Of a DNA stretch of 64,000 nucleotides, positions 1-64,000 are shown piece after piece; the stretch's first letter is position 1, and the number at the start of each line of letters is the position of its first letter. This stretch comes from an uncultured Candidatus Saccharimonadales bacterium. Its GTDB lineage: Bacteria; Patescibacteriota; Saccharimonadia; UBA4664. A model generated the notes under the pieces. It was given only the letters and a program-made list of their open reading frames with translations. It ran no database searches and was not told the origin of the DNA. The stretch lies in the NCBI GenBank assembly GCA_964609585.1, contig CAZSRA010000004.1, positions 27,417-91,416 of the forward strand, written 5' to 3'. The translations under genes were made by a program, and so were the position numbers.

Positions 1-1
1 G

Positions 2-241
2 GCCGCGACACACCAGCTTTTGAAGGAGCACGTGAACCAGGTGTTGGCACTTTTGACGCCGCGCGAACAGAAGATTTTGCGCATGCGGTTTGGTCTGGAA
101 GACGGGCGCTCGCACACACTTGAAGAAGTAGGCCAGGAGTTTGGCGTGACGCGCGAGCGAATTCGCCAGATTGAGGCGAAGGCTTTGGCGAAGCTGCGGA
201 AACACCGTGAGAGTAAGAAGTTGCGAGATTATTTGCGGTAG
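2..241 (+). CDS. rpoD: RNA polymerase sigma-70 family factor, C-terminal fragment (gene starts upstream of window)
   Basis: ORF open at window start; region 4.2 HTH motif [28 protein letters not shown]. Confidence 0.65.
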
Positions 242-285
242 TTTGTGCAAGGTGAGATGGGGTTCAATCGGGTATACTGAAAAAC

Positions 286-3078
286 ATGAAGAAGCCTATT
301 TTAGTCTTGGTTGATGGTTCGGCGGTGTTTCACCGCGGGTATCACGCGCTGCCGCCGCTTTCGACGCGGGAGGGGATTCCGACGAACGCGGTGCTGGGTT
401 TTGCCAACATTATCTTTAAGGTAATGGAGTCGCTGAAGCCGACATACGTAGTGGTGGCGTGGGATAAATCGAGCAAGACGTTTCGCAAGGAAATGTATGC
501 TGAGTATAAGGCGACGCGCACAAAGCAGCCGGATGATCTCTATGCGCAGATTCCGCACACGCGCGAGCTGGTGGAGGCGCTGAATTTGCCGTGGGTGGAG
601 CTGGAAAACTACGAGGCGGATGACATTATTGGGACGTTTGCACGGCAGGCAGAAGAGCGTGGCGACGTGGATATTGTGATCGCCACGGGCGATAAAGATC
701 AGCTACAGTTGATTGATAAAAGCACAGTGGTGGACATGTTTAATCCGCGGGGACTTGAGCCGACGCGGTACGACCTCGCCAAAATGCAGGAGCGGTACGG
801 GCTGACGCCGACGCAATTTATTGATTATAAGGCGCTGGTGGGGGATACGAGCGATAATATTCCGGGTGTGAAGGGGATTGGCGATAAGGGGGCGATTAAG
901 CTGCTGGCGGAGTATGGGTCGCTGGACGGGATTTATGAGCACGTAGACGAGATTAAGGGCAGTGTGGGTGAGAAACTGCGGGCCGAGAAGGATATGGCTT
1001 ATTTGAGCCATAAACTGAGCGTGATTGTGTGCGACGCGCCGGTGACATTGGATCTAGAGGCGGCGAAATTGCGACCGCACGATTATGGGCATTTGAAGGA
1101 GCTGTTTCGGAAGCTGGAATTTCGGAGCTTGATGGCGAAATTGCCGGTGCTGGAGGCTGTAGAGTCGGGGAAGGCGCCGGGTGGGGCGGCTTCGGCCACG
1201 GGGACATTGAGCTTGTTTGGCGAAGACACGGGCGAGTCGGCCAAAAAAGACCGCGAGCATCTGAAAACGGCGAAGTACTACACGGTGGAGACGACGGAGG
1301 CGCTGGAGAAGCTGGCACGGGAGTTGGAGCAGCAGGAGGTGTTTGCGTTTGATACGGAGACGACGGGCGTGGACACGTTGGCGGCGGATTTGGTGGGGAT
1401 TTCTGTGGCTTTTCGTGAGGGCGAAGCGTACTACATTCCCGTGGGGCATACGCAGGGTACGCAGCTCAAGCATGATGAGGTGCTGGCGCGGCTGAAGCCG
1501 ATTTGGGAGAATCCGAAGATTGGCAAGGTGGGGCACAACCTTAAATTTGACTACGAGATGCTGCGTAAATATGGGGTGAAAACGGCCAATATTGCGTTTG
1601 ATACGATGATTGCGGGCTTTTTGCTGAACTCAGCTGGCCGGTCGCAGTCGCTCGACGATATGGCATACGCGGAGCTGGGGATCGAGATGATTCCGATTTC
1701 GGAGATGATTGGCGCGGATAAAAAGTCGCAGGTGACGTTTGATACGACGTTGATTGAGGATGCCACGACCTATGCGGCGGAGGATGCCGATATGAGCTGG
1801 CGGCTGTATGTAAAGCTGCGGGAGCGGTTGCATCAGAATTCGAAGCTCAATGAGTATGGCTGGAGTATGGAGCGGCTGGCTACGGAGGTGGAGTGGCCGA
1901 TTGTGGGGATTTTGGCTGAGATGGAGCTCAAAGGTATTGAGCTGGACGTGCCGTTTCTCGCGGCCTTTGGGAAGCGATTGAGTGAGCGGATTGGGGAGCT
2001 CAAGGGCAAAATTTATGATCTGGCCGGCGAGGAGTTTAACCTTGGTTCGCCGGCGCAGATGGGACAGATTTTGTATGGTCGATTGGGGCTGACGGCGATT
2101 GGCATTAAGAAGGGTAAAACGGGTCTGAGTACGGCGGCGGCAGAGCTGGAAAAGATGAAGGATGCGCATCCGATTGTGCCGCTCATTATGGAATTTCGGG
2201 AAATGGATAAGCTCATGAGCACGTATGTGCTAGCGTTGCCGGACCAGGTGGCGGCGGACGGGCGGGTGCATACGAACTTTTCGCAGGCGATCGTGCCGAG
2301 TGGGCGGCTGAGCTCAAATAACCCGAATTTACAGAATATTCCGGTGCGTACGGAGCTTGGTCGGGAGATCCGGACCGCATTTGTGGCGCCGAAGGGCAGG
2401 GTGCTTGTAAGCGCGGATTATTCGCAGATTGAGCTGCGAGTGGCGGCAGCGATGGCTGGTGACGAGGACATGATGCAGACGTTTCGCGACGGGCTGGATC
2501 TCCACCAGCAGACGGCGGCGGAATTGTATGATGTGCCACTTGAGGAGGTGACGAAGGAGATGCGCAGTGCGTCGAAGACGATTAACTTTGGCGTGCTGTA
2601 TGGGATGAGTGCGCATGGCTTGAGTGTGGCCACGGGTATGGACCTGAAGCAGGCAAATGAATTTATTGAGCGATATTTTGAGGTGCGGCCGAAGCTGAAA
2701 GAGTTTATAGAAAAAACGAAGAAGATGGCGTATGACGAGCAGTATACGGCCACGATTTTTGATCGACGTCGGCCGTGCCCGGAGATTCGCACGAATAATT
2801 TTCATATAAAGCAGGCGGCGGAGCGGGTGGCGGTGAACGTGCCGATTCAAGGGACGGCGGCGGACATTTATAAACTGGCGATGATTGCACTGGTGAAGCG
2901 GCTGGATGATGATTGCCAGATGTTGCTGCAGATTCACGACGAGCTGATCGTGGAGGCGCCGGCGGAAAAAGGCGAGGCGGTGGCGGCGCTGATGAAAGAG
3001 GCTATGGAAGGCGTGATAGATCTGGGCGTGCCATTGGTGGTAGATACGGCTGTGGGGGTGAACTGGGGAGAATTATGA
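286..3078 (+). CDS. polA: DNA polymerase I (5'-3' exonuclease, 3'-5' exonuclease and polymerase domains)
   Basis: 930-aa ORF; polymerase motifs (DYSQIELR, QIHDELI). Confidence 0.95.
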   Translation: MKKPILVLVDGSAVFHRGYHALPPLSTREGIPTNAVLGFANIIFKVMESLKPTYVVVAWDKSSKTFRKEMYAEYKATRTKQPDDLYAQIPHTRELVEALNLPWVELENYEADDIIGTFARQAEERGDVDIVIATGDKDQLQLIDKSTVVDMFNPRGLEPTRYDLAKMQERYGLTPTQFIDYKALVGDTSDNIPGVKGIGDKGAIKLLAEYGSLDGIYEHVDEIKGSVGEKLRAEKDMAYLSHKLSVIVCDAPVTLDLEAAKLRPHDYGHLKELFRKLEFRSLMAKLPVLEAVESGKAPGGAASATGTLSLFGEDTGESAKKDREHLKTAKYYTVETTEALEKLARELEQQEVFAFDTETTGVDTLAADLVGISVAFREGEAYYIPVGHTQGTQLKHDEVLARLKPIWENPKIGKVGHNLKFDYEMLRKYGVKTANIAFDTMIAGFLLNSAGRSQSLDDMAYAELGIEMIPISEMIGADKKSQVTFDTTLIEDATTYAAEDADMSWRLYVKLRERLHQNSKLNEYGWSMERLATEVEWPIVGILAEMELKGIELDVPFLAAFGKRLSERIGELKGKIYDLAGEEFNLGSPAQMGQILYGRLGLTAIGIKKGKTGLSTAAAELEKMKDAHPIVPLIMEFREMDKLMSTYVLALPDQVAADGRVHTNFSQAIVPSGRLSSNNPNLQNIPVRTELGREIRTAFVAPKGRVLVSADYSQIELRVAAAMAGDEDMMQTFRDGLDLHQQTAAELYDVPLEEVTKEMRSASKTINFGVLYGMSAHGLSVATGMDLKQANEFIERYFEVRPKLKEFIEKTKKMAYDEQYTATIFDRRRPCPEIRTNNFHIKQAAERVAVNVPIQGTAADIYKLAMIALVKRLDDDCQMLLQIHDELIVEAPAEKGEAVAALMKEAMEGVIDLGVPLVVDTAVGVNWGEL

Positions 3079-3563
3079 GCGGGACAGCATCGGCGCAGGA
3101 CCAGCTTCTGCCCGCAACTTGTGAGGCTATTGTGGCGGCGGTGCAGGCAGTGGTGGCGGCTGAGCCGATGAAAAATATACAGGCGGTCGTATTGCCGAAT
3201 GGTACGGCCGTAGGCCAACAACTGGTGATTGATGCTACAGGGAAGGACGGCCGAGTAAATCGGTGTCGGTTGTCGATGTTGAATCCAGATATGGCGCCAG
3301 CGAGAGAAGTGGTGAGGATGGAATTTGAACACGATAAGGACGGTAAATTTGGTGTGCACCGGGTGTACTCAGTGCAAAGCGTGCGGCGGGTCAATTTGGA
3401 TTTAGTGCTACTTGAGAACTTTATGGCAGATAGCCCGGAGACAGTACGCGAGGAAGATTTTCGGCCGATTTTATCCGAGGCATATGTGCGAAAGACTGTT
3501 TTGAAGGCAGTGGAAGATTGGAGTAACTACCGGGCGTGGCAGCGCCAGCAAGGCGGGAAATAA
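3075..3563 (+). CDS. hypothetical protein (163 aa), translationally coupled between polA and fpg
   Basis: ATG overlaps polA stop (ATGA); stop overlaps fpg start (TAATG); no recognisable motif. Confidence 0.45.
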   Translation: MSGTASAQDQLLPATCEAIVAAVQAVVAAEPMKNIQAVVLPNGTAVGQQLVIDATGKDGRVNRCRLSMLNPDMAPAREVVRMEFEHDKDGKFGVHRVYSVQSVRRVNLDLVLLENFMADSPETVREEDFRPILSEAYVRKTVLKAVEDWSNYRAWQRQQGGK

Positions 3564-4435
3564 TGCCGGAAGGTCCGGAAGTAGAGACGATTCGAAGGGG
3601 GCTGGAAGAGCAGATTGTGGGCCAGGGGGTAGCTGGGGTTCGCGTTTTGTGGGAAAAGAGCTTTCAGGCGAGCACAGATGAGATTTCGAAGCTGGTGGTC
3701 GGGGCTCGTATAGCTCGGGTTCTGCGGCGTGCGAAGGTGCTTATTATTGAGCTGGATAATGAGTTTTCTTTGCTGTTTCATTTGAAGATGACGGGACAAA
3801 TGGTAATGGTGAAGGCGGACGGGGAACGATACGCAGGTGGGCATCCAAGCGATAGTATGGCTCTGGCGCTACCGGACAAAAGTACGCGTGTGGTGTTTGA
3901 ATTTGATTCGGGCGACAAGCTATATTTTAATGATCAGCGCAAGTTTGGCTGGGTGAAGCTGGTGCGCTCGGATGAGGTGGGTCTTGATGCATTGATTGCG
4001 AGACTAGGGCCGGAGGCATTGTCGGCGGAGTTTAGTGTGGAGTATTTGGCGGGGCAGCTGGCGCGACACGCGAAAGCGCCAGTGAAGGCGGTGATTTTGG
4101 ACCAGTCAACGCTCGGTGGAGTAGGTAATATTTACGCCGATGAATCGTTGCATTTGGCCAGGATTCATCCAGCTAGGCAGGCTGGAATTTTGACGCCGGA
4201 GGAAGTGAAGCGGCTTTGGAGCGCGGTGCGGGATATAATAGCGGCGGGAATTGAGCATGGCGGGACAAGTTTTGCGCATTATGTGAATTCGTTGGGCGGT
4301 AAGGGTGATTATTTGACCCAGGCGAGAGTGTTTCGACGCGAAGGCCAGCCGTGCCAAGTGTGCGGGACGACGATCGAGAAGATTCGAGTGGCGGGGCGGG
4401 GTACGCATATTTGCCCGAAGTGCCAGGTCTTATGA
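3563..4435 (+). CDS. mutM: formamidopyrimidine-DNA glycosylase (Fpg/MutM)
   Basis: N-terminal MPEGPEVE catalytic Pro2/Glu3; C-terminal zinc finger CxxC...CxxC. Confidence 0.9.
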   Translation: MPEGPEVETIRRGLEEQIVGQGVAGVRVLWEKSFQASTDEISKLVVGARIARVLRRAKVLIIELDNEFSLLFHLKMTGQMVMVKADGERYAGGHPSDSMALALPDKSTRVVFEFDSGDKLYFNDQRKFGWVKLVRSDEVGLDALIARLGPEALSAEFSVEYLAGQLARHAKAPVKAVILDQSTLGGVGNIYADESLHLARIHPARQAGILTPEEVKRLWSAVRDIIAAGIEHGGTSFAHYVNSLGGKGDYLTQARVFRREGQPCQVCGTTIEKIRVAGRGTHICPKCQVL

Positions 4436-5370
4436 CGATATTTTTTTACGGACCAAATACCTTTGAACTTCGCCGTCAGCTGCAAGAAATGATGACAACG
4501 TATGTAAAAAAGGCGGGGTCGGATTTTGGTTTGGAGAGAGTTGATGGGGGTAGTGTGCGTTCCCATGAGCTTCGGGCTGCGTTGCAGGCAGTACCGTTTT
4601 TGGCAAATTCGAGGCTCGTGATCGTGGAGGGGCTGGCGCTGAATAAGGGAGTTTCGGATAAGCTTGAAGCGATTATGGCTGAGGTACCGGTATCCACAGT
4701 GGTAGTGTTCGTGGACCGGGAAGTAGACCAGCGTACGAGTGTTTTTAAACAACTGGCTAAGGCGGATAAGGTGGTGAAATTTGAGCCACTGTCGGGGCCA
4801 AAGCTTTTAAGCTGGGTGAAGGCAGAGATTGAGAAATTGGGTGGCGCAGCAGCGCCGCTTACCGTGCGGGAACTGGTAGAGGTGGCTGGTGAGGATCAGT
4901 GGCGGCTTTCGGGCGAGATTAATAAGCTGGTGAATTTTAACCCTGAAGTGACCATAGAAGTGGTGCGAGAAATGGTAACACCGAGCGTAGAGCAATCGAT
5001 TTTTGAGCTTGTTGAGGCTATGACAGCTGGACGGGCGGATGTGGCTCTGGCAGGATATCATCGTTTGCTTGTTCGTAGGGAGAGTGAGATTTATATTTTG
5101 ACCATGGTGCAGTGGCAATTGCGAAATTTGCTTTTGGCGAAAGCAGCGCCCGGGAATATGAGTCCGCCGGAGCTTGCAAAAGCGGCTGGGATGAGTCCAT
5201 ATGTGGCCGGGAAGATGGCGACTGCTCAGGGTCGATTGCACGAGGAGGTTCTAACAGAAGCTTATGCAGCGGCGGCGGACTGCGAGTACGACATCAAGAC
5301 CGGTAGACTTAAAGCGGAAGTGGCGGTGGAGCAATTGATTTATCGTGTAGGGATGATGGCGAAGGTTTAA
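4432..5370 (+). CDS. holA: DNA polymerase III delta subunit
   Basis: ATGA overlap with fpg stop; ~312-aa protein consistent with the HolA delta-subunit family. Confidence 0.75.
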   Translation: MTIFFYGPNTFELRRQLQEMMTTYVKKAGSDFGLERVDGGSVRSHELRAALQAVPFLANSRLVIVEGLALNKGVSDKLEAIMAEVPVSTVVVFVDREVDQRTSVFKQLAKADKVVKFEPLSGPKLLSWVKAEIEKLGGAAAPLTVRELVEVAGEDQWRLSGEINKLVNFNPEVTIEVVREMVTPSVEQSIFELVEAMTAGRADVALAGYHRLLVRRESEIYILTMVQWQLRNLLLAKAAPGNMSPPELAKAAGMSPYVAGKMATAQGRLHEEVLTEAYAAAADCEYDIKTGRLKAEVAVEQLIYRVGMMAKV

Positions 5371-5579
5371 TAGCCGGCTTCGTAGTCGGCTTGTTTGATG
5401 TCTTCAAGTAGTGTCTCCATATCGCTAAGGAGTGTGGTGAGTTCTTGGAGCTCGCCTTTGGCTAGCCATGCATTGCCGGGCGTGGTGGCAAAGTCTCGCA
5501 GGTTGGCGGTGCGCGTGACGATGTCTTCGGCTAGTTCGAGAAGATGGGCGCGCAAAGGGTCGGATGGAGTTTTTGCCAT
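5367..5579 (-). CDS. small acidic hypothetical protein (70 aa)
   Basis: intergenic ORF downstream of EEP gene on same strand; no SD; speculative. Confidence 0.25.
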   Translation of the reverse strand: MAKTPSDPLRAHLLELAEDIVTRTANLRDFATTPGNAWLAKGELQELTTLLSDMETLLEDIKQADYEAGY

Positions 5580-5611
5580 GGGCTTAGTATATCAGTTCGG
5601 GTGGTTTGTGA

Positions 5612-6379
5612 TCAGCAATCGATTCTGGCAATAACGGCTTTGTGGTCGGAAACGAGCTGGTCATTTACTTCAATATGGCGAACCTTGAGATTGGGACTGG
5701 CAAAGAGGTAGTCGCAAATAATGCCCTGAACGTAGTGTGCGCTCGACAGTGTAGTGGTGGCTCCGGTGGCTGAGACGAGGTTGTACAAATCGGTGGTTTG
5801 CTGGAAAGCCTGAATGGCAGGACTGCCTGGCGAAAGGTTGAAGTCGCCACCAACGATGACGGGGCCTTCCAGGGCTTTGATATAGCTTGCAACTTCTTGG
5901 AGGCGTTCGGCTGAGGCTTCGTTGCCGCGAGGTTGATTAACCCAATGTCCATGGTGGTTGATGAGATTTAAGGTAGTGCCGTGGCTTGTAATGCTGACAT
6001 GCTGGAAGTTGCGAGTGAGGTTGCTATCGAAGCTTTCAAGTGAGGCTGGATTATCAAGATGGAGCGGTCCAGGGCCACCGGTATAGTGAGTGGAGGTGTG
6101 ATTAAATCGGTGTTTTGAGAAAATAGCGTTTCCATAACTAAGCTGGTGGCCGAACACATTGAAACTACAGCAGGGAGAGAAAAACACATGGTTGAAGTGG
6201 TTTTGAGTGCTGATGAGCTCTAGAGTGCGGAATTGTTTCCAGGGTGAATAGGGGCTGATATGCTCCGGATAGGTAAAGACCTCCTGGGTGAAGATAACAT
6301 CAGGGTTTTCTTGGTCGATGAGTTTTAGCAGGGAGTTTAGCAGGTGGCCTTGCCAAACGTTTACTTGCATTATTTTCAT
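5612..6379 (-). CDS. endonuclease/exonuclease/phosphatase (EEP) family protein
   Basis: 255-aa ORF with EEP-fold motifs (N-terminal MQVNVW..., C-terminal SDHKAV). Confidence 0.75.
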   Translation of the reverse strand: MKIMQVNVWQGHLLNSLLKLIDQENPDVIFTQEVFTYPEHISPYSPWKQFRTLELISTQNHFNHVFFSPCCSFNVFGHQLSYGNAIFSKHRFNHTSTHYTGGPGPLHLDNPASLESFDSNLTRNFQHVSITSHGTTLNLINHHGHWVNQPRGNEASAERLQEVASYIKALEGPVIVGGDFNLSPGSPAIQAFQQTTDLYNLVSATGATTTLSSAHYVQGIICDYLFASPNLKVRHIEVNDQLVSDHKAVIARIDC

Positions 6380-6383
6380 AGGA

Positions 6384-7019
6384 TCACACTGGTCCTATGG
6401 CTGACTTGGTGGCGGAGGCGGCAGTATAGGTTTTGGATTGCTTAAGCTTGCTGTAGTTGCCGAAGACTTCGGTGAGATGACGCTTCATGTAATCTTTGAG
6501 GCCGGAGATAGTAACGATATAGAGCCTGCCGCCGGGATTTAGGCTGGCATAGGCGTCGGCCAGGAAGATTTCAAGCAGCTCAGAGCCGATTTTGGCAGGG
6601 ACGTTAGAGACGATGAGGTCGAATTTTTGGCCCGCGGGTATGTCGCTGAGCCCATTTGAAAGGTAGGCTTGGGTGTTGGTGAGATGGTTGATTTGGGCAT
6701 TTTTGCGGGCGAAGTTTATGGCTACAAAGTCTTTGTCTATGAGATGAACGATGCCTGCCGGAGCAAGCTTGGCCAAAGCGAGGCCAAGCGGTCCGTAGCC
6801 GCAGCCTAAATCGAGAATATGGGCGTTTGGAGCGACTTCGATATGGTCGAGTAGGAGACGGGTTCCTTCATCGATTTGCTTGGGGCTAAAGAGCCCCCAC
6901 GTGGAATGAAAGGTGAGGTTTTGACCGCGAAGATTGGTTTGAAAGATGATATCGGCTTTGAGTTCTGGGATGGTCACGTATGACTCCATGACATAAAAAT
7001 GGGGCCTTGGTGGCCCCAT
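6384..7019 (-). CDS. class I SAM-dependent methyltransferase (RsmC/small-domain rRNA MTase-like)
   Basis: LDLGCGYGPLG SAM-binding motif, VSNVP motif. Confidence 0.75.
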   Translation of the reverse strand: MGPPRPHFYVMESYVTIPELKADIIFQTNLRGQNLTFHSTWGLFSPKQIDEGTRLLLDHIEVAPNAHILDLGCGYGPLGLALAKLAPAGIVHLIDKDFVAINFARKNAQINHLTNTQAYLSNGLSDIPAGQKFDLIVSNVPAKIGSELLEIFLADAYASLNPGGRLYIVTISGLKDYMKRHLTEVFGNYSKLKQSKTYTAASATKSAIGPV

Positions 7020-7029
7020 TTAGTTGAGA

Positions 7030-7506
7030 TTATTTCTCGGATTTTTCAGTGGTCTTTTTGGGGGTGGCTTTTTTGGCAACTGGTTTTTTGGCGGTTGTAG
7101 CTTTGGGGGTTGCCGCTTTTTTGGTGGCGGTTTTGGTGGTAGCAGCTTTCTTGCCGGCGCCTTTGGTGGTTTTGGTTTCGGCAGGAACGGTTTCAGTACC
7201 CGTAGCTTTAGCGACAGCATGAGCTAGCGCGCTTTTGCGGCGAGCGGCAGTATTTTTGTGCAACGTGTGCTTTTTAACGGCACGATCAATTTCGGAGTAT
7301 GCCTCGCTCAATTTTGTTTGAGTAAGTTTGGCGTCGCCGGTAGTGAGGGCATTGTGTAATGCCGTAATGTCTTGCTTGATAGCCCGCTTGACTTGCAGGT
7401 TGCGGCTACGACGAACGAGAGTCTGCTTTGCGCGCTTGATGGCTGATTTAATGATGGGCATGAAAGTTCCTAAAGTACCAAGGGAATATACTTGATTTTG
7501 AGGCAA
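7030..7506 (-). CDS. rpsT: 30S ribosomal protein S20 with ~65-aa Lys/Ala/Thr-rich C-terminal tail
   Basis: N-terminal ~90 aa S20 (MPIIKSAIKRAKQTLVRRSRN...); histone-H1-like KKAxT repeats at C-terminus. Confidence 0.85.
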   Translation of the reverse strand: MPQNQVYSLGTLGTFMPIIKSAIKRAKQTLVRRSRNLQVKRAIKQDITALHNALTTGDAKLTQTKLSEAYSEIDRAVKKHTLHKNTAARRKSALAHAVAKATGTETVPAETKTTKGAGKKAATTKTATKKAATPKATTAKKPVAKKATPKKTTEKSEK

Positions 7507-7587
7507 TTGTAAAGGTGGCTTTGGTCGAAGAGGATAGCCGTAAGCGGTTCTATTGACAAATAGCCTTAAATGAGGTAGATTATAGCA

Positions 7588-8850
7588 ATGGATTTAACTC
7601 CCAAACAGCAGACTTCTGAAGCGATTCGGCAAGCAGAATCGATCTTGATTCTGACGGGCCAACACCCTTCGGTTGACCAGGCGTCGGCCGTGGCAGCACT
7701 GGCGGCGATTTTGCGCAAGTTTGGTAAAAAGGTGAGTGCAGTGGTGAGCGATAACCCGCCAGCGGCGGTGCAATCGCTCGATCCGCATGCATTTGAGCGT
7801 GGGCTAGGTGGTTCGCGCGATTTTGTGCTGAAGGTGGATACCACGAAGGTCGAGGTTGATAAGCTCCGGTACGAGGCGGAAGGTGGCAAGCTCAATATCT
7901 ATTTGACGCCTTTTAAAGGTGGATTTGCTCCAAGTGATGTGACGTTTGGGTACGGCGCTTTTCATTATGATTTGGCGATCGTGCTTGGCGTGCCGACACG
8001 GGCGAGGATTGATCGGATTTATGAGCAGAACTTGGCTTCATTTGAGACGATTCCGATGGTGAATTTGGACTTTCACCGGTCGAATGAGAATTATGGCGCG
8101 GTGAATTTGATTGAGCCGAGTGCGTCGAGTTTGTGCGAGATGCTAGTAGCTTTGAGCGAGAGCTTGCAGAGCGGGATTATTGACGCGGAAATTGCGACGG
8201 CACTTTTGATGGGGATTGTGGCTTCGACAGACCGGTTTACCGCGACGCACACAAGCCCGAAGAGCCTAACGGTAGCGGCGCAGATGATGGCGGCAGGAGC
8301 TAGGCAACAAACCGTGGTACGGGCATTGTACCGCGAGGGTAAGGGAGAGTCGCGAGGGGAGCGTGGTGGCGACCGTGAACGTGGCGGGGAGCGTTCAGGC
8401 GACCGTGAACGTAGCGGTCAGGGTCAGCGTAATGCGGCGGCTCAGTCGCCTGTGGTACCGGCTCCGACGTCTGCTGCGGTCCGCGAACCGGCTGCTCAGC
8501 CTACCCCTGTGGTCCAGCCGACTCCTGCGGCTCCTGCTCCTGTTTCTGTGCCTGAACCGCCAGTAGTTGCGCCTGCGCCAGCTGCTGCGCCTGAGATGTC
8601 GACGCCTGCGACCTCGGTAGAGACTGCTCAGCCTGTGGCTCAAGAGCAAACGCGGCTCATGCAAGACGACGGTGCCATTATTCAGCCAGCTCATATAGAA
8701 ATGAGCGTACCAGAAGCAGTCCAGCCAGCTCAGATGGCGGCACCTCAGCCGCAGCTTGCCCCGGAGCGGCCCCAGGCTATGCCGGTAGCGGATTTTGCTG
8801 CGGCAGCCGAGATGTTTAATCGAGAACCGGTTGCAGACGACGCAAAATAG
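7588..8850 (+). CDS. DHH/DHHA1 family phosphoesterase (NrnA-like nanoRNase/pAp phosphatase) with long low-complexity RG/Pro-rich C-terminal tail
   Basis: DHH/DHHA1 motifs in first ~260 aa; C-terminal ~150 aa disordered (ERGGDRERGG repeats, PAAPAP). Confidence 0.75.
   Translation: MDLTPKQQTSEAIRQAESILILTGQHPSVDQASAVAALAAILRKFGKKVSAVVSDNPPAAVQSLDPHAFERGLGGSRDFVLKVDTTKVEVDKLRYEAEGGKLNIYLTPFKGGFAPSDVTFGYGAFHYDLAIVLGVPTRARIDRIYEQNLASFETIPMVNLDFHRSNENYGAVNLIEPSASSLCEMLVALSESLQSGIIDAEIATALLMGIVASTDRFTATHTSPKSLTVAAQMMAAGARQQTVVRALYREGKGESRGERGGDRERGGERSGDRERSGQGQRNAAAQSPVVPAPTSAAVREPAAQPTPVVQPTPAAPAPVSVPEPPVVAPAPAAAPEMSTPATSVETAQPVAQEQTRLMQDDGAIIQPAHIEMSVPEAVQPAQMAAPQPQLAPERPQAMPVADFAAAAEMFNREPVADDAK
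8365..8424 (+). repeat. 2 x 30-bp imperfect tandem repeat inside DHH gene encoding ERGGDRERGG/ERSGDRERSG
   Basis: gagcgtggtggcgaccgtgaacgtggcggg / gagcgttcaggcgaccgtgaacgtagcggt read directly. Confidence 0.8.
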
Positions 8851-8872
8851 GCTGACTGGTGAGGCCATTTTT

Positions 8873-9538
8873 ATGAACGGTCTTTTGTTGGTGAATAAGC
8901 CGGTGGGTATGAGCTCATTTGACGTGATTCGGCGGCTGCGGCGGCAAACGGGGGTGCGTAAGATTGGGCATGCAGGCACCTTGGACCCACTCGCGAGTGG
9001 ACTCATGTTGATGTTGTTTGGGACGGCGTGCAAAAAAGCAGAGCTACTAACTAAATTTGATAAACGCTATGAAGCGAAGATTCGCCTGGGTGCTAATAGT
9101 ACAACCGGGGATGCGGAGGGGGAGAAACTGCTGGTGAGTGAGCGGGTACCGACACTGGGCGAGGTTGAAGCGGCGCTTGCTCGGCTCACGGGTGAGGTTA
9201 CGCAGGTGCCGAGTATGTATTCGGCCATTAAGATTAACGGCAAGGAAGCATATAAGCGAGCGCGAGCAGGTGAGGCTGTTGAGATGCCGAGTCGGGTAGT
9301 GACGGTGTATGAGAATGTGATGCAGAACTATGAATATCCGGTTATCAGGCTAAATTCGAAGGTATCGAGCGGGACGTATATTCGGAGTTTGGCTCAGGAT
9401 CTGGGCGAACTTTTGGGGACGGGGGCGTATTTGGACGGTTTGGTGCGGACGGAGGTGGGGGATTATCGACTGGAGAATGCGATGGAGTTGGACGGCGCGG
9501 ATGGTGAAAATGTGGAAAAAGCCTTGCTCGATGTGTGA
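8873..9538 (+). CDS. truB: tRNA pseudouridine(55) synthase (short form, no PUA domain)
   Basis: LLVNKPVGMSSFDVIRR...GHAGTLDPLASGLMLMLFG catalytic Asp motif. Confidence 0.9.
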   Translation: MNGLLLVNKPVGMSSFDVIRRLRRQTGVRKIGHAGTLDPLASGLMLMLFGTACKKAELLTKFDKRYEAKIRLGANSTTGDAEGEKLLVSERVPTLGEVEAALARLTGEVTQVPSMYSAIKINGKEAYKRARAGEAVEMPSRVVTVYENVMQNYEYPVIRLNSKVSSGTYIRSLAQDLGELLGTGAYLDGLVRTEVGDYRLENAMELDGADGENVEKALLDV

Positions 9539-9870
9539 TTTGGAGTATCCTCATTTGTGGTGCCCACAATACGTCTCTTGACTTTTATAAATTAATATAG
9601 TAAAATATATAACGATCGATTCACGATTGGGCTTGCCTTAGGCGAGAACAGCCGTGAGACGACCGCGCCCGCACGGAGCTCCAGTCCCCGCCAACCCGTG
9701 TGGCCGCCTTGTACCTGTCTTTTATGCATAACGTGAGTTCTTGGACTGAGGCCGCTCTGGTTGACTTCAGTGAACTTACTTGTACGTTAGTTCAAAGGTC
9801 GGCGAGAATCCTCTCGTTTGATCAAGCCCCTATCTTGAGCTAGTGCCACTAGTTTCGGGAAGGACGCACC

Positions 9871-10095
9871 ATGACCACTACGGCTACCCGGCCCGGTTCG
9901 GCCTCGGCTTACGTCTGTGAGCACCCGACGCCCTGTCCGGAGGCCCACGCCCCCGACCGCGACGCCGCCTTCATCCGGGCGGCCCACCCGGAGCAGGGCT
10001 GGTCGTTGCTGTGCAACGGCATCGTCCTGTTCGAGGACACCGGCGAGCTCCTGCCCGACGGCAGGTCGATCGCCCCCCACCGGCCCACTGACTGA
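9871..10095 (+). CDS. DUF5999-like small protein (actinobacterial-type), 74 aa
   Basis: motif HPEQGWSLLCNGIVLFEDTGELLPDGRSIAPHRP recalled from Streptomyces-type DUF5999; ~68% GC with C-ending codons on + strand; SD GGAAGGA upstream. Confidence 0.6.
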   Translation: MTTTATRPGSASAYVCEHPTPCPEAHAPDRDAAFIRAAHPEQGWSLLCNGIVLFEDTGELLPDGRSIAPHRPTD

Positions 10096-10145
10096 TAGCC
10101 TACGGGCTGCCGGTGACGCTCGGGGAGGCGTACTCCCCACCTACG

Positions 10146-10184
10146 ACCCATCGACTACGCGCTTCGTGCGCGTGGTCGATGGGT
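10146..10184 (+). terminator. stem-loop after DUF5999-like gene (17-bp near-perfect stem, loop TTCG)
   Basis: acccatcgactacgcgc ttcg tgcgcgtggtcgatgggt. Confidence 0.5.
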
Positions 10185-10292
10185 TACCACCCCGAGTTAT
10201 CGATTGCAATACATCGATGTCTCAGGCTGGTTTTGTTCGATTGACCAGTGGCTATTGCCAGATACGTATAGAAGTGCTAATATACCCGAGTT

Positions 10293-10559
10293 ATGTTAAA
10301 ACCTGAATCTAAAACCAAGGTTATTTCAAGTCTTGCCACACACAAGACCGATACTGGCTCGCCTGAAGTGCAGGTCGGTATCTTTACTGAGCAGATTAAA
10401 GAGCTCACGAAGCATCTTCAAGTTCACAAAAAAGATGAGCACTCTCGTCGTGGCCTTTTGAAGATGGTGAGCAAGCGTCGCCGATTGCTTGATTACTTGA
10501 ACAAGCGTGACCCTTCTCGCTACCAGGACATTTTGAAGAAACTGGACCTGCGTCGGTAA
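10293..10559 (+). CDS. rpsO: 30S ribosomal protein S15
   Basis: 88-aa ORF with S15 signature. Confidence 0.95.
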
Positions 10560-10582
10560 TTTCTATTCGTTGCTTTTGAAAT

Positions 10583-10606
10583 AAAGGCGGCTTTAGCCGC
10601 CTTTAT
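10583..10606 (+). terminator. rho-independent terminator-like hairpin after rpsO
   Basis: aaaggcggc ttta gccgccttt perfect 9-bp stem. Confidence 0.6.
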
Positions 10607-10782
10607 GGATTTAGAACTACTGCTTTGGACTGGGCGTAATCTGTGGTATAATTGCCGTACAACACATCCAGGTTTTACCAACCTAGACGGTGCGCATGTG
10701 ATTTATATGTGTTAGAGCTTTGGGATTAATGGATCACTCGGTCCTCTGTTAATCTCTTGTCCCTGGTACGTATGCGCCGTCG

Positions 10783-12909
10783 ATGAAGGACTTTATGAAA
10801 CAAGAAATCATTCACCCTTTCGGGGGCAAGACTCAGACGTTTAAAACTGAGTTTTGTGGTCGTGAACTTACTATTGAAACCGGTAAGATGGGCTTTTTGG
10901 CCGATGGCGCCGTAACGGTGCGTTATGGTGACACGGTAGTGCTGGGTACGGCGGTGGTGAGTAATCAGCCGCGGGATGGGGTGGACTTTTTCCCACTTTT
11001 AATTGACTTCGAGGAGCGATTTTACGCTTCGGGGAAGATTTCGGGGAGTCGCTTCATTAAGCGCGAAGGTCGGGCGAGTGAGCATGCGACTTTGAGCGCG
11101 CGGTTGATTGACCGGCCGATTCGGCCGTTGTTTCCGAAGGGCTATCGCAATGACGTGCAGAGTGTGGCGATGGTGATTTCGGCTGATCTTGAGCTAGCAT
11201 CGAACATTATTGCCATGACGGCGGTGTCGACGGCTTTGATGCTTTCTGGTGCGCCGTTTGAGGGGCCGGTGGCTGGGGTACGCGTGGGGCTGATTGACGG
11301 TGAGCTGGTGGCATTTCCGACTGAGGAGCAACTGCAGAATTCCAAGCTCGATCTGACGGTCGCGGGCACGAAAGACGCCATTATGATGGTGGAAGCGGGC
11401 GCGATGGAAGTGGACGAGGAGACGATGATCAAGGCAATTGAGCTCGCACACAAGAGCATTCAGCCGTTGATTAAATTGCAGGAAGAGATCGTAGCGAAGC
11501 TGGGCGTGAAAGAGAAGCCATTTGAGCTGGTGACAGCCGATGAGGAGTTGGTAGCTGCGATTAAGCACTTTTTGACGGGTAAACTAGGGCCAGCAGTGCG
11601 ACACCAAGATCACTACGTGCGCCACGATGCGATTCGCAACCTGGAGAGCGAAGTGGTGGAGCAGTTTGGTGAGAATTATGAGCATGCAAAGATTGAGGTG
11701 GCGTTTCGTAAGACGATAGATTATGAGATTCGCCGGGCGATCGTGGAAGACGGTGAGCGGCCGGATGGTCGCAAAACGACCGAGGTGCGGCCGATTTCCT
11801 CGCAGGTGGGGCTGCTGCCGCGCACGCACGGGAGTGCTTTGTTTACGCGCGGTTCGACCCAGGTGTTGAACGTGACGACGCTGGCTTCGACGACGTTTGC
11901 ACAGTTGATCGACACGATGGAAGAGAACACGACGAAACGCTACATGCACCATTACAATGCGCCGGGTTACTCAGGTGGCGAGGTGAAGCCAATGCGTTCG
12001 CCGGGCCGTCGCGAGATTGGGCACGGGGCTTTGGCCGAGCGAGCGCTTTTGCCAGTGATTCCGTCGGTGGAAGATTTCCCGTACACGATTCGCACGGTGT
12101 CTGAAGTGCTGAGCCAGAATGGTTCGAGCTCGATGGCGAGCGTGTGTGGTTCGACGCTGTCGCTGATGGACGCGGGAGTACCAATCCGAAAGCCCGTGGC
12201 CGGTATTGCGATGGGGCTCATCACCAAGGGTGACGGCGACTACGTGATTTTGAGCGACATCCAAGGTGCTGAGGACTTTGCTGGCGACATGGACTTTAAG
12301 GTCGCAGGTACTAAAGACGGCATTACGGCCTTGCAGATGGACATTAAGGTGAAGGGGATTACGCCGGCGATTATGCGCGACGCCCTGGCGCAGGCTCACA
12401 CGGGTCGGGCGCACATTATGAGCAAGATGATGGAAGTGTTGGACGAGCCGCGAGCTGAAATGAGCCCGTTTGCCCCACGGATTTCGAAGCTGATGATTAA
12501 CCCGGACAAGATCAAGGACGTGATCGGTAAGGGCGGCGAGACGATTAACCGGATTATTGCAGAAACTGGCGTGGAGATCGACATTGAAGATTCGGGTCTG
12601 GTGATGATTGCTTCGGTGGATGCTGAGGGTGCTGAGCGGGCGATTGAGATCATTAAGGGTCTTACCGAGGATCCTGAGGTGGGTACGATTTATACGGGCA
12701 CCGTGGTGAAACTGATGGACTTTGGGGCCTTCGTGAACGTTATGCCGGGCAAAGACGGCTTGGTGCACGTGAGCCAAATGAGCGATCAGCGGGTGGAAAA
12801 GGTAAGTGATGTGGTAAAATTGGGCGACAAGGTGCGCGTGAAGCTGATGGAAATTGATGCGCAGGGACGACTTAATTTGAGCATGAAGGCAGCAGCCGAA
12901 AAAAAGTAA
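10783..12909 (+). CDS. pnp: polynucleotide phosphorylase (PNPase)
   Basis: 708 aa; two RNase PH domains, KH and S1 at C-terminus; long structured 5' UTR. Confidence 0.95.
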   Translation: MKDFMKQEIIHPFGGKTQTFKTEFCGRELTIETGKMGFLADGAVTVRYGDTVVLGTAVVSNQPRDGVDFFPLLIDFEERFYASGKISGSRFIKREGRASEHATLSARLIDRPIRPLFPKGYRNDVQSVAMVISADLELASNIIAMTAVSTALMLSGAPFEGPVAGVRVGLIDGELVAFPTEEQLQNSKLDLTVAGTKDAIMMVEAGAMEVDEETMIKAIELAHKSIQPLIKLQEEIVAKLGVKEKPFELVTADEELVAAIKHFLTGKLGPAVRHQDHYVRHDAIRNLESEVVEQFGENYEHAKIEVAFRKTIDYEIRRAIVEDGERPDGRKTTEVRPISSQVGLLPRTHGSALFTRGSTQVLNVTTLASTTFAQLIDTMEENTTKRYMHHYNAPGYSGGEVKPMRSPGRREIGHGALAERALLPVIPSVEDFPYTIRTVSEVLSQNGSSSMASVCGSTLSLMDAGVPIRKPVAGIAMGLITKGDGDYVILSDIQGAEDFAGDMDFKVAGTKDGITALQMDIKVKGITPAIMRDALAQAHTGRAHIMSKMMEVLDEPRAEMSPFAPRISKLMINPDKIKDVIGKGGETINRIIAETGVEIDIEDSGLVMIASVDAEGAERAIEIIKGLTEDPEVGTIYTGTVVKLMDFGAFVNVMPGKDGLVHVSQMSDQRVEKVSDVVKLGDKVRVKLMEIDAQGRLNLSMKAAAEKK

Positions 12910-12985
12910 AATCGGGCTGATGTGGCATGAGGCCTCTGGCGTTTTTTAAGGCGCGAGGGGCCAAAGGGCCGCAGCAACCAAAAGA

Positions 12986-13579
12986 GTGAGCATGCAGGAA
13001 GAAAAAACAGATAAAGCGGCACAGCTGGCGGAAATAGCTCAGGCGATTGAAGCCAATAATGTGACTCCCCATTTGCGGGCTACGGCTACCCAACTCGTGT
13101 TCGGGACGGGGAGTGTGGACGCGGAGCTAATGTTCATTGGCGAGGCACCGGGGAAGCAGGAAGATCTGCAAGGCGAGCCATTTGTAGGGGCGGCAGGCAA
13201 GTTTTTGAACGAGATGCTGGATTCGATTGGCCTGAAACGGGCGGACATTTACATTAGCAACATCGTGAAATACCGGCCGCCGGACAACCGGGACCCCACG
13301 CCGGAAGAAATAACTGAATTTGTGCCGTATCTGAAGCAACAGATCGCGGTGATACGGCCCAAATTGGTGATATTTCTGGGAAGGCATTCTATGAATGTGT
13401 TCTTGCCGGAGCTTAAGATTAGCCAGGCGCATGGCAAGCCGGTGCGCAAGGGTGGGCAAGTGTATTTGCCATTGTTCCACCCGGCGGCAGCGCTGTATAA
13501 CGGATCGATGCGTGAGACGTTGATGGCAGATTTTGCATTGATTCCGGTGATACTGGAAAAAATTGCTCAAGCTTCCTAA
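12986..13579 (+). CDS. uracil-DNA glycosylase, family 4
   Basis: GEAPGKQEDLQGEPFVGAAGKFL motif typical of family 4 UDG. Confidence 0.85.
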   Translation: MSMQEEKTDKAAQLAEIAQAIEANNVTPHLRATATQLVFGTGSVDAELMFIGEAPGKQEDLQGEPFVGAAGKFLNEMLDSIGLKRADIYISNIVKYRPPDNRDPTPEEITEFVPYLKQQIAVIRPKLVIFLGRHSMNVFLPELKISQAHGKPVRKGGQVYLPLFHPAAALYNGSMRETLMADFALIPVILEKIAQAS

Positions 13580-13658
13580 ATAAATACCACCACATTTAAT
13601 TTGAATAACAACAAAATTTGGCTGCTATATAGCGTAGTCTGAACGAAAGGACCATTCA

Positions 13659-15887
13659 TTGGAACCAAATAAACAACAACCATCAGCCCAAAATGACTCG
13701 GCTGGTACAAATAGCGCGAAGCCTCGGGTGAGTAACCCGGTGGCTGGTAATGCGCCGAAATTGCCCCCAAGGCCGGAGTTTGAGCAGGCGTCGCGTCCGG
13801 CACAGCGACCGTGGCAGGCTCGAACCCCGCGGGCTGACGGTGCGGCGGGCCAAGGTGGGCTGGCGCGACCGGCGGCTAGGCCAGTGGGGCAGCCACCGCG
13901 AAACGGTGCGGCGGGTGTGCGACCGGTGGGCGCTGTGGGTGCACGGCCGGCTGGCGTGCGACCAAATGGGCTAGCGCCGGCGAGTGCTCAGTCCGGCGGT
14001 GTTCGTCCGCAGGGCGGCAATGGTGGCGGTAATCGAGGCGGCGGGAATCGCCGGCGAGGTGGCCAATCACAAGTGCCAAATCACACGGATTTGATGCCCG
14101 CACTCGATGCGATGCCGGTGAACAAGAGCATTTTTAATGGCTTGGCGGGCGTGCAGCAATCGAAGAAGCAGTCCCGTGGACCGGCAAACCAGGTGACGAA
14201 CAGCCCGAAGCTGAAGGTGATGCCTTTGGGCGGCCTGGGTGAGATCGGCAAGAACATGATGGCGATTGAGTATGGCAACGAAATTATTATTTTGGATATG
14301 GGTTTTGCGTTTCCGGACGCGAATCAGCCGGGTGTGGATTACATTTTGCCAGATGTAACGTATCTTGAGAAGAATCGTCATAAGGTGAAGGCGATTGTAA
14401 TTACGCACGGTCACATGGACCACATTGGCGCTTCGGGTTATATGATTCCGAAGTTTCCGGTGCCGATTTATGGCTCACGATTGAGCTTGGGCATGGTAGC
14501 AAAGCAGATCGAAGAGTTTAAGATTCAGACGCCGCGGTTTGTGGTGATGGATCCAGACAAGCACGAAAAGGTGCAAATTGGTAATTTTAGTATTGAGCTG
14601 GTGCGGGTGACGCACACGATTTCGGACGCGACAGCGATTATTATTCGTACGCCGGTGGGCATCATCATCGATACCGGTGACTGGCGCATGGACCCGACGC
14701 CGCTTGACGGCAAAATGATGGACCTGGCGCGGTTTAAGGAGCTGGGCGACGAGGGCGTGCTGCTGCTCATGAGCGACTCCACAAGCTGCGACAAGGTGGG
14801 CCGTGGTGGTAGTGAAAAGCTGGTGGAGCCGACGATTCACGATTTGTTTGGTCGGGCGGACGGACGCATTATTATTTCCACGTTTTCGAGCTCGATTACG
14901 CGGGTGCAGTTGATCATTGAGGCGGCAGCGAAGTCGGGGCGGAAGCTGGCCTTGGTGGGCCGCTCGATGTTGTCGACGATTGAGTTGTGCGTGAAGATGG
15001 GGTACTTGAGCGTGCCGCAGGGGCTGTTGATTCGAGCCCAGGACCTTAGTAATCATCCGGACGGTCAGATTGTAGTGCTTTGTACGGGTTCGCAGGGTGA
15101 GGAAAATTCGGCCTTGTCGCGCATGAGCACGGGTGATCACCAAAATGTGAAGATTAAGCCGGGCGACACAGTGATCTTTAGCTCGAGCGTGATTCCGGGT
15201 AATGAAGTGGCGATTGTGAAGCTGGTAGATAATTTGATGCGCGAAGGGGCGAGCGTGTTTTCGCGCGCGACTGAGGCTTTGCGCGGGCACGGAACGGTGC
15301 ACGTGGGTGGTCACGCTTCGCGCGACGACGTGGCGGATCTCGTGAGTTTGGTGCGACCGAAGTTCTTTATGCCGATCCACGGTGAGTTTCACCACTTGGT
15401 GTACAACTCCGAGGTAGCAGTGGAAAACGGCGTGCCGCGAGAGAACTGCTTTGTGATGGATAATGGGGACGTGCTCGAGCTCACAGCAACGACAGCTCAA
15501 AAGGGTGCACGCATTCCGGCCGGCATGGTGATGGTGGACGGTGCGGGAGTAGGGGATGTGGAAGGTGTGGTGTTGCGCGACCGGTTGGCGCTGGGCGGCG
15601 AAGGTGTGTTTATGATCATTGCTACGGTGAGCCGGAAGACGGGGCGACTGGTGAGTAGCCCGGACATTATTTCGCGCGGCTTCATTTATATGAAGGAGCA
15701 CGAGGAGCTGATTAATTCGGCGCGGGCGGAAGTGCGTAAAGCGTTTGAAAAGCGGACAGTGACGGGCAATCCGAGCCGTGAAGACTGGGCGAAGTTTAAG
15801 CTGCGTTTGCGGGATGACATTGGCGACTTATTGTATTCAAAAACGAAGCGAAATCCCATGGTGCTGCCGGTAATTAACGAAGTTTAG
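13659..15887 (+). CDS. rnj: ribonuclease J (metallo-beta-lactamase/beta-CASP) with ~185-aa Arg/Gly/Pro-rich N-terminal extension
   Basis: HGHMDHIG motif, beta-CASP and C-terminal domain; catalytic part begins ~14215. Confidence 0.9.
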   Translation: MEPNKQQPSAQNDSAGTNSAKPRVSNPVAGNAPKLPPRPEFEQASRPAQRPWQARTPRADGAAGQGGLARPAARPVGQPPRNGAAGVRPVGAVGARPAGVRPNGLAPASAQSGGVRPQGGNGGGNRGGGNRRRGGQSQVPNHTDLMPALDAMPVNKSIFNGLAGVQQSKKQSRGPANQVTNSPKLKVMPLGGLGEIGKNMMAIEYGNEIIILDMGFAFPDANQPGVDYILPDVTYLEKNRHKVKAIVITHGHMDHIGASGYMIPKFPVPIYGSRLSLGMVAKQIEEFKIQTPRFVVMDPDKHEKVQIGNFSIELVRVTHTISDATAIIIRTPVGIIIDTGDWRMDPTPLDGKMMDLARFKELGDEGVLLLMSDSTSCDKVGRGGSEKLVEPTIHDLFGRADGRIIISTFSSSITRVQLIIEAAAKSGRKLALVGRSMLSTIELCVKMGYLSVPQGLLIRAQDLSNHPDGQIVVLCTGSQGEENSALSRMSTGDHQNVKIKPGDTVIFSSSVIPGNEVAIVKLVDNLMREGASVFSRATEALRGHGTVHVGGHASRDDVADLVSLVRPKFFMPIHGEFHHLVYNSEVAVENGVPRENCFVMDNGDVLELTATTAQKGARIPAGMVMVDGAGVGDVEGVVLRDRLALGGEGVFMIIATVSRKTGRLVSSPDIISRGFIYMKEHEELINSARAEVRKAFEKRTVTGNPSREDWAKFKLRLRDDIGDLLYSKTKRNPMVLPVINEV

Positions 15888-16021
15888 GACCAGTATCTGG
15901 GACGCAGAGGTCTCGATCGATTCGTTATAACAAGCATATTTGTGGCTTGTTTCAGGGCCGGTAGTTGCAAGCATTGAGCTATTGAGCAGGCTGCTTGACG
16001 GCCCGGCTTTGTGGTGGCGTG

Positions 16022-16067
16022 TTGCATAAACCTATCCAGAATGATATACTTAACATGTACGTTAAGT
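16022..16067 (+). promoter_or_regulatory. predicted promoter (TTGCAT-N17-TATACT with TG extension) overlapped by palindromic operator ACTTAAC-ATGTAC-GTTAAGT
   Basis: read directly; 7-bp perfect inverted arms at 16048..16067 just upstream of DUF3224 gene. Confidence 0.5.
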
Positions 16068-16087
16068 AAAATAGGATTTAGGTAATT

Positions 16088-16498
16088 GTGAATACAGATA
16101 AGAAATATGCGAAAGCAACTATGACGATAAGCGGGCACTCGGCTGAGCCATATGACGAGCCAAAAGAAGGCCCAAGTCTTATAAAGGGTCATTCTGAAGA
16201 GCGATATAGCGGCGAGATCGCGGGGGTGGGTGTGCTCGAATTTGTGCAGGCGAATCAACAAGATGGATCGGCCACTTTTACCGGGATTAAGCGGATAACC
16301 GGTACGCTCGACGGCAAGCAAGGCTCATTTTTGCTTCAAGATACAGGGACGGTAAAAGGGACGAAGCTTGATGGGGATTGGCTGATTGTGCCAGGGTCGG
16401 GTACGGGTGAGTTGGTTGGGCTTCGTGGTGATGGTGGGATTCATACTGCTGTAGACGCCGACAGTCACCCCGTGCATCTTAATTATTGGTTTGAATAA
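16088..16498 (+). CDS. DUF3224 domain protein
   Basis: 136-aa ORF assigned to the DUF3224 fold family from recalled family features; GTG start, alternative ATG at 16121. Confidence 0.55.
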   Translation: MNTDKKYAKATMTISGHSAEPYDEPKEGPSLIKGHSEERYSGEIAGVGVLEFVQANQQDGSATFTGIKRITGTLDGKQGSFLLQDTGTVKGTKLDGDWLIVPGSGTGELVGLRGDGGIHTAVDADSHPVHLNYWFE

Positions 16499-16530
16499 AC
16501 CTCGCAAAGGTCTCGCTCTGTGTGGCGGGC

Positions 16531-16576
16531 TTGCAAGGACATCAAACTAGGAGTATAGTTAACGAGTATGTTAACT
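16531..16576 (+). promoter_or_regulatory. predicted promoter (TTGCAA-N17-TATAGT) overlapped by palindromic operator AGTTAAC-GAGTAT-GTTAACT that covers the arsR-family start codon (likely leaderless transcript)
   Basis: inverted repeat 16557..16576 read directly; similar half-sites to the 16048 site. Confidence 0.5.
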
Positions 16577-16909
16577 AAAGATGTTAGCCCCGAAGAACTC
16601 AACCTTGTCTTTCTTGCTCTTGGCAACGAGAAACGGCGTGCGATTGTGAATACTCTTTCGTTTCGTCCGGCTACTGTTAGCCAATTGGCGCAAGAACATG
16701 GTTTGTCGCTGCCTTCCATTCACCGGCATATCCGTTCCTTGGAGGAGGCTGGGCTCATTCAGCGACGAAAGGTTGGCCATACCAATTTTGTGGCCATAAA
16801 ACGTGCCGCGCTGAAAGCCGCCCAGGCTTGGATGGGTCAATACCATTTGGAGTGGGGTGACGATGATGAGTCGCTCGAGAATTACATCGACATGCTTAGT
16901 AGAAAGTAA
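16568..16909 (+). CDS. ArsR/SmtB family transcriptional regulator (no metal-binding CxC motif)
   Basis: winged HTH ATVSQLAQEHGLSLPSIHRHIRSLEEAGLI. Confidence 0.75.
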   Translation: MLTKDVSPEELNLVFLALGNEKRRAIVNTLSFRPATVSQLAQEHGLSLPSIHRHIRSLEEAGLIQRRKVGHTNFVAIKRAALKAAQAWMGQYHLEWGDDDESLENYIDMLSRK

Positions 16910-16927
16910 CAAATTGAAGGAGTAACA

Positions 16928-17227
16928 ATGAAGAACTATCTTATCATCAACCACAGTGATGGCACGACTGCCCCGGCCGGCCAAGCGGAGTGGGGGAAGT
17001 ACTTTGAGGTATTGAAGGATAACCTTGTGGACGGTGGCAAGCCAATCACCAAAACCCAGGCTGTGATTAAAGACAACAAGGTTACCGAGGCGTCAGATAC
17101 GGTGGTTGGATATACCATTCTTAAGGCTGAAAGTCTTGATGAAGCGACTGAACTTGTGGTTAAGGCTAGTCCGCTGGCCAATAAGCCTGGCTGTGAAGTT
17201 CGTGTGTATGAAATGATGCAGATGTAA
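16928..17227 (+). CDS. YciI-like / Dabb-fold small protein
   Basis: 99 aa; good SD AAGGAG; pattern VGYTILKAESLDEATELV resembles YciI family. Confidence 0.45.
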   Translation: MKNYLIINHSDGTTAPAGQAEWGKYFEVLKDNLVDGGKPITKTQAVIKDNKVTEASDTVVGYTILKAESLDEATELVVKASPLANKPGCEVRVYEMMQM

Positions 17228-17416
17228 AACGGCTGAAAAAGACAGGGAAGTGGCACATGCTATCTGGCGTGGGCCATTTTTCTTTTGAGGGATGGATTGA
17301 GGCGTAGCTGAATAAAATTGCGCGACGTTATTCGATTTAGCTTCGAGCGGGAGCTGTCTGAACAATTTTTGAGTTCTGATTAGCTTATGCTTGCGATCTG
17401 ATATAATGACACAACG

Positions 17417-19630
17417 ATGGCTGCCAAGAAATCAACCAGGAAAACACGCAAGGCACCGGCCTCTAGGCGTTCTAAGGCAAAGGCGCGCAAGCTTTCGCCG
17501 GAAGCCCAGCGCGAAATATCGGCAGTGGTGCTAGGACTGCTAGCATTGTTGACAGCTTTTGCGTGCTTTAATTTTGGTGGCACGTTGCCGTCTGGAATGT
17601 TTCACGGTTTGCGAGTGGCGATGGGGTACGCGGCGTATCTTTTGCCGGTGATTTTTGGGGCTTTGGCGTGGATGCTGTTTCAGCCGGACAAATATACGGT
17701 GAAGGGGCTGAACTATTTGGGATTTGCGGGGTTGCTGGCTAGCTTGTCGGCATTGTTTCATATTGGGTTTGGGAGTACAGATGGTAGCCTGGCCGCTCAA
17801 AATGGTTTGGGCGGTGGGTATTTGGGGTATGGGATCTCGAGTTGGATGTTGATGGTGCTAAATAGCGTGGCGGCAAGTATTGTGCTGGTGGCGCTCATGG
17901 CAATTTTCTTGATTTTGGCGACGAACACGAATTTGAAAGCGCTGTTTGGCACGATTTTTGCCGGGTTTACCCGTGAGGGTAAAGAAAAGGAAGAGAAGGC
18001 GCCGGAGGTAAAGCCGGATCTTGCCCAGCTGACCGTGAACGACAACTCGGGTTCGCCGGTGACGACTTTGCCGATGCGCGGTGAGCTGAATGTGGGCGGG
18101 GCGAAGAAGACGGTGAGTGCTCCGATGCCGGAACAGCCGCAAGAGGCGCTAACGGCGAATTCGGAAGAGGCGTGGACGCCGCCGAGCTTGGATTTGCTCC
18201 AGGCAACGAGTACGAAGGCGGATGCCGGGGACGTGAAGGCGAACGCAACGACGATCCAGAGTACGATGGAGAGCTTCGGCATTCATGTGACGATGGGCGA
18301 GGTGAATGTGGGGCCAACAGTGACGCAGTATACGTTTATTCCGCCGGCGGGAGTGAAGCTTAACAAGATTACGGGGCTGGATACGAACTTGGCTTTGAGT
18401 TTGGCGGCGCACCCGATTCGGATTGAAGCGCCGATTCCGGGAAAGAGCGCAGTGGGAGTGGAGATTCCAAATAAGGCGATTGCAACGGTGCGGCTGCGCG
18501 ATGTGCTGAGCGCGCCGGAGATTAAATCACAGAAGACGCCGCTGACGTTTGTGCTGGGGCGGGACGTGAGTGGGACGCCGATGAGCTCAGATCTGGCGGC
18601 GATGCCGCACCTTTTGATCGCTGGGGCTACGGGCTCGGGTAAGTCGGTGATGATTAACGCGCTTTTGACGAGCCTGCTGTACCGGAATTCGCCGGCGGAT
18701 ATGAAGTTGATTTTGGTGGACCCGAAGCGGGTGGAGTTAGGGTTATATAACGATATTCCGCATCTTTTGACACCGGTGATTGTGGAGCCGGAGAAGTGTA
18801 TTTCGGCACTGAAATGGGCGGTGGCGGAGATGGAGCGCCGGTACAAGCTGCTGGCGGAGATGGGTAATCGCAACATTGTGGAGTACAACACGGCGCACAA
18901 GGGTGAAGCGATGCCATATATCGTAATTGTGATTGATGAGCTGGCGGACCTGATGGTGCTGGCGGCGGCGGATGTGGAGACATTGATTGTGCGATTGGCG
19001 CAGATGGCGCGCGCCGTGGGCATCCACTTGGTGCTGGCGACGCAGCGGCCCAGTGTGGATGTGATTACGGGTATTATTAAGGCGAATATCCCGGCGCGGC
19101 TGGCGTTTAGCGTAGCGAGCCAGATTGATTCGCGGACGATTTTGGACCAGATGGGGGCGGAAAAGCTTTTGGGTAAGGGTGACATGCTGTTTTCGAGCCC
19201 GGAATACATTAAGCCAAGGCGGATTCAGGGTGTGTATGTGGACGATAAGGAGACGAAGGCGGTTACGGATTATTTGCGGTCGGCGCGCTCGCCACAGTAC
19301 AACGATGAGGTGCTGGCGCAGAAGGTGTCGATTGGTAAAGGCGGTGGCGGAGGCGGCGGGGGCGACATGGGCGAGCCGGACGACGATATGTTTAATGAGG
19401 CGGCGGAGGCGGTGTTTCGAGCCGGGAAGGCGAGTGCGAGTATGCTGCAGCGGCGGTTGCGGATCGGATATGCTCGGGCGGCGCGGTTGTTGGATCTTTT
19501 GGAGGAGCGCGGGATTATTGGGCCGGCGGATGGGGCGCGGCCAAGGGACGTGTTGATTTCGAGTTTGGATCAGATTGGGTCTGGCGGTGATGGTGATGTG
19601 ATGCGGCAGGCGGAGCCTTACGAGGAGTAG
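17417..19630 (+). CDS. ftsK: DNA translocase FtsK/SpoIIIE
   Basis: N-terminal TM segments, Walker A GATGSGKS, gamma winged-helix C-terminus; Gly8 run. Confidence 0.9.
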   Translation: MAAKKSTRKTRKAPASRRSKAKARKLSPEAQREISAVVLGLLALLTAFACFNFGGTLPSGMFHGLRVAMGYAAYLLPVIFGALAWMLFQPDKYTVKGLNYLGFAGLLASLSALFHIGFGSTDGSLAAQNGLGGGYLGYGISSWMLMVLNSVAASIVLVALMAIFLILATNTNLKALFGTIFAGFTREGKEKEEKAPEVKPDLAQLTVNDNSGSPVTTLPMRGELNVGGAKKTVSAPMPEQPQEALTANSEEAWTPPSLDLLQATSTKADAGDVKANATTIQSTMESFGIHVTMGEVNVGPTVTQYTFIPPAGVKLNKITGLDTNLALSLAAHPIRIEAPIPGKSAVGVEIPNKAIATVRLRDVLSAPEIKSQKTPLTFVLGRDVSGTPMSSDLAAMPHLLIAGATGSGKSVMINALLTSLLYRNSPADMKLILVDPKRVELGLYNDIPHLLTPVIVEPEKCISALKWAVAEMERRYKLLAEMGNRNIVEYNTAHKGEAMPYIVIVIDELADLMVLAAADVETLIVRLAQMARAVGIHLVLATQRPSVDVITGIIKANIPARLAFSVASQIDSRTILDQMGAEKLLGKGDMLFSSPEYIKPRRIQGVYVDDKETKAVTDYLRSARSPQYNDEVLAQKVSIGKGGGGGGGGDMGEPDDDMFNEAAEAVFRAGKASASMLQRRLRIGYARAARLLDLLEERGIIGPADGARPRDVLISSLDQIGSGGDGDVMRQAEPYEE

Positions 19631-19829
19631 GCTGGTTCGCTAGGTTTGTTTCACGGAGCTGGTGGGTTCGGCTGCGGCCATAAACTCCTTCTTTGCGAGC
19701 GAACTCGACCTTCTGGCTGGGTGTAAGTTTTGTCTTGTCGGGCGCGGTCTGCGGGCGGAGTTTGTGGCCTGCGCTCTACCCCTTATGCCTTTATCTCTAT
19801 CTCGGCGGGATAGCTGGTAAGATAGGGGC

Positions 19830-20789
19830 ATGGCAGATGATTTGAAAAAAATGACGGTGGGGCCAACGCTAAAGGCTAGGCGACAGGCATTGCGACTGAG
19901 TTTGGCGCAGGTTGAGCTGGATACGAAGATTCGGGGAAAATTTTTGACAGCGCTGGAATCGGGCAATTATGCGAGTTTGCCAAATGATATTTATTCGCGT
20001 GGATTTGTGCAGCATTACGCTAACCATTTGGGCCTGGACGGTGCGGCTGTGGCGGCGGCATATGTGAGTGAGCGAGGTGGGGTAGAGCAGGCGGACACGA
20101 AGCGACCGAGGCTGGCGCGGTCGAGGCGGCTGGTGTTTACCGGACGCATTGTGGCGGTATTTGCGGTGCTTGGGCTGGTGGTAGCGGTATTGTGGTATTT
20201 GCTCTGGCAATTTTCGGTGCTGGCGGCGCCACCAAGTTTGAGTGTGAGCTCGCCCGATGCTGACCTTGTGCTAACAGGAGAAGATATGACGGTGGGCGGA
20301 CACGCAACTCCAGGCTCGGATGTGACGGTGAATGATTCGCCGGTACTCACGGATACGGATGGGAATTTTAGTGAAAAGGTGGCTTTGCAAGACGGGGTGA
20401 ATATTATCCGCATTGCAGCTCGGAGCAAGCTGGGGAAGTCCACGGTGATTACGCGAAATGTGCTGGCAAAGTTACCGAAGGTGGATCCGGCGGCAGCAAC
20501 GGTCCCGGCGGCGGTGTTTGATGGAGTGGCGGTGGCGGTGAGCGTGCGAGAGACGACTTCGATTGTTGTGGTGGTTGATGGAGCAGAGGCATTTCGTGGG
20601 ACGTTTGTGGCGGGCAAGAGCTTGGTGTTTACTGGCAAGACAGACGTGAATGTAACGACGGGGAATGCGGGCGCGACGAGCATTATGATGACGAATAGCG
20701 TGGCGGTGAATAAGAAATTGGATCCGTTGGGCAAGGAAGGCGAGATTCGGCGGGGTCAGGATTTCGCGAAGGATACGGTAATTCCCTAG
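19830..20789 (+). CDS. RodZ-like HTH (XRE) membrane protein with DUF4115-like C-terminus
   Basis: N-terminal HTH LSLAQVELDTKIRGKFLTALE, single TM, C-terminal beta-rich domain. Confidence 0.6.
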   Translation: MADDLKKMTVGPTLKARRQALRLSLAQVELDTKIRGKFLTALESGNYASLPNDIYSRGFVQHYANHLGLDGAAVAAAYVSERGGVEQADTKRPRLARSRRLVFTGRIVAVFAVLGLVVAVLWYLLWQFSVLAAPPSLSVSSPDADLVLTGEDMTVGGHATPGSDVTVNDSPVLTDTDGNFSEKVALQDGVNIIRIAARSKLGKSTVITRNVLAKLPKVDPAAATVPAAVFDGVAVAVSVRETTSIVVVVDGAEAFRGTFVAGKSLVFTGKTDVNVTTGNAGATSIMMTNSVAVNKKLDPLGKEGEIRRGQDFAKDTVIP

Positions 20790-20853
20790 GCCCATTTGAG
20801 GCCTTAAATGGGGTCATATGCTACACTAAGCGCGACAAGGGAGGTTTTAGATT

Positions 20854-21351
20854 ATGGCTAAAGATTTTTCGTTTGATGTGGTGAGTGATTACGACGTGGC
20901 CGAGATGGGCAATGCCGTGGATCAGGCGCAGCGTGAGCTAGGTCAGCGATTTGATTTTAAGGGGACGGCCGCTAAGCTGGAATTTTCGGACGGGAAGACC
21001 GGGGTACAGATTGAGGGTGAATCGCGCAACCAGTTGGATTCAATTTTGGACATGTTTCAGAGCAAGTTGGTGAAGCGAGGGGTGTCACTGAAGGTATTGG
21101 ATATGAGCCGCGAGCCAGTGCAGGGCGGCAAGGAAATGCGCTGGAACGTGCCTTTTAAGAAGGGACTTGATCAGGACAAGGCGAAGCAGATTACTAAGTT
21201 GATTCGCGATCAGTATCCTAAGGCGAAGGCTCAGATTCAGGGGGATGCGGTGCGGGTGAGTTCTACGAGTAAGGATGACTTGCAGGGGGTAATGGCGGCG
21301 CTTAGGGAGGCGATATTTGATTTTCCGCTGGATTTTCAGAACTATCGTTAA
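20854..21351 (+). CDS. yajQ: YajQ family nucleotide-binding protein (UPF0234)
   Basis: 165 aa, MAKDFSFDVVSDYD... typical YajQ. Confidence 0.85.
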   Translation: MAKDFSFDVVSDYDVAEMGNAVDQAQRELGQRFDFKGTAAKLEFSDGKTGVQIEGESRNQLDSILDMFQSKLVKRGVSLKVLDMSREPVQGGKEMRWNVPFKKGLDQDKAKQITKLIRDQYPKAKAQIQGDAVRVSSTSKDDLQGVMAALREAIFDFPLDFQNYR

Positions 21352-21443
21352 GGGTTTTTGAGTTCTTCTGGGGAAATGTTGACTTACGGTTTTTGTTCGG
21401 TTACCATAGACCCATATAGATAACCAGATCAAAGGACGATACA

Positions 21444-22508
21444 ATGAGCACTGAAGTAGCGGAGAAGGTAGTGATGGAATCCAAGGCAGAGAAGGCGGCT
21501 AAACCGGATAAGACGACAGCCGAGAAAACCGAACGGCTAAAAGCGATTGATCTGGCTATGGCGCAGATTGAGAAGCAGTTTGGTGCTGGTTCTATTATGA
21601 AGCTGGGTGAGGCGCACAAGATTGATGTAGCGACGATTCCCACTGGCTCGTTGTCGCTGGACCTAGCTTTGGGTGGGGGATTGCCGCAGGGTCGGATTAT
21701 TGAGATTTATGGGCCGGAATCGAGCGGTAAAACTACTCTCGCTTTGCACGCGGTGGCTGAAGTGCAGAAGTCGGGCGGAGTGGCTGCGTTTATTGACGCA
21801 GAACACGCTTTGGATCCGGAATATGCGGCGCGGATTGGGATTAATTTGGATACGCTTCTCATTTCGCAACCAGATACTGGTGAGCAGGCACTGGAGATCG
21901 TAGAGACGCTGGTGCGGTCTTCGGCCGTGGATATTGTAGTAGTAGATTCCGTGGCGGCCTTGGTACCGAGAGCTGAAATTGAAGGCGACATGGGTGATGC
22001 TCATGTGGGCCTGCAGGCACGACTTATGAGCCAAGCTTTGCGTAAGCTTACAGGTGTCATTTCGAAGAGTAAGACGACCGTGGTGTTCATTAACCAGTTG
22101 CGTCTCAAGATTGGCGTGATGTTCGGCAACCCTGAGACGACGGCTGGTGGGCAGGCACTTAAGTACTATGCTTCGGTGCGAATGGATATTCGTGGATCGG
22201 AGCAGATTAAGGACGGTGATTTGTCGATCGGTAAGCATGTGAAGGTGAAGATCGTTAAAAATAAGGTGGCAGCGCCTTTTAAGGTGGCTGAGTTTGACAT
22301 CATGTTTAACGAGGGCATTTCCACCGCTGGCGATTTGATTGATCTAGCGGTGAAGTTTGATCAAGTAGCTAAGAGTGGCGCTTGGTATTCTTATAAAGAT
22401 GAGAAGATTGGGCAGGGCCGGGAAGCGGCTAAGCAATTCTTGAAGGATCATCCCGAGATCATGAAGACGCTGGATGCTAATATTCGTAAGCTGGCTCAGG
22501 CCAAGTAA
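21444..22508 (+). CDS. recA: recombinase RecA
   Basis: Walker [11 protein letters not shown]1/L2 loops. Confidence 0.97.
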
Positions 22509-22511
22509 GTA

Positions 22512-23129
22512 GTGCCGGTAGTCACCGACATCAAAAAGCAGCGACGGGTTGGTTCGAATAGATTCAATGTGTCGATTGACGGAGTTTATGCGTTTACGAT
22601 TTCAGACTTAGATTTAAGTATGAGTAGTTTGCGAATTGGGAGCGAGCTTACTCCAGCAGAGTTGGAAGAATATAAACAAAATGCAGATGAAGCCAAGGCT
22701 TATGCCTTGGCTCTTCGCTTTTTGGGTGTACGCCTAAGAAGCCGGCGAGAGTTGCAGGATTATTTGGTGCGCAGGGGCTGTGAACCAGACGAGTCGGAGG
22801 TGGCGCTGGAACGCTTAGAAAGATTGGATCTCGTAGATGATACGCGTTTTGCTAGGGCTTGGATTGCCGATAGACAAGCACTTAGGCCTCGGAGCAAGTT
22901 GCGGCTAGCGCAAGAATTGATGGCAAAGGGTGTGGCACGAGAAATAATTGACCAGGTTCTTCGTGAAGTGGAGCCTGATGGTGAGCTAGAAGCACTGAAG
23001 ACATTGATTGGACGTAAGCGTCGATTGGCGCAGTATCAAGACGCGAACAAGCTTACGGCCTACTTGCAGCGACAAGGTTATCGCTGGGAGCTTATTAAAA
23101 ATGCCTTGGAGGTGGTGGAATTAAACTAA
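22512..23129 (+). CDS. recX: regulatory protein RecX
   Basis: GTG start 4 nt after recA; RecX three-helix repeats. Confidence 0.8.
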   Translation: MPVVTDIKKQRRVGSNRFNVSIDGVYAFTISDLDLSMSSLRIGSELTPAELEEYKQNADEAKAYALALRFLGVRLRSRRELQDYLVRRGCEPDESEVALERLERLDLVDDTRFARAWIADRQALRPRSKLRLAQELMAKGVAREIIDQVLREVEPDGELEALKTLIGRKRRLAQYQDANKLTAYLQRQGYRWELIKNALEVVELN

Positions 23130-23272
23130 GTGCAGGCTGATAAAGCTTAGTTGGCGGTGACGAGGCGGTAAACAAGAACAAATGCTACAGCCCAAATAGC
23201 TAGAATAATTAACACAGGGAACTTCTGTTTATCTAAGGCGAGTTTAGCTTAAGGGATTTGTGAAAGCAATCA

Positions 23273-23809
23273 CTAAACTTCGGGCAAAGAATCGCTTGAG
23301 AGTAGGGGGCCGGTGGCTGTGGCATCGCGAACCGTGATCCGTTCTGGGGTGATGTCGAGAATTTGAGAGCGATCGATTAAGAGACTTGAACCAAACCAGG
23401 CTTGGAAGAGCGATTTGTAGACATGAAGCTTTTGAACTCGATTTGTATCAAGGTTGATCGTATAGTCACTTACGATTCCGAGTTTGTGATCGGAATCGGT
23501 TACAACTGGCTGGCCGATTGGGGAGTAATGGGTGCTCATGTTTGCCGTAAATCGAACAATATCGCTGGGATCAGTTAGTGCGTCCTCGTCGTCAATAATG
23601 AGGCAGTCGGGAGCGTATTGGCGAATATCGCTAGGCATGAGGAGGAGTCGCCTGGCGCGCGAACTTTGGCATAGGAGCGCTACTATTTCAAGAGTGCTGA
23701 TTTCAAGAATCGGTTGATTGACTAAGGCCACTGCTTGACCCGTTTGCAGACTAATAATAGGTTGGCCTGTAAGCTGGCTGAGCAGAGAATACATGCGCTC
23801 ATTGTACAC
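23273..23809 (-). CDS. PRC-barrel domain protein (two PRC-like repeats)
   Basis: GQAVALVNQPILEI... and GQPVVTDSDHKLGIVSDYTINLD motifs. Confidence 0.4.
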   Translation of the reverse strand: MYNERMYSLLSQLTGQPIISLQTGQAVALVNQPILEISTLEIVALLCQSSRARRLLLMPSDIRQYAPDCLIIDDEDALTDPSDIVRFTANMSTHYSPIGQPVVTDSDHKLGIVSDYTINLDTNRVQKLHVYKSLFQAWFGSSLLIDRSQILDITPERITVRDATATGPLLSSDSLPEV

Positions 23810-23841
23810 CTCGAATCTGGTCGTTTAGGACAAGAGTTTGG

Positions 23842-23870
23842 TTGACTATATTGGCAAACTTGGTTACAAT
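23842..23870 (+). promoter_or_regulatory. predicted sigma70 promoter of rpsF-ssb-rpsR operon (TTGACT-N17-TACAAT)
   Basis: read directly; followed by ~90-nt leader with two hairpins (23899..23925, 23929..23945). Confidence 0.5.
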
Positions 23871-23964
23871 TGGTTAGTTTTACAACTAATTAACCTTTTT
23901 ACGTGCGTAGTAAAAACGTACGTAACTGCGGGTTTTAAACCCCGGTTTCCAAAGAAAGGAAGCA

Positions 23965-24330
23965 ATGCAAAAAACATACGAATTAGTAGTGCTCTTGCAC
24001 CCCGACCTTGAGATTGACGTGGAAGCGCCGATCGCGAAGGTAGAGGGGCTTGTAGCGGCTGTGGACGGGAAGGTCCTGAAGCGTGATAACTGGGGCAAAA
24101 AGCGCCTGGCTTATCGAATTGCGCGTCAGGATTTTGCGATTTATGTCTACTTTGAACTGGAGCTCGAGCCTGAAAAGGTGCAGGAGCTTGATCGAACTAT
24201 TTTGATCACTGAAGAGGTGTTGCGACACATTTTGGTGGTGCACGAGGAAAATCCGACTCGTAGTGAAGCGAAGGCGAATGAGAAGGCTGAGAAGAAGCCT
24301 GAAGTAACGGTCGAAGAGGGAGCTGAATAG
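23965..24330 (+). CDS. rpsF: 30S ribosomal protein S6
   Basis: 121-aa ORF matching S6 family; conserved rpsF-ssb-rpsR gene order. Confidence 0.9.
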   Translation: MQKTYELVVLLHPDLEIDVEAPIAKVEGLVAAVDGKVLKRDNWGKKRLAYRIARQDFAIYVYFELELEPEKVQELDRTILITEEVLRHILVVHEENPTRSEAKANEKAEKKPEVTVEEGAE

Positions 24331-24333
24331 AAG

Positions 24334-24798
24334 ATGGCAAAGAGCTTTAACCAAGCAATCATCATGGGTAATCTAACGCGTGACCCAGAGCTACGGTCGA
24401 CGCCAGGCGGTCAGCAGGTGGCATCATTTTCGGTTGCTACGAACCGGACCTGGATGGACGGTAGTGGCGAACGCAAAGAGGCCGTAGAATACCATGAGAT
24501 TGTGGCTTGGGGAAAGCTCGGAGAACTGGCGGCTCAGTATCTAGCCAAGGGTCGTAAAGTGATGGTGGTGGGCCGCTTGCAGACCCAGAGCTGGGAAAAA
24601 GATGGAGTGAAGCGTCAGCGTACTGAGATTGTGGCAAGTGACGTTAACTTCTTGGACGGTCCCGGCGGGGCGCCCATGGGTGGCGGTGCAACCGGCTCTT
24701 CTGCTGGGGGATCAGCTCACTCGTCCAAGTCTGACGACGTGGTGATCCAGGATCTGGACGCTAACTCTAATATTAATCTAGACGATATTCCGTTTTAA
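24334..24798 (+). CDS. ssb: single-stranded DNA-binding protein
   Basis: OB fold, Gly-rich tail ending DDIPF. Confidence 0.9.
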   Translation: MAKSFNQAIIMGNLTRDPELRSTPGGQQVASFSVATNRTWMDGSGERKEAVEYHEIVAWGKLGELAAQYLAKGRKVMVVGRLQTQSWEKDGVKRQRTEIVASDVNFLDGPGGAPMGGGATGSSAGGSAHSSKSDDVVIQDLDANSNINLDDIPF

Positions 24799-24809
24799 CT
24801 TAAGGAAAT

Positions 24810-25031
24810 TTGATGGCTAATTTTTATTCAAAAAAGGTTTGTCGGTTTTGCGCCGAGAAGGTTGAATACATTGATTATAAGGACGTGAAGCTTTTGCAGC
24901 GCTATCTTTCGAGCTACGGCAAGATTGAGGGCCGTAAGCGCACTGGTAATTGCTTGCGCCACCAGCGTCGAGTCGCTGTGGCTTTGAAGCGTGCACGCCA
25001 CATTGCTTTACTACCGTTTACGGTTCGGTAA
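24810..25031 (+). CDS. rpsR: 30S ribosomal protein S18
   Basis: 73-aa ORF matching S18 family; completes the rpsF-ssb-rpsR arrangement. Confidence 0.9.
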
Positions 25032-25037
25032 TCCGGC

Positions 25038-25607
25038 ATGGCAACGGTTTACGGGCACACAGATCTGAAGATTGGGGTACTGGTGGAGCTGGATGGCGCA
25101 CCGTACCGTGTAACTGATTATTCGCACCATGCGATGGGTCGCGGCGGAGCAGTCGTTCAGGTGAAGCTAAAGAATTTGCTCACTGGTGGTGTAGTGGAGA
25201 AATCTTTCCGGAGCTCGGATAAGATTCAGCCGGCTGATGTGTCGCGGGTGAATATGCAGATGCTGTACCGCGAAGGCGACAATTTAGTGTTTATGAACAA
25301 CGAAACCTACGACCAGGAAACGGTGAGTACGGACGTGCTCGGCGATCAGGCGAAATATGTGGCCGATGGTACGGCCGTGCAGCTGCAGATGTTTAACGGG
25401 CGCGTGATTGGCCTCGATATTCCGAACGCGGTTTATTTGGAAGTAGTGGCGACTGAGCCGGGTGTGCGCGGGGATACTGCGACGGCGGCGCTGAAGCCGG
25501 CAACGCTTGAGACAGGTGTGCAGCTGATGGTGCCGCTTTTCATCAACGAAGGTGACAAGATTAAGGTGAATACGCTTTCAGGAGCTTATTTGGAGCGTCA
25601 GAAGTAA
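25038..25607 (+). CDS. efp: elongation factor P
   Basis: 189 aa, KOW-like N domain. Confidence 0.9.
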   Translation: MATVYGHTDLKIGVLVELDGAPYRVTDYSHHAMGRGGAVVQVKLKNLLTGGVVEKSFRSSDKIQPADVSRVNMQMLYREGDNLVFMNNETYDQETVSTDVLGDQAKYVADGTAVQLQMFNGRVIGLDIPNAVYLEVVATEPGVRGDTATAALKPATLETGVQLMVPLFINEGDKIKVNTLSGAYLERQK

Positions 25608-25615
25608 GGGCTGAT

Positions 25616-26374
25616 ATGGCCAAGCTACGGCTGGACGTTTTGATGGTGGAGCGGGGACTGGCAGCAACACGCAGCCAGGCTCAGGCTTTGATTATGGCGG
25701 GACAGGTGTCGGCGGATGGCAAGCGGTTGGATAAGCCGGGTATGTCGATTGATGCGGGTGCCGCGCTGCATGTGAAGGATCAGCCACGGTATGCGAGCCG
25801 GGCCGGGGATAAGCTGGCCTCGGTGGCCGAGGGGTTTAACCTCGACTTTGGAGGCAAGATAGTGCTCGATGTGGGCTCATCTACGGGTGGTTTTACCGAT
25901 TTTGCATTGCAAAATGGGGCGACAAGAGTGTACTGCGTGGATGTGGGGACGGGCCAGTTGGCGTATAAACTGCGTCAGGACGAGCGGGTGGTGGTGATGG
26001 AGCAGACGGATATTCGGGACGTGACGGTGGGCGAGGGGCCAAAGGGCATTCCGGAGCCTGCAGATATGGCGGTGATGGATGTGTCGTTTATATCGCTGAC
26101 GAAGGTGCTTGAAGTTACTGGAGCGTTGGTGAAGCCTGGTGGGGCGATTGTGGCGATGGCAAAGCCGCAATTTGAGGCGGGTAAGTTGCTTGCGGACAAA
26201 TATCACGGTGTGATTCCGATAGGGCCTGAACGCGATGAGGTGTTGAGGGAGCTGCGAGAGTGGATCCGCGAACAGTTTGAGATTGTGGCCGAGGCTGATT
26301 CGGGTTTGAGTGGCGCTGAGGGGAATGTGGAGCATTTTTTTAATTTGAGGAATATTACGGGCAATGGCGAATAA
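25616..26374 (+). CDS. tlyA: TlyA family rRNA 2'-O-methyltransferase (S4 + FtsJ-like)
   Basis: S4 domain then [16 protein letters not shown] motif. Confidence 0.85.
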
Positions 26375-28241
26375 ACCAGACTACTACAAGCAGGCAGCCG
26401 AAGATCGATTAGGTTTCTGGGAGGCGCAGGCTAAGCGCTTAAGCTGGGCTACGCCCTGGACGCAGGTGCTGGACTGGCAACCGCCGTTTGCGAAATGGTT
26501 TGTGGGTGGGAGCTTGAATGTGGCTTATAACTGTGTGGACCGACACGTGGAAGCGGGCAATGGTGACCGGGTGGCGATTTATTTTGAGGGTGAACCGGGC
26601 GACAGGCGGATAATAACGTATGCGGATTTGCAGGCGGAGGTGAGCCGGGCGGCAAATGCTTTAACGGCGCTTGGGGTGGTGAAGGGCGACCGGGTGGCGA
26701 TTTATATGCCAATGATTCCAGAAGCGGCGGTCGCGATGCTGGCGTGTGCTCGGATTGGCGCGCCGCATACGGTGGTGTTTGGCGGGTTTTCGCCGGATTC
26801 GTTGCGGACGCGGATTGAGGACGTGGGTGCGAAACTGGTGATTACGGCCGACGGCGGTTACCGCAAAGGGGTGCCCAGCGCGTTGAAACCGGCTGTGGAC
26901 GAAGCAGTGGCTGAGGTGCCAGCGGTAGAGCATGTGCTGGTGGTGAAGCGCACAGGACAGTCGGTGGCTTGGACGGAGGGGCGCGACGTGTGGTGGGACG
27001 ACGTGGTGGGCAGGGCGAGCTCTGAGCACACACCGGAGGCGCACGACTCTGAGCATCCACTGTTTGTGCTCTATACATCCGGAACGACGGCTAAGCCGAA
27101 GGGCATAATGCATACGACTGGTGGGTATCTAGCGCAGACTGCTTTTACCCACAAAATTGTTTTTGATCTGGAAAATGATAGGGACGTGTACTGGTGCACG
27201 GCTGATGTGGGCTGGATCACTGGGCACTCGTATGTGGTGTATGGGCCGCTTGCGAACGGGGCGACGCAGGTGATGTATGAAGGAACGCCGGACACGCCGA
27301 ATCAGGGGCGTTGGTGGGAAATTATCCAGAAATATGGGGTGACGATTTTGTATACGTCGCCGACGGCGGTGCGGACTTTCATGAAATGGGGCGATGACAT
27401 TCCGGCGCGGTACGATTTGAGCTCGATCCGGCTGCTGGGTTCGGTGGGGGAACCGATTAATCCGGAGGCATGGCTGTGGTACCGAAAGCACATTGGTGCT
27501 GGTACGGCCCCGATCGTGGATACATGGTGGCAGACGGAGACGGGTGCGATCGCGGTGAGTCCGCTGCCGGGTGCTGAGGCCAAACCAGGAGCGGCCATGA
27601 GGGCGCTGCCGGGCATGAGCGTGGATGTAGTGGATGAGGCTGGTAAGCCGGTGCCTAAGGGCGAGAGCGGCTACATTGTGCTCACTGAGCCGTGGCCGTC
27701 GATGTTGCGCGGCATTTGGGGCAATCCTGAACGGTATAAGGATACGTACTGGTTGCGTTTTGCAGGTATGTACTTCCCGGGCGACGGGGCTAAGCGCGAT
27801 GAGGATGGCGACATTTGGCTGCTCGGCCGGGTGGACGACACCATGAACGTGAGTGGGCACTTGCTTTCGACGGCTGAGATTGAGTCGGCGCTAGTGAGCC
27901 ACGCGGCGGTGGCTGAGGCAGCGGTGGTGGGTGCGAGCGACGCCACGACGGGCCAGCGGGTGGTGGCATTTGTGATTTTGCGGGCAGATGCGGACGCTAG
28001 TGATCTGGCGGTGCTGGTGGAGGCCTTGCGCAAGCATGTGGGCCGTGAGATTGGCCCGATTGCCAAGCCGAAGCAGATTATCGTGGTGCCAGAATTGCCG
28101 AAGACGCGCTCGGGCAAGATTATGCGCCGACTGCTGCGCGATGCGGTGGAGCATCATGCTATGGGCGATGTGACGACGCTGATGGATAGTTCGGTGATGG
28201 AGGCGATTGCGGCGGCGTTGAACTCAACGAACGCTGCTTAA
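26364..28241 (+). CDS. acs: acetyl-coenzyme A synthetase (AMP-forming)
   Basis: [14 protein letters not shown]-binding motif, 625 aa. Confidence 0.9.
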
Positions 28242-28248
28242 AGTTTTT

Positions 28249-28998
28249 TTAAGCGTACTGCTCGATGATGGCAGCGAGGCCGTCTTCATTTACGGGTAGG
28301 GCTATGACGTCTGCGACAGCTTTGAGGCCCGGCGTAGCATTGCCCATAGCTACTTTTAAACCGACGGAATTGAAGAGGTGGATATCGTTGTCGCCGTCGC
28401 CTACACCGATGGCCTGATCGGGATGAATCTTGAGCGCGCTTAGGACTTTGGCCACAGCCTGCTCTTTGGTGGCATTGCGATGAGTGATGAGCATGGCAAA
28501 GTTTTCGCCAGACCAGTCGGGGGCTAGACTGGCGGCGACATCTGGGATGGTTTCGAAAGTTTGCTTCAAGGCGATTGCAGTGGCGGCCGGAACTTGGCCA
28601 ACGAAAATAATGCCAACATGTTTTGTCCGATGGATGCGAGCGGTGATGTCGGAGACATGGACGGGGTCATCGTCGAGCGTAATTTTATAGGGATGAGTCT
28701 CAAGGATAGCTAAAATGGCTGTAACTGCGGTGGGTGCGAGGTAAGTGCGATGGATAATGTTGCCACTGGTAGGATCAATAATGACAGTGCCGCCGGAGAT
28801 AACGCAGAGATTGGTTATTTGGAGCGCCTTGATGATGGGCAGGGCGTAGCTTGGGGTGCGGCCAGTGGCGGCAAACATTTGAATGCGGTTTTGGTATTTG
28901 GTGATAGTGTCGACGAGGCGGCGGGATGGGAAGCCGTCCCAAGAGTTTGGAATGGCAGTGCCATCGAGGTCGAAGACTATGGCTTTATAACTAGACAT
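28249..28998 (-). CDS. Cof-type HAD-IIB family hydrolase
   Basis: FDLDGT motif, GDGDND motif. Confidence 0.8.
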   Translation of the reverse strand: MSSYKAIVFDLDGTAIPNSWDGFPSRRLVDTITKYQNRIQMFAATGRTPSYALPIIKALQITNLCVISGGTVIIDPTSGNIIHRTYLAPTAVTAILAILETHPYKITLDDDPVHVSDITARIHRTKHVGIIFVGQVPAATAIALKQTFETIPDVAASLAPDWSGENFAMLITHRNATKEQAVAKVLSALKIHPDQAIGVGDGDNDIHLFNSVGLKVAMGNATPGLKAVADVIALPVNEDGLAAIIEQYA

Positions 28999-30064
28999 TG
29001 AACCGAAACTCTACGACATCGCCATCTTGCATAATGTAGTCTTTGCCCTCGAGGCGGGCTTTGCCGGCAGCTCGAGCAGCGGGTAGTGAGCCGGTGGCTA
29101 TGAGGTCGGGGTAGCTGACGATCTCCGCCTTAATGAAGCCTTTTTGGAAATCGGTGTGGATGATACCAGCGGCTTCGGGGGCGGTGGCACCTTGGGGGAT
29201 AGTCCAGGCTCGAACTTCTTTAGGGCCGGCGGTGAGGTAGGTTTGGAGGCCAAGGGTTTCAAAGCCGGTACGTGCTAGCTGGGAAAGGCCAGATTCAGCA
29301 GCGCCGAGGTCTTTAAGGAGCTCGGATGCTTCTTCATCCGGCAAGTCGATGAGCTCCGATTCTATTTGTGCGCACAAGAAGATTGCGCGGGCTGGGCTTA
29401 CGATTGAGAGCAGTTCTTGTTGAATACTTTTATTGTTCAAATCTTGTTCATTTATATTGAACACATAAATAAATGGCTTGGCAGAGAGTAATTGTAGATC
29501 CTGCAAAAGAGTCAGATCTATTTTTGATCCATACAAAACTTGTCCAGAATCGAGAATTTGGCGAGCTTTGGTGGTAGCTTCGAGGGCTGCAGCGAAGGTT
29601 TTGGGATCGCGTTTGGCGTCGCTTTCGAGACGTTTGAGACGAGCATCAATGGTGGCGAGATCAGCCAGGATTAACTCGGTGTTGATGGTTTCGATGTCGC
29701 GTTTGGGGTCGGTGGTGTCGTCCACGTGGAGTACATTGGGATCGGAAAAAGCGCGAACGACTTGCACAATGGCGCTGCATTCGCGGATGTGGCTGAGGAA
29801 TTTATTGCCCATGCCCTGACCAACACTTGCACCCCGGACGATGCCGGCAATGTCGACGAAGGTGACGGGAGCGGGGACGATTTTTTCGGTTTGGTAGAGC
29901 TTGGCGAGCTCGTTTAGGCGTGGATCAGGAAGGGCCACGATACCAACATTGGGTTCGATGGTGGCGAAGGGGTAGTTTGCGGCTAGAACGTTATTTTTGG
30001 TGAGGGCGTTGAAGAGGGTAGATTTGCCGACGTTGGGGAGGCCGACGATACCGAGGGATAGCAT
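28991..30064 (-). CDS. ychF: redox-regulated ATPase YchF (Obg family)
   Basis: GLPNVGKST G1 motif, TGS-like C-terminus. Confidence 0.9.
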   Translation of the reverse strand: MLSLGIVGLPNVGKSTLFNALTKNNVLAANYPFATIEPNVGIVALPDPRLNELAKLYQTEKIVPAPVTFVDIAGIVRGASVGQGMGNKFLSHIRECSAIVQVVRAFSDPNVLHVDDTTDPKRDIETINTELILADLATIDARLKRLESDAKRDPKTFAAALEATTKARQILDSGQVLYGSKIDLTLLQDLQLLSAKPFIYVFNINEQDLNNKSIQQELLSIVSPARAIFLCAQIESELIDLPDEEASELLKDLGAAESGLSQLARTGFETLGLQTYLTAGPKEVRAWTIPQGATAPEAAGIIHTDFQKGFIKAEIVSYPDLIATGSLPAARAAGKARLEGKDYIMQDGDVVEFRFNV

Positions 30065-30122
30065 GTAAGATACCTATTCATTTTTGAACTTAAGATAGAC
30101 ATTATCTCATAATGAAGTCGTG

Positions 30123-30151
30123 AGTGACAAATGTTGGCTTATATAGCATAA
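30123..30151 (+). promoter_or_regulatory. predicted promoter GTGACA-N17-CATAAT upstream of 30203 gene
   Basis: read directly; SD GGAAGGTGA before ATG. Confidence 0.4.
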
Positions 30152-30202
30152 TATGCCGGCACCTACAAAATACCCAACAATCTTTCTGCAACTTCTCGGA
30201 AG

Positions 30203-31114
30203 GTGATGATTATGGAAGAGGGACAACTTCTCGAACTTCCCGTGCTGCCGGCCTTTGGGCTGCCGATGAATGTGAGCCTCGTTGCTAGATTCGGCGGACA
30301 CGCAAGTGCCCTCGATTTCGGTACGCCGGAGGAGGGGGCGACTCTGTTGCGCGAGACTGACCTGCTTGCGCCTGAAGCTCCCGGCTGGGATAGGTGGCTG
30401 TTGACCAACTACAACAAGGTGGCTCATGGTGACCTCGGGACCTACCGAAAGCTGGTTGCTGAGGCGGAACACAGTCCAGTAGGGGATTACGTTAGGGCAA
30501 TGATCGAAGGTCTGTTCTGGCACGGGCATGGTCTGAAGGTGATCCTGCTGGACGTCCCGGAGTCGTCGCTCTCGCGATCGGTTCTGCGCGCCGTGATGCG
30601 CCAGGGCGAGGTTCAGTCGAAGCGGCTACCCTTTGACCGGGCCGTGGAAAGTTTTCATGGTCTTTTGGTCGAGGCGATGCTTGTGAACATCCAGCGTGAA
30701 CATTATGTGCTGGTGAATCTCGCTCCGACGATCGAAGGAGCTATCGCGAACACGCCGAGACTGCGCGGACGGACGCCGGTACGAGTGCTCATACTGATGG
30801 GCGCTTACCATCAGGCCATGGGGCAAGAGATCAAATCGTGTCAGCGTGAGCTGGGTGTTGCTGGGTTCAGTTATACCGAATACGTCCAGCCTGGATTTGA
30901 GGGCTTGAGTATGACGAAATTCGGCAATGTGTGTCGCAGTGGAGTGGTGCCGAGTAGGGAACTGGCCGCCAGAGTGTTCGCTCATAATCTCGTGAGCGCC
31001 CGGCATTCCTTCTCGGACATCGAGCATAGCGGCGCCCAGAGCGCACACGTGCAGGCGATCGTCGACAGCATGTCGATGGCCGACATCCGGAATCTGTACA
31101 ACGAATCTCGGTGA
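30203..31114 (+). CDS. hypothetical protein (303 aa), compositionally atypical (about 59% GC, many C-ending codons on + strand)
   Basis: long ORF with SD; no family recognised. Confidence 0.5.
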   Translation: MMIMEEGQLLELPVLPAFGLPMNVSLVARFGGHASALDFGTPEEGATLLRETDLLAPEAPGWDRWLLTNYNKVAHGDLGTYRKLVAEAEHSPVGDYVRAMIEGLFWHGHGLKVILLDVPESSLSRSVLRAVMRQGEVQSKRLPFDRAVESFHGLLVEAMLVNIQREHYVLVNLAPTIEGAIANTPRLRGRTPVRVLILMGAYHQAMGQEIKSCQRELGVAGFSYTEYVQPGFEGLSMTKFGNVCRSGVVPSRELAARVFAHNLVSARHSFSDIEHSGAQSAHVQAIVDSMSMADIRNLYNESR

Positions 31115-31129
31115 GGAGTGTAGTGTGAA

Positions 31130-31177
31130 GGGGTCGCGGCGGACGAAGTCTGCTGCGACCCCGTTTCGTTTCTTGTG
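31130..31177 (+). terminator. rho-independent terminator (GGGGTCGC...GCGACCCC stem + T-rich)
   Basis: ggggtcgcggcggacgaagtctgctgcgacccc gtttcgtttctt. Confidence 0.6.
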
Positions 31178-31220
31178 CGTAAACCATAAGTGCGTTACTC
31201 TAGCATATAGATATATGTAG

Positions 31221-31736
31221 GTGTATGTGCCACAGGTAGACATAAAAAATAAGCGCTCTAAGAAGCCAATATTCGTGGGAGTGGGAGCTCTCGGCATTGT
31301 TGTGATTATCGTTGGCGGGGTGTTGTGGTATGTGGGCCATCCTGCGGTTACGACTCAGACTGTATTGACACAGGCGGCGGACAAAGAGTTTTCCGGTGAC
31401 GGAAAAGGTGCGATTGCGCAATTGGAGCAACAGTTGAGTCATGCGAAAACCAATGAAGACAAGGTGAATATCTACTTGGCTATTGGAGTCGCCTACGAAA
31501 ATGAGCATGATAGTAAATCGGCGCTGGCGGCATATCAGAAGGCGGGGGCGATTAGCGCAAGCTATGGGACAAACGATTCTATAGCCAGGGCAGCTGCGGA
31601 AACGGGTGATAAGCCAATGGCAATTGATTACTATAAGCGCAATCTTGCCTTGATAAACGAGGGTAAAGCCAAAGAGAGTAGCGGTGATGCTCCGACGATT
31701 GAGCAAGCGATTAAAGACCTGGGGGGTACCCCATGA
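31221..31736 (+). CDS. N-terminally membrane-anchored small protein with TPR-like helical C-terminus (171 aa); partner of secreted protein A
   Basis: N-terminus PQVDIKNKRSKKPIFVGVGALGIVVIIVGGVLW homologous to N-terminus of 33778 ORF; ATGA overlap with next gene. Confidence 0.5.
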   Translation: MYVPQVDIKNKRSKKPIFVGVGALGIVVIIVGGVLWYVGHPAVTTQTVLTQAADKEFSGDGKGAIAQLEQQLSHAKTNEDKVNIYLAIGVAYENEHDSKSALAAYQKAGAISASYGTNDSIARAAAETGDKPMAIDYYKRNLALINEGKAKESSGDAPTIEQAIKDLGGTP

Positions 31737-33667
31737 GGAGTCGTCTTGTAGTCGTAGCTGCGGTGGTGTTGTTTGCTATCGGGGTGGTAATCCCGGCCGG
31801 ATCTGCGGAAGCGGCGCCGTTTGCTCGAGCTGCAAATCACGGCTTTTTTACCAATCGATGTGATAACGGAGGCGGATCGGTCATAACGAGCGGTGTTCAC
31901 CCGACGGCCGCACCGTTGTACAACGGTAAGCCCTTCACTGCTAGCTTTATATCGCAGGTGCTTGGTTATCTGAGTGGTAGTGGTGGGAATAAGACGGGTG
32001 CTGAATTCCTGATTCTAACCATGCTCGGATATCCGGCTGGAACACCCAAGGCGACGGCGACCTTTGGGTTTGTTCAAACGAACTGGGTGAATTTGGTACA
32101 TGGTTATAGCGATAGAGGATGGATTCAGTGGAACGTCGCCTATAGTTTTACGTCTGATACATATTACCAAGGCGTGTATTCGTCGGTGGGTGGAATTTGT
32201 GACGGCATTGCTGGGTTCCCGGATGACGATGCTTGGTATTCACATTCGGCGACGGCTAATCCGGCGATTGTTTTTCACCAACCTGGGACAACTAGCTTCT
32301 ATGCCATACAGGAGTCGTGTGCAAATCCGCTCGGTGACTTTAATTTGCCGCCGTTGCCGATTCCAACGCCTGTTCCAAACTATAATGTGACTTTGTCGGC
32401 GGATACGAATGGTTCACCCTCCACGGTGGTGGCGGGGCAAAGCTATCGTATAGGCGTGGCAGTGAGCAATAGTGGGCCGGCGGCTTCGACCGTGGGCGAC
32501 ATTGAAGTGATGATGCCAGCAGCAGGCGTGGTGCAAGCTTGTGGGCCAACCTGTAATGACCCGGGCCAGAATGTGCTACTTTATGGTCCGACGGGCCCGG
32601 GAGGGCACAGTTACCGGGCGGCATCGACGATCCCGGGGACGGTCGGGCGCAACTGGGATTGGTCGGTGAATCCGCTGGGAGCAGGGGCGGGTGCCGGTAG
32701 TGTATTGAACTGGACGGTGGCACCGGGGACGCCAGTGGGGACGGTAATTACGTTTGATGTGTATTACTATAAGCAGAATTTGGCTGGCGGGGTGCAGCAT
32801 GTGACGGTAAGCTTCCGCGTGGTGTCGCAACGGACTCCGAGTATATCGGCTGCAAATAGCGACGTTCATGCAGGCGGTGGGCTGTGCGGGCAAGCATTGT
32901 CTGGCGGTAACGTGACGACGAGTCCGGGCGGAGCCTCATATGGCCAGTATGTAGTGTCGGCAACGGGCTCGATTAACAGTTTGTTTTCGAATAACGCCAG
33001 CAGTGGGGTCACGGATACGTTGAAGCTAGGCAATTTTGGCAGCTATGCTCAGGTATGTCGAGCGGATTTGTGGACGGCGGCTAAGGCGGGATGGCCGAGT
33101 GGGCCCGGTATTCATACCATTGGCGGATTGGGTGTCGCGTCGTTTGTGCTGGCGGGTAATGAAGGTGGGGTTTATTACTTCAACGGCACACACTTGAACC
33201 TGCACGGGGCGGTGGGTAATCCGATAGCTCCGGGCGTGCCGCCAGCTCCGGTGACGATTGTGACGCTCCAGCCGGGTGCAGTTGTCGAGATTGACGGCAA
33301 TATTACACTCAATAATACGGTGTATCCGCCGCACAGCGCGCCGTCGCTTGGGATTATTTCGGCGGGAGACATTTTGATTGATCCGGCGGTGACGCATGTG
33401 GATGCGTATTTGTTTTCTTCGGCAGGGACGATTGATACTTGTAACCCGATTGGGTCCTGTTCTACGCCCCAGTTGGTCGTGAACGGGTTTTTGATGGCCA
33501 AGAACATTTTGTTTAGTCGGGCGGGGGTCGTGAATACGAACGGCAATGCGGTGTCGGAAGCGATTAATCTGACGCCTCAAATTTACCTCAATCCGCCTAA
33601 ATATTTTGACGCGAGTGTGGATGATGTATTGCTCCAGGGGCAGGGTGAGCGAGCGCCTTTGTTCTGA
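31733..33667 (+). CDS. large secreted protein A (644 aa): signal peptide, variable N-terminal region (DUF11/Ig-like stretch), conserved ~270-aa C-terminal domain shared with 34208 ORF
   Basis: signal peptide MRSRLVVVAAVVLFAIGVVIPAGSAEA; C-terminal identity with paralog. Confidence 0.6.
   Translation: MRSRLVVVAAVVLFAIGVVIPAGSAEAAPFARAANHGFFTNRCDNGGGSVITSGVHPTAAPLYNGKPFTASFISQVLGYLSGSGGNKTGAEFLILTMLGYPAGTPKATATFGFVQTNWVNLVHGYSDRGWIQWNVAYSFTSDTYYQGVYSSVGGICDGIAGFPDDDAWYSHSATANPAIVFHQPGTTSFYAIQESCANPLGDFNLPPLPIPTPVPNYNVTLSADTNGSPSTVVAGQSYRIGVAVSNSGPAASTVGDIEVMMPAAGVVQACGPTCNDPGQNVLLYGPTGPGGHSYRAASTIPGTVGRNWDWSVNPLGAGAGAGSVLNWTVAPGTPVGTVITFDVYYYKQNLAGGVQHVTVSFRVVSQRTPSISAANSDVHAGGGLCGQALSGGNVTTSPGGASYGQYVVSATGSINSLFSNNASSGVTDTLKLGNFGSYAQVCRADLWTAAKAGWPSGPGIHTIGGLGVASFVLAGNEGGVYYFNGTHLNLHGAVGNPIAPGVPPAPVTIVTLQPGAVVEIDGNITLNNTVYPPHSAPSLGIISAGDILIDPAVTHVDAYLFSSAGTIDTCNPIGSCSTPQLVVNGFLMAKNILFSRAGVVNTNGNAVSEAINLTPQIYLNPPKYFDASVDDVLLQGQGERAPLF
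32858..33667 (+). repeat. ~0.8-kb segment duplicated at 35237..36064 (C-terminal domains of the two large secreted paralogs, high nucleotide identity)
   Basis: e.g. agcgacgttcatgcaggcggtgggctgtgcgggcaagcattgtctggcggtaacgtgacgacgagtccg vs agcgacattcatgcaggtggcgggctgtgcgggcaggcattgtctggcggtaatgtgacaacgagtccg. Confidence 0.85.
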
Positions 33668-33777
33668 TCGGTATGGGCTCCGAGGGGATGTGCAGCTGAA
33701 CTGAGAAGGGGGGTATAGAGGCTGCAAGGCCATAAAGGTTATGGTAAACTTACGTGAGTATAGTTTGTGAGTGTTAG

Positions 33778-34227
33778 ATGCCCCAAGTTGAAATAGTTCC
33801 TCATGGTTCGAAAAAGCCGGTGGCTACTATTGGAGCTGGTGTAGCTGGCGTGATTTTGGTGGCGATTGTGATAGCGGCAGTGATGTGGCTGAACCGGCCG
33901 AAGCCGAAGTCGACGCTACCGATAACTCGGGTAGTGACACCGAAGAACACCACTTATTACGCCGTAGTGAGTGCCGCAGATGTCGCAAAAGCTCACGAGA
34001 CTCTGGCGGCGGAGGGGACTGTGCAATCATTTGACGGGAAGACGATAGGGTTTTTAGCGAATGGTTCGAAGCAAACTTTGAAGCTTGTGGTCACGCCTTC
34101 TACTCGATACACAAAAGGTGCCAGTTATGCGCCGGCCCAGGCTAGCGGTTTGAAGGGTGGCTCGCGTGCTATTGTGACCTACAATTCGAGAACTAATGAA
34201 GTGATGAGTGTGGCTTATGATCTCTAG
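33778..34227 (+). CDS. N-terminally membrane-anchored small protein (149 aa); partner of secreted protein B
   Basis: PQVEIVPHGSKKPVATIGAGVAGVILVAIVIAAVMW similar to 31221 ORF N-terminus. Confidence 0.5.
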   Translation: MPQVEIVPHGSKKPVATIGAGVAGVILVAIVIAAVMWLNRPKPKSTLPITRVVTPKNTTYYAVVSAADVAKAHETLAAEGTVQSFDGKTIGFLANGSKQTLKLVVTPSTRYTKGASYAPAQASGLKGGSRAIVTYNSRTNEVMSVAYDL

Positions 34228-36064
34228 AAGGAGAACATGGCGACTTCGGCGGCCGATGACGATGGTGGTGGCGATAGCTGAGATCATATGGACGTTGGGA
34301 ATAGTGGTGCCGGCACAACCGGCATTTGCTGCGCAGGTGATTCAGAATTTGGCAACGAGCTCATCGCCTTCATTGCAGACACGATGGTATAGCTTGCGTG
34401 GATACGGCAGTATTCCGAAATGGGAACTGAACTGGCCGCAGCGAAGCGAGAATTGTCCATTTAACGGCAAGACCTATAAGACTTTGCCGTGGCAAGCTTA
34501 TGATCCGTTTAACTTATTTTTTAATGGCAACTACATGGATATCAGCAGTAACTGCGCTGATCGTTATACAGACGCGGGTACAGCGATTGGTGGGGGAGCC
34601 TGGATTTATCCAAGTGCACAAGGGGGCTGGGCAATGCCCGGGGGGCCACAATTTATAAATTGGCAGTCGGGGGCGTTTCCGGCTTTTTCGACGGTAATGA
34701 ATGGGTGTTTCAACGGTTCGCTGCCGGGCGGAAATGCAGCTGCGATTTGGGGAGCGGCTGGTCCTGATACGAGCGACCAGTTTTATGCGAGCGGCCCGAT
34801 TGGCACCATCCCCGGATTTGCTAATGGCTTATATTACGATAACTATCCTGGCGGTATACCTCAGGCTACAAAGCTGTTTTCAAATGGAGTAACGCTCGTA
34901 CGAGATAGCTTCAACTTGAACGCGACGGACATGATAAGGCTCAATCAGGGAAGCACCTCGTTGTTTATGCAAGCCTACGCGGATGACTGGTTGCAGGTTT
35001 ACCTTAACGGAGTTGCTGTGGGTGCATATACGACGACGACGGCGAGTAGAATGTCGCTTGATCTGACTGCGGTGAAGGGTTTGCTGGTGCCCGGGCAGAA
35101 TTGGATTGGGGTAATGGCTGCGGATAAGGCGGTGTTTGATGCGGCGGATCCGGGTGGTCGTGGGGCTGGGGTCTGCTACAACTTGCAGTACAAATACAGC
35201 GATGCCATTAGTAATCCGGGCTTACAGGGACTTAATAGCGACATTCATGCAGGTGGCGGGCTGTGCGGGCAGGCATTGTCTGGCGGTAATGTGACAACGA
35301 GTCCGAACAATCCGCCGAATCCTCCAGTGTCGTATGGGCAATATGTAGTGTCGGCAACGGGTTCGATTAATAATTTATTTTCGAATAATGCAAATAGTGG
35401 GGTGAATGACAAGTTAAAGGCGGGGAGCTCGGGAGGGTATGCGCAGGTGTGCCGAGCGGACTTATTGACGGCTGCTCGGGCAGGATGGCCGAGTGGGCCT
35501 GGGATTCATACCATTGGAGGTCTTGGAGCTGCATCTTTCAATCTGACAGGGACTGAGAGCGGGGTTTATTACTTTAATGGTACGCATTTGAACCTGCACG
35601 GGGCGGTGGGTAATCCGGTGGCTCCGGGTGTGCCGCCGAGCCCGGTGACGATTGTGACCTTGAATCCGGCGGCGGTGGTGGAGATCGATGGCAACATTAC
35701 GCTCAATAATACGGTGTATCCGCCGCATTCGGCGCCGTCGCTGGGGATTATTTCGGCATCGGATATTTTGATTGACCCGGCGGTGACGCATGTGGATGCT
35801 TATTTGTTTTCTTCGGCGGGGACGATTTATACGTGTAATGCAGCGCCGTCGGCTTGCTCGACGCCTTTACTAACGGTAAACGGGTTTTTGATGGCGAAAG
35901 ACCTTTCTTTTGGCCGGGTAGGGCCGTTTAACACTATGGGGTCGCCGATTACTGAGAGTATTGTGATGACGCCTCAAATCTACCTTAATCCGCCGAAGTA
36001 TTTTGATGTGAGTGTGGACGACGCTGTGTTGCAAGGGCAAGGTGAAAAACCCCCGCTATTTTAG
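34208..36064 (+). CDS. large secreted protein B (618 aa): signal peptide, distinct N-terminal region (PA14-like stretch AYADDWLQVYLNGVAVG), conserved C-terminal domain shared with protein A
   Basis: start uncertain (34208/34217/34256); overlaps preceding gene. Confidence 0.6.
   Translation: MWLMISRRRTWRLRRPMTMVVAIAEIIWTLGIVVPAQPAFAAQVIQNLATSSSPSLQTRWYSLRGYGSIPKWELNWPQRSENCPFNGKTYKTLPWQAYDPFNLFFNGNYMDISSNCADRYTDAGTAIGGGAWIYPSAQGGWAMPGGPQFINWQSGAFPAFSTVMNGCFNGSLPGGNAAAIWGAAGPDTSDQFYASGPIGTIPGFANGLYYDNYPGGIPQATKLFSNGVTLVRDSFNLNATDMIRLNQGSTSLFMQAYADDWLQVYLNGVAVGAYTTTTASRMSLDLTAVKGLLVPGQNWIGVMAADKAVFDAADPGGRGAGVCYNLQYKYSDAISNPGLQGLNSDIHAGGGLCGQALSGGNVTTSPNNPPNPPVSYGQYVVSATGSINNLFSNNANSGVNDKLKAGSSGGYAQVCRADLLTAARAGWPSGPGIHTIGGLGAASFNLTGTESGVYYFNGTHLNLHGAVGNPVAPGVPPSPVTIVTLNPAAVVEIDGNITLNNTVYPPHSAPSLGIISASDILIDPAVTHVDAYLFSSAGTIYTCNAAPSACSTPLLTVNGFLMAKDLSFGRVGPFNTMGSPITESIVMTPQIYLNPPKYFDVSVDDAVLQGQGEKPPLF
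35237..36064 (+). repeat. second copy of the ~0.8-kb duplicated C-terminal-domain segment
   Basis: see 32858..33667. Confidence 0.85.
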
Positions 36065-36121
36065 GGCGCGAGTATTTCGCGAGTATTTCGCTTACATAAT
36101 GGTTATGGTAGAATTTGGATC

Positions 36122-37162
36122 ATGGGACTTTTCGTAAAAGAAGCAGAATTTTTCGGACTAGACATTGGATCAACGGCGATTCGGCTGGTGCAGCTGCGAC
36201 GAGCAGGGGATCATCCGGCGCTGGTGGCTTATGGATCGGTGCCGGTGCCGTTAAATCTGACGTCGAGTGACTCGAAGCTGGATCAGGATAAGATCGTAGA
36301 GCTCGTGAAGCAAGTGGTGCATGAGAACCGGGTGGCTTTGAAGAATGTGGTAGTGGGGCTGTCGGCAAATAAGGTGTTTGCCACGGTCATAACGACACCG
36401 AAACTCGATAACGCCCAGCTTGCGAAGGCGATTCGATACCAGGCTGAGCAATATATTCCGATGGCGCTTGATCAGGTGAAGCTTGATTGGTCGGTGATAG
36501 ACCAGAGTAAAGATGGTAAGCAGCTCGAAGTGCTGCTTGTGGCGGCGCCAAATTCGGCGATTGACAAGTACGTGGGAATTTTGGAGAAGGCGGGACTTGA
36601 GCCGCTAGCCTTGGAGCCAAATGCAACGGCGGTGGCTAGGGCTTTGATTCCGGTGAACAACTTGGCGGTGGTGGTAGTGGATTTTGGATCGCTGGATTCG
36701 GATATCTCCATTGTATGGAACAACGGGCCACGGTTGATTCGTTCGGTGTCGGTGGGGAGTACTACGCTGGTGCGATCGGTGGCGCAGAATTTGGGACTCG
36801 ACGAGGTGCAGGCGAATCAATTTACCTTTAAATTTGGTCTGACGCAGTCGAAGCTTGAGGGCCAGGTGTTTAAGGCAATCAAGCCGACATTAGACAACTT
36901 GGTGTCGGAAGTGGATAAATCTACGAAGTACTTTTTGGGGCGATACCCAGACGTGAAACTGGAGAAGCTGGTGATAACGGGGGCGGCGTCGAGTTTGCCG
37001 GAGCTAGGTCCATTTTTGGCCAATTCAACGGGACTACCGGTAGAGTTTGGCAACGCATGGACCAACGTGTCGTATCCGTCGGCGCTGCAGGATAAACTGA
37101 TGGGACTTTCGGTGGAATATGCGGCGGCAGTCGGACTGGCCGGCCGGGGGTACATGGGATGA
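36122..37162 (+). CDS. pilM: type IV pilus assembly protein PilM (actin-like ATPase fold)
   Basis: 346-aa first gene of the PilM/N/O/B block; N-terminal FGLDIGSTAIRLVQL actin-fold ATPase motif typical of PilM/FtsA-like proteins. Confidence 0.85.
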   Translation: MGLFVKEAEFFGLDIGSTAIRLVQLRRAGDHPALVAYGSVPVPLNLTSSDSKLDQDKIVELVKQVVHENRVALKNVVVGLSANKVFATVITTPKLDNAQLAKAIRYQAEQYIPMALDQVKLDWSVIDQSKDGKQLEVLLVAAPNSAIDKYVGILEKAGLEPLALEPNATAVARALIPVNNLAVVVVDFGSLDSDISIVWNNGPRLIRSVSVGSTTLVRSVAQNLGLDEVQANQFTFKFGLTQSKLEGQVFKAIKPTLDNLVSEVDKSTKYFLGRYPDVKLEKLVITGAASSLPELGPFLANSTGLPVEFGNAWTNVSYPSALQDKLMGLSVEYAAAVGLAGRGYMG

Positions 37163-37749
37163 CAATGCTCATTAACCTTTTGCCGGATCTGCGTCAGGCT
37201 AAGCTAAAGGAGCGCCATCGTCGTCAATTGGTGACGGGCGTGTCGGTGACGGTGTGGATTGCCTGCGGAGCCATTGTGGCGCTGCTGTTTGTGTACATGG
37301 GCGGGCAAAAGGTGATTATTGCGACGACGACGAAGAGTGTGTCGGACAAAGAAGCGTCATTGCAGTCGATATCGGGTCTGGAGGATGCTTTAACGGCTAG
37401 CCAGCATTTGTCGAGCTTGTCGAGTTTGTATGCTAAACGCGTGTACATGAGTAAATTTTTTGATGTCTACATGCAGGCTAATCCCGCGACGGTAGCTCTG
37501 AGCTCGATGCAGATTGATTCATCGAATATCTTGACGATCCTCGGGACAGCTCCGAGCTATGCAGAGGTGGCAAAGCTAGCTCGTGCGCTCGAAGGGTCTA
37601 ACGTGACGGTGGGCGCGGGAGCGGCGGAGGCGAATGCGCCTTACTTTAGCAATGTAAGCATTCTGAGTCTTGATAACAGTGCTAAGACGGGCGTGAGTTT
37701 TACTATTAGCGCCACTTTGGCGGCAGGAGTAACCAGTGGCAGCAACTAA
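37159..37749 (+). CDS. pilN: type IV pilus assembly protein PilN
   Basis: N-terminal INLLP motif and TM helix; ATGA overlap with pilM. Confidence 0.7.
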   Translation: MTMLINLLPDLRQAKLKERHRRQLVTGVSVTVWIACGAIVALLFVYMGGQKVIIATTTKSVSDKEASLQSISGLEDALTASQHLSSLSSLYAKRVYMSKFFDVYMQANPATVALSSMQIDSSNILTILGTAPSYAEVAKLARALEGSNVTVGAGAAEANAPYFSNVSILSLDNSAKTGVSFTISATLAAGVTSGSN

Positions 37750-38380
37750 GACAACGGTTAAAGCAGAGAATTTATCAAATAATAATTTGATGATTGTGAT
37801 GCTGTTGATATCGCTTCTGGCGGTGGGCGTGTCGGTGCTTGTGGGCAAATCTTTGGTGACAACGATCGTACGCGATACAACAGTAGTGAAAAAGGAAAGC
37901 GCAGCCGATAAACAGCTTTCGTCCGATAAAGATGCGGCGCCGAAGCTGGTAGACGCATACGGGCAGCTCAATGACAAGACTAAACTTGTGGCAGACGCAT
38001 TGCCAACAGAGCCGGATTTTCCGAGCCTGATCGTGACACTTGAGAATATGGCAAAAACAGCGGGTGTGACGCTTAAAAGTGTGACACCTGCTCAAGCGGG
38101 TGCGTCGTCGGTGGATGCGTCGGCCGGGGCTACGGCCGCTGCTTCTACGGACACAAGTGTGGCGCCGACTCCTCAGAGCTATAAGTTTGGCATTAGTTTT
38201 AGTGGGACGTACGCTAGTTTGACAAAGTTTTTGACGGTTATAGAGACTTCGGCCCGGCCGATGCGGGTGCTCGATATGCAGCTCGCTGGTGGCGGAAGCG
38301 CTTTGAGCGGGCAGTTTGACGTCGAAACCTTCTATCAAGGTAAGGCTCAATTGCCCTTCGGTAAGGAGACGGTGAAATGA
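37736..38380 (+). CDS. pilO: type IV pilus assembly protein PilO-like
   Basis: single TM, coiled coil, position after pilN. Confidence 0.6.
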   Translation: MAATKTTVKAENLSNNNLMIVMLLISLLAVGVSVLVGKSLVTTIVRDTTVVKKESAADKQLSSDKDAAPKLVDAYGQLNDKTKLVADALPTEPDFPSLIVTLENMAKTAGVTLKSVTPAQAGASSVDASAGATAAASTDTSVAPTPQSYKFGISFSGTYASLTKFLTVIETSARPMRVLDMQLAGGGSALSGQFDVETFYQGKAQLPFGKETVK

Positions 38381-38631
38381 AACAAAAAGATATTATCTCT
38401 TTAGTGTTCGCAGTTGGGATTCTTTTGGTGGCCGGCTACATTGGCTATACGCAGCTTTTGCCAAAGCAGGCTACGGGTCCAACCACGGTGACCGTAGACA
38501 AGGTAGGGGTAATTCCTGATAGCTTGGACGCTTCGGGGCTTGCGGCCATTAATGATCCCACCAAGGTGGTGGATTTTAATGCGCCGGTGGATTTGTCGGG
38601 CTTGAACAATCAAGCACCGTTTGGTCCCTGA
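38377..38631 (+). CDS. small single-TM protein in pilus operon (PilP-analogue candidate)
   Basis: 84 aa, overlaps pilO stop, TM helix. Confidence 0.4.
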   Translation: MKQKDIISLVFAVGILLVAGYIGYTQLLPKQATGPTTVTVDKVGVIPDSLDASGLAAINDPTKVVDFNAPVDLSGLNNQAPFGP

Positions 38632-38653
38632 AGGAGTTTGATAATGGTTAAGT

Positions 38654-40438
38654 TTGCGAGGTCTGATGCTATCGGTTGAGAGCCAGCAGCGGATAGAAGA
38701 ACTTCTACTTGAGGGTAAACTGCTCAAGCCGGAAGATCTTGAGACGGCTAAAGTGGATGCGCTAAAGGCGTCTAAGCCGCTCATTGCCTACATTGCTGAA
38801 AAAAATTTGGTGGGCGAAGAGGATCTGACGCGGATTTCAGCGCAGGCTATGGGGGTGCCTTACGCAAATTTGAACGCGTTAACGGTACCAGATGACATTA
38901 CGAAGTTGCTCGCGAAAGAGACGGCCGAAACGTATCTGGCGGTGCCATTTGGCATGCAGCAGGGACGGTTGGCCGTGGGTATGCTCGACCCGACCAATAT
39001 CCAGGCTGTGGACTTTTTGAGCCGCAAGGTGGGACACAACATTACGGTGTATTTGGCGTCGCGGGGATCGATTGATCATGTGCTGGCGCAGTTCCATAGC
39101 GATGTGGCGGCGGATGTGGCGAGCGCGATGGATGTCGCGAGTGTGGACGATCACCCGAAGGTGGAGGCAAAGAATGCCAAGGGGCTGCAGAATTTGGTGC
39201 AGGATGCGCCGATTACGCGCGCCTTGAACGCGATTTTGGATTATGCGGCGCAGAGCCGGGCGAGTGATATTCACATTGAGCCGCGCGAGCATGAGCTGAA
39301 GATTCGTTACCGGATTGACGGTATTTTGCAGGAGACGATGACGCTACCGAAGAGCATTGAGCCGGCGCTGATTTCGCGCATTAAGATTTTGAGCAATTTG
39401 CGGATTGATGAGCACCGGATTCCGCAGGACGGGCAATTTCAGATTAGCTCGAATGGGCACGAGATTGACCTGCGTATTGCGATTTCGCCAGTGGTGTGGG
39501 GCGAGCAGGTGGTGGTGCGGCTTTTGGACAAGAGCGGGACAGTGCTGACGCTGGAGAGTCTGGGTTTTCGAGGCCGGGCGGCGCGACTGATTGATGAGGG
39601 AATTCATAAGCCGCATGGGATGACGCTTTCGACGGGGCCGACGGGTTCGGGAAAGAGTACGTCGCTGTACGCGATTGTGCAGGAACTCAAGGATGTGTCG
39701 ATCAACATTGTGACGCTGGAAGATCCGGTGGAGTACAAGATGGACGGGATTAATCAGATTCAGGTGAATAATGATGTGGGCCTGACGTTTGCGAGCGGGC
39801 TGCGGAGTATTTTGCGGCAGGATCCGAATGTGGTGCTGGTGGGGGAGATTCGCGATAAAGAGACGGCGGATCTGGCGGTGCAGGCGGCGCTGACGGGACA
39901 CGTGGTGCTTTCGACGATTCACACGAACTCGGCGGCCGGGGTGTTGCCGCGTATGCTCGACATGGGGATCGAGCCGTTTTTGATCGCGAGTACGATTAAT
40001 ACGGTGATTGGGCAGCGGCTGGTGCGAAAATTGTGCGAGAAATGCAAGGAATCATTTGAAACGAACGAGGCGCAGACAAAGTCGATTATGGCGACTTTGG
40101 GCGATGTGCTGCCGAAGACGAAGAGTGAGCTGGAACGGGTAAAGAAGGACGTGGGCTATGAGGTGGTGCCAACGGCCGACCAGAAGACGTTTACGGTGTA
40201 CAAGGCGGTGGGTTGCAAGGAGTGTGTGAAGGGGTACAAGGGGCGGATTGGTATTTATGAGGTGTTTGCCATGACGCCGGCGATGGAGAAATTGCTGCTT
40301 GAGCATTCGACGACGAGCGAGGTGCAGAATCAGGCATCGAAAGATGGCATGCTAACGATGAAGCAGGATGGGTACTTTAAGGCTTTGAATGCGCTGACGA
40401 CTTTGGAAGAGGTAGCGCGGGTGGCGGCGGACTTTTAG
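38654..40438 (+). CDS. pilB: type IV pilus assembly ATPase PilB (GspE family)
   Basis: Walker A GPTGSGKST, GspII_E N-domain, tetracysteine motif. Confidence 0.9.
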   Translation: MRGLMLSVESQQRIEELLLEGKLLKPEDLETAKVDALKASKPLIAYIAEKNLVGEEDLTRISAQAMGVPYANLNALTVPDDITKLLAKETAETYLAVPFGMQQGRLAVGMLDPTNIQAVDFLSRKVGHNITVYLASRGSIDHVLAQFHSDVAADVASAMDVASVDDHPKVEAKNAKGLQNLVQDAPITRALNAILDYAAQSRASDIHIEPREHELKIRYRIDGILQETMTLPKSIEPALISRIKILSNLRIDEHRIPQDGQFQISSNGHEIDLRIAISPVVWGEQVVVRLLDKSGTVLTLESLGFRGRAARLIDEGIHKPHGMTLSTGPTGSGKSTSLYAIVQELKDVSINIVTLEDPVEYKMDGINQIQVNNDVGLTFASGLRSILRQDPNVVLVGEIRDKETADLAVQAALTGHVVLSTIHTNSAAGVLPRMLDMGIEPFLIASTINTVIGQRLVRKLCEKCKESFETNEAQTKSIMATLGDVLPKTKSELERVKKDVGYEVVPTADQKTFTVYKAVGCKECVKGYKGRIGIYEVFAMTPAMEKLLLEHSTTSEVQNQASKDGMLTMKQDGYFKALNALTTLEEVARVAADF

Positions 40439-40461
40439 ATTGGTTTGGTTTTGGGGCTAGG

Positions 40462-40552
40462 CCTAAGGTTTCAAAACGGAGGTTTTTGAGGCTTTGAAAG
40501 CTTAGGTCTGGCCGGTCCCGCAGATGCGGGGCCGGGCGCAGACGAAGGAGGG
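40462..40552 (-). repeat. cassette 3' repeat copy 1 (~95 bp: CCTAAGGTTTCAAAAC...CTTAGG imperfect hairpin + GC hairpin + purine-rich tail abutting stop codon)
   Basis: aligned by eye with copies at 41267 and 42238. Confidence 0.7.
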
Positions 40553-41167
40553 TCAGGCGATGGCGGCGTTCGTGTACTGGCAGAAGGATCTGACGGGTCG
40601 CTGACCGTTGAGCCAGTTGAACGCATCTTGGAGCGCGCCGGGGAGCGTCGTGATGACGAGTGGAGGTACGCCTCCGCTTGCCTGGTGGAAGATCGCTGGT
40701 GTGCACACGAAGCTCGTTTGCGAGGAGTTCGGTGTGACCCCGATCATCACCAGGCCGGGGTAGTCGGGATCGGCGGTGATGACGAGAACGAGGCAGTCAT
40801 TGCGCCAGCGCTCCAGCTTGATGCTGGGACTGGCCTGCGGACTGCTGCTGCCGGGATCCTGGTAATGGAACCCGGCGTTCGATAGTGCTTGCTGGTTGTC
40901 CCAGTTCAGGATCGTGGCGCCGACGACGGCGGGCGAGGTCGATGCGGGCCTGCAGGCGGCTTTGATCTTGATGTCGCTTGCCGAGATGCTCGCGGTCGCA
41001 TCGGTTGATGTGCTTGAGCTGGGCTTGTCGCCTGCGGTGGGCGTGGTCGTAACGACCGAGGTCGAGTGCGCCGGGTGGTTGTGGGCGCTGTAAGCGGCGA
41101 CGCTGGCACCCGTGAGAGCGACAGCTGCGAGGATCACAGCGGCCAGATTGCTACGCCGAGTTCGCAT
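40553..41167 (-). CDS. secreted protein (204 aa; Sec signal, S/T-rich linker, 4-Cys C-terminal domain), paralog of 41371 ORF, ~65% GC
   Basis: ATG at 41165-41167 with SD GAAGG; signal MRTRRSNLAAVILAAVALTGASVAA. Confidence 0.5.
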   Translation of the reverse strand: MRTRRSNLAAVILAAVALTGASVAAYSAHNHPAHSTSVVTTTPTAGDKPSSSTSTDATASISASDIKIKAACRPASTSPAVVGATILNWDNQQALSNAGFHYQDPGSSSPQASPSIKLERWRNDCLVLVITADPDYPGLVMIGVTPNSSQTSFVCTPAIFHQASGGVPPLVITTLPGALQDAFNWLNGQRPVRSFCQYTNAAIA

Positions 41168-41215
41168 ACGCGAGCCTTCTTTCTTCGTCTGGGTTGTCAA
41201 AAATGGACGATTAAT

Positions 41216-41244
41216 ATTTTAGAATAAACCATTTGATTTGTCAA
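41216..41244 (-). promoter_or_regulatory. near-consensus sigma70 promoter TTGACA-N17-TAAAAT (minus strand) for cassette gene a
   Basis: reverse complement of attttagaataaaccatttgatttgtcaa. Confidence 0.55.
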
Positions 41245-41266
41245 TTTTATGATAATTAAAAACAAG

Positions 41267-41370
41267 CCTAAGATTTCAAAAAAGGAGCTTGGGTGCTCTT
41301 GAAGCCTTAGGCTTGCGCCGGTCCCCGCGCGCCGAAGGCGCGGGGACCGGCATGCAAGACGGGAAGGGAA
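41267..41370 (-). repeat. cassette 3' repeat copy 2 with perfect 14-bp GC hairpin (gccggtccccgcgc...gcgcggggaccggc)
   Basis: hairpin and flanking CCTAAG...CTTAGG arms read directly from sequence. Confidence 0.7.
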
Positions 41371-42012
41371 CTAGCTCCTGGTGCAGTCGGACCCGCCGTT
41401 GGCGAGCCAGACGTCCAGCTTGGTGAGCGCGACGTCGACGTTTGCGGCGTCCAGCGGCAGGCTCACGTTGCACATGAACCCCTCCGGCCTCTTGGTGCGC
41501 GTGGAGTCTTCGTACATGCCGATCAGGAGGATCGTCGGGTTCGCGCCGGTGGTGACCAGCATCGAGGTGCAGCCCTGCGTCTCCTTCCAGTCCTCCCAGC
41601 CATCGGTGTCCGAGCTGACGTTGTGGAAGCCGAAGCCGGCGCTCGTGAGCGGCTGAGCGGGGATCTGGCCGAGCTTCGTACCGGAGGGCGGGCTGAACTG
41701 CGTTGCGGTGGGGCAGCCGGTGACCTGGTCGATCGTGGCCTCGAGGCCCTGGGCGGTCGGGTCCAGCGTGATCGCCGACGGCGACGTGGTCGGCACGGCG
41801 GTCGAGTGGGCGGGGGACGGGGAGGCCGCGGCGTTGGCCGACTGGGACGCGGAGGCGTTGGTGGTCGGCGCCGGAGCGACGACGTTCTGGCCGCCAGCGA
41901 AGCGCGGGTTGACGTTGGGCTTCGCGCCCCTGGATCCGCTGCAGGCAGCGGTGCTGAGGGCGGTGGCCAGGAACAGGCCGATGAGGCTGGAGGCGCGCTT
42001 CGAGATTCGCAT
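41371..42012 (-). CDS. putative lipoprotein (213 aa; lipobox-like LSTAAC, S/T/P/A-rich linker, Cys-containing C-terminal domain), paralog of 40553 ORF, ~66% GC
   Basis: shared motifs with paralog (GF.(Y/F)...; LV.T(A/G).P..L(L/V)IG; F(V/M)C; WL(N/A)G); SD GAAGGGAAC. Confidence 0.5.
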   Translation of the reverse strand: MRISKRASSLIGLFLATALSTAACSGSRGAKPNVNPRFAGGQNVVAPAPTTNASASQSANAAASPSPAHSTAVPTTSPSAITLDPTAQGLEATIDQVTGCPTATQFSPPSGTKLGQIPAQPLTSAGFGFHNVSSDTDGWEDWKETQGCTSMLVTTGANPTILLIGMYEDSTRTKRPEGFMCNVSLPLDAANVDVALTKLDVWLANGGSDCTRS

Positions 42013-42104
42013 GGTGTGCGAGTTCCCTTCTTAAAGTGTCTTGCGGGGTCAAGGTAGCGATCGCTCGAGTAAATCTAGGGACTACAATGAGCAGATCGTT
42101 AACT

Positions 42105-42133
42105 ACTTTAGCATAAGTAGTATCATTTGTCAA
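42105..42133 (-). promoter_or_regulatory. near-consensus sigma70 promoter TTGACA-N17-TAAAGT (minus strand) for cassette gene b
   Basis: reverse complement of actttagcataagtagtatcatttgtcaa. Confidence 0.55.
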
Positions 42134-42237
42134 ATTTACGCAAGCTGAGTTTCGAATGGATCGCTTAGTTGAGATTCTGGAAAGGGCTTGGAGAATAATT
42201 GCGAAGTATGTACGTAGCGGACATTTGACAGGGTAGA

Positions 42238-42338
42238 CCTAAGGTTTCAAAACTCTTGGGGTCTTGGTAGGCCGTTTGAAAACTTGGGTCTAGCCGGCCC
42301 CGCATGGTACACGGGGCCGGAGGTCAGATGAAGAAAGA
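42238..42338 (-). repeat. cassette 3' repeat copy 3 (hairpin ccggccccg...cggggccgg)
   Basis: hairpin arms and flanking CCTAAG motif read directly from sequence. Confidence 0.7.
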
Positions 42339-42500
42339 TCACCTGGAGAGGGACGGCCAGTGGCCGGTCCAGAAGGCCACTCCCGCCATCATCGCCAGAA
42401 CAAAGAGCATCCCGGCGGTGAAGAGGAGTTGTGGCTGTTGCGATGCAACGAGGCCGCGCCAGAAACCGCCGATGGCGGCTTTGAGGTTCTTGTTTCGCAT
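42339..42500 (-). CDS. small membrane peptide (53 aa) MRNKNLKAAIGGFWRGLVASQQPQLLFTAGMLFVLAMMAGVAFWTGHWPSLSR
   Basis: short form chosen because consensus promoter lies inside the longer 105-aa ORF. Confidence 0.35.
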   Translation of the reverse strand: MRNKNLKAAIGGFWRGLVASQQPQLLFTAGMLFVLAMMAGVAFWTGHWPSLSR

Positions 42501-42559
42501 TGCGAGACCTTGCTTTCTGGTTTGGGTTTGAAATGCTTGGGATGAGCAGACCGTCATAT

Positions 42560-42587
42560 ACTTTAGCATAAGTAGTTTAAATGTCAA
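42560..42587 (-). promoter_or_regulatory. near-consensus sigma70 promoter TTGACA-N16-TAAAGT (minus strand) for cassette gene c
   Basis: reverse complement of actttagcataagtagtttaaatgtcaa. Confidence 0.5.
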
Positions 42588-42670
42588 GTTTGCGACAATA
42601 CATAACCAGAGAAGGCAGTGTACAACCCCATACTCCTTGTGCTTTAATGGAGTCATCTTAGAGGTGAAAT

Positions 42671-43741
42671 GTGGAGAGAAGTGCCCTCAAAATTGAATTG
42701 ATGCTGGAGCAGGTGATTAAGTTTGATGCGTCGGACTTGCACCTTCAGGTGGGTCTGCCGCCGATGTTACGGGTGGATGGTTCACTCAAGCAGATTGAGG
42801 ACACGCCGGTACTTGAGCCTGCGGACGTAGAAAAGCTGGTATTTTCGATTTTGGACGATGATCAAAAAGAGATTTTGATCAAAGACAAGGAAGTGGATTT
42901 TTCGTTTGCGTTTGGAAACTATGGGCGATTCCGGGTAAATGCGTTTCACGAGCGCGGGAATGTGGCGGCAGCGCTGCGCCTGATTCCGAGCAAGGTGCGG
43001 ACATTAGAAGAACTCCAGATGCCGAAGGTGTTGCAGGACTTTACGAAGTTTCCGCGCGGGTTGGTGCTGGTGACGGGGCCGACGGGCTCGGGTAAATCGA
43101 CGACGCTCGCGGCTATGGTGGACAAGATTAATGCTGAGCAATCGAAGCACATTTTGACGATTGAGGACCCGATTGAGTACGCGCATAGTTCGAAAAAATC
43201 GATCGTGGTGCAGCGGGAAATTCACTACGATACGTACTCGTTTGCGGCAGCTCTACGCTCGAGCTTGCGGCAAGACCCGGATGTGGTGTTGATCGGTGAG
43301 ATGCGCGATCTTGAGACGATTGCGGCGGCAGTGACGATCGCGGAGACGGGGCACTTGGTGCTGGCCACCCTGCACACGAACAGCGCGGCTCAGAGTATTG
43401 ATCGTATGATCGACGTATTTCCGCCTCACCAGCAGCAGCAGATTCGGGTGCAGCTGGCAGGTATGCTTCAGGGGATTTGTTCGCAGCGGTTGGTGCCGGG
43501 GATTGGCGGTGGCCGCGTGATAGCGGCTGAGATTTTGGTGGCGACAGGTGCGGTGCGTAACATTATTCGTGAGGGCAAGACGCATCAGCTGGACGCAGTG
43601 ATTCAGACGGGCGCGGAATACGGCATGCAGAGCATGGACCGGCAGCTGGTGGCGCTCGTGCAAGAGGGCAAGATTACCTATGATGAGGCCAAGAATTTTG
43701 CGATTGATTTGCAAGAGCTCGACCGTTTAATGCGAGGTTAG
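42671..43741 (+). CDS. pilT: twitching motility ATPase PilT
   Basis: Walker A GPTGSGKSTT, 356 aa; alternative start 42701. Confidence 0.9.
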   Translation: MERSALKIELMLEQVIKFDASDLHLQVGLPPMLRVDGSLKQIEDTPVLEPADVEKLVFSILDDDQKEILIKDKEVDFSFAFGNYGRFRVNAFHERGNVAAALRLIPSKVRTLEELQMPKVLQDFTKFPRGLVLVTGPTGSGKSTTLAAMVDKINAEQSKHILTIEDPIEYAHSSKKSIVVQREIHYDTYSFAAALRSSLRQDPDVVLIGEMRDLETIAAAVTIAETGHLVLATLHTNSAAQSIDRMIDVFPPHQQQQIRVQLAGMLQGICSQRLVPGIGGGRVIAAEILVATGAVRNIIREGKTHQLDAVIQTGAEYGMQSMDRQLVALVQEGKITYDEAKNFAIDLQELDRLMRG

Positions 43742-43880
43742 GAAGAGAAAGCATTTACATGGCACATTACTTCATCGACATTTACGCTCCGCACTCATCG
43801 TACGTTAAAGTACGCTTCGTTTGCGGTACGCATCTCTCCTTGTACTGCACTCATGTAAATGCTTCCTCGGAGGCTAAGTC

Positions 43881-45107
43881 ATGATTACGTTTGTTTATAC
43901 GGCGCATAAGACCGAGACGGGCGAGACAGTAAAAGCAGAAGTGCAGGCCGAAAATGAGCGAGCGGCGGCGAAGCTGCTGGTGGCTCAGGGGTTGTTTCCG
44001 ATTTCGATTGATCCGAAGGATGGTGCCGGGTTTTTAGCCAAATCTGGGTTTGGAACTCGGGTGGGCGCCAAGGACCGAGTGATTTTTACGCGGCAGCTGT
44101 CTACGCTGATTAATGCGGGATTGCCGTTGACGCAGTCGCTGCGGACGGTGAGTGAGCAGGTGCAAAATAAAACTTTGCACGATGTATCGGTGGCGGTGGT
44201 ATCGAGCGTGGAATCGGGGACGAGTTTGAGTCAATCGTTTGCTCAATACCCGAAGATTTTTAGTGACATTTATGTGAGCTTGGTGGCGGCGGGGGAGTCG
44301 TCGGGGTCGCTGGATAAATCTTTGGAACGGATCGCAATGCAACAGGAGAAGGATGCGGCGATCGTGGGCAAGATTCGCAGTGCGCTGATTTATCCGATTA
44401 TTGTGCTTTTGGTGATTGCGGCGGTGCTAGTGTTTATGCTTACGACGGTGTTGCCGCAGGTGGGTGGGCTGTACAAGGATTTGCATAAGCCGCTGCCGAC
44501 TTTGACGCAGATTTTGCTTGCGATTTCGAATTTTATTATGCACTTTTGGTTCATTGTGATAATCGGGTTGGTGGCTGGCGGGTTTGCGCTGAAGAATTAT
44601 ATACAAACGGAGCAAGGGCGGGCGGTAGCAGACCGAGTGAAGTTGGATGTGCCGCTATTTGGGAAGATTTATCGCAAGGTCTACATGGCGCGGTTTGCTA
44701 GGACGCTGGGGACGATGCTGCAGAGTGGTATCCCGATGCTGGAGGCGCTGCGGATTGTGAAGAATGCCATTGATAACGTGCATGTGGAAGCGGTGCTAGA
44801 GAAGAGTATGCAAGGGGTGAAGGGCGGCAAGGCGCTGTCGACGACGCTGGAGAATGAAGAAACGTTTATAAAGCTGGTGCCGCAGATGATTAAGATTGGC
44901 GAGCAGTCGGGGGCGATTGATTCTATGCTGGACCGGGTGGCGACGTACTACGAGAATGAGGTGGACGAAGAGGTGAAGAACATTTCGACGACGATTGAGC
45001 CGCTTTTGATGGTGGTGCTGGGTGTGACGGTGGGCGGTGTGATTGCGGCGATTTTGATGCCGGTGTACTCGTTGGTGGGGAACGGGTCGGTGGATAATTT
45101 GAAGTAG
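43881..45107 (+). CDS. pilC: type IV pilus platform protein PilC (GspF family)
   Basis: two T2SSF repeats, 408 aa. Confidence 0.9.
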   Translation: MITFVYTAHKTETGETVKAEVQAENERAAAKLLVAQGLFPISIDPKDGAGFLAKSGFGTRVGAKDRVIFTRQLSTLINAGLPLTQSLRTVSEQVQNKTLHDVSVAVVSSVESGTSLSQSFAQYPKIFSDIYVSLVAAGESSGSLDKSLERIAMQQEKDAAIVGKIRSALIYPIIVLLVIAAVLVFMLTTVLPQVGGLYKDLHKPLPTLTQILLAISNFIMHFWFIVIIGLVAGGFALKNYIQTEQGRAVADRVKLDVPLFGKIYRKVYMARFARTLGTMLQSGIPMLEALRIVKNAIDNVHVEAVLEKSMQGVKGGKALSTTLENEETFIKLVPQMIKIGEQSGAIDSMLDRVATYYENEVDEEVKNISTTIEPLLMVVLGVTVGGVIAAILMPVYSLVGNGSVDNLK

Positions 45108-45137
45108 GTTGGGATTGAGGGAATAATTGCGCCTTGT

Positions 45138-45236
45138 GGGCGGTTCGGGGATTGCTCCCCGAACCGCCCGGTTGGTGTGACTCGGGCCTAGGGTCCGAGT
45201 CACAGGACGGGGGTCCGGCTGAGGGTTACCAGCCGG
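45138..45236. terminator. three consecutive hairpins between convergent pilC and PD40-SGNH gene (14-bp, 9-bp, 7-bp stems)
   Basis: gggcggttcgggga ttgc tccccgaaccgccc; gtgactcgg...ccgagtcac; ccggctg...cagccgg. Confidence 0.55.
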
Positions 45237-47583
45237 TACCGGTGAGGACGGAGATCGCGGTTGCCGCGATCTTGGACTGACCGGTGGTGCTGCCGCTGCC
45301 CGGGGTGGGGTGCGGGTAGCCGTAGATCCGGTTGGTGGAGATGTAGCCACCTGCGACCGGGCTCGTGCCCAGGGCGGAGGTGGCGGTGAGGTCAACGTAC
45401 TTGACGTTGGTTCCGCTCACGTAGGTGTGGTCGCCGTTGAGCTCGACTACCACGCTGTGGATGCCCTTGGTGCTGCCGGAGTCGGCGTAGCAGGAGTTGC
45501 CAGTGCTATCGACGACATTCGGGTAGCCGACGTTCAGAATCCTGACACCCGGCGAGGCAGCGGCTGCCACCGTCTCCATGCCTTGCAGGTTGCTCTGGAT
45601 GAGCCCGGAAACGGTGAAGCCGGTGCCGGGGTCGGGAACCGTGAGGTTGTCGTAGACGGAGTTGGCGTCCGGGCAGTTGGTGATGCCGCTGGTGACGGCC
45701 CAGGGTTTGACGCTGGGCGTGTTCCAGTTCGCGAGGTACCAGTTGGCCAGGACGTCAGTCCAGTTGGTGTCGTCGGCGCCGCCGGTCATGCTGACGACGT
45801 TCCAGGAGTCGTACCGCGTGTATAACGCGAGACTGAGCTTTGCGGATTGGGTGTCTCCGCTGGCCCAGGCTGCGGTTCCCGGGGTCGCCAGGTCGCTGCC
45901 GAAACTACTGGTTGGGGCTCCGCTGCGAGCGATCAGGTAGGCCGGCATCCCATCGGAGCCGGTTGCTCCCATACTGATTTGCCAGACTGAAGGGGCGTGC
46001 GTGGAGCTGTTGTAGCTGGCCACGGCCGTGTTCACCCAGGATGCGGTCGCGTCGTTGGGCGTGGGGTCGTTGCTGGGGAGGTACGAAGCACCATCGGCGC
46101 AACTGATGGTCTTGCCGAGGTACTTCACTGCGGCGTCCGCTTGAGTGGGACACTGTGGCTGATCCGATGCCTCGTGGTGGCCGCTGCTGAACGAGTCGCC
46201 GACGGCAGCCCAGATGGGGGCCTTCGGTGTGTGTACCCTGAGAGGTGTGCTCCAGCTACCGGCGGTTCCGCCGGTGCTCACTGGGCGCACCCACAGGTAC
46301 CAGTCTTGGTCGGGCTGCGTGCCGCCGCCCCAGGTGGTGCCGGTACCCGAGTACTTGCCAAGGAAGCTGATCGGTCCCTTCTTCGTGCTCATGTTGGTGA
46401 TGGTTTGGAGGTAGCTCGTGTTCGGAGCGGTCGTGCTCGACGTCGACCATCCGAGGTCGAACCGCTGGTTGCCGGTGGCCGAGAGACTTACCGTCACCTG
46501 GCGGGTGTACGGTGCGTCGCTGGCCGACGGGGCACTGAACGTCGCGGTGCTATTGGACGGCGGGGCTGGGGGCCAGGCCGCGTTGACGAGGGAGAACCAC
46601 GACTGGACATGGCCGCTGGAGGCGGTCAGGTCGGTGGCAGTGCCACCGCTCGAGCTGATGCTGAACACGTCTTCGGAGCCGCTCGTCGTGTTGTTGCTGG
46701 CGAAATACACCGTGCTGCCGTTGGCCGACACGCGCGGCAGTTCGTCAGTGCGCGAGTAGGACTCCGTCGTCAGGGCGTTGCGGGTCACGGTTGTCGTGCT
46801 GAATCCGTTTGACGAACCAAAGTACGAAAGGCCGCCTCCGTTCTCATCACTGTTGAAGTAGATCCGCGATCCATCCGGCGACCAGGCAGGCTCGACATCG
46901 TTGTATGAGCCAAGCGCCGAAGTGAGGCGATGCTGGTTGGTGCCGTCTGCGTTCATGATCCAGATCTGTGTCTGGTTCGTGCCGCTCGGGTCGACGAGGT
47001 CGTAGGTGAGCTTGGTGCCGTCCGGTGACCACGCGACGTCGAGATCGCTCACGTTGTTGGTCGTGAGCTGAACCACACCGCCGGTGCCGTCCGACCTGAC
47101 CTTGTAGACGTTGGTGTTGATCCCGCCCGGCACGGAGTAGCGCCGGGTGAACGCGATCCAGGAACCGTCCGGCGACCAGTGCGGGTTGTCCTCGGTGAAG
47201 TTGTCCGTCGAACCGGCCTGGGTGAGGGTTGTGATACCCGATCCGTCCGAGTTGGCGAGGTAGATCCCCGAGTAGCTGGTTGGGTAGCCAACGTAGGCGA
47301 CCCGCGACCCGTCTGGGGAGACGTCCGGCTGGCTCGGCGATTGTGTGCTCTCGATGATCGTCGAGACCGTACCGGTGGAGCCATCGCGCTTGGCGATGAT
47401 GCCGTTTCCACCGGAATCCATACCGTCGTACATGATGTCGCCAGCGGCGACATCGGCGTGAGCCATCGGCGCCGTGGCGACGATGTTGAAGACCGGGAGT
47501 CCGATGACGGTTCCGATCGCTAGCGCGAAGGCGAGCAAGATTGCTCGCAGTCCGCTGCTAGGTGGTGTCGGTCGTTGAGACAC
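45226..47583 (-). CDS. secreted PD40 (TolB-like) beta-propeller + SGNH/GDSL hydrolase fusion protein (785 aa), ~65% GC
   Basis: GTG start with SD AAAGGAGT; signal peptide; four SPDGS(R/W/K)(V/I/L)x(Y/F) PD40 repeats; GDSL block IWAAVGDSFSSG. Confidence 0.6.
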   Translation of the reverse strand: MSQRPTPPSSGLRAILLAFALAIGTVIGLPVFNIVATAPMAHADVAAGDIMYDGMDSGGNGIIAKRDGSTGTVSTIIESTQSPSQPDVSPDGSRVAYVGYPTSYSGIYLANSDGSGITTLTQAGSTDNFTEDNPHWSPDGSWIAFTRRYSVPGGINTNVYKVRSDGTGGVVQLTTNNVSDLDVAWSPDGTKLTYDLVDPSGTNQTQIWIMNADGTNQHRLTSALGSYNDVEPAWSPDGSRIYFNSDENGGGLSYFGSSNGFSTTTVTRNALTTESYSRTDELPRVSANGSTVYFASNNTTSGSEDVFSISSSGGTATDLTASSGHVQSWFSLVNAAWPPAPPSNSTATFSAPSASDAPYTRQVTVSLSATGNQRFDLGWSTSSTTAPNTSYLQTITNMSTKKGPISFLGKYSGTGTTWGGGTQPDQDWYLWVRPVSTGGTAGSWSTPLRVHTPKAPIWAAVGDSFSSGHHEASDQPQCPTQADAAVKYLGKTISCADGASYLPSNDPTPNDATASWVNTAVASYNSSTHAPSVWQISMGATGSDGMPAYLIARSGAPTSSFGSDLATPGTAAWASGDTQSAKLSLALYTRYDSWNVVSMTGGADDTNWTDVLANWYLANWNTPSVKPWAVTSGITNCPDANSVYDNLTVPDPGTGFTVSGLIQSNLQGMETVAAAASPGVRILNVGYPNVVDSTGNSCYADSGSTKGIHSVVVELNGDHTYVSGTNVKYVDLTATSALGTSPVAGGYISTNRIYGYPHPTPGSGSTTGQSKIAATAISVLTGTGW

Positions 47584-47714
47584 GACTTACTCCTTTGGCT
47601 GTCAAGCGACAAACAATCTCGGCCCTTAGCCGAGAGAGGCCCGCTGCGAGGTACAGCGGACTAAGCGAATATGCGGGATTAAAGAGGATATGTAAATGAT
47701 TTTTGGTCTAGTAA

Positions 47715-47744
47715 TTGACAGTCCCAAAGCATAAGTGGGATACT
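47715..47744 (+). promoter_or_regulatory. predicted promoter TTGACA-N18-GATACT (TG-extended) upstream of major pilin
   Basis: read directly from sequence. Confidence 0.35.
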
Positions 47745-47790
47745 GTATCCAAGTTGTAATATTTCAACACACTAACGAAAGGTGATTTAG

Positions 47791-48273
47791 GTGAGAAACC
47801 TCCTTAAGAAAGAAAAGGGTTTTACCCTTATAGAAATCGTGCTTGTCTTGGCCATTGCGGGTCTTTTGCTCGTGATTGTGTTCTTGGCGGTGTCTGGGGC
47901 TCAGAAGAGTCGGCGAGATACGCAGCGGAAGAACGACTTGAGCCGAGTAGCAGCTCAGCTGGAAAGTTTTGCTTCGAATAATAATGGATGCTACCCAGGA
48001 TCGGGTGGTCTAGGGGGTTGTCCTGCAGGTATATCAACATTTGCTGTTTTTGCAGCTAGTACCTACATCACAGGAGCAAATTTGACTGATCCGCTGCAAG
48101 GTGGTGCATATACTTATGCTGGACTAGTAACTCCAACTTCTGCTGTTGCTGCTGGCTTCCAGTATCAAATTGGAGCTGGTACTACTTGCGATGGAGTCGC
48201 AAATGCTAGTGCTCGAGTATATAGCTTGCGACTAGGTCTTGAGCAGGGCACTGGCTGCCGGGACAACAAGTAA
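47791..48273 (+). CDS. pilA: type IV pilin (major pilin candidate), class III signal KG|FTLIE
   Basis: GTG start with SD; GFTLIEIVLVLAIAGLLLVIV; two Cys pairs. Confidence 0.8.
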   Translation: MRNLLKKEKGFTLIEIVLVLAIAGLLLVIVFLAVSGAQKSRRDTQRKNDLSRVAAQLESFASNNNGCYPGSGGLGGCPAGISTFAVFAASTYITGANLTDPLQGGAYTYAGLVTPTSAVAAGFQYQIGAGTTCDGVANASARVYSLRLGLEQGTGCRDNK

Positions 48274-48301
48274 TCCAAAAAACGGATTCGCGATTTCCAA
48301 A

Positions 48302-48328
48302 AAAAAGAGGCCTTCGGGCCTCTTTTTA
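48302..48328 (+). terminator. rho-independent terminator after pilin gene
   Basis: agaggcc ttcg ggcctct ttttt. Confidence 0.75.
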
Positions 48329-48342
48329 GGTATAATCTTCTT

Positions 48343-48774
48343 ATGCTTCGTGAGTCGAGGGGTTTTACTATTATTCAGCTTATTACTGCTATGACGGTGG
48401 TAGGGCTTTTGGTAGTGGGGTTGGTGGTGCATGAATTGAAGATTGCGCAGCAGGATGATCAGCGGAAGGGGAATTTGGCGCTGGTGGAAGGGCTGGTGAG
48501 CCGGTATGCGGAGAATCATTTGGGGCGGTATCCGTCGACGAAGGAGGCGAGCATACTGGGCACAGATTTTCAGATGCAATTTGATGGTTTGCGGCTTTTG
48601 GACCCGAAGACGGGGCATTATTATGTGTTGGGATCGGATTTTGGGCCTTGTAATGGTGGTGCGGACACGCCGGACCGGGGGCCGGGATATGTGAGCTATA
48701 AGAGTCCGGGGGATAATGGCCCGTATGCTTTGAGGATTTGTTTGGAAAAGGGAGAATTTTACGTTGGCAATTAG
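48343..48774 (+). CDS. pilin-like protein with Gln at position +5 (G|FTIIQL) instead of the conserved Glu
   Basis: TATAAT at 48331-48336 only ~6 nt before ATG (possible leaderless); prepilin-like hydrophobic N-terminus. Confidence 0.55.
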   Translation: MLRESRGFTIIQLITAMTVVGLLVVGLVVHELKIAQQDDQRKGNLALVEGLVSRYAENHLGRYPSTKEASILGTDFQMQFDGLRLLDPKTGHYYVLGSDFGPCNGGADTPDRGPGYVSYKSPGDNGPYALRICLEKGEFYVGN

Positions 48775-49555
48775 CTACGGGCTCGTGGAGGTGCTGTTTG
48801 GGCTGATTTTTGGATCGGCGATCAATGCGATGGTGTGGCGGCTGAAGGTGGGGCGGAGCTGGGCGCGGGGTAGGAGTGTGTGCTCGGAATGTGGACATAC
48901 GCTGGCTGCGAAGGATTTGGTGCCGGTGCTGTCGTGGATTGCTTTGGGCGGAAAGTGCCGGTATTGCCGGAAGCCGATTGCCGATCACCCGGTAGTGGAG
49001 CTGGTGACGGGAGTAGTGTTTGGCGTGTCGGCGTATGTGCTAGCGCCGACGAGTCTGGCGGGCTGGGTGGGGCTCGGGTTTTGGCTGGTGCTTGTGGTGA
49101 TGCTTTTGGTGCTGGCGGTATACGACGCGCGGTGGATGATTTTGCCGGATGTGGTGATGGTGCCAACGATCGTGGTGGCGCTCGTGTATACGGTGGTGAT
49201 GGCGGTGATGGCTCGTAGCCCGCAGGTGGCGCTGGGGGCATTTGAGGCGGCGGTGGCGGTCGGCGGGGCTTTTTATGGGCTGGTAGTGGTGACAAAGGGT
49301 CGCGGGATGGGTGGTGGCGATATAAAGCTAGCGTTTGCGATGGGACTGGTGCTGGGCTTGCAGGGTACGGCGATAGCGATGTTTGTGGCTTTTAATGTGG
49401 CGGCGGTGGTAGGCTTGGTGTTGATTGCGAAGCGCAAGCGGGGCCGGCGTGATCATATGCCGTTTGGGCCGTATTTGGTGGGGGGGACGATGGTGGCGTT
49501 TTTGTTTGGGCGGCAGATTGTGGCATGGTATCTGAAATTAAATGGGTTATATTGA
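48764..49555 (+). CDS. pilD: prepilin peptidase (A24 family) PilD
   Basis: N-terminal CxxC...CxxC, catalytic Asp motifs (VYDARWMILPD, GGGDIK). Confidence 0.85.
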   Translation: MAISYGLVEVLFGLIFGSAINAMVWRLKVGRSWARGRSVCSECGHTLAAKDLVPVLSWIALGGKCRYCRKPIADHPVVELVTGVVFGVSAYVLAPTSLAGWVGLGFWLVLVVMLLVLAVYDARWMILPDVVMVPTIVVALVYTVVMAVMARSPQVALGAFEAAVAVGGAFYGLVVVTKGRGMGGGDIKLAFAMGLVLGLQGTAIAMFVAFNVAAVVGLVLIAKRKRGRRDHMPFGPYLVGGTMVAFLFGRQIVAWYLKLNGLY

Positions 49556-49564
49556 TAAGTACTT

Positions 49565-50209
49565 ATGGCTATGAAGAGACAAGCTGGTTTTACGCTGATT
49601 GAGCTCATTTTGGTGATGGCGATTTCGTCGATGTTGGCGGTGATAGCCTTTGCTGGGCAGCGGGGACTGCGGAGTCAGAGTCAGTTTGACGCTGACGTGA
49701 ACAAGCTGGTATCGACGATTGCGGATGCGCGCAACGAGGCGACGGCGGCGGTGAATATGGCGGGACCGGGCAATGGGTCGAAGAATTGTTTGATTAATAC
49801 GGTGCCAGGGGCTCAATACGTGTTTGCGGGAGTGGTGTGGAGTGCGATTGATGCGCCGGGAGGCGCGACGTTTCGCCTGGACTTTTATGCCGCCGACCGG
49901 AATGCGGCGCCAGCGGTAGCATGTGTGTTTGATACCCGCACGATTAGCGTGACGTCGGCGGTGATGCGCGTAAATGTGGCACCGGGGACGGGTGTGGCGA
50001 AGTCGGTATTTATACGTGACAACACGGGTAATTTGAACGTGTGCGCCGTGACGGCGGCGGCAACGAATGTGCTCACGAGCTTTACGGCTGGGAACTGCGT
50101 GGCGGGAGCGGCTGGTAATACGGCACTGGTGGTGAATTTGAGCGATGCCGATGGGCATACGTCGAAGGTGCAGGTAGATCCGAGCGGACTGGCACGGCGA
50201 ATTAACTAG
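49565..50209 (+). CDS. minor pilin / pseudopilin (FimT/GspH-like), prepilin motif G|FTLIE
   Basis: MAMKRQAGFTLIELILVMAISSML. Confidence 0.7.
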   Translation: MAMKRQAGFTLIELILVMAISSMLAVIAFAGQRGLRSQSQFDADVNKLVSTIADARNEATAAVNMAGPGNGSKNCLINTVPGAQYVFAGVVWSAIDAPGGATFRLDFYAADRNAAPAVACVFDTRTISVTSAVMRVNVAPGTGVAKSVFIRDNTGNLNVCAVTAAATNVLTSFTAGNCVAGAAGNTALVVNLSDADGHTSKVQVDPSGLARRIN

Positions 50210-50230
50210 CCCCGGCGTGTCCATGGTATA

Positions 50231-50821
50231 TTGAAGGTACTTATGCTTATGAACAGGGTTAGAGCGGTGCAGAGAGGCGAGCGGGGTTTTACTTTGATAG
50301 AGCTCCTGGTGGCGATGTCTGTGTTTAGCTTTATGTTGGTGATTGTGGTGACGGGTTTCATTAACATCGTGCGGCTTCATGATGAAGCTTTGGCTGCAAA
50401 CTTGGCCCAGGATAATGCGCGGGTAGCAATGGACGAACTGGTGAGAGGGGTGAGGAATTCTACGGGTGCAGCTTCGGCGACGGGTACCGGTGCCTCGGGT
50501 GTTTTGTGTTTGAATAGCTTAACGGGTTTGCCGGTAGCATACTATGTGCAGGGGGGCGTGCTGATGCGGGCGAACGATTGTGCAGCCCATAGTAATCCGG
50601 CGGCTATTACGTCGAGCTCGGTGTTTGTGTCTGACTTTACGCCGGCACAGCTGTCGCAGGGGCCAAAGGTGGTGAGGCCGCTGGTGCAGATGTCGGTGAC
50701 GGTGGGTTCAAATAACGGCACAACGGCAGGCTCGGGGGCGGCGCTTACGTGTGGTAGCACTAATGCGGACCGGACGTTTTGCTCGGTTGTAACGTTAACT
50801 TCGGAGGCGGCACCACGATGA
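50231..50821 (+). CDS. minor pilin (PilW-like), prepilin motif G|FTLIE
   Basis: RGERGFTLIELLVAMSVFSFML; start may be 50249. Confidence 0.6.
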   Translation: MKVLMLMNRVRAVQRGERGFTLIELLVAMSVFSFMLVIVVTGFINIVRLHDEALAANLAQDNARVAMDELVRGVRNSTGAASATGTGASGVLCLNSLTGLPVAYYVQGGVLMRANDCAAHSNPAAITSSSVFVSDFTPAQLSQGPKVVRPLVQMSVTVGSNNGTTAGSGAALTCGSTNADRTFCSVVTLTSEAAPR

Positions 50822-51876
50822 GACTACGAGAATTGCATATTTCGCGAATTACTTTGTCAGGTTCTGCGAGCCTCGAGCCCGGCCGGGATGGCTTTGTTTC
50901 GTTATTTACGGCGATTATGTTGAGTCTGTTGCTCATGGTGATTACGGTGAGTTTGGTGTCGCTAGAGGCACTGCAGTTGCGCAAAGCCGAAGACTCCGAG
51001 CAAACGCTTCGAGCGTACTATGCGGCAGAAGCGGGGGTTGAGGACGCCGTGAGCAAGGTGCTTAATAGCCCTTCGCGGGTGGCTCAGCCGTGTACCACTA
51101 ATACGAGCTACGATATTCCGGGTGCGGCGGGGTGGACGTGTCAGCAGATTACGTTTTCGGGAGCGCCTTCCGGTAAATTGACGGCAGATACGGCCACAAC
51201 GGTGGATCCGGGCCATGTGACGGGGCCGGGTTATAATAGCGCGATTGTGGAGTGGAATCAGGCGTCGAGCGGATCGTTTAGTGTGGGCGCGAGTTTGCCA
51301 TCTCAGGCCGGGTATACGGCTGCGGCACCACCGCTTGAGATCTCGATTGCATCGTACCCGTCGGCCGGGTTTAAGGCGAGTGATATTGGCGGGTCGGTGA
51401 AGTTGCAGAACGCTTTGATTGTGCCCAGGGGTAATACGGGTGCGTATCAGGTAAACTTTGCCGGATTGCTCGGGGGCGGGCAGTGGAATGGGAATTGTGG
51501 CGCTTTGGGACGCAGTTATACGATTAGTGGTAAGGCTTATACAGCAGCCTATAACTGCTATGCGGTGATTACGAATTTGACTACGGCTAAGGATTATTTG
51601 TTTCGGATTCGGTCACGGTATTTGCCCACGACGTACCGGATGACGTTTATGACGAGTGCAAATGGTGGGGGATCGGTAGTGCCAGTGCCGGATGGGATGG
51701 CTACCATTGATGTGACAGCCCAGGCTGGACAGACATACCGCCGGGTGATTTCAAAACTGCCTTTGGGAGTGGGAGCTGAGGCGACTTTGAACTACGTGAT
51801 TTATTCGGATACCAATGTGTGCAAGAACTTTACGGTACTCGATAACGTGGCACCACCGCCAAATACAGGGTGTTAA
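50818..51876 (+). CDS. PilX-like minor pilin/pilus-associated protein (non-canonical prepilin N-terminus)
   Basis: ATGA overlap with previous gene; hydrophobic segment GFVSLFTAIMLSLLLMVITV. Confidence 0.45.
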   Translation: MRLRELHISRITLSGSASLEPGRDGFVSLFTAIMLSLLLMVITVSLVSLEALQLRKAEDSEQTLRAYYAAEAGVEDAVSKVLNSPSRVAQPCTTNTSYDIPGAAGWTCQQITFSGAPSGKLTADTATTVDPGHVTGPGYNSAIVEWNQASSGSFSVGASLPSQAGYTAAAPPLEISIASYPSAGFKASDIGGSVKLQNALIVPRGNTGAYQVNFAGLLGGGQWNGNCGALGRSYTISGKAYTAAYNCYAVITNLTTAKDYLFRIRSRYLPTTYRMTFMTSANGGGSVVPVPDGMATIDVTAQAGQTYRRVISKLPLGVGAEATLNYVIYSDTNVCKNFTVLDNVAPPPNTGC

Positions 51877-52409
51877 TCATGAAGAAGTTTTTGGCTTCAC
51901 AGAGCGGTGATACGATTATTGAAGTGACGATGGCGCTGGCGATTTTGGCGGTAGTGCTGATGAGTGCGACGCTGGTGACGACGCGAGCTTTTCGGCTTGG
52001 GCAAACGGCGCGAGAGCGGACAACGATGGCGGAGGCAGCGCAGGGGCAGGCGGAAGAACTGCGGAGTTTTCGGGATAATCATACGTGGTCGGAGTTTTTG
52101 TATGGGGGTTCCATTGCGGGGGTGGCCTACAATGGGGTACTGACGATTCCGGGTGGTCCGGGATGTCATGTTTCGACGCCTTGTGCGCATATGTTGTATC
52201 GAACGTTTGCTGCGGGGGCGGTGGAATTTGTGCCTTCAGCCTCGCCGGTGGCGGGTCCGGTGCCTACGTCTTACTTGGAGATTTCGGTAACGCCGTTGAC
52301 GGCTCCACCGGTTACGAGCGTGAGCGTAACGGTGAGCTACGGCTTTACTGAGCTTGGTGGCTCCAATGTGGACGCGGGCCACATAAAGACAACGCTTACT
52401 CAGCTTTAG
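51870..52409 (+). CDS. minor pilin (PilV-like), prepilin motif G|DTIIE
   Basis: QSGDTIIEVTMALAILAVVLM. Confidence 0.5.
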   Translation: MLIMKKFLASQSGDTIIEVTMALAILAVVLMSATLVTTRAFRLGQTARERTTMAEAAQGQAEELRSFRDNHTWSEFLYGGSIAGVAYNGVLTIPGGPGCHVSTPCAHMLYRTFAAGAVEFVPSASPVAGPVPTSYLEISVTPLTAPPVTSVSVTVSYGFTELGGSNVDAGHIKTTLTQL

Positions 52410-53325
52410 GGCGGCTGTGGAACTTTTCGTGGACGGCTTTGAGCTGAGGATCGGTGATATGGGTGTAGATTTGAGTGGTAGCGATGTTGGCGTGTCCGAG
52501 AAGGCCCTGGACACTACGGATGTCGGCGCCGTTGATGAGTAAGTCGGTAGCGAAGCTATGGCGCAGGGTGTGGGGTGTGACGTCCTTGGTGATACCGGCA
52601 GCTACGGCGTAGCGTTTTACGAGGCGCTGGACGCTACGGACGGTGAGACGGGTATACATACCGCCTTCAGCGTCATCCTGGGTGCCGGAGTAGTGGATGA
52701 AGAGGGGTTTGCCGGAGTCTCCTCGGGTTTTTAGATAGCGATCGATCCAGGTGGCAGCTTGCTCGGAAATGAAGATGGGGCGGTCTTTTTGACCCTTGCC
52801 GCGGACCATGAATTCGCGGCGGTCGAGATTAATGTGGTCGATGTTTAGATCCACGAGCTCGGATACGCGCAGGCCGCCGGAAAAGAGGAGCTCGATGATG
52901 GCGCGGTCGCGCAGGCCTACGGGATTGCTCGTGTCGATGGCGTCGAGGAGGCGCTCGACTTCCTCGGTTTCGAGGAAGGTGACTTTGGGACGGACGGTTT
53001 TGGCGAGCTCGATTTTGGCGGAGTCGAGGGCTGCAATGTCCCGCTTGGCGAGGTATTTGAGGAAGCTCCGTAGGGCTATGAGGTGATAGTTTTGGGTGGT
53101 TTTGGTGAGCTCGTGGCCGGTGGAATCCTTGGTGCGATTGAGGTGGAGGCGCCATTGGCGGATCATTTCAGCGTCGAGTTTTTGGATGTCGCAGTCGCCA
53201 GAGAATTCGACTAGGCGCTGGAGGTAATGATCGTAGTTGCTGATGGTTTTTTGGCTACGGTTTTGCTCCACTTCGAGATGTTCGAGGAAGTCGGTGACGA
53301 GTTCGGAGAGAGGGAGCGTGGCCAT
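52396..53325 (-). CDS. xerD: tyrosine site-specific recombinase XerD/XerC family
   Basis: C-terminal HTLRHSFAT...LLGHANIATTQIYTH with catalytic Tyr. Confidence 0.85.
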   Translation of the reverse strand: MATLPLSELVTDFLEHLEVEQNRSQKTISNYDHYLQRLVEFSGDCDIQKLDAEMIRQWRLHLNRTKDSTGHELTKTTQNYHLIALRSFLKYLAKRDIAALDSAKIELAKTVRPKVTFLETEEVERLLDAIDTSNPVGLRDRAIIELLFSGGLRVSELVDLNIDHINLDRREFMVRGKGQKDRPIFISEQAATWIDRYLKTRGDSGKPLFIHYSGTQDDAEGGMYTRLTVRSVQRLVKRYAVAAGITKDVTPHTLRHSFATDLLINGADIRSVQGLLGHANIATTQIYTHITDPQLKAVHEKFHSRPKAE

Positions 53326-53484
53326 GGATTTATGGTATCACGTTGTTGCAAGGAGGGCGCGTTGGAGGTCGAAAGGTAGGCTTTGCTCGAGGAAACCGGT
53401 GCGCTGGCCGATTTCGACGGCGTGGTGGGGATATGCCCTTCTTGTGGACGGGTCAATTGGCTGGTCTCCTGGTACAATTGCGGT

Positions 53485-55374
53485 ATGGAAAGTAACGTGG
53501 TGCCAATGCGGCCAGTGATTATGAAGACGGTCGTAGTGTGTCTGGGGCTCGCTATGGCGCCGTGGCTCACGGGAGGCCAGGAGCCGCTGGGCCGATTGAT
53601 CGCCGGGTTTGCTTTGTTGCTTGGGGTGCTTTTGGTGTGGCGGCAGCCGGTGGCTCGGAAGTTGAAACGGGGACCACTCGTGGTGAGCTTTGGGCTGTTG
53701 ATTGGGGCGGGGGTATTGTCGCTATTATGGACTGCCAACCGGTATTCGAGCGTGGTGTGGATCATGCAGTGGGTAATGATGGGGCTCGCTTTTCGCTTGT
53801 CTTATGCTGTTTCTAGCGACCGCGTTGGTCGGCTGTGGGTAGTCAGAATGTACTTAGTGTCCGCGGCACTGTTTTGTGTGGCGGCTATTTGGATGTATTT
53901 TGTGAGTAGCTATGGTCGGCTGACAGGGACGTTTTACTGGCCCAATCCTGCGGCTGGTTATCTATTACCCGCGATTATGTTGGGCGTTGATGGGGTGAGG
54001 CGATCTAAGGTTGGCCGTGCTCTCTATGCATGGATGGCTGCGACGGTTTTGTTTGTGGCCGCGTTTTTGCTAGCAGATTCCCGGGCAGCGAGCGTAGTTT
54101 TGTTCATTATTTTGGTATTGTTTTTGCTTTTAGTGAAGCTTTCTCGACGTTTTTGGGTAAATTTTGTGTTCGTTTTTGTAATGGCGTTTGGAGTGAGTTT
54201 TGGGATGGTAAAGTTGAGCTCTGTGGTGGTTCAGCATAGTGACAAGGTTGCACCGGGATCGCGACTCGTTGAGGCGGCATCGGGTAGTTCTGTGAGCGGT
54301 AGTGACCGCTTGTATTTTCTGGGTAGTGCATTTGAAATGTGGTTTACCCATCCTTTGGGCGGCGTAGGGGCAGGGGCTTTTGGAGATATTCATCCGAGAT
54401 ACCAGCAGCGGGTAGTGAGCGCTTCAGCTAATGTTCATAACATCTACGTGCAGGTTCTGGCTGAGCTTGGGCTGGTGGGGGCTGTGGCGCTGGCGGCTGT
54501 GCTTTTGGCTCTTATGCTTGGGTTGCTAAGGGGACTCGTGGCGCATCCGGAATTAATGCCAGTGGCGATTGGACTGATGGGTTTGCTTTTGCATGCAGGA
54601 CTCGACATCGACGCCAGTTATCCAGCTCTGTTGAGCCTAGTGGGTGTATTTTTTGGCCTATTGCATACTCAAAGAAACGAACCGTGGGTAAAAACGAAAC
54701 CTTTTACACCAATGTTGGCTATGGTGATTTTGGTGCCAGTGGTGAGCTTGTATTTTAGTCAGACCTGGGCCGAGCGGGGAAGGGTGGCACAAGCTGATGG
54801 GGACTATGAGCTGGCGACTGAAGATTTTGCGCGGGCGACGACGGGGCTGGTTTACAACCCGGATTTTGTGACGGCGGAGGGGATTAACCAGTTGCAATTG
54901 GGCGAGCTGGATTTGGCGTTGAGCGGGGCGCGGCGGGCGGAGGCGCTGGATCCGAACGATGGGCAACACCATCAGTTGGAGGGTCGCATACTCGTGCGCC
55001 AAGGTGATTTGAAGGGGGCGGAAGCGGCTTTTCGGGTAGCATTGGCGCTTGATCGACTCAACCATCCGGACTACGCGCTTGATCTCGCGGCAACTTTGGA
55101 GCTTGAGCACAGGCCCACGGAAGCAGTGCAAGTGGCCCAGACCATGCTCGACCAGTATCCGGCGGCGGTTGTGAGTAATCGTTCCGCTGACGAAACGGTG
55201 GGGCCGAATCTGGCCAACTTGGAGGCGCTGGTGGGTAATGTGGCATTGGAGCAGGGAGATTTGGTCAAAGCACGGTCGGCGGCGGCTCAGGCCTTGAAGC
55301 TTGATCCGCAGAGTTTGCGAGGGCGAGCATTGATGCATCAGGTAGAGAAAGCAGTAAGTAACTCTAGCCAGTAG
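53485..55374 (+). CDS. O-antigen ligase (Wzy_C) family membrane protein with C-terminal TPR repeats
   Basis: ~12 TM helices, Wzy_C-like central loop, TPR-like C-terminus. Confidence 0.6.
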   Translation: MESNVVPMRPVIMKTVVVCLGLAMAPWLTGGQEPLGRLIAGFALLLGVLLVWRQPVARKLKRGPLVVSFGLLIGAGVLSLLWTANRYSSVVWIMQWVMMGLAFRLSYAVSSDRVGRLWVVRMYLVSAALFCVAAIWMYFVSSYGRLTGTFYWPNPAAGYLLPAIMLGVDGVRRSKVGRALYAWMAATVLFVAAFLLADSRAASVVLFIILVLFLLLVKLSRRFWVNFVFVFVMAFGVSFGMVKLSSVVVQHSDKVAPGSRLVEAASGSSVSGSDRLYFLGSAFEMWFTHPLGGVGAGAFGDIHPRYQQRVVSASANVHNIYVQVLAELGLVGAVALAAVLLALMLGLLRGLVAHPELMPVAIGLMGLLLHAGLDIDASYPALLSLVGVFFGLLHTQRNEPWVKTKPFTPMLAMVILVPVVSLYFSQTWAERGRVAQADGDYELATEDFARATTGLVYNPDFVTAEGINQLQLGELDLALSGARRAEALDPNDGQHHQLEGRILVRQGDLKGAEAAFRVALALDRLNHPDYALDLAATLELEHRPTEAVQVAQTMLDQYPAAVVSNRSADETVGPNLANLEALVGNVALEQGDLVKARSAAAQALKLDPQSLRGRALMHQVEKAVSNSSQ

Positions 55375-55431
55375 CGTGAGGCTACTTGGATAGGTATAAT
55401 GCCTGATATGTATTTGATTGGACGGCACTAA

Positions 55432-56031
55432 ATGATACAAGGATTGATTTCTAGCCTGGGCGTTGGGGGTATTGGGCTCGGGGTGTTTTTGAATGGGCTG
55501 GGCGTTCCGGGACTCAGCGAAGTGCTTTTGCCTTTGGGTGGGGCAGCTGTGAGCCATGGGCGGATGAATCTCGTGGTGCTGCTACTCGTGGCTTTGGTGT
55601 CGCAGCTAGTGGGGCTAAGCGCTGCATATTTCATTGCCAAGTACGGTGGGCACGCCTTGATTGTGAAGTACGGGAAGTATATCCTCGTGTCGCACCGGGA
55701 GCTCGCGGCCGTGGAGAAGACGTTTGAAAAGTACGGGCAGTGGCTGGTGCTGTTTGGCGCGTTTATTCCGGGAATTCAGGGATTTATTGGCTATGTAGCG
55801 GGGCTCGCGGAAATGAACTTTGCCCGGTTTGTGATCGCGGCGCTGGTGGGTAAACTGGTATGGATCGGGGGTTTGGTGTACTTGGGATCAGTACTTGGGA
55901 GTCACGTAGGAGCAATTCTTGCCAGCATGCGGCAGGTGGGCGTGTTAGTATTGGCGGCAGTACTGGGCGTGGGATTCTGGTACCTATATACACACCGGCA
56001 GCGTCGCCGCGATAAAGGAGCGAAAAATTGA
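55432..56031 (+). CDS. dedA: DedA/SNARE-associated family membrane protein
   Basis: 199-aa hydrophobic ORF with several predicted TM helices; assignment from overall similarity to the DedA/SNARE-associated family. Confidence 0.8.
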   Translation: MIQGLISSLGVGGIGLGVFLNGLGVPGLSEVLLPLGGAAVSHGRMNLVVLLLVALVSQLVGLSAAYFIAKYGGHALIVKYGKYILVSHRELAAVEKTFEKYGQWLVLFGAFIPGIQGFIGYVAGLAEMNFARFVIAALVGKLVWIGGLVYLGSVLGSHVGAILASMRQVGVLVLAAVLGVGFWYLYTHRQRRRDKGAKN

Positions 56032-57320
56032 AGATTAAACAGACAACGCTCGAGAATGGCCTGCGGATTGTAACAGCGAGTTTGGCCGATGCACGGAGCG
56101 TGACGGTAAACATTATGGTAGGTGCAGGCTCTCGATTTGAAGATTATCAGGCGAATGGTGGGGTTTCTCATTTTTTGGAACACCTGCTATTTAAGGGCTC
56201 GAAGAAGTATCCGACAGCGCAGGTGATCGCAGAGGCCGTGGATGCGGTGGGTGGCTACAATAATGCTTATACGACCGAAGATGTGACGGCGTTTTACATT
56301 AAAGTGCCGGCACGCCACGGGGCTTTGGCGCTGGACATTTTGAGCGATATGGTGCAAGCGCCGTTGCTCGATCAGACAGAACTCGATCGTGAGCGCAGTG
56401 TGATTGTGGAAGAAATGAACGTGTTTCGCGATGATCCGTCGCGGTTTATTGGTACGCTCGTGCCGGGGCTGATCTTTCCTGATAATCCGTTGGGCCGGGA
56501 TGTAATTGGTACGGAAGCAGTAATTAATAGTATTTCCCGCGAGGCAATTGCTGAGTATCTAGCGAAGCATTACCGGCCGAATAATCTGGTGGTGGCGGTG
56601 GCTGGAGCGGTGGACCACGATGAGGTGGTGGCTCAGGTGAAGGTCCGGCTTGGCGATATGCAAACGGGAGAGCTGGCGGAGATTGTGCCGGTACCGGCGG
56701 CTTCTGACAAGGATCTGGTGGTAACGCATTCTAAACCCACGGCGCAGGCTCATTTTATGGTGGCTGCGCGCGGGTATGCTTATGAGGACGCGGATGAGCC
56801 GGCTTCGCGGCTGGTGGCGGCGATTTTGGGTCGCGGGATGAGTTCGCGGTTGTTTTTGAACGTGCGCGAGCGGCAAGGACTGGCTTACACGGTGTTTGCA
56901 GAGGTGAATCCCTTTGTGGATACGGGGTTGTTTGAGGCGTATGCGGGTGTTAATCTCGATAAGATCCAGCAAGCTTTGGATTCGGTGCTGCATGAGCTGG
57001 CGCTGATTCGGACCGAACTGGTGGGTGAGGCTGAGCTGCAAAAGGCGAAGCAGCAGCTGACAGCGGGGCTGGAGATGAGCCTGGAGAGTAATGGTAGCGT
57101 GGCGGACCGGATTGGTTCGCAACTGGTGCTTTTGGGTAAGGTGAAGCCGATTGAGGAGACGATTGCTGGGATTGAAGCGGTAACGGCGGAGGATGTGTTG
57201 CGGGTCGCGAAGGCGATGCTTGCGCCAGAGCAACTGCGGTTTGCTATTATTGCTCCGGAGCCTGAGGCTGCCGCGAAGCATTTCGTAGATTATATTACAA
57301 CAACAAAGGAGAAGTTATAG
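56028..57320 (+). CDS. M16 family zinc peptidase (insulinase-like)
   Basis: HFLEHLLFKG inverted zinc-binding motif HxxEH. Confidence 0.85.
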   Translation: MKIKQTTLENGLRIVTASLADARSVTVNIMVGAGSRFEDYQANGGVSHFLEHLLFKGSKKYPTAQVIAEAVDAVGGYNNAYTTEDVTAFYIKVPARHGALALDILSDMVQAPLLDQTELDRERSVIVEEMNVFRDDPSRFIGTLVPGLIFPDNPLGRDVIGTEAVINSISREAIAEYLAKHYRPNNLVVAVAGAVDHDEVVAQVKVRLGDMQTGELAEIVPVPAASDKDLVVTHSKPTAQAHFMVAARGYAYEDADEPASRLVAAILGRGMSSRLFLNVRERQGLAYTVFAEVNPFVDTGLFEAYAGVNLDKIQQALDSVLHELALIRTELVGEAELQKAKQQLTAGLEMSLESNGSVADRIGSQLVLLGKVKPIEETIAGIEAVTAEDVLRVAKAMLAPEQLRFAIIAPEPEAAAKHFVDYITTTKEKL

Positions 57321-57322
57321 CT

Positions 57323-57811
57323 ATGGAACGATCATTAATTGTAGTAAAACCCGATGGCGTACAGCGGTCGCTTGTGGGTCGGTTGTTGCAGCGATTTGAA
57401 GACGCGGGCCTGAAAATGGTGGGCATGAAGATGGTGTGGATCGACGGCGATTTTGCCAAGAAGCACTATTTTGACCTAGCTGAGCGTCGCGGTGAGCATG
57501 TACTGAAGAATATGGTAGATTTAATGACTGAAGGCCCGGTGGTGGCGGTGGTGCTAGAGGGCGTGGAAGCGGTGGAGAACGTGCGTCGGATTGTGGGCGC
57601 AACAGAGCCAAAGTCGGCCGCACCCGGCACGATACGTGGTGACTTTGCGCACCACAGTTTTGGATACACGGACGAGAAGGGCAAAGGCATTCGGAACTTG
57701 ATCCATGCTTCGGGGAATGTGGATGAAGCCAAGCAGGAAATTGCGTTGTGGTTTAAAGACGACGAGATTCATGAGTATAAGACGGATCAGGAAAAGCATC
57801 ACAGTTTCTAA
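57323..57811 (+). CDS. ndk: nucleoside diphosphate kinase
   Basis: IVVKPDGVQRSLVGRLL, catalytic His region; extended C-terminus. Confidence 0.9.
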   Translation: MERSLIVVKPDGVQRSLVGRLLQRFEDAGLKMVGMKMVWIDGDFAKKHYFDLAERRGEHVLKNMVDLMTEGPVVAVVLEGVEAVENVRRIVGATEPKSAAPGTIRGDFAHHSFGYTDEKGKGIRNLIHASGNVDEAKQEIALWFKDDEIHEYKTDQEKHHSF

Positions 57812-57839
57812 ACGCTGAGCTTTTAAATAGTTCCTTGAG

Positions 57840-57866
57840 CCCGCACGTAAGTCGTGCGGGTTTTTA
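57840..57866 (+). terminator. rho-independent terminator after ndk
   Basis: cccgcacg taagt cgtgcggg ttttt. Confidence 0.75.
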
Positions 57867-57994
57867 GGTCTCAAAATGTTGGCTGTCTCTTGAGGGATTG
57901 TCGCTTTGCCTACGGGATGCTAGGGTATTGCTCTGGCGAGGATCGTCGTGATCTGAGAGTGGGCCAGCGGAATACCCGAGGAAAAGGGTGCACA

Positions 57995-58369
57995 GTGACA
58001 GCAACACGCAAGGAGTTTGTCCCGGCATGGTTGAAGGCCTGTTTGGCTGCCCAGATCTCTGAGGCGGCTGACCGGCTACGGGAAGCGATTTCTTGGGGTC
58101 ATGAGATCCGGGTCGGCTACGACGTAGCCGGTCAGGTGATCGCCACCCTGGTTCGTTACTATGTGGTGGGTCGAGAGGGGAACGAAGAGGCTCGTTATCG
58201 GCTCAACGCCGAGCAGACAACGGCGGCCTTGTTCCTGATGACGGTGATGTCGCTTTACGCGGCGATGGATCCTGAACTACAACTTCCTCTCGACGCGTGC
58301 CTGAAGGAGCAGCGCGTGTGGACGTCGCGGGGCTGTGAGTCATTCGAGGGAGTGGTTGTCGGTCTCTAG
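57995..58369 (+). CDS. hypothetical protein (124 aa), compositionally atypical (C-ending codons on + strand), adjacent to tRNA-Arg
   Basis: GTG start with SD AAGGG; followed by hairpin 58381..58405. Confidence 0.4.
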   Translation: MTATRKEFVPAWLKACLAAQISEAADRLREAISWGHEIRVGYDVAGQVIATLVRYYVVGREGNEEARYRLNAEQTTAALFLMTVMSLYAAMDPELQLPLDACLKEQRVWTSRGCESFEGVVVGL

Positions 58370-58380
58370 GATCGTCGGAG

Positions 58381-58415
58381 GCCCCGGTTCGTATGGAACC
58401 GGGGCTGACTTTGTC
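58381..58415 (+). terminator. terminator-like hairpin (gccccggttc gtatg gaaccggggc) + T-rich
   Basis: stem arms and loop gtatg read directly from sequence. Confidence 0.5.
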
Positions 58416-58452
58416 TATCGGGAGATGAAAGATTGTATCGTTGGTTAAAATC

Positions 58453-58528
58453 TGGTGCCCCAGGAGGGAATCGAACCCCCGACGCTCTCCTTAGGACGGA
58501 GACGCTCTATCCACTGAGCTACTGAGGC
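58453..58528 (-). tRNA. tRNA-Arg (anticodon CCU), CCA encoded
   Basis: reverse complement GCCTCAGTAGCTCAGTGGATAGAGCGTCTCCGTCCTAAGGAGAGCGTCGGGGGTTCGATTCCCTCCTGGGGCACCA folds as cloverleaf; anticodon loop GTCCTAA. Confidence 0.85.
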
Positions 58529-58564
58529 GTGGGTGGAATTATAGCAGAATGATACAATCTAAGC

Positions 58565-59131
58565 ATGAGCAAGAAACAATCGGTTGTAGGACCGGGGAAA
58601 CAATTTCCTGGACAGCATGAAGGTGAAGAGGTGTTGTTTGTATTTCGGCAGCATCCGCTCGTGATGCGTAGTAGTTTAATTTTTGGGTTGCTCGTGATTG
58701 TGCTGGCGGTGTTGCCGTTTGATTTTCCGCAGATTTATACGGTGGAATGGTTGTCGGGGCTTTTGATGAAGGTTTTGATATTCGTGGTGATCGCGGTATT
58801 TTTGAGCTGGTTTTACCGATGGGTGGGTTGGTACTACACGCTTTATATTGTGACGGACCGGCGGATTCTGGCGATTAAGCAAAAAGGACTGTTTGATCGC
58901 AAGGTGGACGAGTGGCAGTTGGATGGGATTTCGAACGTGAACTACCACATTGGTGGGTTTCAGGCGGTGCTGTTTGGGTTTGGGGACATTACGGCGCGGA
59001 CGTACATTGGGGATCTGGAGATGCGCAAGATTCATAAGCCGGCCGAGGTGCATTCTCAGCTCGTGGACGCGGTGAGGCGAGCGGGCGGTGGGGCAACGAT
59101 GCGCAGCGGGTCGACACAGGAGGGGAACTAA
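58565..59131 (+). CDS. bacterial PH-domain (YdbS/YdbT-like, DUF304) membrane protein
   Basis: two TM helices followed by bPH_2-like domain. Confidence 0.65.
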   Translation: MSKKQSVVGPGKQFPGQHEGEEVLFVFRQHPLVMRSSLIFGLLVIVLAVLPFDFPQIYTVEWLSGLLMKVLIFVVIAVFLSWFYRWVGWYYTLYIVTDRRILAIKQKGLFDRKVDEWQLDGISNVNYHIGGFQAVLFGFGDITARTYIGDLEMRKIHKPAEVHSQLVDAVRRAGGGATMRSGSTQEGN

Positions 59132-59142
59132 GTTAGCATGAT

Positions 59143-60285
59143 ATGCATATAGCCGAGGAGTTTATTTTGCCGAGTAAAGATGACGAAGTTAAGGTTGAAT
59201 CTAAGGTAGAGAAGGCAAAGAAGCCGGAGTCTGAGGTGAAGCCTGCGGCGAAGGAAAAGGCTGAGAAGGCCGAGAAGCCTAAAGACGTCGATGTTGAGAC
59301 CGAAGTTAAAGAGGATGAGTCCGAGAAGGCAAAGCCTGAAGCCCATGAGACTGTTTCTCGCGTGAAGACGCGCGATATGCGAGGGATTGGCATGAAAGTG
59401 GCGGCGGTCGTGGTTGCCCTCGTGGCTGTGGTGACAACAGTATTTGGGGTCTTGCTCTACGGCTATCACAGTGACAATCTGGCCGTCCAAGCGGTGGCAT
59501 CGATCATTCCTTATCCAGTTGAGCGAGTAAATGGCGATTTTGTAACGTATAAATCCTTCTTGTTTGAAGTAAATGCGAATGAGCGGGCGTACCAGAATAA
59601 TGCCAAACTCAACAATCAGCCCGCAACGGACTTTAACTCGGCAGAGGGCAAGAAGTTGGTAGTACAGATTAAGCAACATGCACTTGATAAACTCTCAAGC
59701 GACTCGTTGATGGCGCACCTGGCCTCGCAAAAGAAGGTGACAGTGAGTGACAAGAACGTCAATGATCTCGTGAACCAGCTTTATAGTCGGTACGGCGGTA
59801 AGGACACTTTGCTAAAGACCTTGCAGCAGATCTACGGCTGGAACTTGAATGACCTAAAGGGCGTGGTTTATAAGCAATTGCTGGCCAAGGCAGTACAGGA
59901 CAAGGTTACTTCTGACCCGGCGGTTGATGCTGCTGCGAAGGCAAAAGCTCAAGATGTCGTAAAGCAGATTAAAGCTGGTGGCGACTTCGGCGAGCTTGCG
60001 AAGAAATACTCTCAGGCGTCGGATGCGGCGAGCGGTGGGGATCTAGGCTTCTTTACTAAGGGCCAGTTGCCGGATGAACTGCAGAAGGCAGCAGAAGCTT
60101 TGCAGCCTGGTCAGGTGTCGGACCCAGTGAAGGACCAGTACGGTTACGAGATCTTGAAGGTTGTTGAAAAGAAGGATGATGGTTCGATTCACGCCCTGCA
60201 TATTCTGATTAAGACTGTAGACTTTACCGAGTACTTCCAGAACCTTCAGAACAAGGCTAAGATCAACAAGTATTTGAAGGTTTAG
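59143..60285 (+). CDS. parvulin-type peptidyl-prolyl cis-trans isomerase (PrsA/SurA-like) with Lys/Glu-rich N-terminal region
   Basis: PpiC domain GGDLGFFTKGQLPDELQKAAEALQPGQVSDPV. Confidence 0.75.
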   Translation: MHIAEEFILPSKDDEVKVESKVEKAKKPESEVKPAAKEKAEKAEKPKDVDVETEVKEDESEKAKPEAHETVSRVKTRDMRGIGMKVAAVVVALVAVVTTVFGVLLYGYHSDNLAVQAVASIIPYPVERVNGDFVTYKSFLFEVNANERAYQNNAKLNNQPATDFNSAEGKKLVVQIKQHALDKLSSDSLMAHLASQKKVTVSDKNVNDLVNQLYSRYGGKDTLLKTLQQIYGWNLNDLKGVVYKQLLAKAVQDKVTSDPAVDAAAKAKAQDVVKQIKAGGDFGELAKKYSQASDAASGGDLGFFTKGQLPDELQKAAEALQPGQVSDPVKDQYGYEILKVVEKKDDGSIHALHILIKTVDFTEYFQNLQNKAKINKYLKV

Positions 60286-60301
60286 TTCGGCGGCGGCGAT
60301 T

Positions 60302-60877
60302 ATGACTACGGATTGGCAGGGGGCGGCGCAGCGGCTGGAAAACGGTGAGATAGGCATAATTCCTACGGATACGCTGTATGGGATCGTAGGATCAGCATTG
60401 AAGCCGGCGGTGGTTGAGCGGATTTATAAGCTGAGGGACCGCGACCTTGATAAGCCGATGATCGTTTTGGTGGCGGATTGGGCGGATATTGAGCGGTTGG
60501 GAGTGCGGGTTGAGGGGCGAGTTCGACAGATGCTCGAAAAGGTGTGGCCGGGGGCAGTGAGCGTAGTGTTGCCGGCGGCTATTTCGGGACTAAGATATTT
60601 GCACCGGGGGACCAACGGTATTGCGTTTCGGATGCCGGCGAAGCCGAGTTTGCGAGCGATGCTTCAGGAGACGGGACCGATCGTGGCGCCGAGTGCAAAC
60701 TTGGCAGGCAAGGAGCCGGCGGTGTCTGTAGGGGAGGCGAGGGAGTATTTTGGCGATGAGGTATTTTACGTAGATGAAGGTACATTACATAATGCGGCTT
60801 CGGCCTTAGTGGACGCTCGAGTAGAACCGATGCGAGTGTTGCGGTCGGCCCCGGGATTTAAGCAGGAGATGATATGA
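60302..60877 (+). CDS. tsaC: L-threonylcarbamoyladenylate synthase (TsaC/YrdC family)
   Basis: IIPTDTLYGIVGSAL motif. Confidence 0.8.
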   Translation: MTTDWQGAAQRLENGEIGIIPTDTLYGIVGSALKPAVVERIYKLRDRDLDKPMIVLVADWADIERLGVRVEGRVRQMLEKVWPGAVSVVLPAAISGLRYLHRGTNGIAFRMPAKPSLRAMLQETGPIVAPSANLAGKEPAVSVGEAREYFGDEVFYVDEGTLHNAASALVDARVEPMRVLRSAPGFKQEMI

Positions 60878-61446
60878 GTGATGCGGAGCCATTAAAAATT
60901 GCGGTTTTAGCTGGGACTAAGCGGGCGCAACGGGAGTCAATTAAGGCGGCGCGGTTTGTGGCTGAGATGGGTCGTGAGCTAGAGGGCGTGGAAATAAGGT
61001 TTGTGGATCCCGAGGATTTTGATTTTCCGGGGGATGGTAATGATCCGGAAGGTAAGGACCCACGTTACGGTGAGATTACGGCTTGGGCGGATGCGTTTTT
61101 CATTGTAACGCCGGAATATAACCATTCGTTTCCGGGCTCGCTTAAGCGGATGCTGGATTCGGAGTTGGAAAATTATATTCATAAGCCGGTGGCATTTGCT
61201 GGGGCTTCAAATGGGCGTTGGGGTGGCGTGCGAGCGATCGAAGCCCTAAATACTACGGTGCGAGAGATGGGGCTGGTGAGTACGTTTACGGATGTGCATT
61301 TTCCGAAGGTGCAGGAATTGTTTGATGACGAAGGAAAGCTGCTGGAGCCGGTCTACCGGAAGCTGGTGGGGAAGGCTTATAACGAGTTGATTTGGATGGC
61401 TAGGACTTTGAAGTGGGGGCGGGAGCATTTGGGCGATAAGGGCTAG
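60874..61446 (+). CDS. NADPH-dependent FMN reductase family (flavodoxin-like) oxidoreductase
   Basis: ATGA overlap with tsaC; KIAVLAGTKRAQ...FIVTPEYNHSFPGSLK. Confidence 0.75.
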   Translation: MSDAEPLKIAVLAGTKRAQRESIKAARFVAEMGRELEGVEIRFVDPEDFDFPGDGNDPEGKDPRYGEITAWADAFFIVTPEYNHSFPGSLKRMLDSELENYIHKPVAFAGASNGRWGGVRAIEALNTTVREMGLVSTFTDVHFPKVQELFDDEGKLLEPVYRKLVGKAYNELIWMARTLKWGREHLGDKG

Positions 61447-61576
61447 AGTTTGAGCTCTGCGCTCTATCCTTTGTGTGCGAACGGCGAGTTTTAGTTGCCA
61501 GGACGGCGTAAACCTGGTACGATTTGACGGTTCAGCCAGTGCCCAGAACGTGGGTGCGGTTAAGCATTACATCTTT

Positions 61577-61653
61577 GGGCTCGTGGTGTAGAGGCCTAAC
61601 ATGCCTCCCTGTCACGGAGGAGATCGCCGGTTCGAATCCGGTCGAGCCCGCCA
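61577..61653 (+). tRNA. tRNA-Asp (anticodon GUC), CCA encoded
   Basis: GGGCTCGTGGTGTAGAGGCCTAACATGCCTCCCTGTCACGGAGGAGATCGCCGGTTCGAATCCGGTCGAGCCCGCCA; anticodon loop CTGTCAC. Confidence 0.9.
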
Positions 61654-61666
61654 GCAATTATCTGAC

Positions 61667-61693
61667 AAAAAAGGCTTTAGATAGCCTTTTTTT
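61667..61693 (+). terminator. rho-independent terminator after tRNA-Asp
   Basis: aaaaaaggct ttagat agccttttttt. Confidence 0.7.
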
Positions 61694-61827
61694 GTACTAA
61701 TAACCTCCTTAATCCTCAGCAATTTATTGTAATGTTTTGATTTATGCATGATAATGTGTTGATCGTTTTTTGAAGCGATCGCAATGCACCGCGCAGGTGT
61801 TGCTCCTACTCGCGAGAAGAGGCTTCC

Positions 61828-62298
61828 ATGCTATTTCTGATCTTGGTCCTTCCGTTCTGCGCTTTGTTCGCGGGGTTGTGTTTGCATCTTGCAAGATATG
61901 TGAGCAAGGAAGGATGGCGCAACCCGGAAGTTGTCCTCATTATCTTGGGATGTTTTTATCCCATGGGCAAGCTGCTGGAGGCTTTTCCGACTACACCGGA
62001 ATACATTAGGGGACATCTCGCCGATGTGGGTGCCATTCCGGCAACAGTTCTCCTTTACCCGTTGTTGCTGGACAAACTTTCTCGGGATTCGCCAAACCGG
62101 CTATATGGGCGACGTTTTTCGGTGCTGGTAGGCTTTCTGGGGGCAGTTGGATGGGAACTCGGGCAATTCTATGTGCACCGGTATTTTCATCGTATCAACG
62201 GTGACCGGTGGGATTTGATCATCTACTGCGGGATGGCTGGATTCACCTGGCTGCTCGTTGAAGCTCAGGAGCGACGCGAAAAACGGATTCGGGAATAA
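61828..62298 (+). CDS. hypothetical integral membrane protein (156 aa)
   Basis: 4 predicted TM helices; no family recognised. Confidence 0.45.
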   Translation: MLFLILVLPFCALFAGLCLHLARYVSKEGWRNPEVVLIILGCFYPMGKLLEAFPTTPEYIRGHLADVGAIPATVLLYPLLLDKLSRDSPNRLYGRRFSVLVGFLGAVGWELGQFYVHRYFHRINGDRWDLIIYCGMAGFTWLLVEAQERREKRIRE

Positions 62299-62416
62299 CC
62301 CGAAAAACAGCGAGGGGGCGAGGTGGTTGAGTTGAAGCCACTAGCCCGGAGGACCCTGAATTTTCAAGGCCCTCTTTTTTGTTTTCATACATGTTAATTG
62401 TGGATGTGGTAGCGTC

Positions 62417-63874
62417 TTAACTATCTAGACTCACTCGTAAAGCTAATACTTGCTCAAAACCGATAACCCAGCCAGTTTGGCGGATGCTGCGATAGAGTGG
62501 AGTTTGGAGGAGGTTGCCGCGGCTGTCGTAGACTTCGGGGAAGCCTTTGTGGCGAAGGATGGCGGTTTTGTAGGCGGTGATTTGGGCGTCGGCTGCTTCG
62601 AGGTATGTTTTGGCCTTGGTTTGGCGATAGAGGAGCAGCAGGGTCTTGATATATTCCATGCCCCAGAAGCTCCAGACGGCGTCGCCCCCGTAGGATGCTA
62701 CGGAGAGGCGTACGACGAGGAATTGGCGGCTGGCGCGGGTTTCGTGTTGGTAGCGAACGCCTAAGGGCTGGTCGATCTTTTGAGCCTGGAGGTAGGCGAT
62801 GCTGCGTTCGAAATAGGGGCGTTCTTTGGGGTTTTCGATTGAGAGAAAACCAGTGAAAAGCACTGCTAGCCAATCGGAGGAATAGTAATGGTTTTCGTGG
62901 CCAGCGGGTGACAGGTCTTCGAGGAAGTAGCCGCCTTCTTCGTACCAAAAGGTTTCGAGGATGGTGGTTTTGATTAAGGCTAGGCGATCTAAGTCTTTGG
63001 GAATGAGCCCGAGCTCCATAGCAAGTTGGGTGGTTTTCCAAAAGATAACGTTGTCGTAAAAGGCGCAGGAGCGTTTGGTGATGTCTTTGGCGCCGGAGAG
63101 CACGGCATCGGTGCGAATGAGGTTCATTGTGGGGTCGAAGACGGTGGTGTGGTAATGAGTGTAGAGAGCTTGGAGAGTTTGCGTGTAGTCGCCGAGGAGG
63201 GCGAGGCCAGCTAGCTTCGTGGCGGCTTTGTGCGGGTGGGGCGCGGAGTATTGGTAGAGCTTGGCGCTGGATTCCTTGCCGGTGAGTGCAGCAAGGGCGT
63301 AGAGGAGGCCGTAGACCGTGTCGGAGGGGTAGGCGTGGAAGTTGACGCAAGTGGCGGCTAGAGGGCCGGTGGGTACGATGGTGGTGGTGGGGACGCGGTA
63401 TTTGGAGAAGACGCCGAGACCGTAGGCGACGGTTTGGAGGTAAACGAGCTGACGGTTTTGCCAATCAATTTCGGTACTCGGTATGTTGGGGTCGAGCAGG
63501 GGATAGTAGAAGACGCCGAGGTTGCGTACGAAGAGGCTGTTGAAATGGTCGCCGGAGGTCACGAGGAGTTTGGTGGGATTAAAACGGAGCGCGTGGATGT
63601 CTGCGATGATTGTCTCTACGTTTTGGCCGACGGAAGCGGGGCTCGAAAGGTAGCGGGTATGGAGAATGTGGATACCGCATTTGGCCACAGCAAAAGCGCG
63701 CCACCACCAGTTTTGTCTGACAGTGAGTTTGTGGTTGCGATCGCGAGCTTCGATGACGGCATTGATCATGCGGGCGCGGTAAGGCAAGCGGATAATGCTG
63801 AAGCGACTGAACGGGCTCGTGAGGTGACTGTACGCTACAACGAGCGCCAGGGCAGCAGCGGGAAGAAAAAGCAT
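62417..63874 (-). CDS. glycoside hydrolase-like protein (possible (alpha/alpha)6-barrel, GDE_C/GH63-like)
   Basis: 485-aa ORF; function assignment weak, based on recalled motif patterns only. Confidence 0.4.
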   Translation of the reverse strand: MLFLPAAALALVVAYSHLTSPFSRFSIIRLPYRARMINAVIEARDRNHKLTVRQNWWWRAFAVAKCGIHILHTRYLSSPASVGQNVETIIADIHALRFNPTKLLVTSGDHFNSLFVRNLGVFYYPLLDPNIPSTEIDWQNRQLVYLQTVAYGLGVFSKYRVPTTTIVPTGPLAATCVNFHAYPSDTVYGLLYALAALTGKESSAKLYQYSAPHPHKAATKLAGLALLGDYTQTLQALYTHYHTTVFDPTMNLIRTDAVLSGAKDITKRSCAFYDNVIFWKTTQLAMELGLIPKDLDRLALIKTTILETFWYEEGGYFLEDLSPAGHENHYYSSDWLAVLFTGFLSIENPKERPYFERSIAYLQAQKIDQPLGVRYQHETRASRQFLVVRLSVASYGGDAVWSFWGMEYIKTLLLLYRQTKAKTYLEAADAQITAYKTAILRHKGFPEVYDSRGNLLQTPLYRSIRQTGWVIGFEQVLALRVSLDS

Positions 63875-64000
63875 TAGAGATAGGCTTTATCGATATAGCA
63901 CCAGCGCCATTCTTTTTCGCCAGCGGGTGCTGCGTGGAAGGATTCCATGACGGCGTGGCCCGTGGTTTCAAAGTGCTTGGTGGCATGTAGGCCGACCGAG
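63874..64000 (-). CDS. UBP-type zinc-finger (zf-UBP) protein, C-terminal fragment (gene continues beyond window)
   Basis: reverse-strand translation ...HATKHFETTGHAVMESFHAAPAGEKEWRWCYIDKAYL*; TAATG stop/start overlap with 62417..63874 gene. Confidence 0.55.
   Translation of the reverse strand, partial: SVGLHATKHFETTGHAVMESFHAAPAGEKEWRWCYIDKAYL

What the first reader, a model, noticed from the sequence alone, without database searches (positions are those of the whole stretch)
40462..42338. Conserved ~100-bp 3' module repeated three times, each abutting a cassette stop codon
Copies at 40462..40552, 41267..41370 and 42238..42338 share three elements: (1) an imperfect CCTAAG(G/A)TTTCAAAA ... 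TTGAAA..CTTAGG hairpin, (2) a strong GC hairpin (perfect 14-bp stem in copy 2), and (3) a purine-rich tail ending exactly at the stop codon of the upstream minus-strand ORF. No other copy is visible elsewhere in the 64 kb. It could act as a terminator/3'-UTR stability element, or as a recombination or target site that defines the cassette boundaries. It is attC-like in concept, but the integron core sites GTTRRRY/RYYYAAC are not present and no integrase is adjacent.
Basis: seen in the sequence. Interest (0 to 1): 0.6.

Follow-up and report, generated by a model that had tools for sequence, protein, structure and literature searches.

The report
Conserved double hairpin ending foreign gene cassettes
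Three small foreign-looking genes inserted into the pilus operon of a Saccharimonadia (candidate-phyla-radiation) bacterium each end in the same ~100-base double hairpin. The same hairpin core closes the genes of a separate gene array in a distant Parcubacteria genome, so it is a real, rare, cassette-linked element whose role (RNA 3' end element or recombination site) is not settled.

Summary
The three copies exist at the stated coordinates, align at 71% mean column identity, and are far from chance: the exact 15-mer occurs 3 times against 0 in shuffles. Each folds into two adjacent hairpins and abuts a stop codon. No fourth copy exists in the 64 kb.

The host is a Candidatus Saccharimonadia bacterium. 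The copies lie in a 2,167-bp insert (40448-42614) in the pilB-pilT spacer, which is empty in most close relatives. The insert holds three minus-strand, high-GC genes, each with its own near-consensus promoter.

Hairpin 1 (hp1) is conserved in sequence and has a conserved central mismatch. Its 13-bp core never covaries, but its 5-bp base does. Hairpin 2 (hp2) is conserved only as a GC-rich structure.

The only related copies found are five in a six-gene, single-promoter array of a Parcubacteria genome and one on a metagenome contig seen in two samples. They also follow GC-enriched orphan genes.

It matches no Rfam family. It fails the attC, REP, MITE and intrinsic-terminator definitions. No recombinase specific to the cassettes is nearby.

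My best reading is an RNA-level 3'/intercistronic boundary element of accessory gene cassettes (confidence about 0.4). An attC-like recombination site remains possible (about 0.2).

The parts
40448..42614 (-). Whole 2,167-bp insert in the pilB-pilT spacer: three cassettes, each made of promoter, 5' UTR, ORF and 3' module.
   Evidence: BLASTN against relatives with an empty site. L025 7798-9947 matches window 38292-40447, and L025 9947-11073 matches window 42615-43740. The empty 62-66 nt spacer is seen in L025-28, L032 and L034-37.
40462..40506 (-). Copy 1, hairpin 1 (hp1): conserved AT-rich stem CCTAAG-N-TTTCAA(A) ... TTGAAA-N-CTTAGG with a central 1x1 mismatch and a 19-nt loop. It lies 14 nt from the left end of the insert.
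40511..40537 (-). Copy 1, hairpin 2 (hp2): GC-rich stem GCCGGTCCCGC / GCGGGGCCGGGC.
40538..40552 (-). Copy 1 tail. It is C/U-rich in the mRNA (CCCUCCUUCGUCUGC, anti-Shine-Dalgarno-like) and runs from the ORF1 stop codon to hp2.
40553..41167 (-). ORF1, 204 aa. N-terminal hydrophobic stretch suggests a secreted protein (read by eye, no predictor run). GC 0.64, GC3 0.79. No family match.
41216..41244 (-). Cassette 1 promoter, TTGACA-17-TAAAAT (11 of 12 consensus positions).
41267..41311 (-). Copy 2, hp1 (19-nt loop). The stem is extended by CAAG/CTTG flanks.
41317..41351 (-). Copy 2, hp2: perfect 14-bp GC stem.
41352..41370 (-). Copy 2 tail. Together with the stop codon it is the right arm of a 7+10-nt inverted repeat whose left arm is the ORF2 ribosome-binding region (42020-42043).
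   Evidence: duplex -24.7 kcal/mol, 0 of 500 shuffles as good
41371..42012 (-). ORF2, 213 aa. Putative lipoprotein (LSTAAC lipobox read by eye, no predictor run). GC 0.70, GC3 0.95. Orphan, and a 27%-identical paralog of ORF1.
42105..42133 (-). Cassette 2 promoter, TTGACA-17-TAAAGT with TG extension.
42238..42288 (-). Copy 3, hp1 (25-nt loop).
42294..42320 (-). Copy 3, hp2: GC-rich stem CCGGCCCCG... / ...CGGGGCCGG.
42321..42338 (-). Copy 3 tail (UCUUUCUUCAUCUGACCU in the mRNA).
42339..42500 (-). ORF3, 53 aa, with one hydrophobic helix-like stretch (read by eye). No similarity to ORF1 or ORF2 seen by eye (not formally compared). Also called as a gene on Logan contig L001.
42560..42587 (-). Cassette 3 promoter, TTGACA-16-TAAAGT with TG extension. 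About 45 nt are shared with the cassette 2 promoter.

Best explanation
The module is the conserved 3' boundary of a rare family of accessory gene cassettes in Patescibacteria, and it most likely works in the transcript.

**Proposed mechanism.** Directly after the stop codon comes a short C/U-rich, G-poor spacer. Then a very stable GC hairpin (hp2) is followed by a sequence-conserved AU-rich hairpin (hp1). The two form a compact tandem stem structure.
- I propose this structure defines and protects the mRNA 3' end, acting as a barrier to 3' exonucleases and as a partial transcription block or processing site.
- It would thereby insulate each cassette from its neighbours and from the convergent pilB gene.
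- The C/U-rich tail may additionally pair with the cassette's own ribosome-binding region.
- Because the module is repeated, it would also be the substrate for unequal or homologous exchange that duplicates, deletes and reshuffles cassettes.

**Shown here.**
- The repeat, the fold and its position relative to stop codons.
- Compensatory changes at the base of hp1.
- The sequence-variable but always present hp2.
- Autonomous promoters on the three window cassettes.
- The insert-versus-empty-site relationship with relatives.
- Occurrence of the module in a second lineage.

**Inferred.** That the relevant molecule is RNA, that the module stabilises or attenuates transcripts, and that arrays evolve by exchange between modules.
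For: **Position and orientation.**
- In all nine family copies (3 window, 5 in L033, 1 in L011/L014) hp2 is gene-proximal, hp1 is distal, and 0-4 nt separate them.
- In the eight window and L033 copies the module starts 7-22 nt after a stop codon.

**hp2 behaves as a structure, not a sequence.** It has four unrelated sequences (the window type, two types in L033, one in L011). All form GC-rich stems of at least 10 bp, as expected for a structure-only RNA element.

**hp1 forms a helix.** Its basal 5 bp show compensatory changes (CG to AU, and so on). 90% of cells are paired against 83% in shuffles (0 of 500 shuffles reach that), and sliding the partner by one column destroys the pairing.

**The whole module is constrained.** Tail, hp2 and hp1 stay about 70% identical between cassettes whose proteins are only 27% identical or unrelated.
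- In L033, g1 and g6 are 25% identical as proteins. Two of the three paralogous cassettes (g2, g6) share 87% identity over a 120-nt stretch of 3' coding end plus module. The g1 3' end reads as similar in the sequence printed.

**The cassettes need insulation.** Each window cassette is an autonomous unit with a near-consensus promoter, lying antisense inside a conserved operon.

**5'-3' pairing.** The cassette 2 tail pairs with its own 5' UTR and ribosome-binding region at -24.7 kcal/mol, matched by 0 of 500 shuffles. Comparable 3'-UTR anti-SD pairing is documented for icaR (PMC3868564) and hbs (PMC5737220).

**No mobility machinery.** No recombinase or transposase specific to the arrays lies within about 10 kb of either array.
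Against: - **Not a canonical terminator.** No U-tract follows either hairpin, so canonical intrinsic termination is not supported.
- **Read-through must occur in L033.** Only one promoter precedes the six genes there, so the module cannot be a strong terminator in that array.
- **hp1 is too conserved and too rare for a simple RNA motif.** Its 13-bp core is invariant across two CPR classes while the genes, hp2 and flanks differ, yet the element is extremely rare. It appeared in 1 genome among 185,579 species representatives, with a pattern that matches 5 of the 9 known copies. It appeared on 1 metagenome contig family and nowhere in about 130 kb of close relatives. A motif read by a conserved host factor should be commoner. 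This pattern suits a mobile DNA element better.
- **Strand evidence is not decisive.** Wobble versus A-C mismatch counts do not favour the transcript strand clearly: L033 favours it and the window copies do not (and direct reading). Folding energies are similar or better on the non-transcribed strand.
- **No transcript data.** None were available to me.
Confidence: 0.4

Rival explanations
1. hp1 is a folded-strand recombination site, working like an integron attC but not belonging to that family. A tyrosine (Xer-like) or other recombinase acting in trans would excise and insert gene-plus-hairpin cassettes. hp2 would simply be the cargo gene's own terminator.
For: **Array architecture.** Copies occur only in co-directional arrays at the 3' end of each gene. 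In L033 a single upstream promoter drives [ORF-palindrome] units, as in an integron or CALIN (PMC4889954).

**Site anatomy.**
- The hp1 arms are conserved in sequence, while the loop varies from 6 to 101 nt and can carry nested structure, like the attC variable terminal structure (PMC2727003).
- The stem has a conserved interruption.

**Cargo turnover.** Unrelated ORFs carry the same module: g3 versus g4, and ORF3 versus ORF1/2 (by eye). Only hp1 is shared between two CPR classes.

**Gain and loss.**
- A related contig lacks exactly one cassette (gene lengths 226, 139, 148 against 225, 134, 138, 148).
- The window array is an insertion into a site that is empty in relatives, with hp1 at its very end.
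- Cargo is compositionally foreign in all three lineages.
Against: - **attC features fail.** The AAC/GTT triplets, the only conserved attC sequence (PMC2727003), are replaced by AAG/CTT. There are no extrahelical bases and no multi-nucleotide unpaired central spacer.
- **No dedicated recombinase.** None lies within about 10 kb of either array. The one tyrosine recombinase in the window scores as XerD/XerC (261 and 247 bits). It scores far below the integron-integrase cut-off (147 against 265 bits), and it is present in relatives without cassettes.
- **The hot spot does not depend on hp1.** The pilB-pilT spacer holds other cargo without hp1 in L023 and L029.
- **Junctions are uninformative.** They show no duplicated or half sites.
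- **Unexplained conservation.** The conserved tail, hp2 and spacing are not explained by this model. Window cassettes also carry their own promoters, unlike typical integron cassettes.
Confidence: 0.2
2. hp1 is a small selfish palindromic element (MITE, REP or Correia-like foldback) that inserted next to a terminator hairpin. It was then carried along as the genes duplicated, with any RNA effect being secondary.
For: - It has inverted-repeat arms of 13-18 nt with variable internal content, including an extra roughly 85-nt structured insert in two L033 copies.
- Its AT-rich composition differs from the adjacent GC-rich hp2.
- Sharing between classes requires horizontal spread.
- It always lies next to a pre-existing type of hairpin.
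Against: - **Not dispersed.** All copies lie in one array per genome. There are none in the other 62 kb of the window, none in about 130 kb of relatives, and no other match in the 1.19-Mb Parcubacteria chromosome.
- **No mobility hallmarks.** No target-site duplication and no transposase.
- **Evidence of selection.** Purifying selection or homogenisation extends over the whole module, and the stem base covaries.
Confidence: 0.12
3. There is no specific function. The similarity is a by-product of local tandem duplication of one gene with its 3' flank. Gene conversion keeps the flanks alike while the secreted-protein genes diverge quickly.
For: - ORF1 and ORF2 are paralogs, and so are g1 and g6; g2 and g5 look like members of the same family by eye (shared PTQAL N-terminus).
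- Modules are more alike within a genome than between genomes.
- Promoters of cassettes 2 and 3 also share about 45 nt.
Against: - It cannot explain the same hp1 core in Saccharimonadia and Parcubacteria next to unrelated genes and unrelated hp2.
- It cannot explain the compensatory changes at the stem base.
- It cannot explain why the conserved block starts exactly at the stop codon.
Confidence: 0.1
4. The module is read on the + strand as a 5' leader (hp1, hp2, then a Shine-Dalgarno-like purine tract) for small antisense ORFs starting at 40561, 41381 and 42328.
For: GGAGG- or GAAGG-like tracts lie 4-10 nt before ATG or GTG codons on the + strand in all three copies.
Against: - The + strand ORFs are 14, 91 and 68 aa, and their translations show no similarity to each other by eye.
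- Codon-position GC favours the minus-strand frames, clearly for ORF1 and ORF2 and only weakly for ORF3.
- No + strand promoter precedes the modules.
- The L033 tails are not Shine-Dalgarno-like.
Confidence: 0.03

Closest known systems
Integron attC sites and CALIN arrays (clusters of attC sites lacking an integrase)
   Same: - An imperfect palindrome at the 3' end of each gene in a co-directional array.
- Conserved outer and inner stem boxes with a loop of very variable length.
- Sites are more alike within an array than between arrays.
- Cargo is mostly orphan genes.
- One array (L033) is driven by a single upstream promoter.
- No integrase is nearby, as in CALINs (PMC4889954, PMC2727003).
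   Different: - The AAC/GTT triplets are replaced by AAG/CTT.
- There are no extrahelical bases, and a symmetric 1x1 pyrimidine-pyrimidine mismatch takes the place of a 5-nt unpaired spacer.
- An extra GC hairpin and a conserved tail lie between the gene and the palindrome.
- Window cassettes carry their own promoters.
- No IntI-type integrase is present.
- The host clade (Patescibacteria) is not, to my knowledge, one in which integrons have been described; my literature search found nothing relevant.
Phage 'morons' (independent promoter-gene-terminator units added between conserved genes)
   Same: Each window cassette is an independent transcription unit of atypical base composition, inserted between two genes of a conserved operon. 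It has a strong promoter in front and a hairpin element behind (definition in PMC3594210).
   Different: - The cassettes are in a chromosomal type IV pilus operon, not a prophage.
- The 3' element is not a canonical U-tract terminator, and it is a conserved, shared module rather than a gene-specific terminator.
REP/BIME and Correia-type extragenic palindromes (repeats that end up as mRNA stabilisers, terminators or RNase III sites)
   Same: Repeated palindromic units downstream of genes that fold in the transcript. They can protect upstream mRNA and promote rearrangements (my own knowledge of these families).
   Different: Those families are dispersed in tens to hundreds of copies per genome. 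This element is confined to one array per genome and is nearly absent from public genomes.
3'-UTR anti-Shine-Dalgarno elements (S. aureus icaR, B. subtilis hbs)
   Same: A C/U-rich stretch just after the stop codon is complementary to the same mRNA's ribosome-binding region. This is strong for cassette 2 (PMC3868564, PMC5737220).
   Different: The complementarity is significant in only one of the three cassettes. There is no experimental evidence, and the icaR element is not part of a repeated module.

Membership tests
Integron attC site | Conserved AAC (R'') and GTT (R') triplets at the base of the stem. These are the only conserved attC sequence (PMC2727003). | tested here: not met
   All nine copies have AAG and CTT at that position (CCYAAG ... 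CTTRGG). Six of the seven positions of RYYYAAC/GTTRRRY fit.
Integron attC site | Extrahelical bases in the L stem and an unpaired central spacer between the R and L boxes. | tested here: not met
   The stem is interrupted only by one symmetric 1x1 mismatch (column 12/33). No bulged bases are present.
Integron attC site | Variable terminal structure, and position at the 3' end of cassette ORFs in co-directional arrays. | tested here: met
   Loops are 6-101 nt. Eight of nine copies follow a stop codon by 7-22 nt. Arrays hold 3 and 5 copies.
Integron (complete) | An IntI-type integrase with attI next to the array. | tested here: not met
   The nearest tyrosine recombinase (52396-53325) scores as XerD/XerC. 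Its integron-integrase score is 147 bits against a 265-bit cut-off. It is conserved in relatives without cassettes. None is present within about 10 kb of the L033 array.
Integron attC site | Recombination by an integrase through the folded bottom strand. | not testable with these tools
   This needs a recombination assay, or junction or circle reads.
REP/BIME-type dispersed extragenic palindromes | Many copies dispersed in unrelated intergenic regions of the genome. | tested here: not met
   There are three copies in 64 kb, all within 2 kb. None were found in about 130 kb of close relatives. In the 1.19-Mb Parcubacteria chromosome only the array matched.
MITE | Terminal inverted repeats plus target-site duplication, with dispersed copies. 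| tested here: not met
   Inverted arms are present. No flanking direct repeats are common to the copies, and the copies are not dispersed.
Intrinsic (factor-independent) terminator | A GC-rich stem followed directly by a U-tract. | tested here: not met
   The scan finds none at the modules. hp2 is followed directly by hp1. Only copy 2 has a T-run after hp1. Native terminators in this clade do have U-tracts (rpsO 3' end; L029).
Any Rfam RNA family | A covariance-model match at or near the gathering score. | tested here: not met
   There were no hits at the gathering score in the window. In E-value mode only noise appeared in the window and in the related loci.
Moron-like autonomous transcription unit | Own promoter, own 3' hairpin, atypical composition, and insertion between conserved genes. 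| tested here: met
   Promoters match 10-11 of 12 consensus positions. GC3 is 0.79-0.95 against 0.67-0.69 for host genes. The empty site is seen in relatives. A phage context is absent.

The most novel reading that the evidence does not exclude
hp1 is the recombination site of a previously unrecognised, non-integron gene-cassette system of candidate-phyla-radiation bacteria. In this reading, a folded hairpin with RYYYAAG/CTTRRRY boxes is used by a Xer-type or unknown recombinase. The recombinase would capture foreign (for example host-derived, high-GC) genes, together with their terminators, into expressed arrays.
Probability: 0.17. Interest if true: 0.85.

Novelty: new variant of a known kind. 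Interest (0 to 1): 0.5.

Why it matters
Patescibacteria have tiny genomes and depend on host bacteria. How they acquire and express new surface or accessory genes is poorly understood.

Here, compositionally foreign genes sit in conserved operons as ready-made expression units. One elsewhere in the window belongs to DUF5999, a family I recall as actinobacterial. One class of these units shares a conserved hairpin module with an array in a distant class.

- **If the module is an RNA 3' end element,** it is a portable insulator or stabiliser for a clade with no characterised terminators. It would be useful for the new genetic systems in Saccharibacteria.
- **If it is a recombination site,** it would be a second, independent invention of the integron principle.

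Either outcome can be tested directly with 3'-end RNA sequencing and with junction analysis in metagenomes.

Tried and rejected
**Known families and collections.**
- Rfam gave nothing, at the gathering score and in E-value mode, on the window region and on related loci.
- BLASTN of the module and of the whole insert against phage and plasmid collections gave nothing except a 56-nt Streptomyces plasmid match inside ORF2.
- The IMG/VR pattern scan gave only a chance hit inside a phage gene.

**Pattern hits judged unrelated.** These were in low-GC Paceibacteria 16S rRNA (apparently an extension of helix 40, placed by eye), in tRNA-Cys and tRNA-Gly trailers (L022), and in L007 and L015. Position 7 is paired there, there is no hp2 or tail, and the context differs. 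A link is not excluded.

**Cargo function.**
- ORF2 has no homolog among 5.8 billion proteins.
- Pfam and NCBIfam gave nothing for ORF1-3. Pfam gave nothing for the L003/L033 cassette proteins beyond one sub-threshold coiled-coil hit.
- AlphaFold2 on the ORF2/ORF1 pair gave pLDDT 40, which is unusable, so no fold search was run.

**Look-ups that failed.** Exact-protein look-ups of PilT and ORF1 found no record. The contig showing the cassette indel (P0123) has no DNA available.

**Ideas considered and dropped, from direct reading and my own knowledge of the families.**
- SECIS: the stop codons are TGA, TAG and TGA, and TAA or TAG in L033.
- DGR target hairpin: the 3' coding ends read nothing alike, so no variable region is apparent; no reverse transcriptase turned up among the ORFs I scanned, but I did not scan every ORF.
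- DNA-uptake sequence: only 3 copies exist.
- Invertible promoter: the loops are too short and hold no promoter.
- CRISPR, type III toxin-antitoxin repeats and retron RNA: the anatomy is wrong.
- Strand choice from wobble pairs and folding energies: inconclusive.
Full report
**1. The observation**

The sequence at 40462-40552, 41267-41370 and 42238-42338 is as described.
- The three copies align at 71% mean column identity.
- The 15-mer CCTAAGRTTTCAAAA occurs exactly three times in the window, against zero in 100 dinucleotide-preserving shuffles.
- With up to three mismatches, six of the seven hits are the two arms of the three copies.
- Each copy folds on either strand into two directly adjacent hairpins, with z-scores of -3.7 to -8.0. 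Copy 2 has the perfect 14-bp GC stem.
- Each + strand purine-rich tail ends at a minus-strand stop codon.
- A fuzzy arm search and a covariance model of hairpin 1 find no further copy in the 64 kb.

**2. Context in the window**

The window comes from a Candidatus Saccharimonadia (TM7/Patescibacteria) genome. Its PilT is 95% identical to proteins that NCBI names from that class.

The three copies lie between pilB (38654-40438) and pilT (42671-43741), inside a type IV pilus cluster.

On the minus strand there are three ORFs:

| ORF | Coordinates | Length | Features (read by eye) |
|---|---|---|---|
| ORF1 | 40553-41167 | 204 aa | N-terminal hydrophobic stretch, possible signal peptide |
| ORF2 | 41371-42012 | 213 aa | lipobox-like LSTAAC motif |
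| ORF3 | 42339-42500 | 53 aa | one hydrophobic helix-like stretch |

- ORF1 and ORF2 are 27%-identical paralogs.
- Their GC3 is 0.79-0.95 with C>G on the coding strand. Host genes have GC3 of 0.67-0.69 with G>C.
- The three best sigma-70 promoter matches in 10.5 kb are the three sites just upstream of these ORFs. Each cassette is therefore promoter, UTR, ORF and 3' module.
- ORF2 has no homolog in 5.8 billion proteins, and none of the ORFs matches a family.

**3. The array is an insertion**

Close relatives (PilT 92-94% identical) have pilB and pilT 62-66 nt apart: L025-28, L032, L034-37.

BLASTN places the window insert at 40448-42614. hp1 of copy 1 lies 14 nt from its left end.

Two other relatives have different cargo at the same spot:
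- L023/24 carry mazE/PIN plus a 128-aa high-GC minus-strand ORF.
- L029/30 carry two other ORFs.

Their high-GC ORFs end in a C-rich spacer and a GC hairpin but lack hp1.

The spacer is therefore a hot spot whose use does not depend on hp1. The window junctions read against the empty L025 spacer show no duplication.

**4. Anatomy of the module, in the transcript orientation**

The order is stop codon, a 7-22 nt C/U-rich and G-poor tail, hp2, 0-4 nt, then hp1.

The hp1 consensus is (G)ACCYAAG-Y-YTTCAA ... loop ... TTGAAR-Y-CTTRGG(TC).

On the nine family copies:
- The 13 core pairs never covary. They are invariant, or differ only by wobble or A-C mismatch.
- Position 7 is a non-Watson-Crick position in all nine copies. 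It is a pyrimidine-pyrimidine mismatch in eight and a G-U wobble in copy 2.
- The five basal pairs show compensatory changes.
- 90% of cells are paired against 83% in shuffles, and 0 of 500 shuffles reach that.

So the helix forms in a single strand, and its core is constrained in sequence.

hp2 is the opposite. It has four unrelated sequences, always forming a strong GC stem.

**5. Relatives elsewhere**

One scan each of 185,579 species genomes and of the JGI metagenomes gave only two true relatives.

*The Parcubacteria array.* A Parcubacteria chromosome (OY970378.1; loci L003 and L033) has one promoter (6602-6630) followed by six co-directional genes (6700-10390).
- Five modules follow genes 1, 2, 3, 4 and 6.
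- Their hp1 loops are 6, 88, 32, 29 and 101 nt.
- The four internal modules are each followed by a conserved 30-nt leader and a ribosome-binding site.
- No promoter-like site lies between the genes, so the module must allow read-through there.
- Genes 1 and 6 are paralogs; genes 2 and 5 look like members of the same family by eye. Genes 3 and 4 are unrelated to each other, yet share the same hp2 type.
- A related contig lacks exactly one cassette.

*The metagenome contig.* L011/L014 has one copy. Its hp1 shares even the start of the loop with one L033 copy.

In all three lineages the genes in front of the module have raised GC and GC3 and C>G skew relative to their neighbours.

No recombinase lies within about 10 kb of the L033 array.

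**6. Other pattern hits**

Other hits were a 16S rRNA stem (apparently an extension of helix 40) in low-GC Paceibacteria, tRNA trailers in L022, and L007 and L015.
- They share the arm sequence by construction of the search.
- Position 7 is paired in them, and they lack hp2 and the tail.
- I treat them as probably unrelated AT-rich stems.

**7. What it is not**

- **Not an Rfam family**.
- **Not a canonical terminator.** There is no U-tract, while native genes of this clade do use U-tract terminators.
- **Not a dispersed REP or MITE**.
- **Not an attC.** The AAC/GTT triplets are AAG/CTT, there are no extrahelical bases, and there is no IntI. The only tyrosine recombinase in the window is Xer-type and is conserved in relatives without cassettes. 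attC features are taken from PMC2727003 and PMC4889954.

**8. Weighing the mechanisms**

*For an RNA-level 3' or intercistronic element.*
- The fixed order and spacing after stop codons.
- The structure-only conservation of hp2.
- Covariation at the base of hp1.
- Conservation of the whole module, including the tail, between cassettes whose proteins have diverged or are unrelated.
- The need to insulate autonomous antisense cassettes inside an operon.
- A significant complementarity between the cassette 2 tail and its own ribosome-binding region, for which icaR and hbs are precedents (PMC3868564, PMC5737220).
- The absence of any mobility gene.

*For a DNA-level recombination site.*
- Copies are confined to arrays.
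- The single-promoter array resembles an integron.
- The arms are invariant while the loop is variable.
- Unrelated ORFs share one module.
- There is a cassette presence/absence difference between related genomes.
- Only hp1 is shared between two CPR classes, even though the element is extremely rare.

Common RNA 3' elements have a much higher prior than a new recombination system, and no recombinase is present. I therefore rank the RNA boundary element first (about 0.4) and the attC-like site second (about 0.2). A hitch-hiking palindromic element (about 0.12) and neutral duplication with gene conversion (about 0.1) rank lower.

**9. Verdict**

It is the shared 3' end of moron-like accessory gene cassettes in Patescibacteria.

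It is rare, and by the tests run here it belongs to none of the families tested here. It is mechanistically unresolved between an RNA end-forming or stabilising element and a recombination site. Interest is moderate, at 0.5.

Noticed in passing
window 9570-10230 (+): A fourth kind of high-GC insert lies between truB and rpsO. It is a 74-aa DUF5999 protein (Pfam E=2.7e-32; I recall the family as actinobacterial) at 9871-10095. It has its own TTGACT-17-TAAAAT promoter (9579-9610, read by eye), a roughly 260-nt leader and an 18-bp GC hairpin (10145-10186). This looks like a gene taken from an actinobacterial host.
   Followed up: partly
window 45109-47714 (-): The 785-aa PD40 beta-propeller gene (45226-47583) is also an insertion relative to L025, L031 and L032, this time in the pilC-pilin spacer. 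It comes with its upstream region and a 3' end made of a C-rich tail and two tandem hairpins, without hp1. L023/24 carry a diverged copy.
   Followed up: partly
window 41354-41372 and 42020-42043: ORF2 is bracketed by an inverted repeat: GCAAGAC..GAAGGGAACT against AGTTCCCTTC..GTCTTGC. It joins the ribosome-binding region to the stop codon and tail (-24.7 kcal/mol, 0 of 500 shuffles). Cassette 1 has a 9-nt version (CAGACGAAG), and cassette 3 is weak. This could be 5'-3' UTR pairing or the arms of an invertible or mobile segment.
   Followed up: partly
window 41216-41244, 42105-42133, 42560-42587, 9579-9610; L023 ~9890-9930; L029 ~700-760: The high-GC inserts with a recognisable promoter (the three cassettes, the DUF5999 insert, L023, L029) are driven by very similar AT-rich, near-consensus promoters (TTGACA-17-(TG)CTAAART). 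In the window these are often followed by TAACGATC near the predicted start. How foreign ORFs come to sit behind such uniform promoters is unexplained.
   Followed up: no
L002, L008, L010, L016-L021 (16S rRNA genes of low-GC Paceibacteria): What I take by eye to be helix 40 of the 16S rRNA is extended by a roughly 20-bp stem, CCCCG-CCTAAGTTTTCAA...TTGAAAAYTTAGG-CGGGG. Its arms match hp1 except that the central position is paired. It is probably coincidental, but an rRNA-mimic relationship was not excluded.
   Followed up: partly
L022 5904-5989 and 6065-6140: tRNA-Cys and tRNA-Gly are each followed by a long hairpin, CCCGCCCAAATTTTCAAG...CTTGAAAAYTTAG(G/T)CGGGCG, with similar arms. An ORF follows that looks like a GIY-YIG-type nuclease by eye (not scanned).
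   Followed up: no
L033 7940-8025 and 10446-10545; L003 1139-1156: Two hp1 loops carry an extra roughly 85-100-nt structured insert flanked by TTGTCA/TGACAA. Its 18-nt hairpin CCCGGATCGTGGTCCGGG recurs once elsewhere in the same genome. It may be a nested small element.
   Followed up: partly
window 52396-53325 (-): A Xer-type tyrosine recombinase sits at the end of the pilus cluster and is conserved in all relatives examined. It passes the NCBIfam XerA_Arch cut-off (240 against 220 bits), a model labelled 'site-specific tyrosine recombinase/integron integrase'. It fails the integron-integrase models.
   Followed up: partly
L023/L024 8704-9359: A mazE/PIN toxin-antitoxin pair occupies the same pilB-pilT spacer in another relative. 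This shows that the spacer accepts diverse accessory cargo.
   Followed up: no
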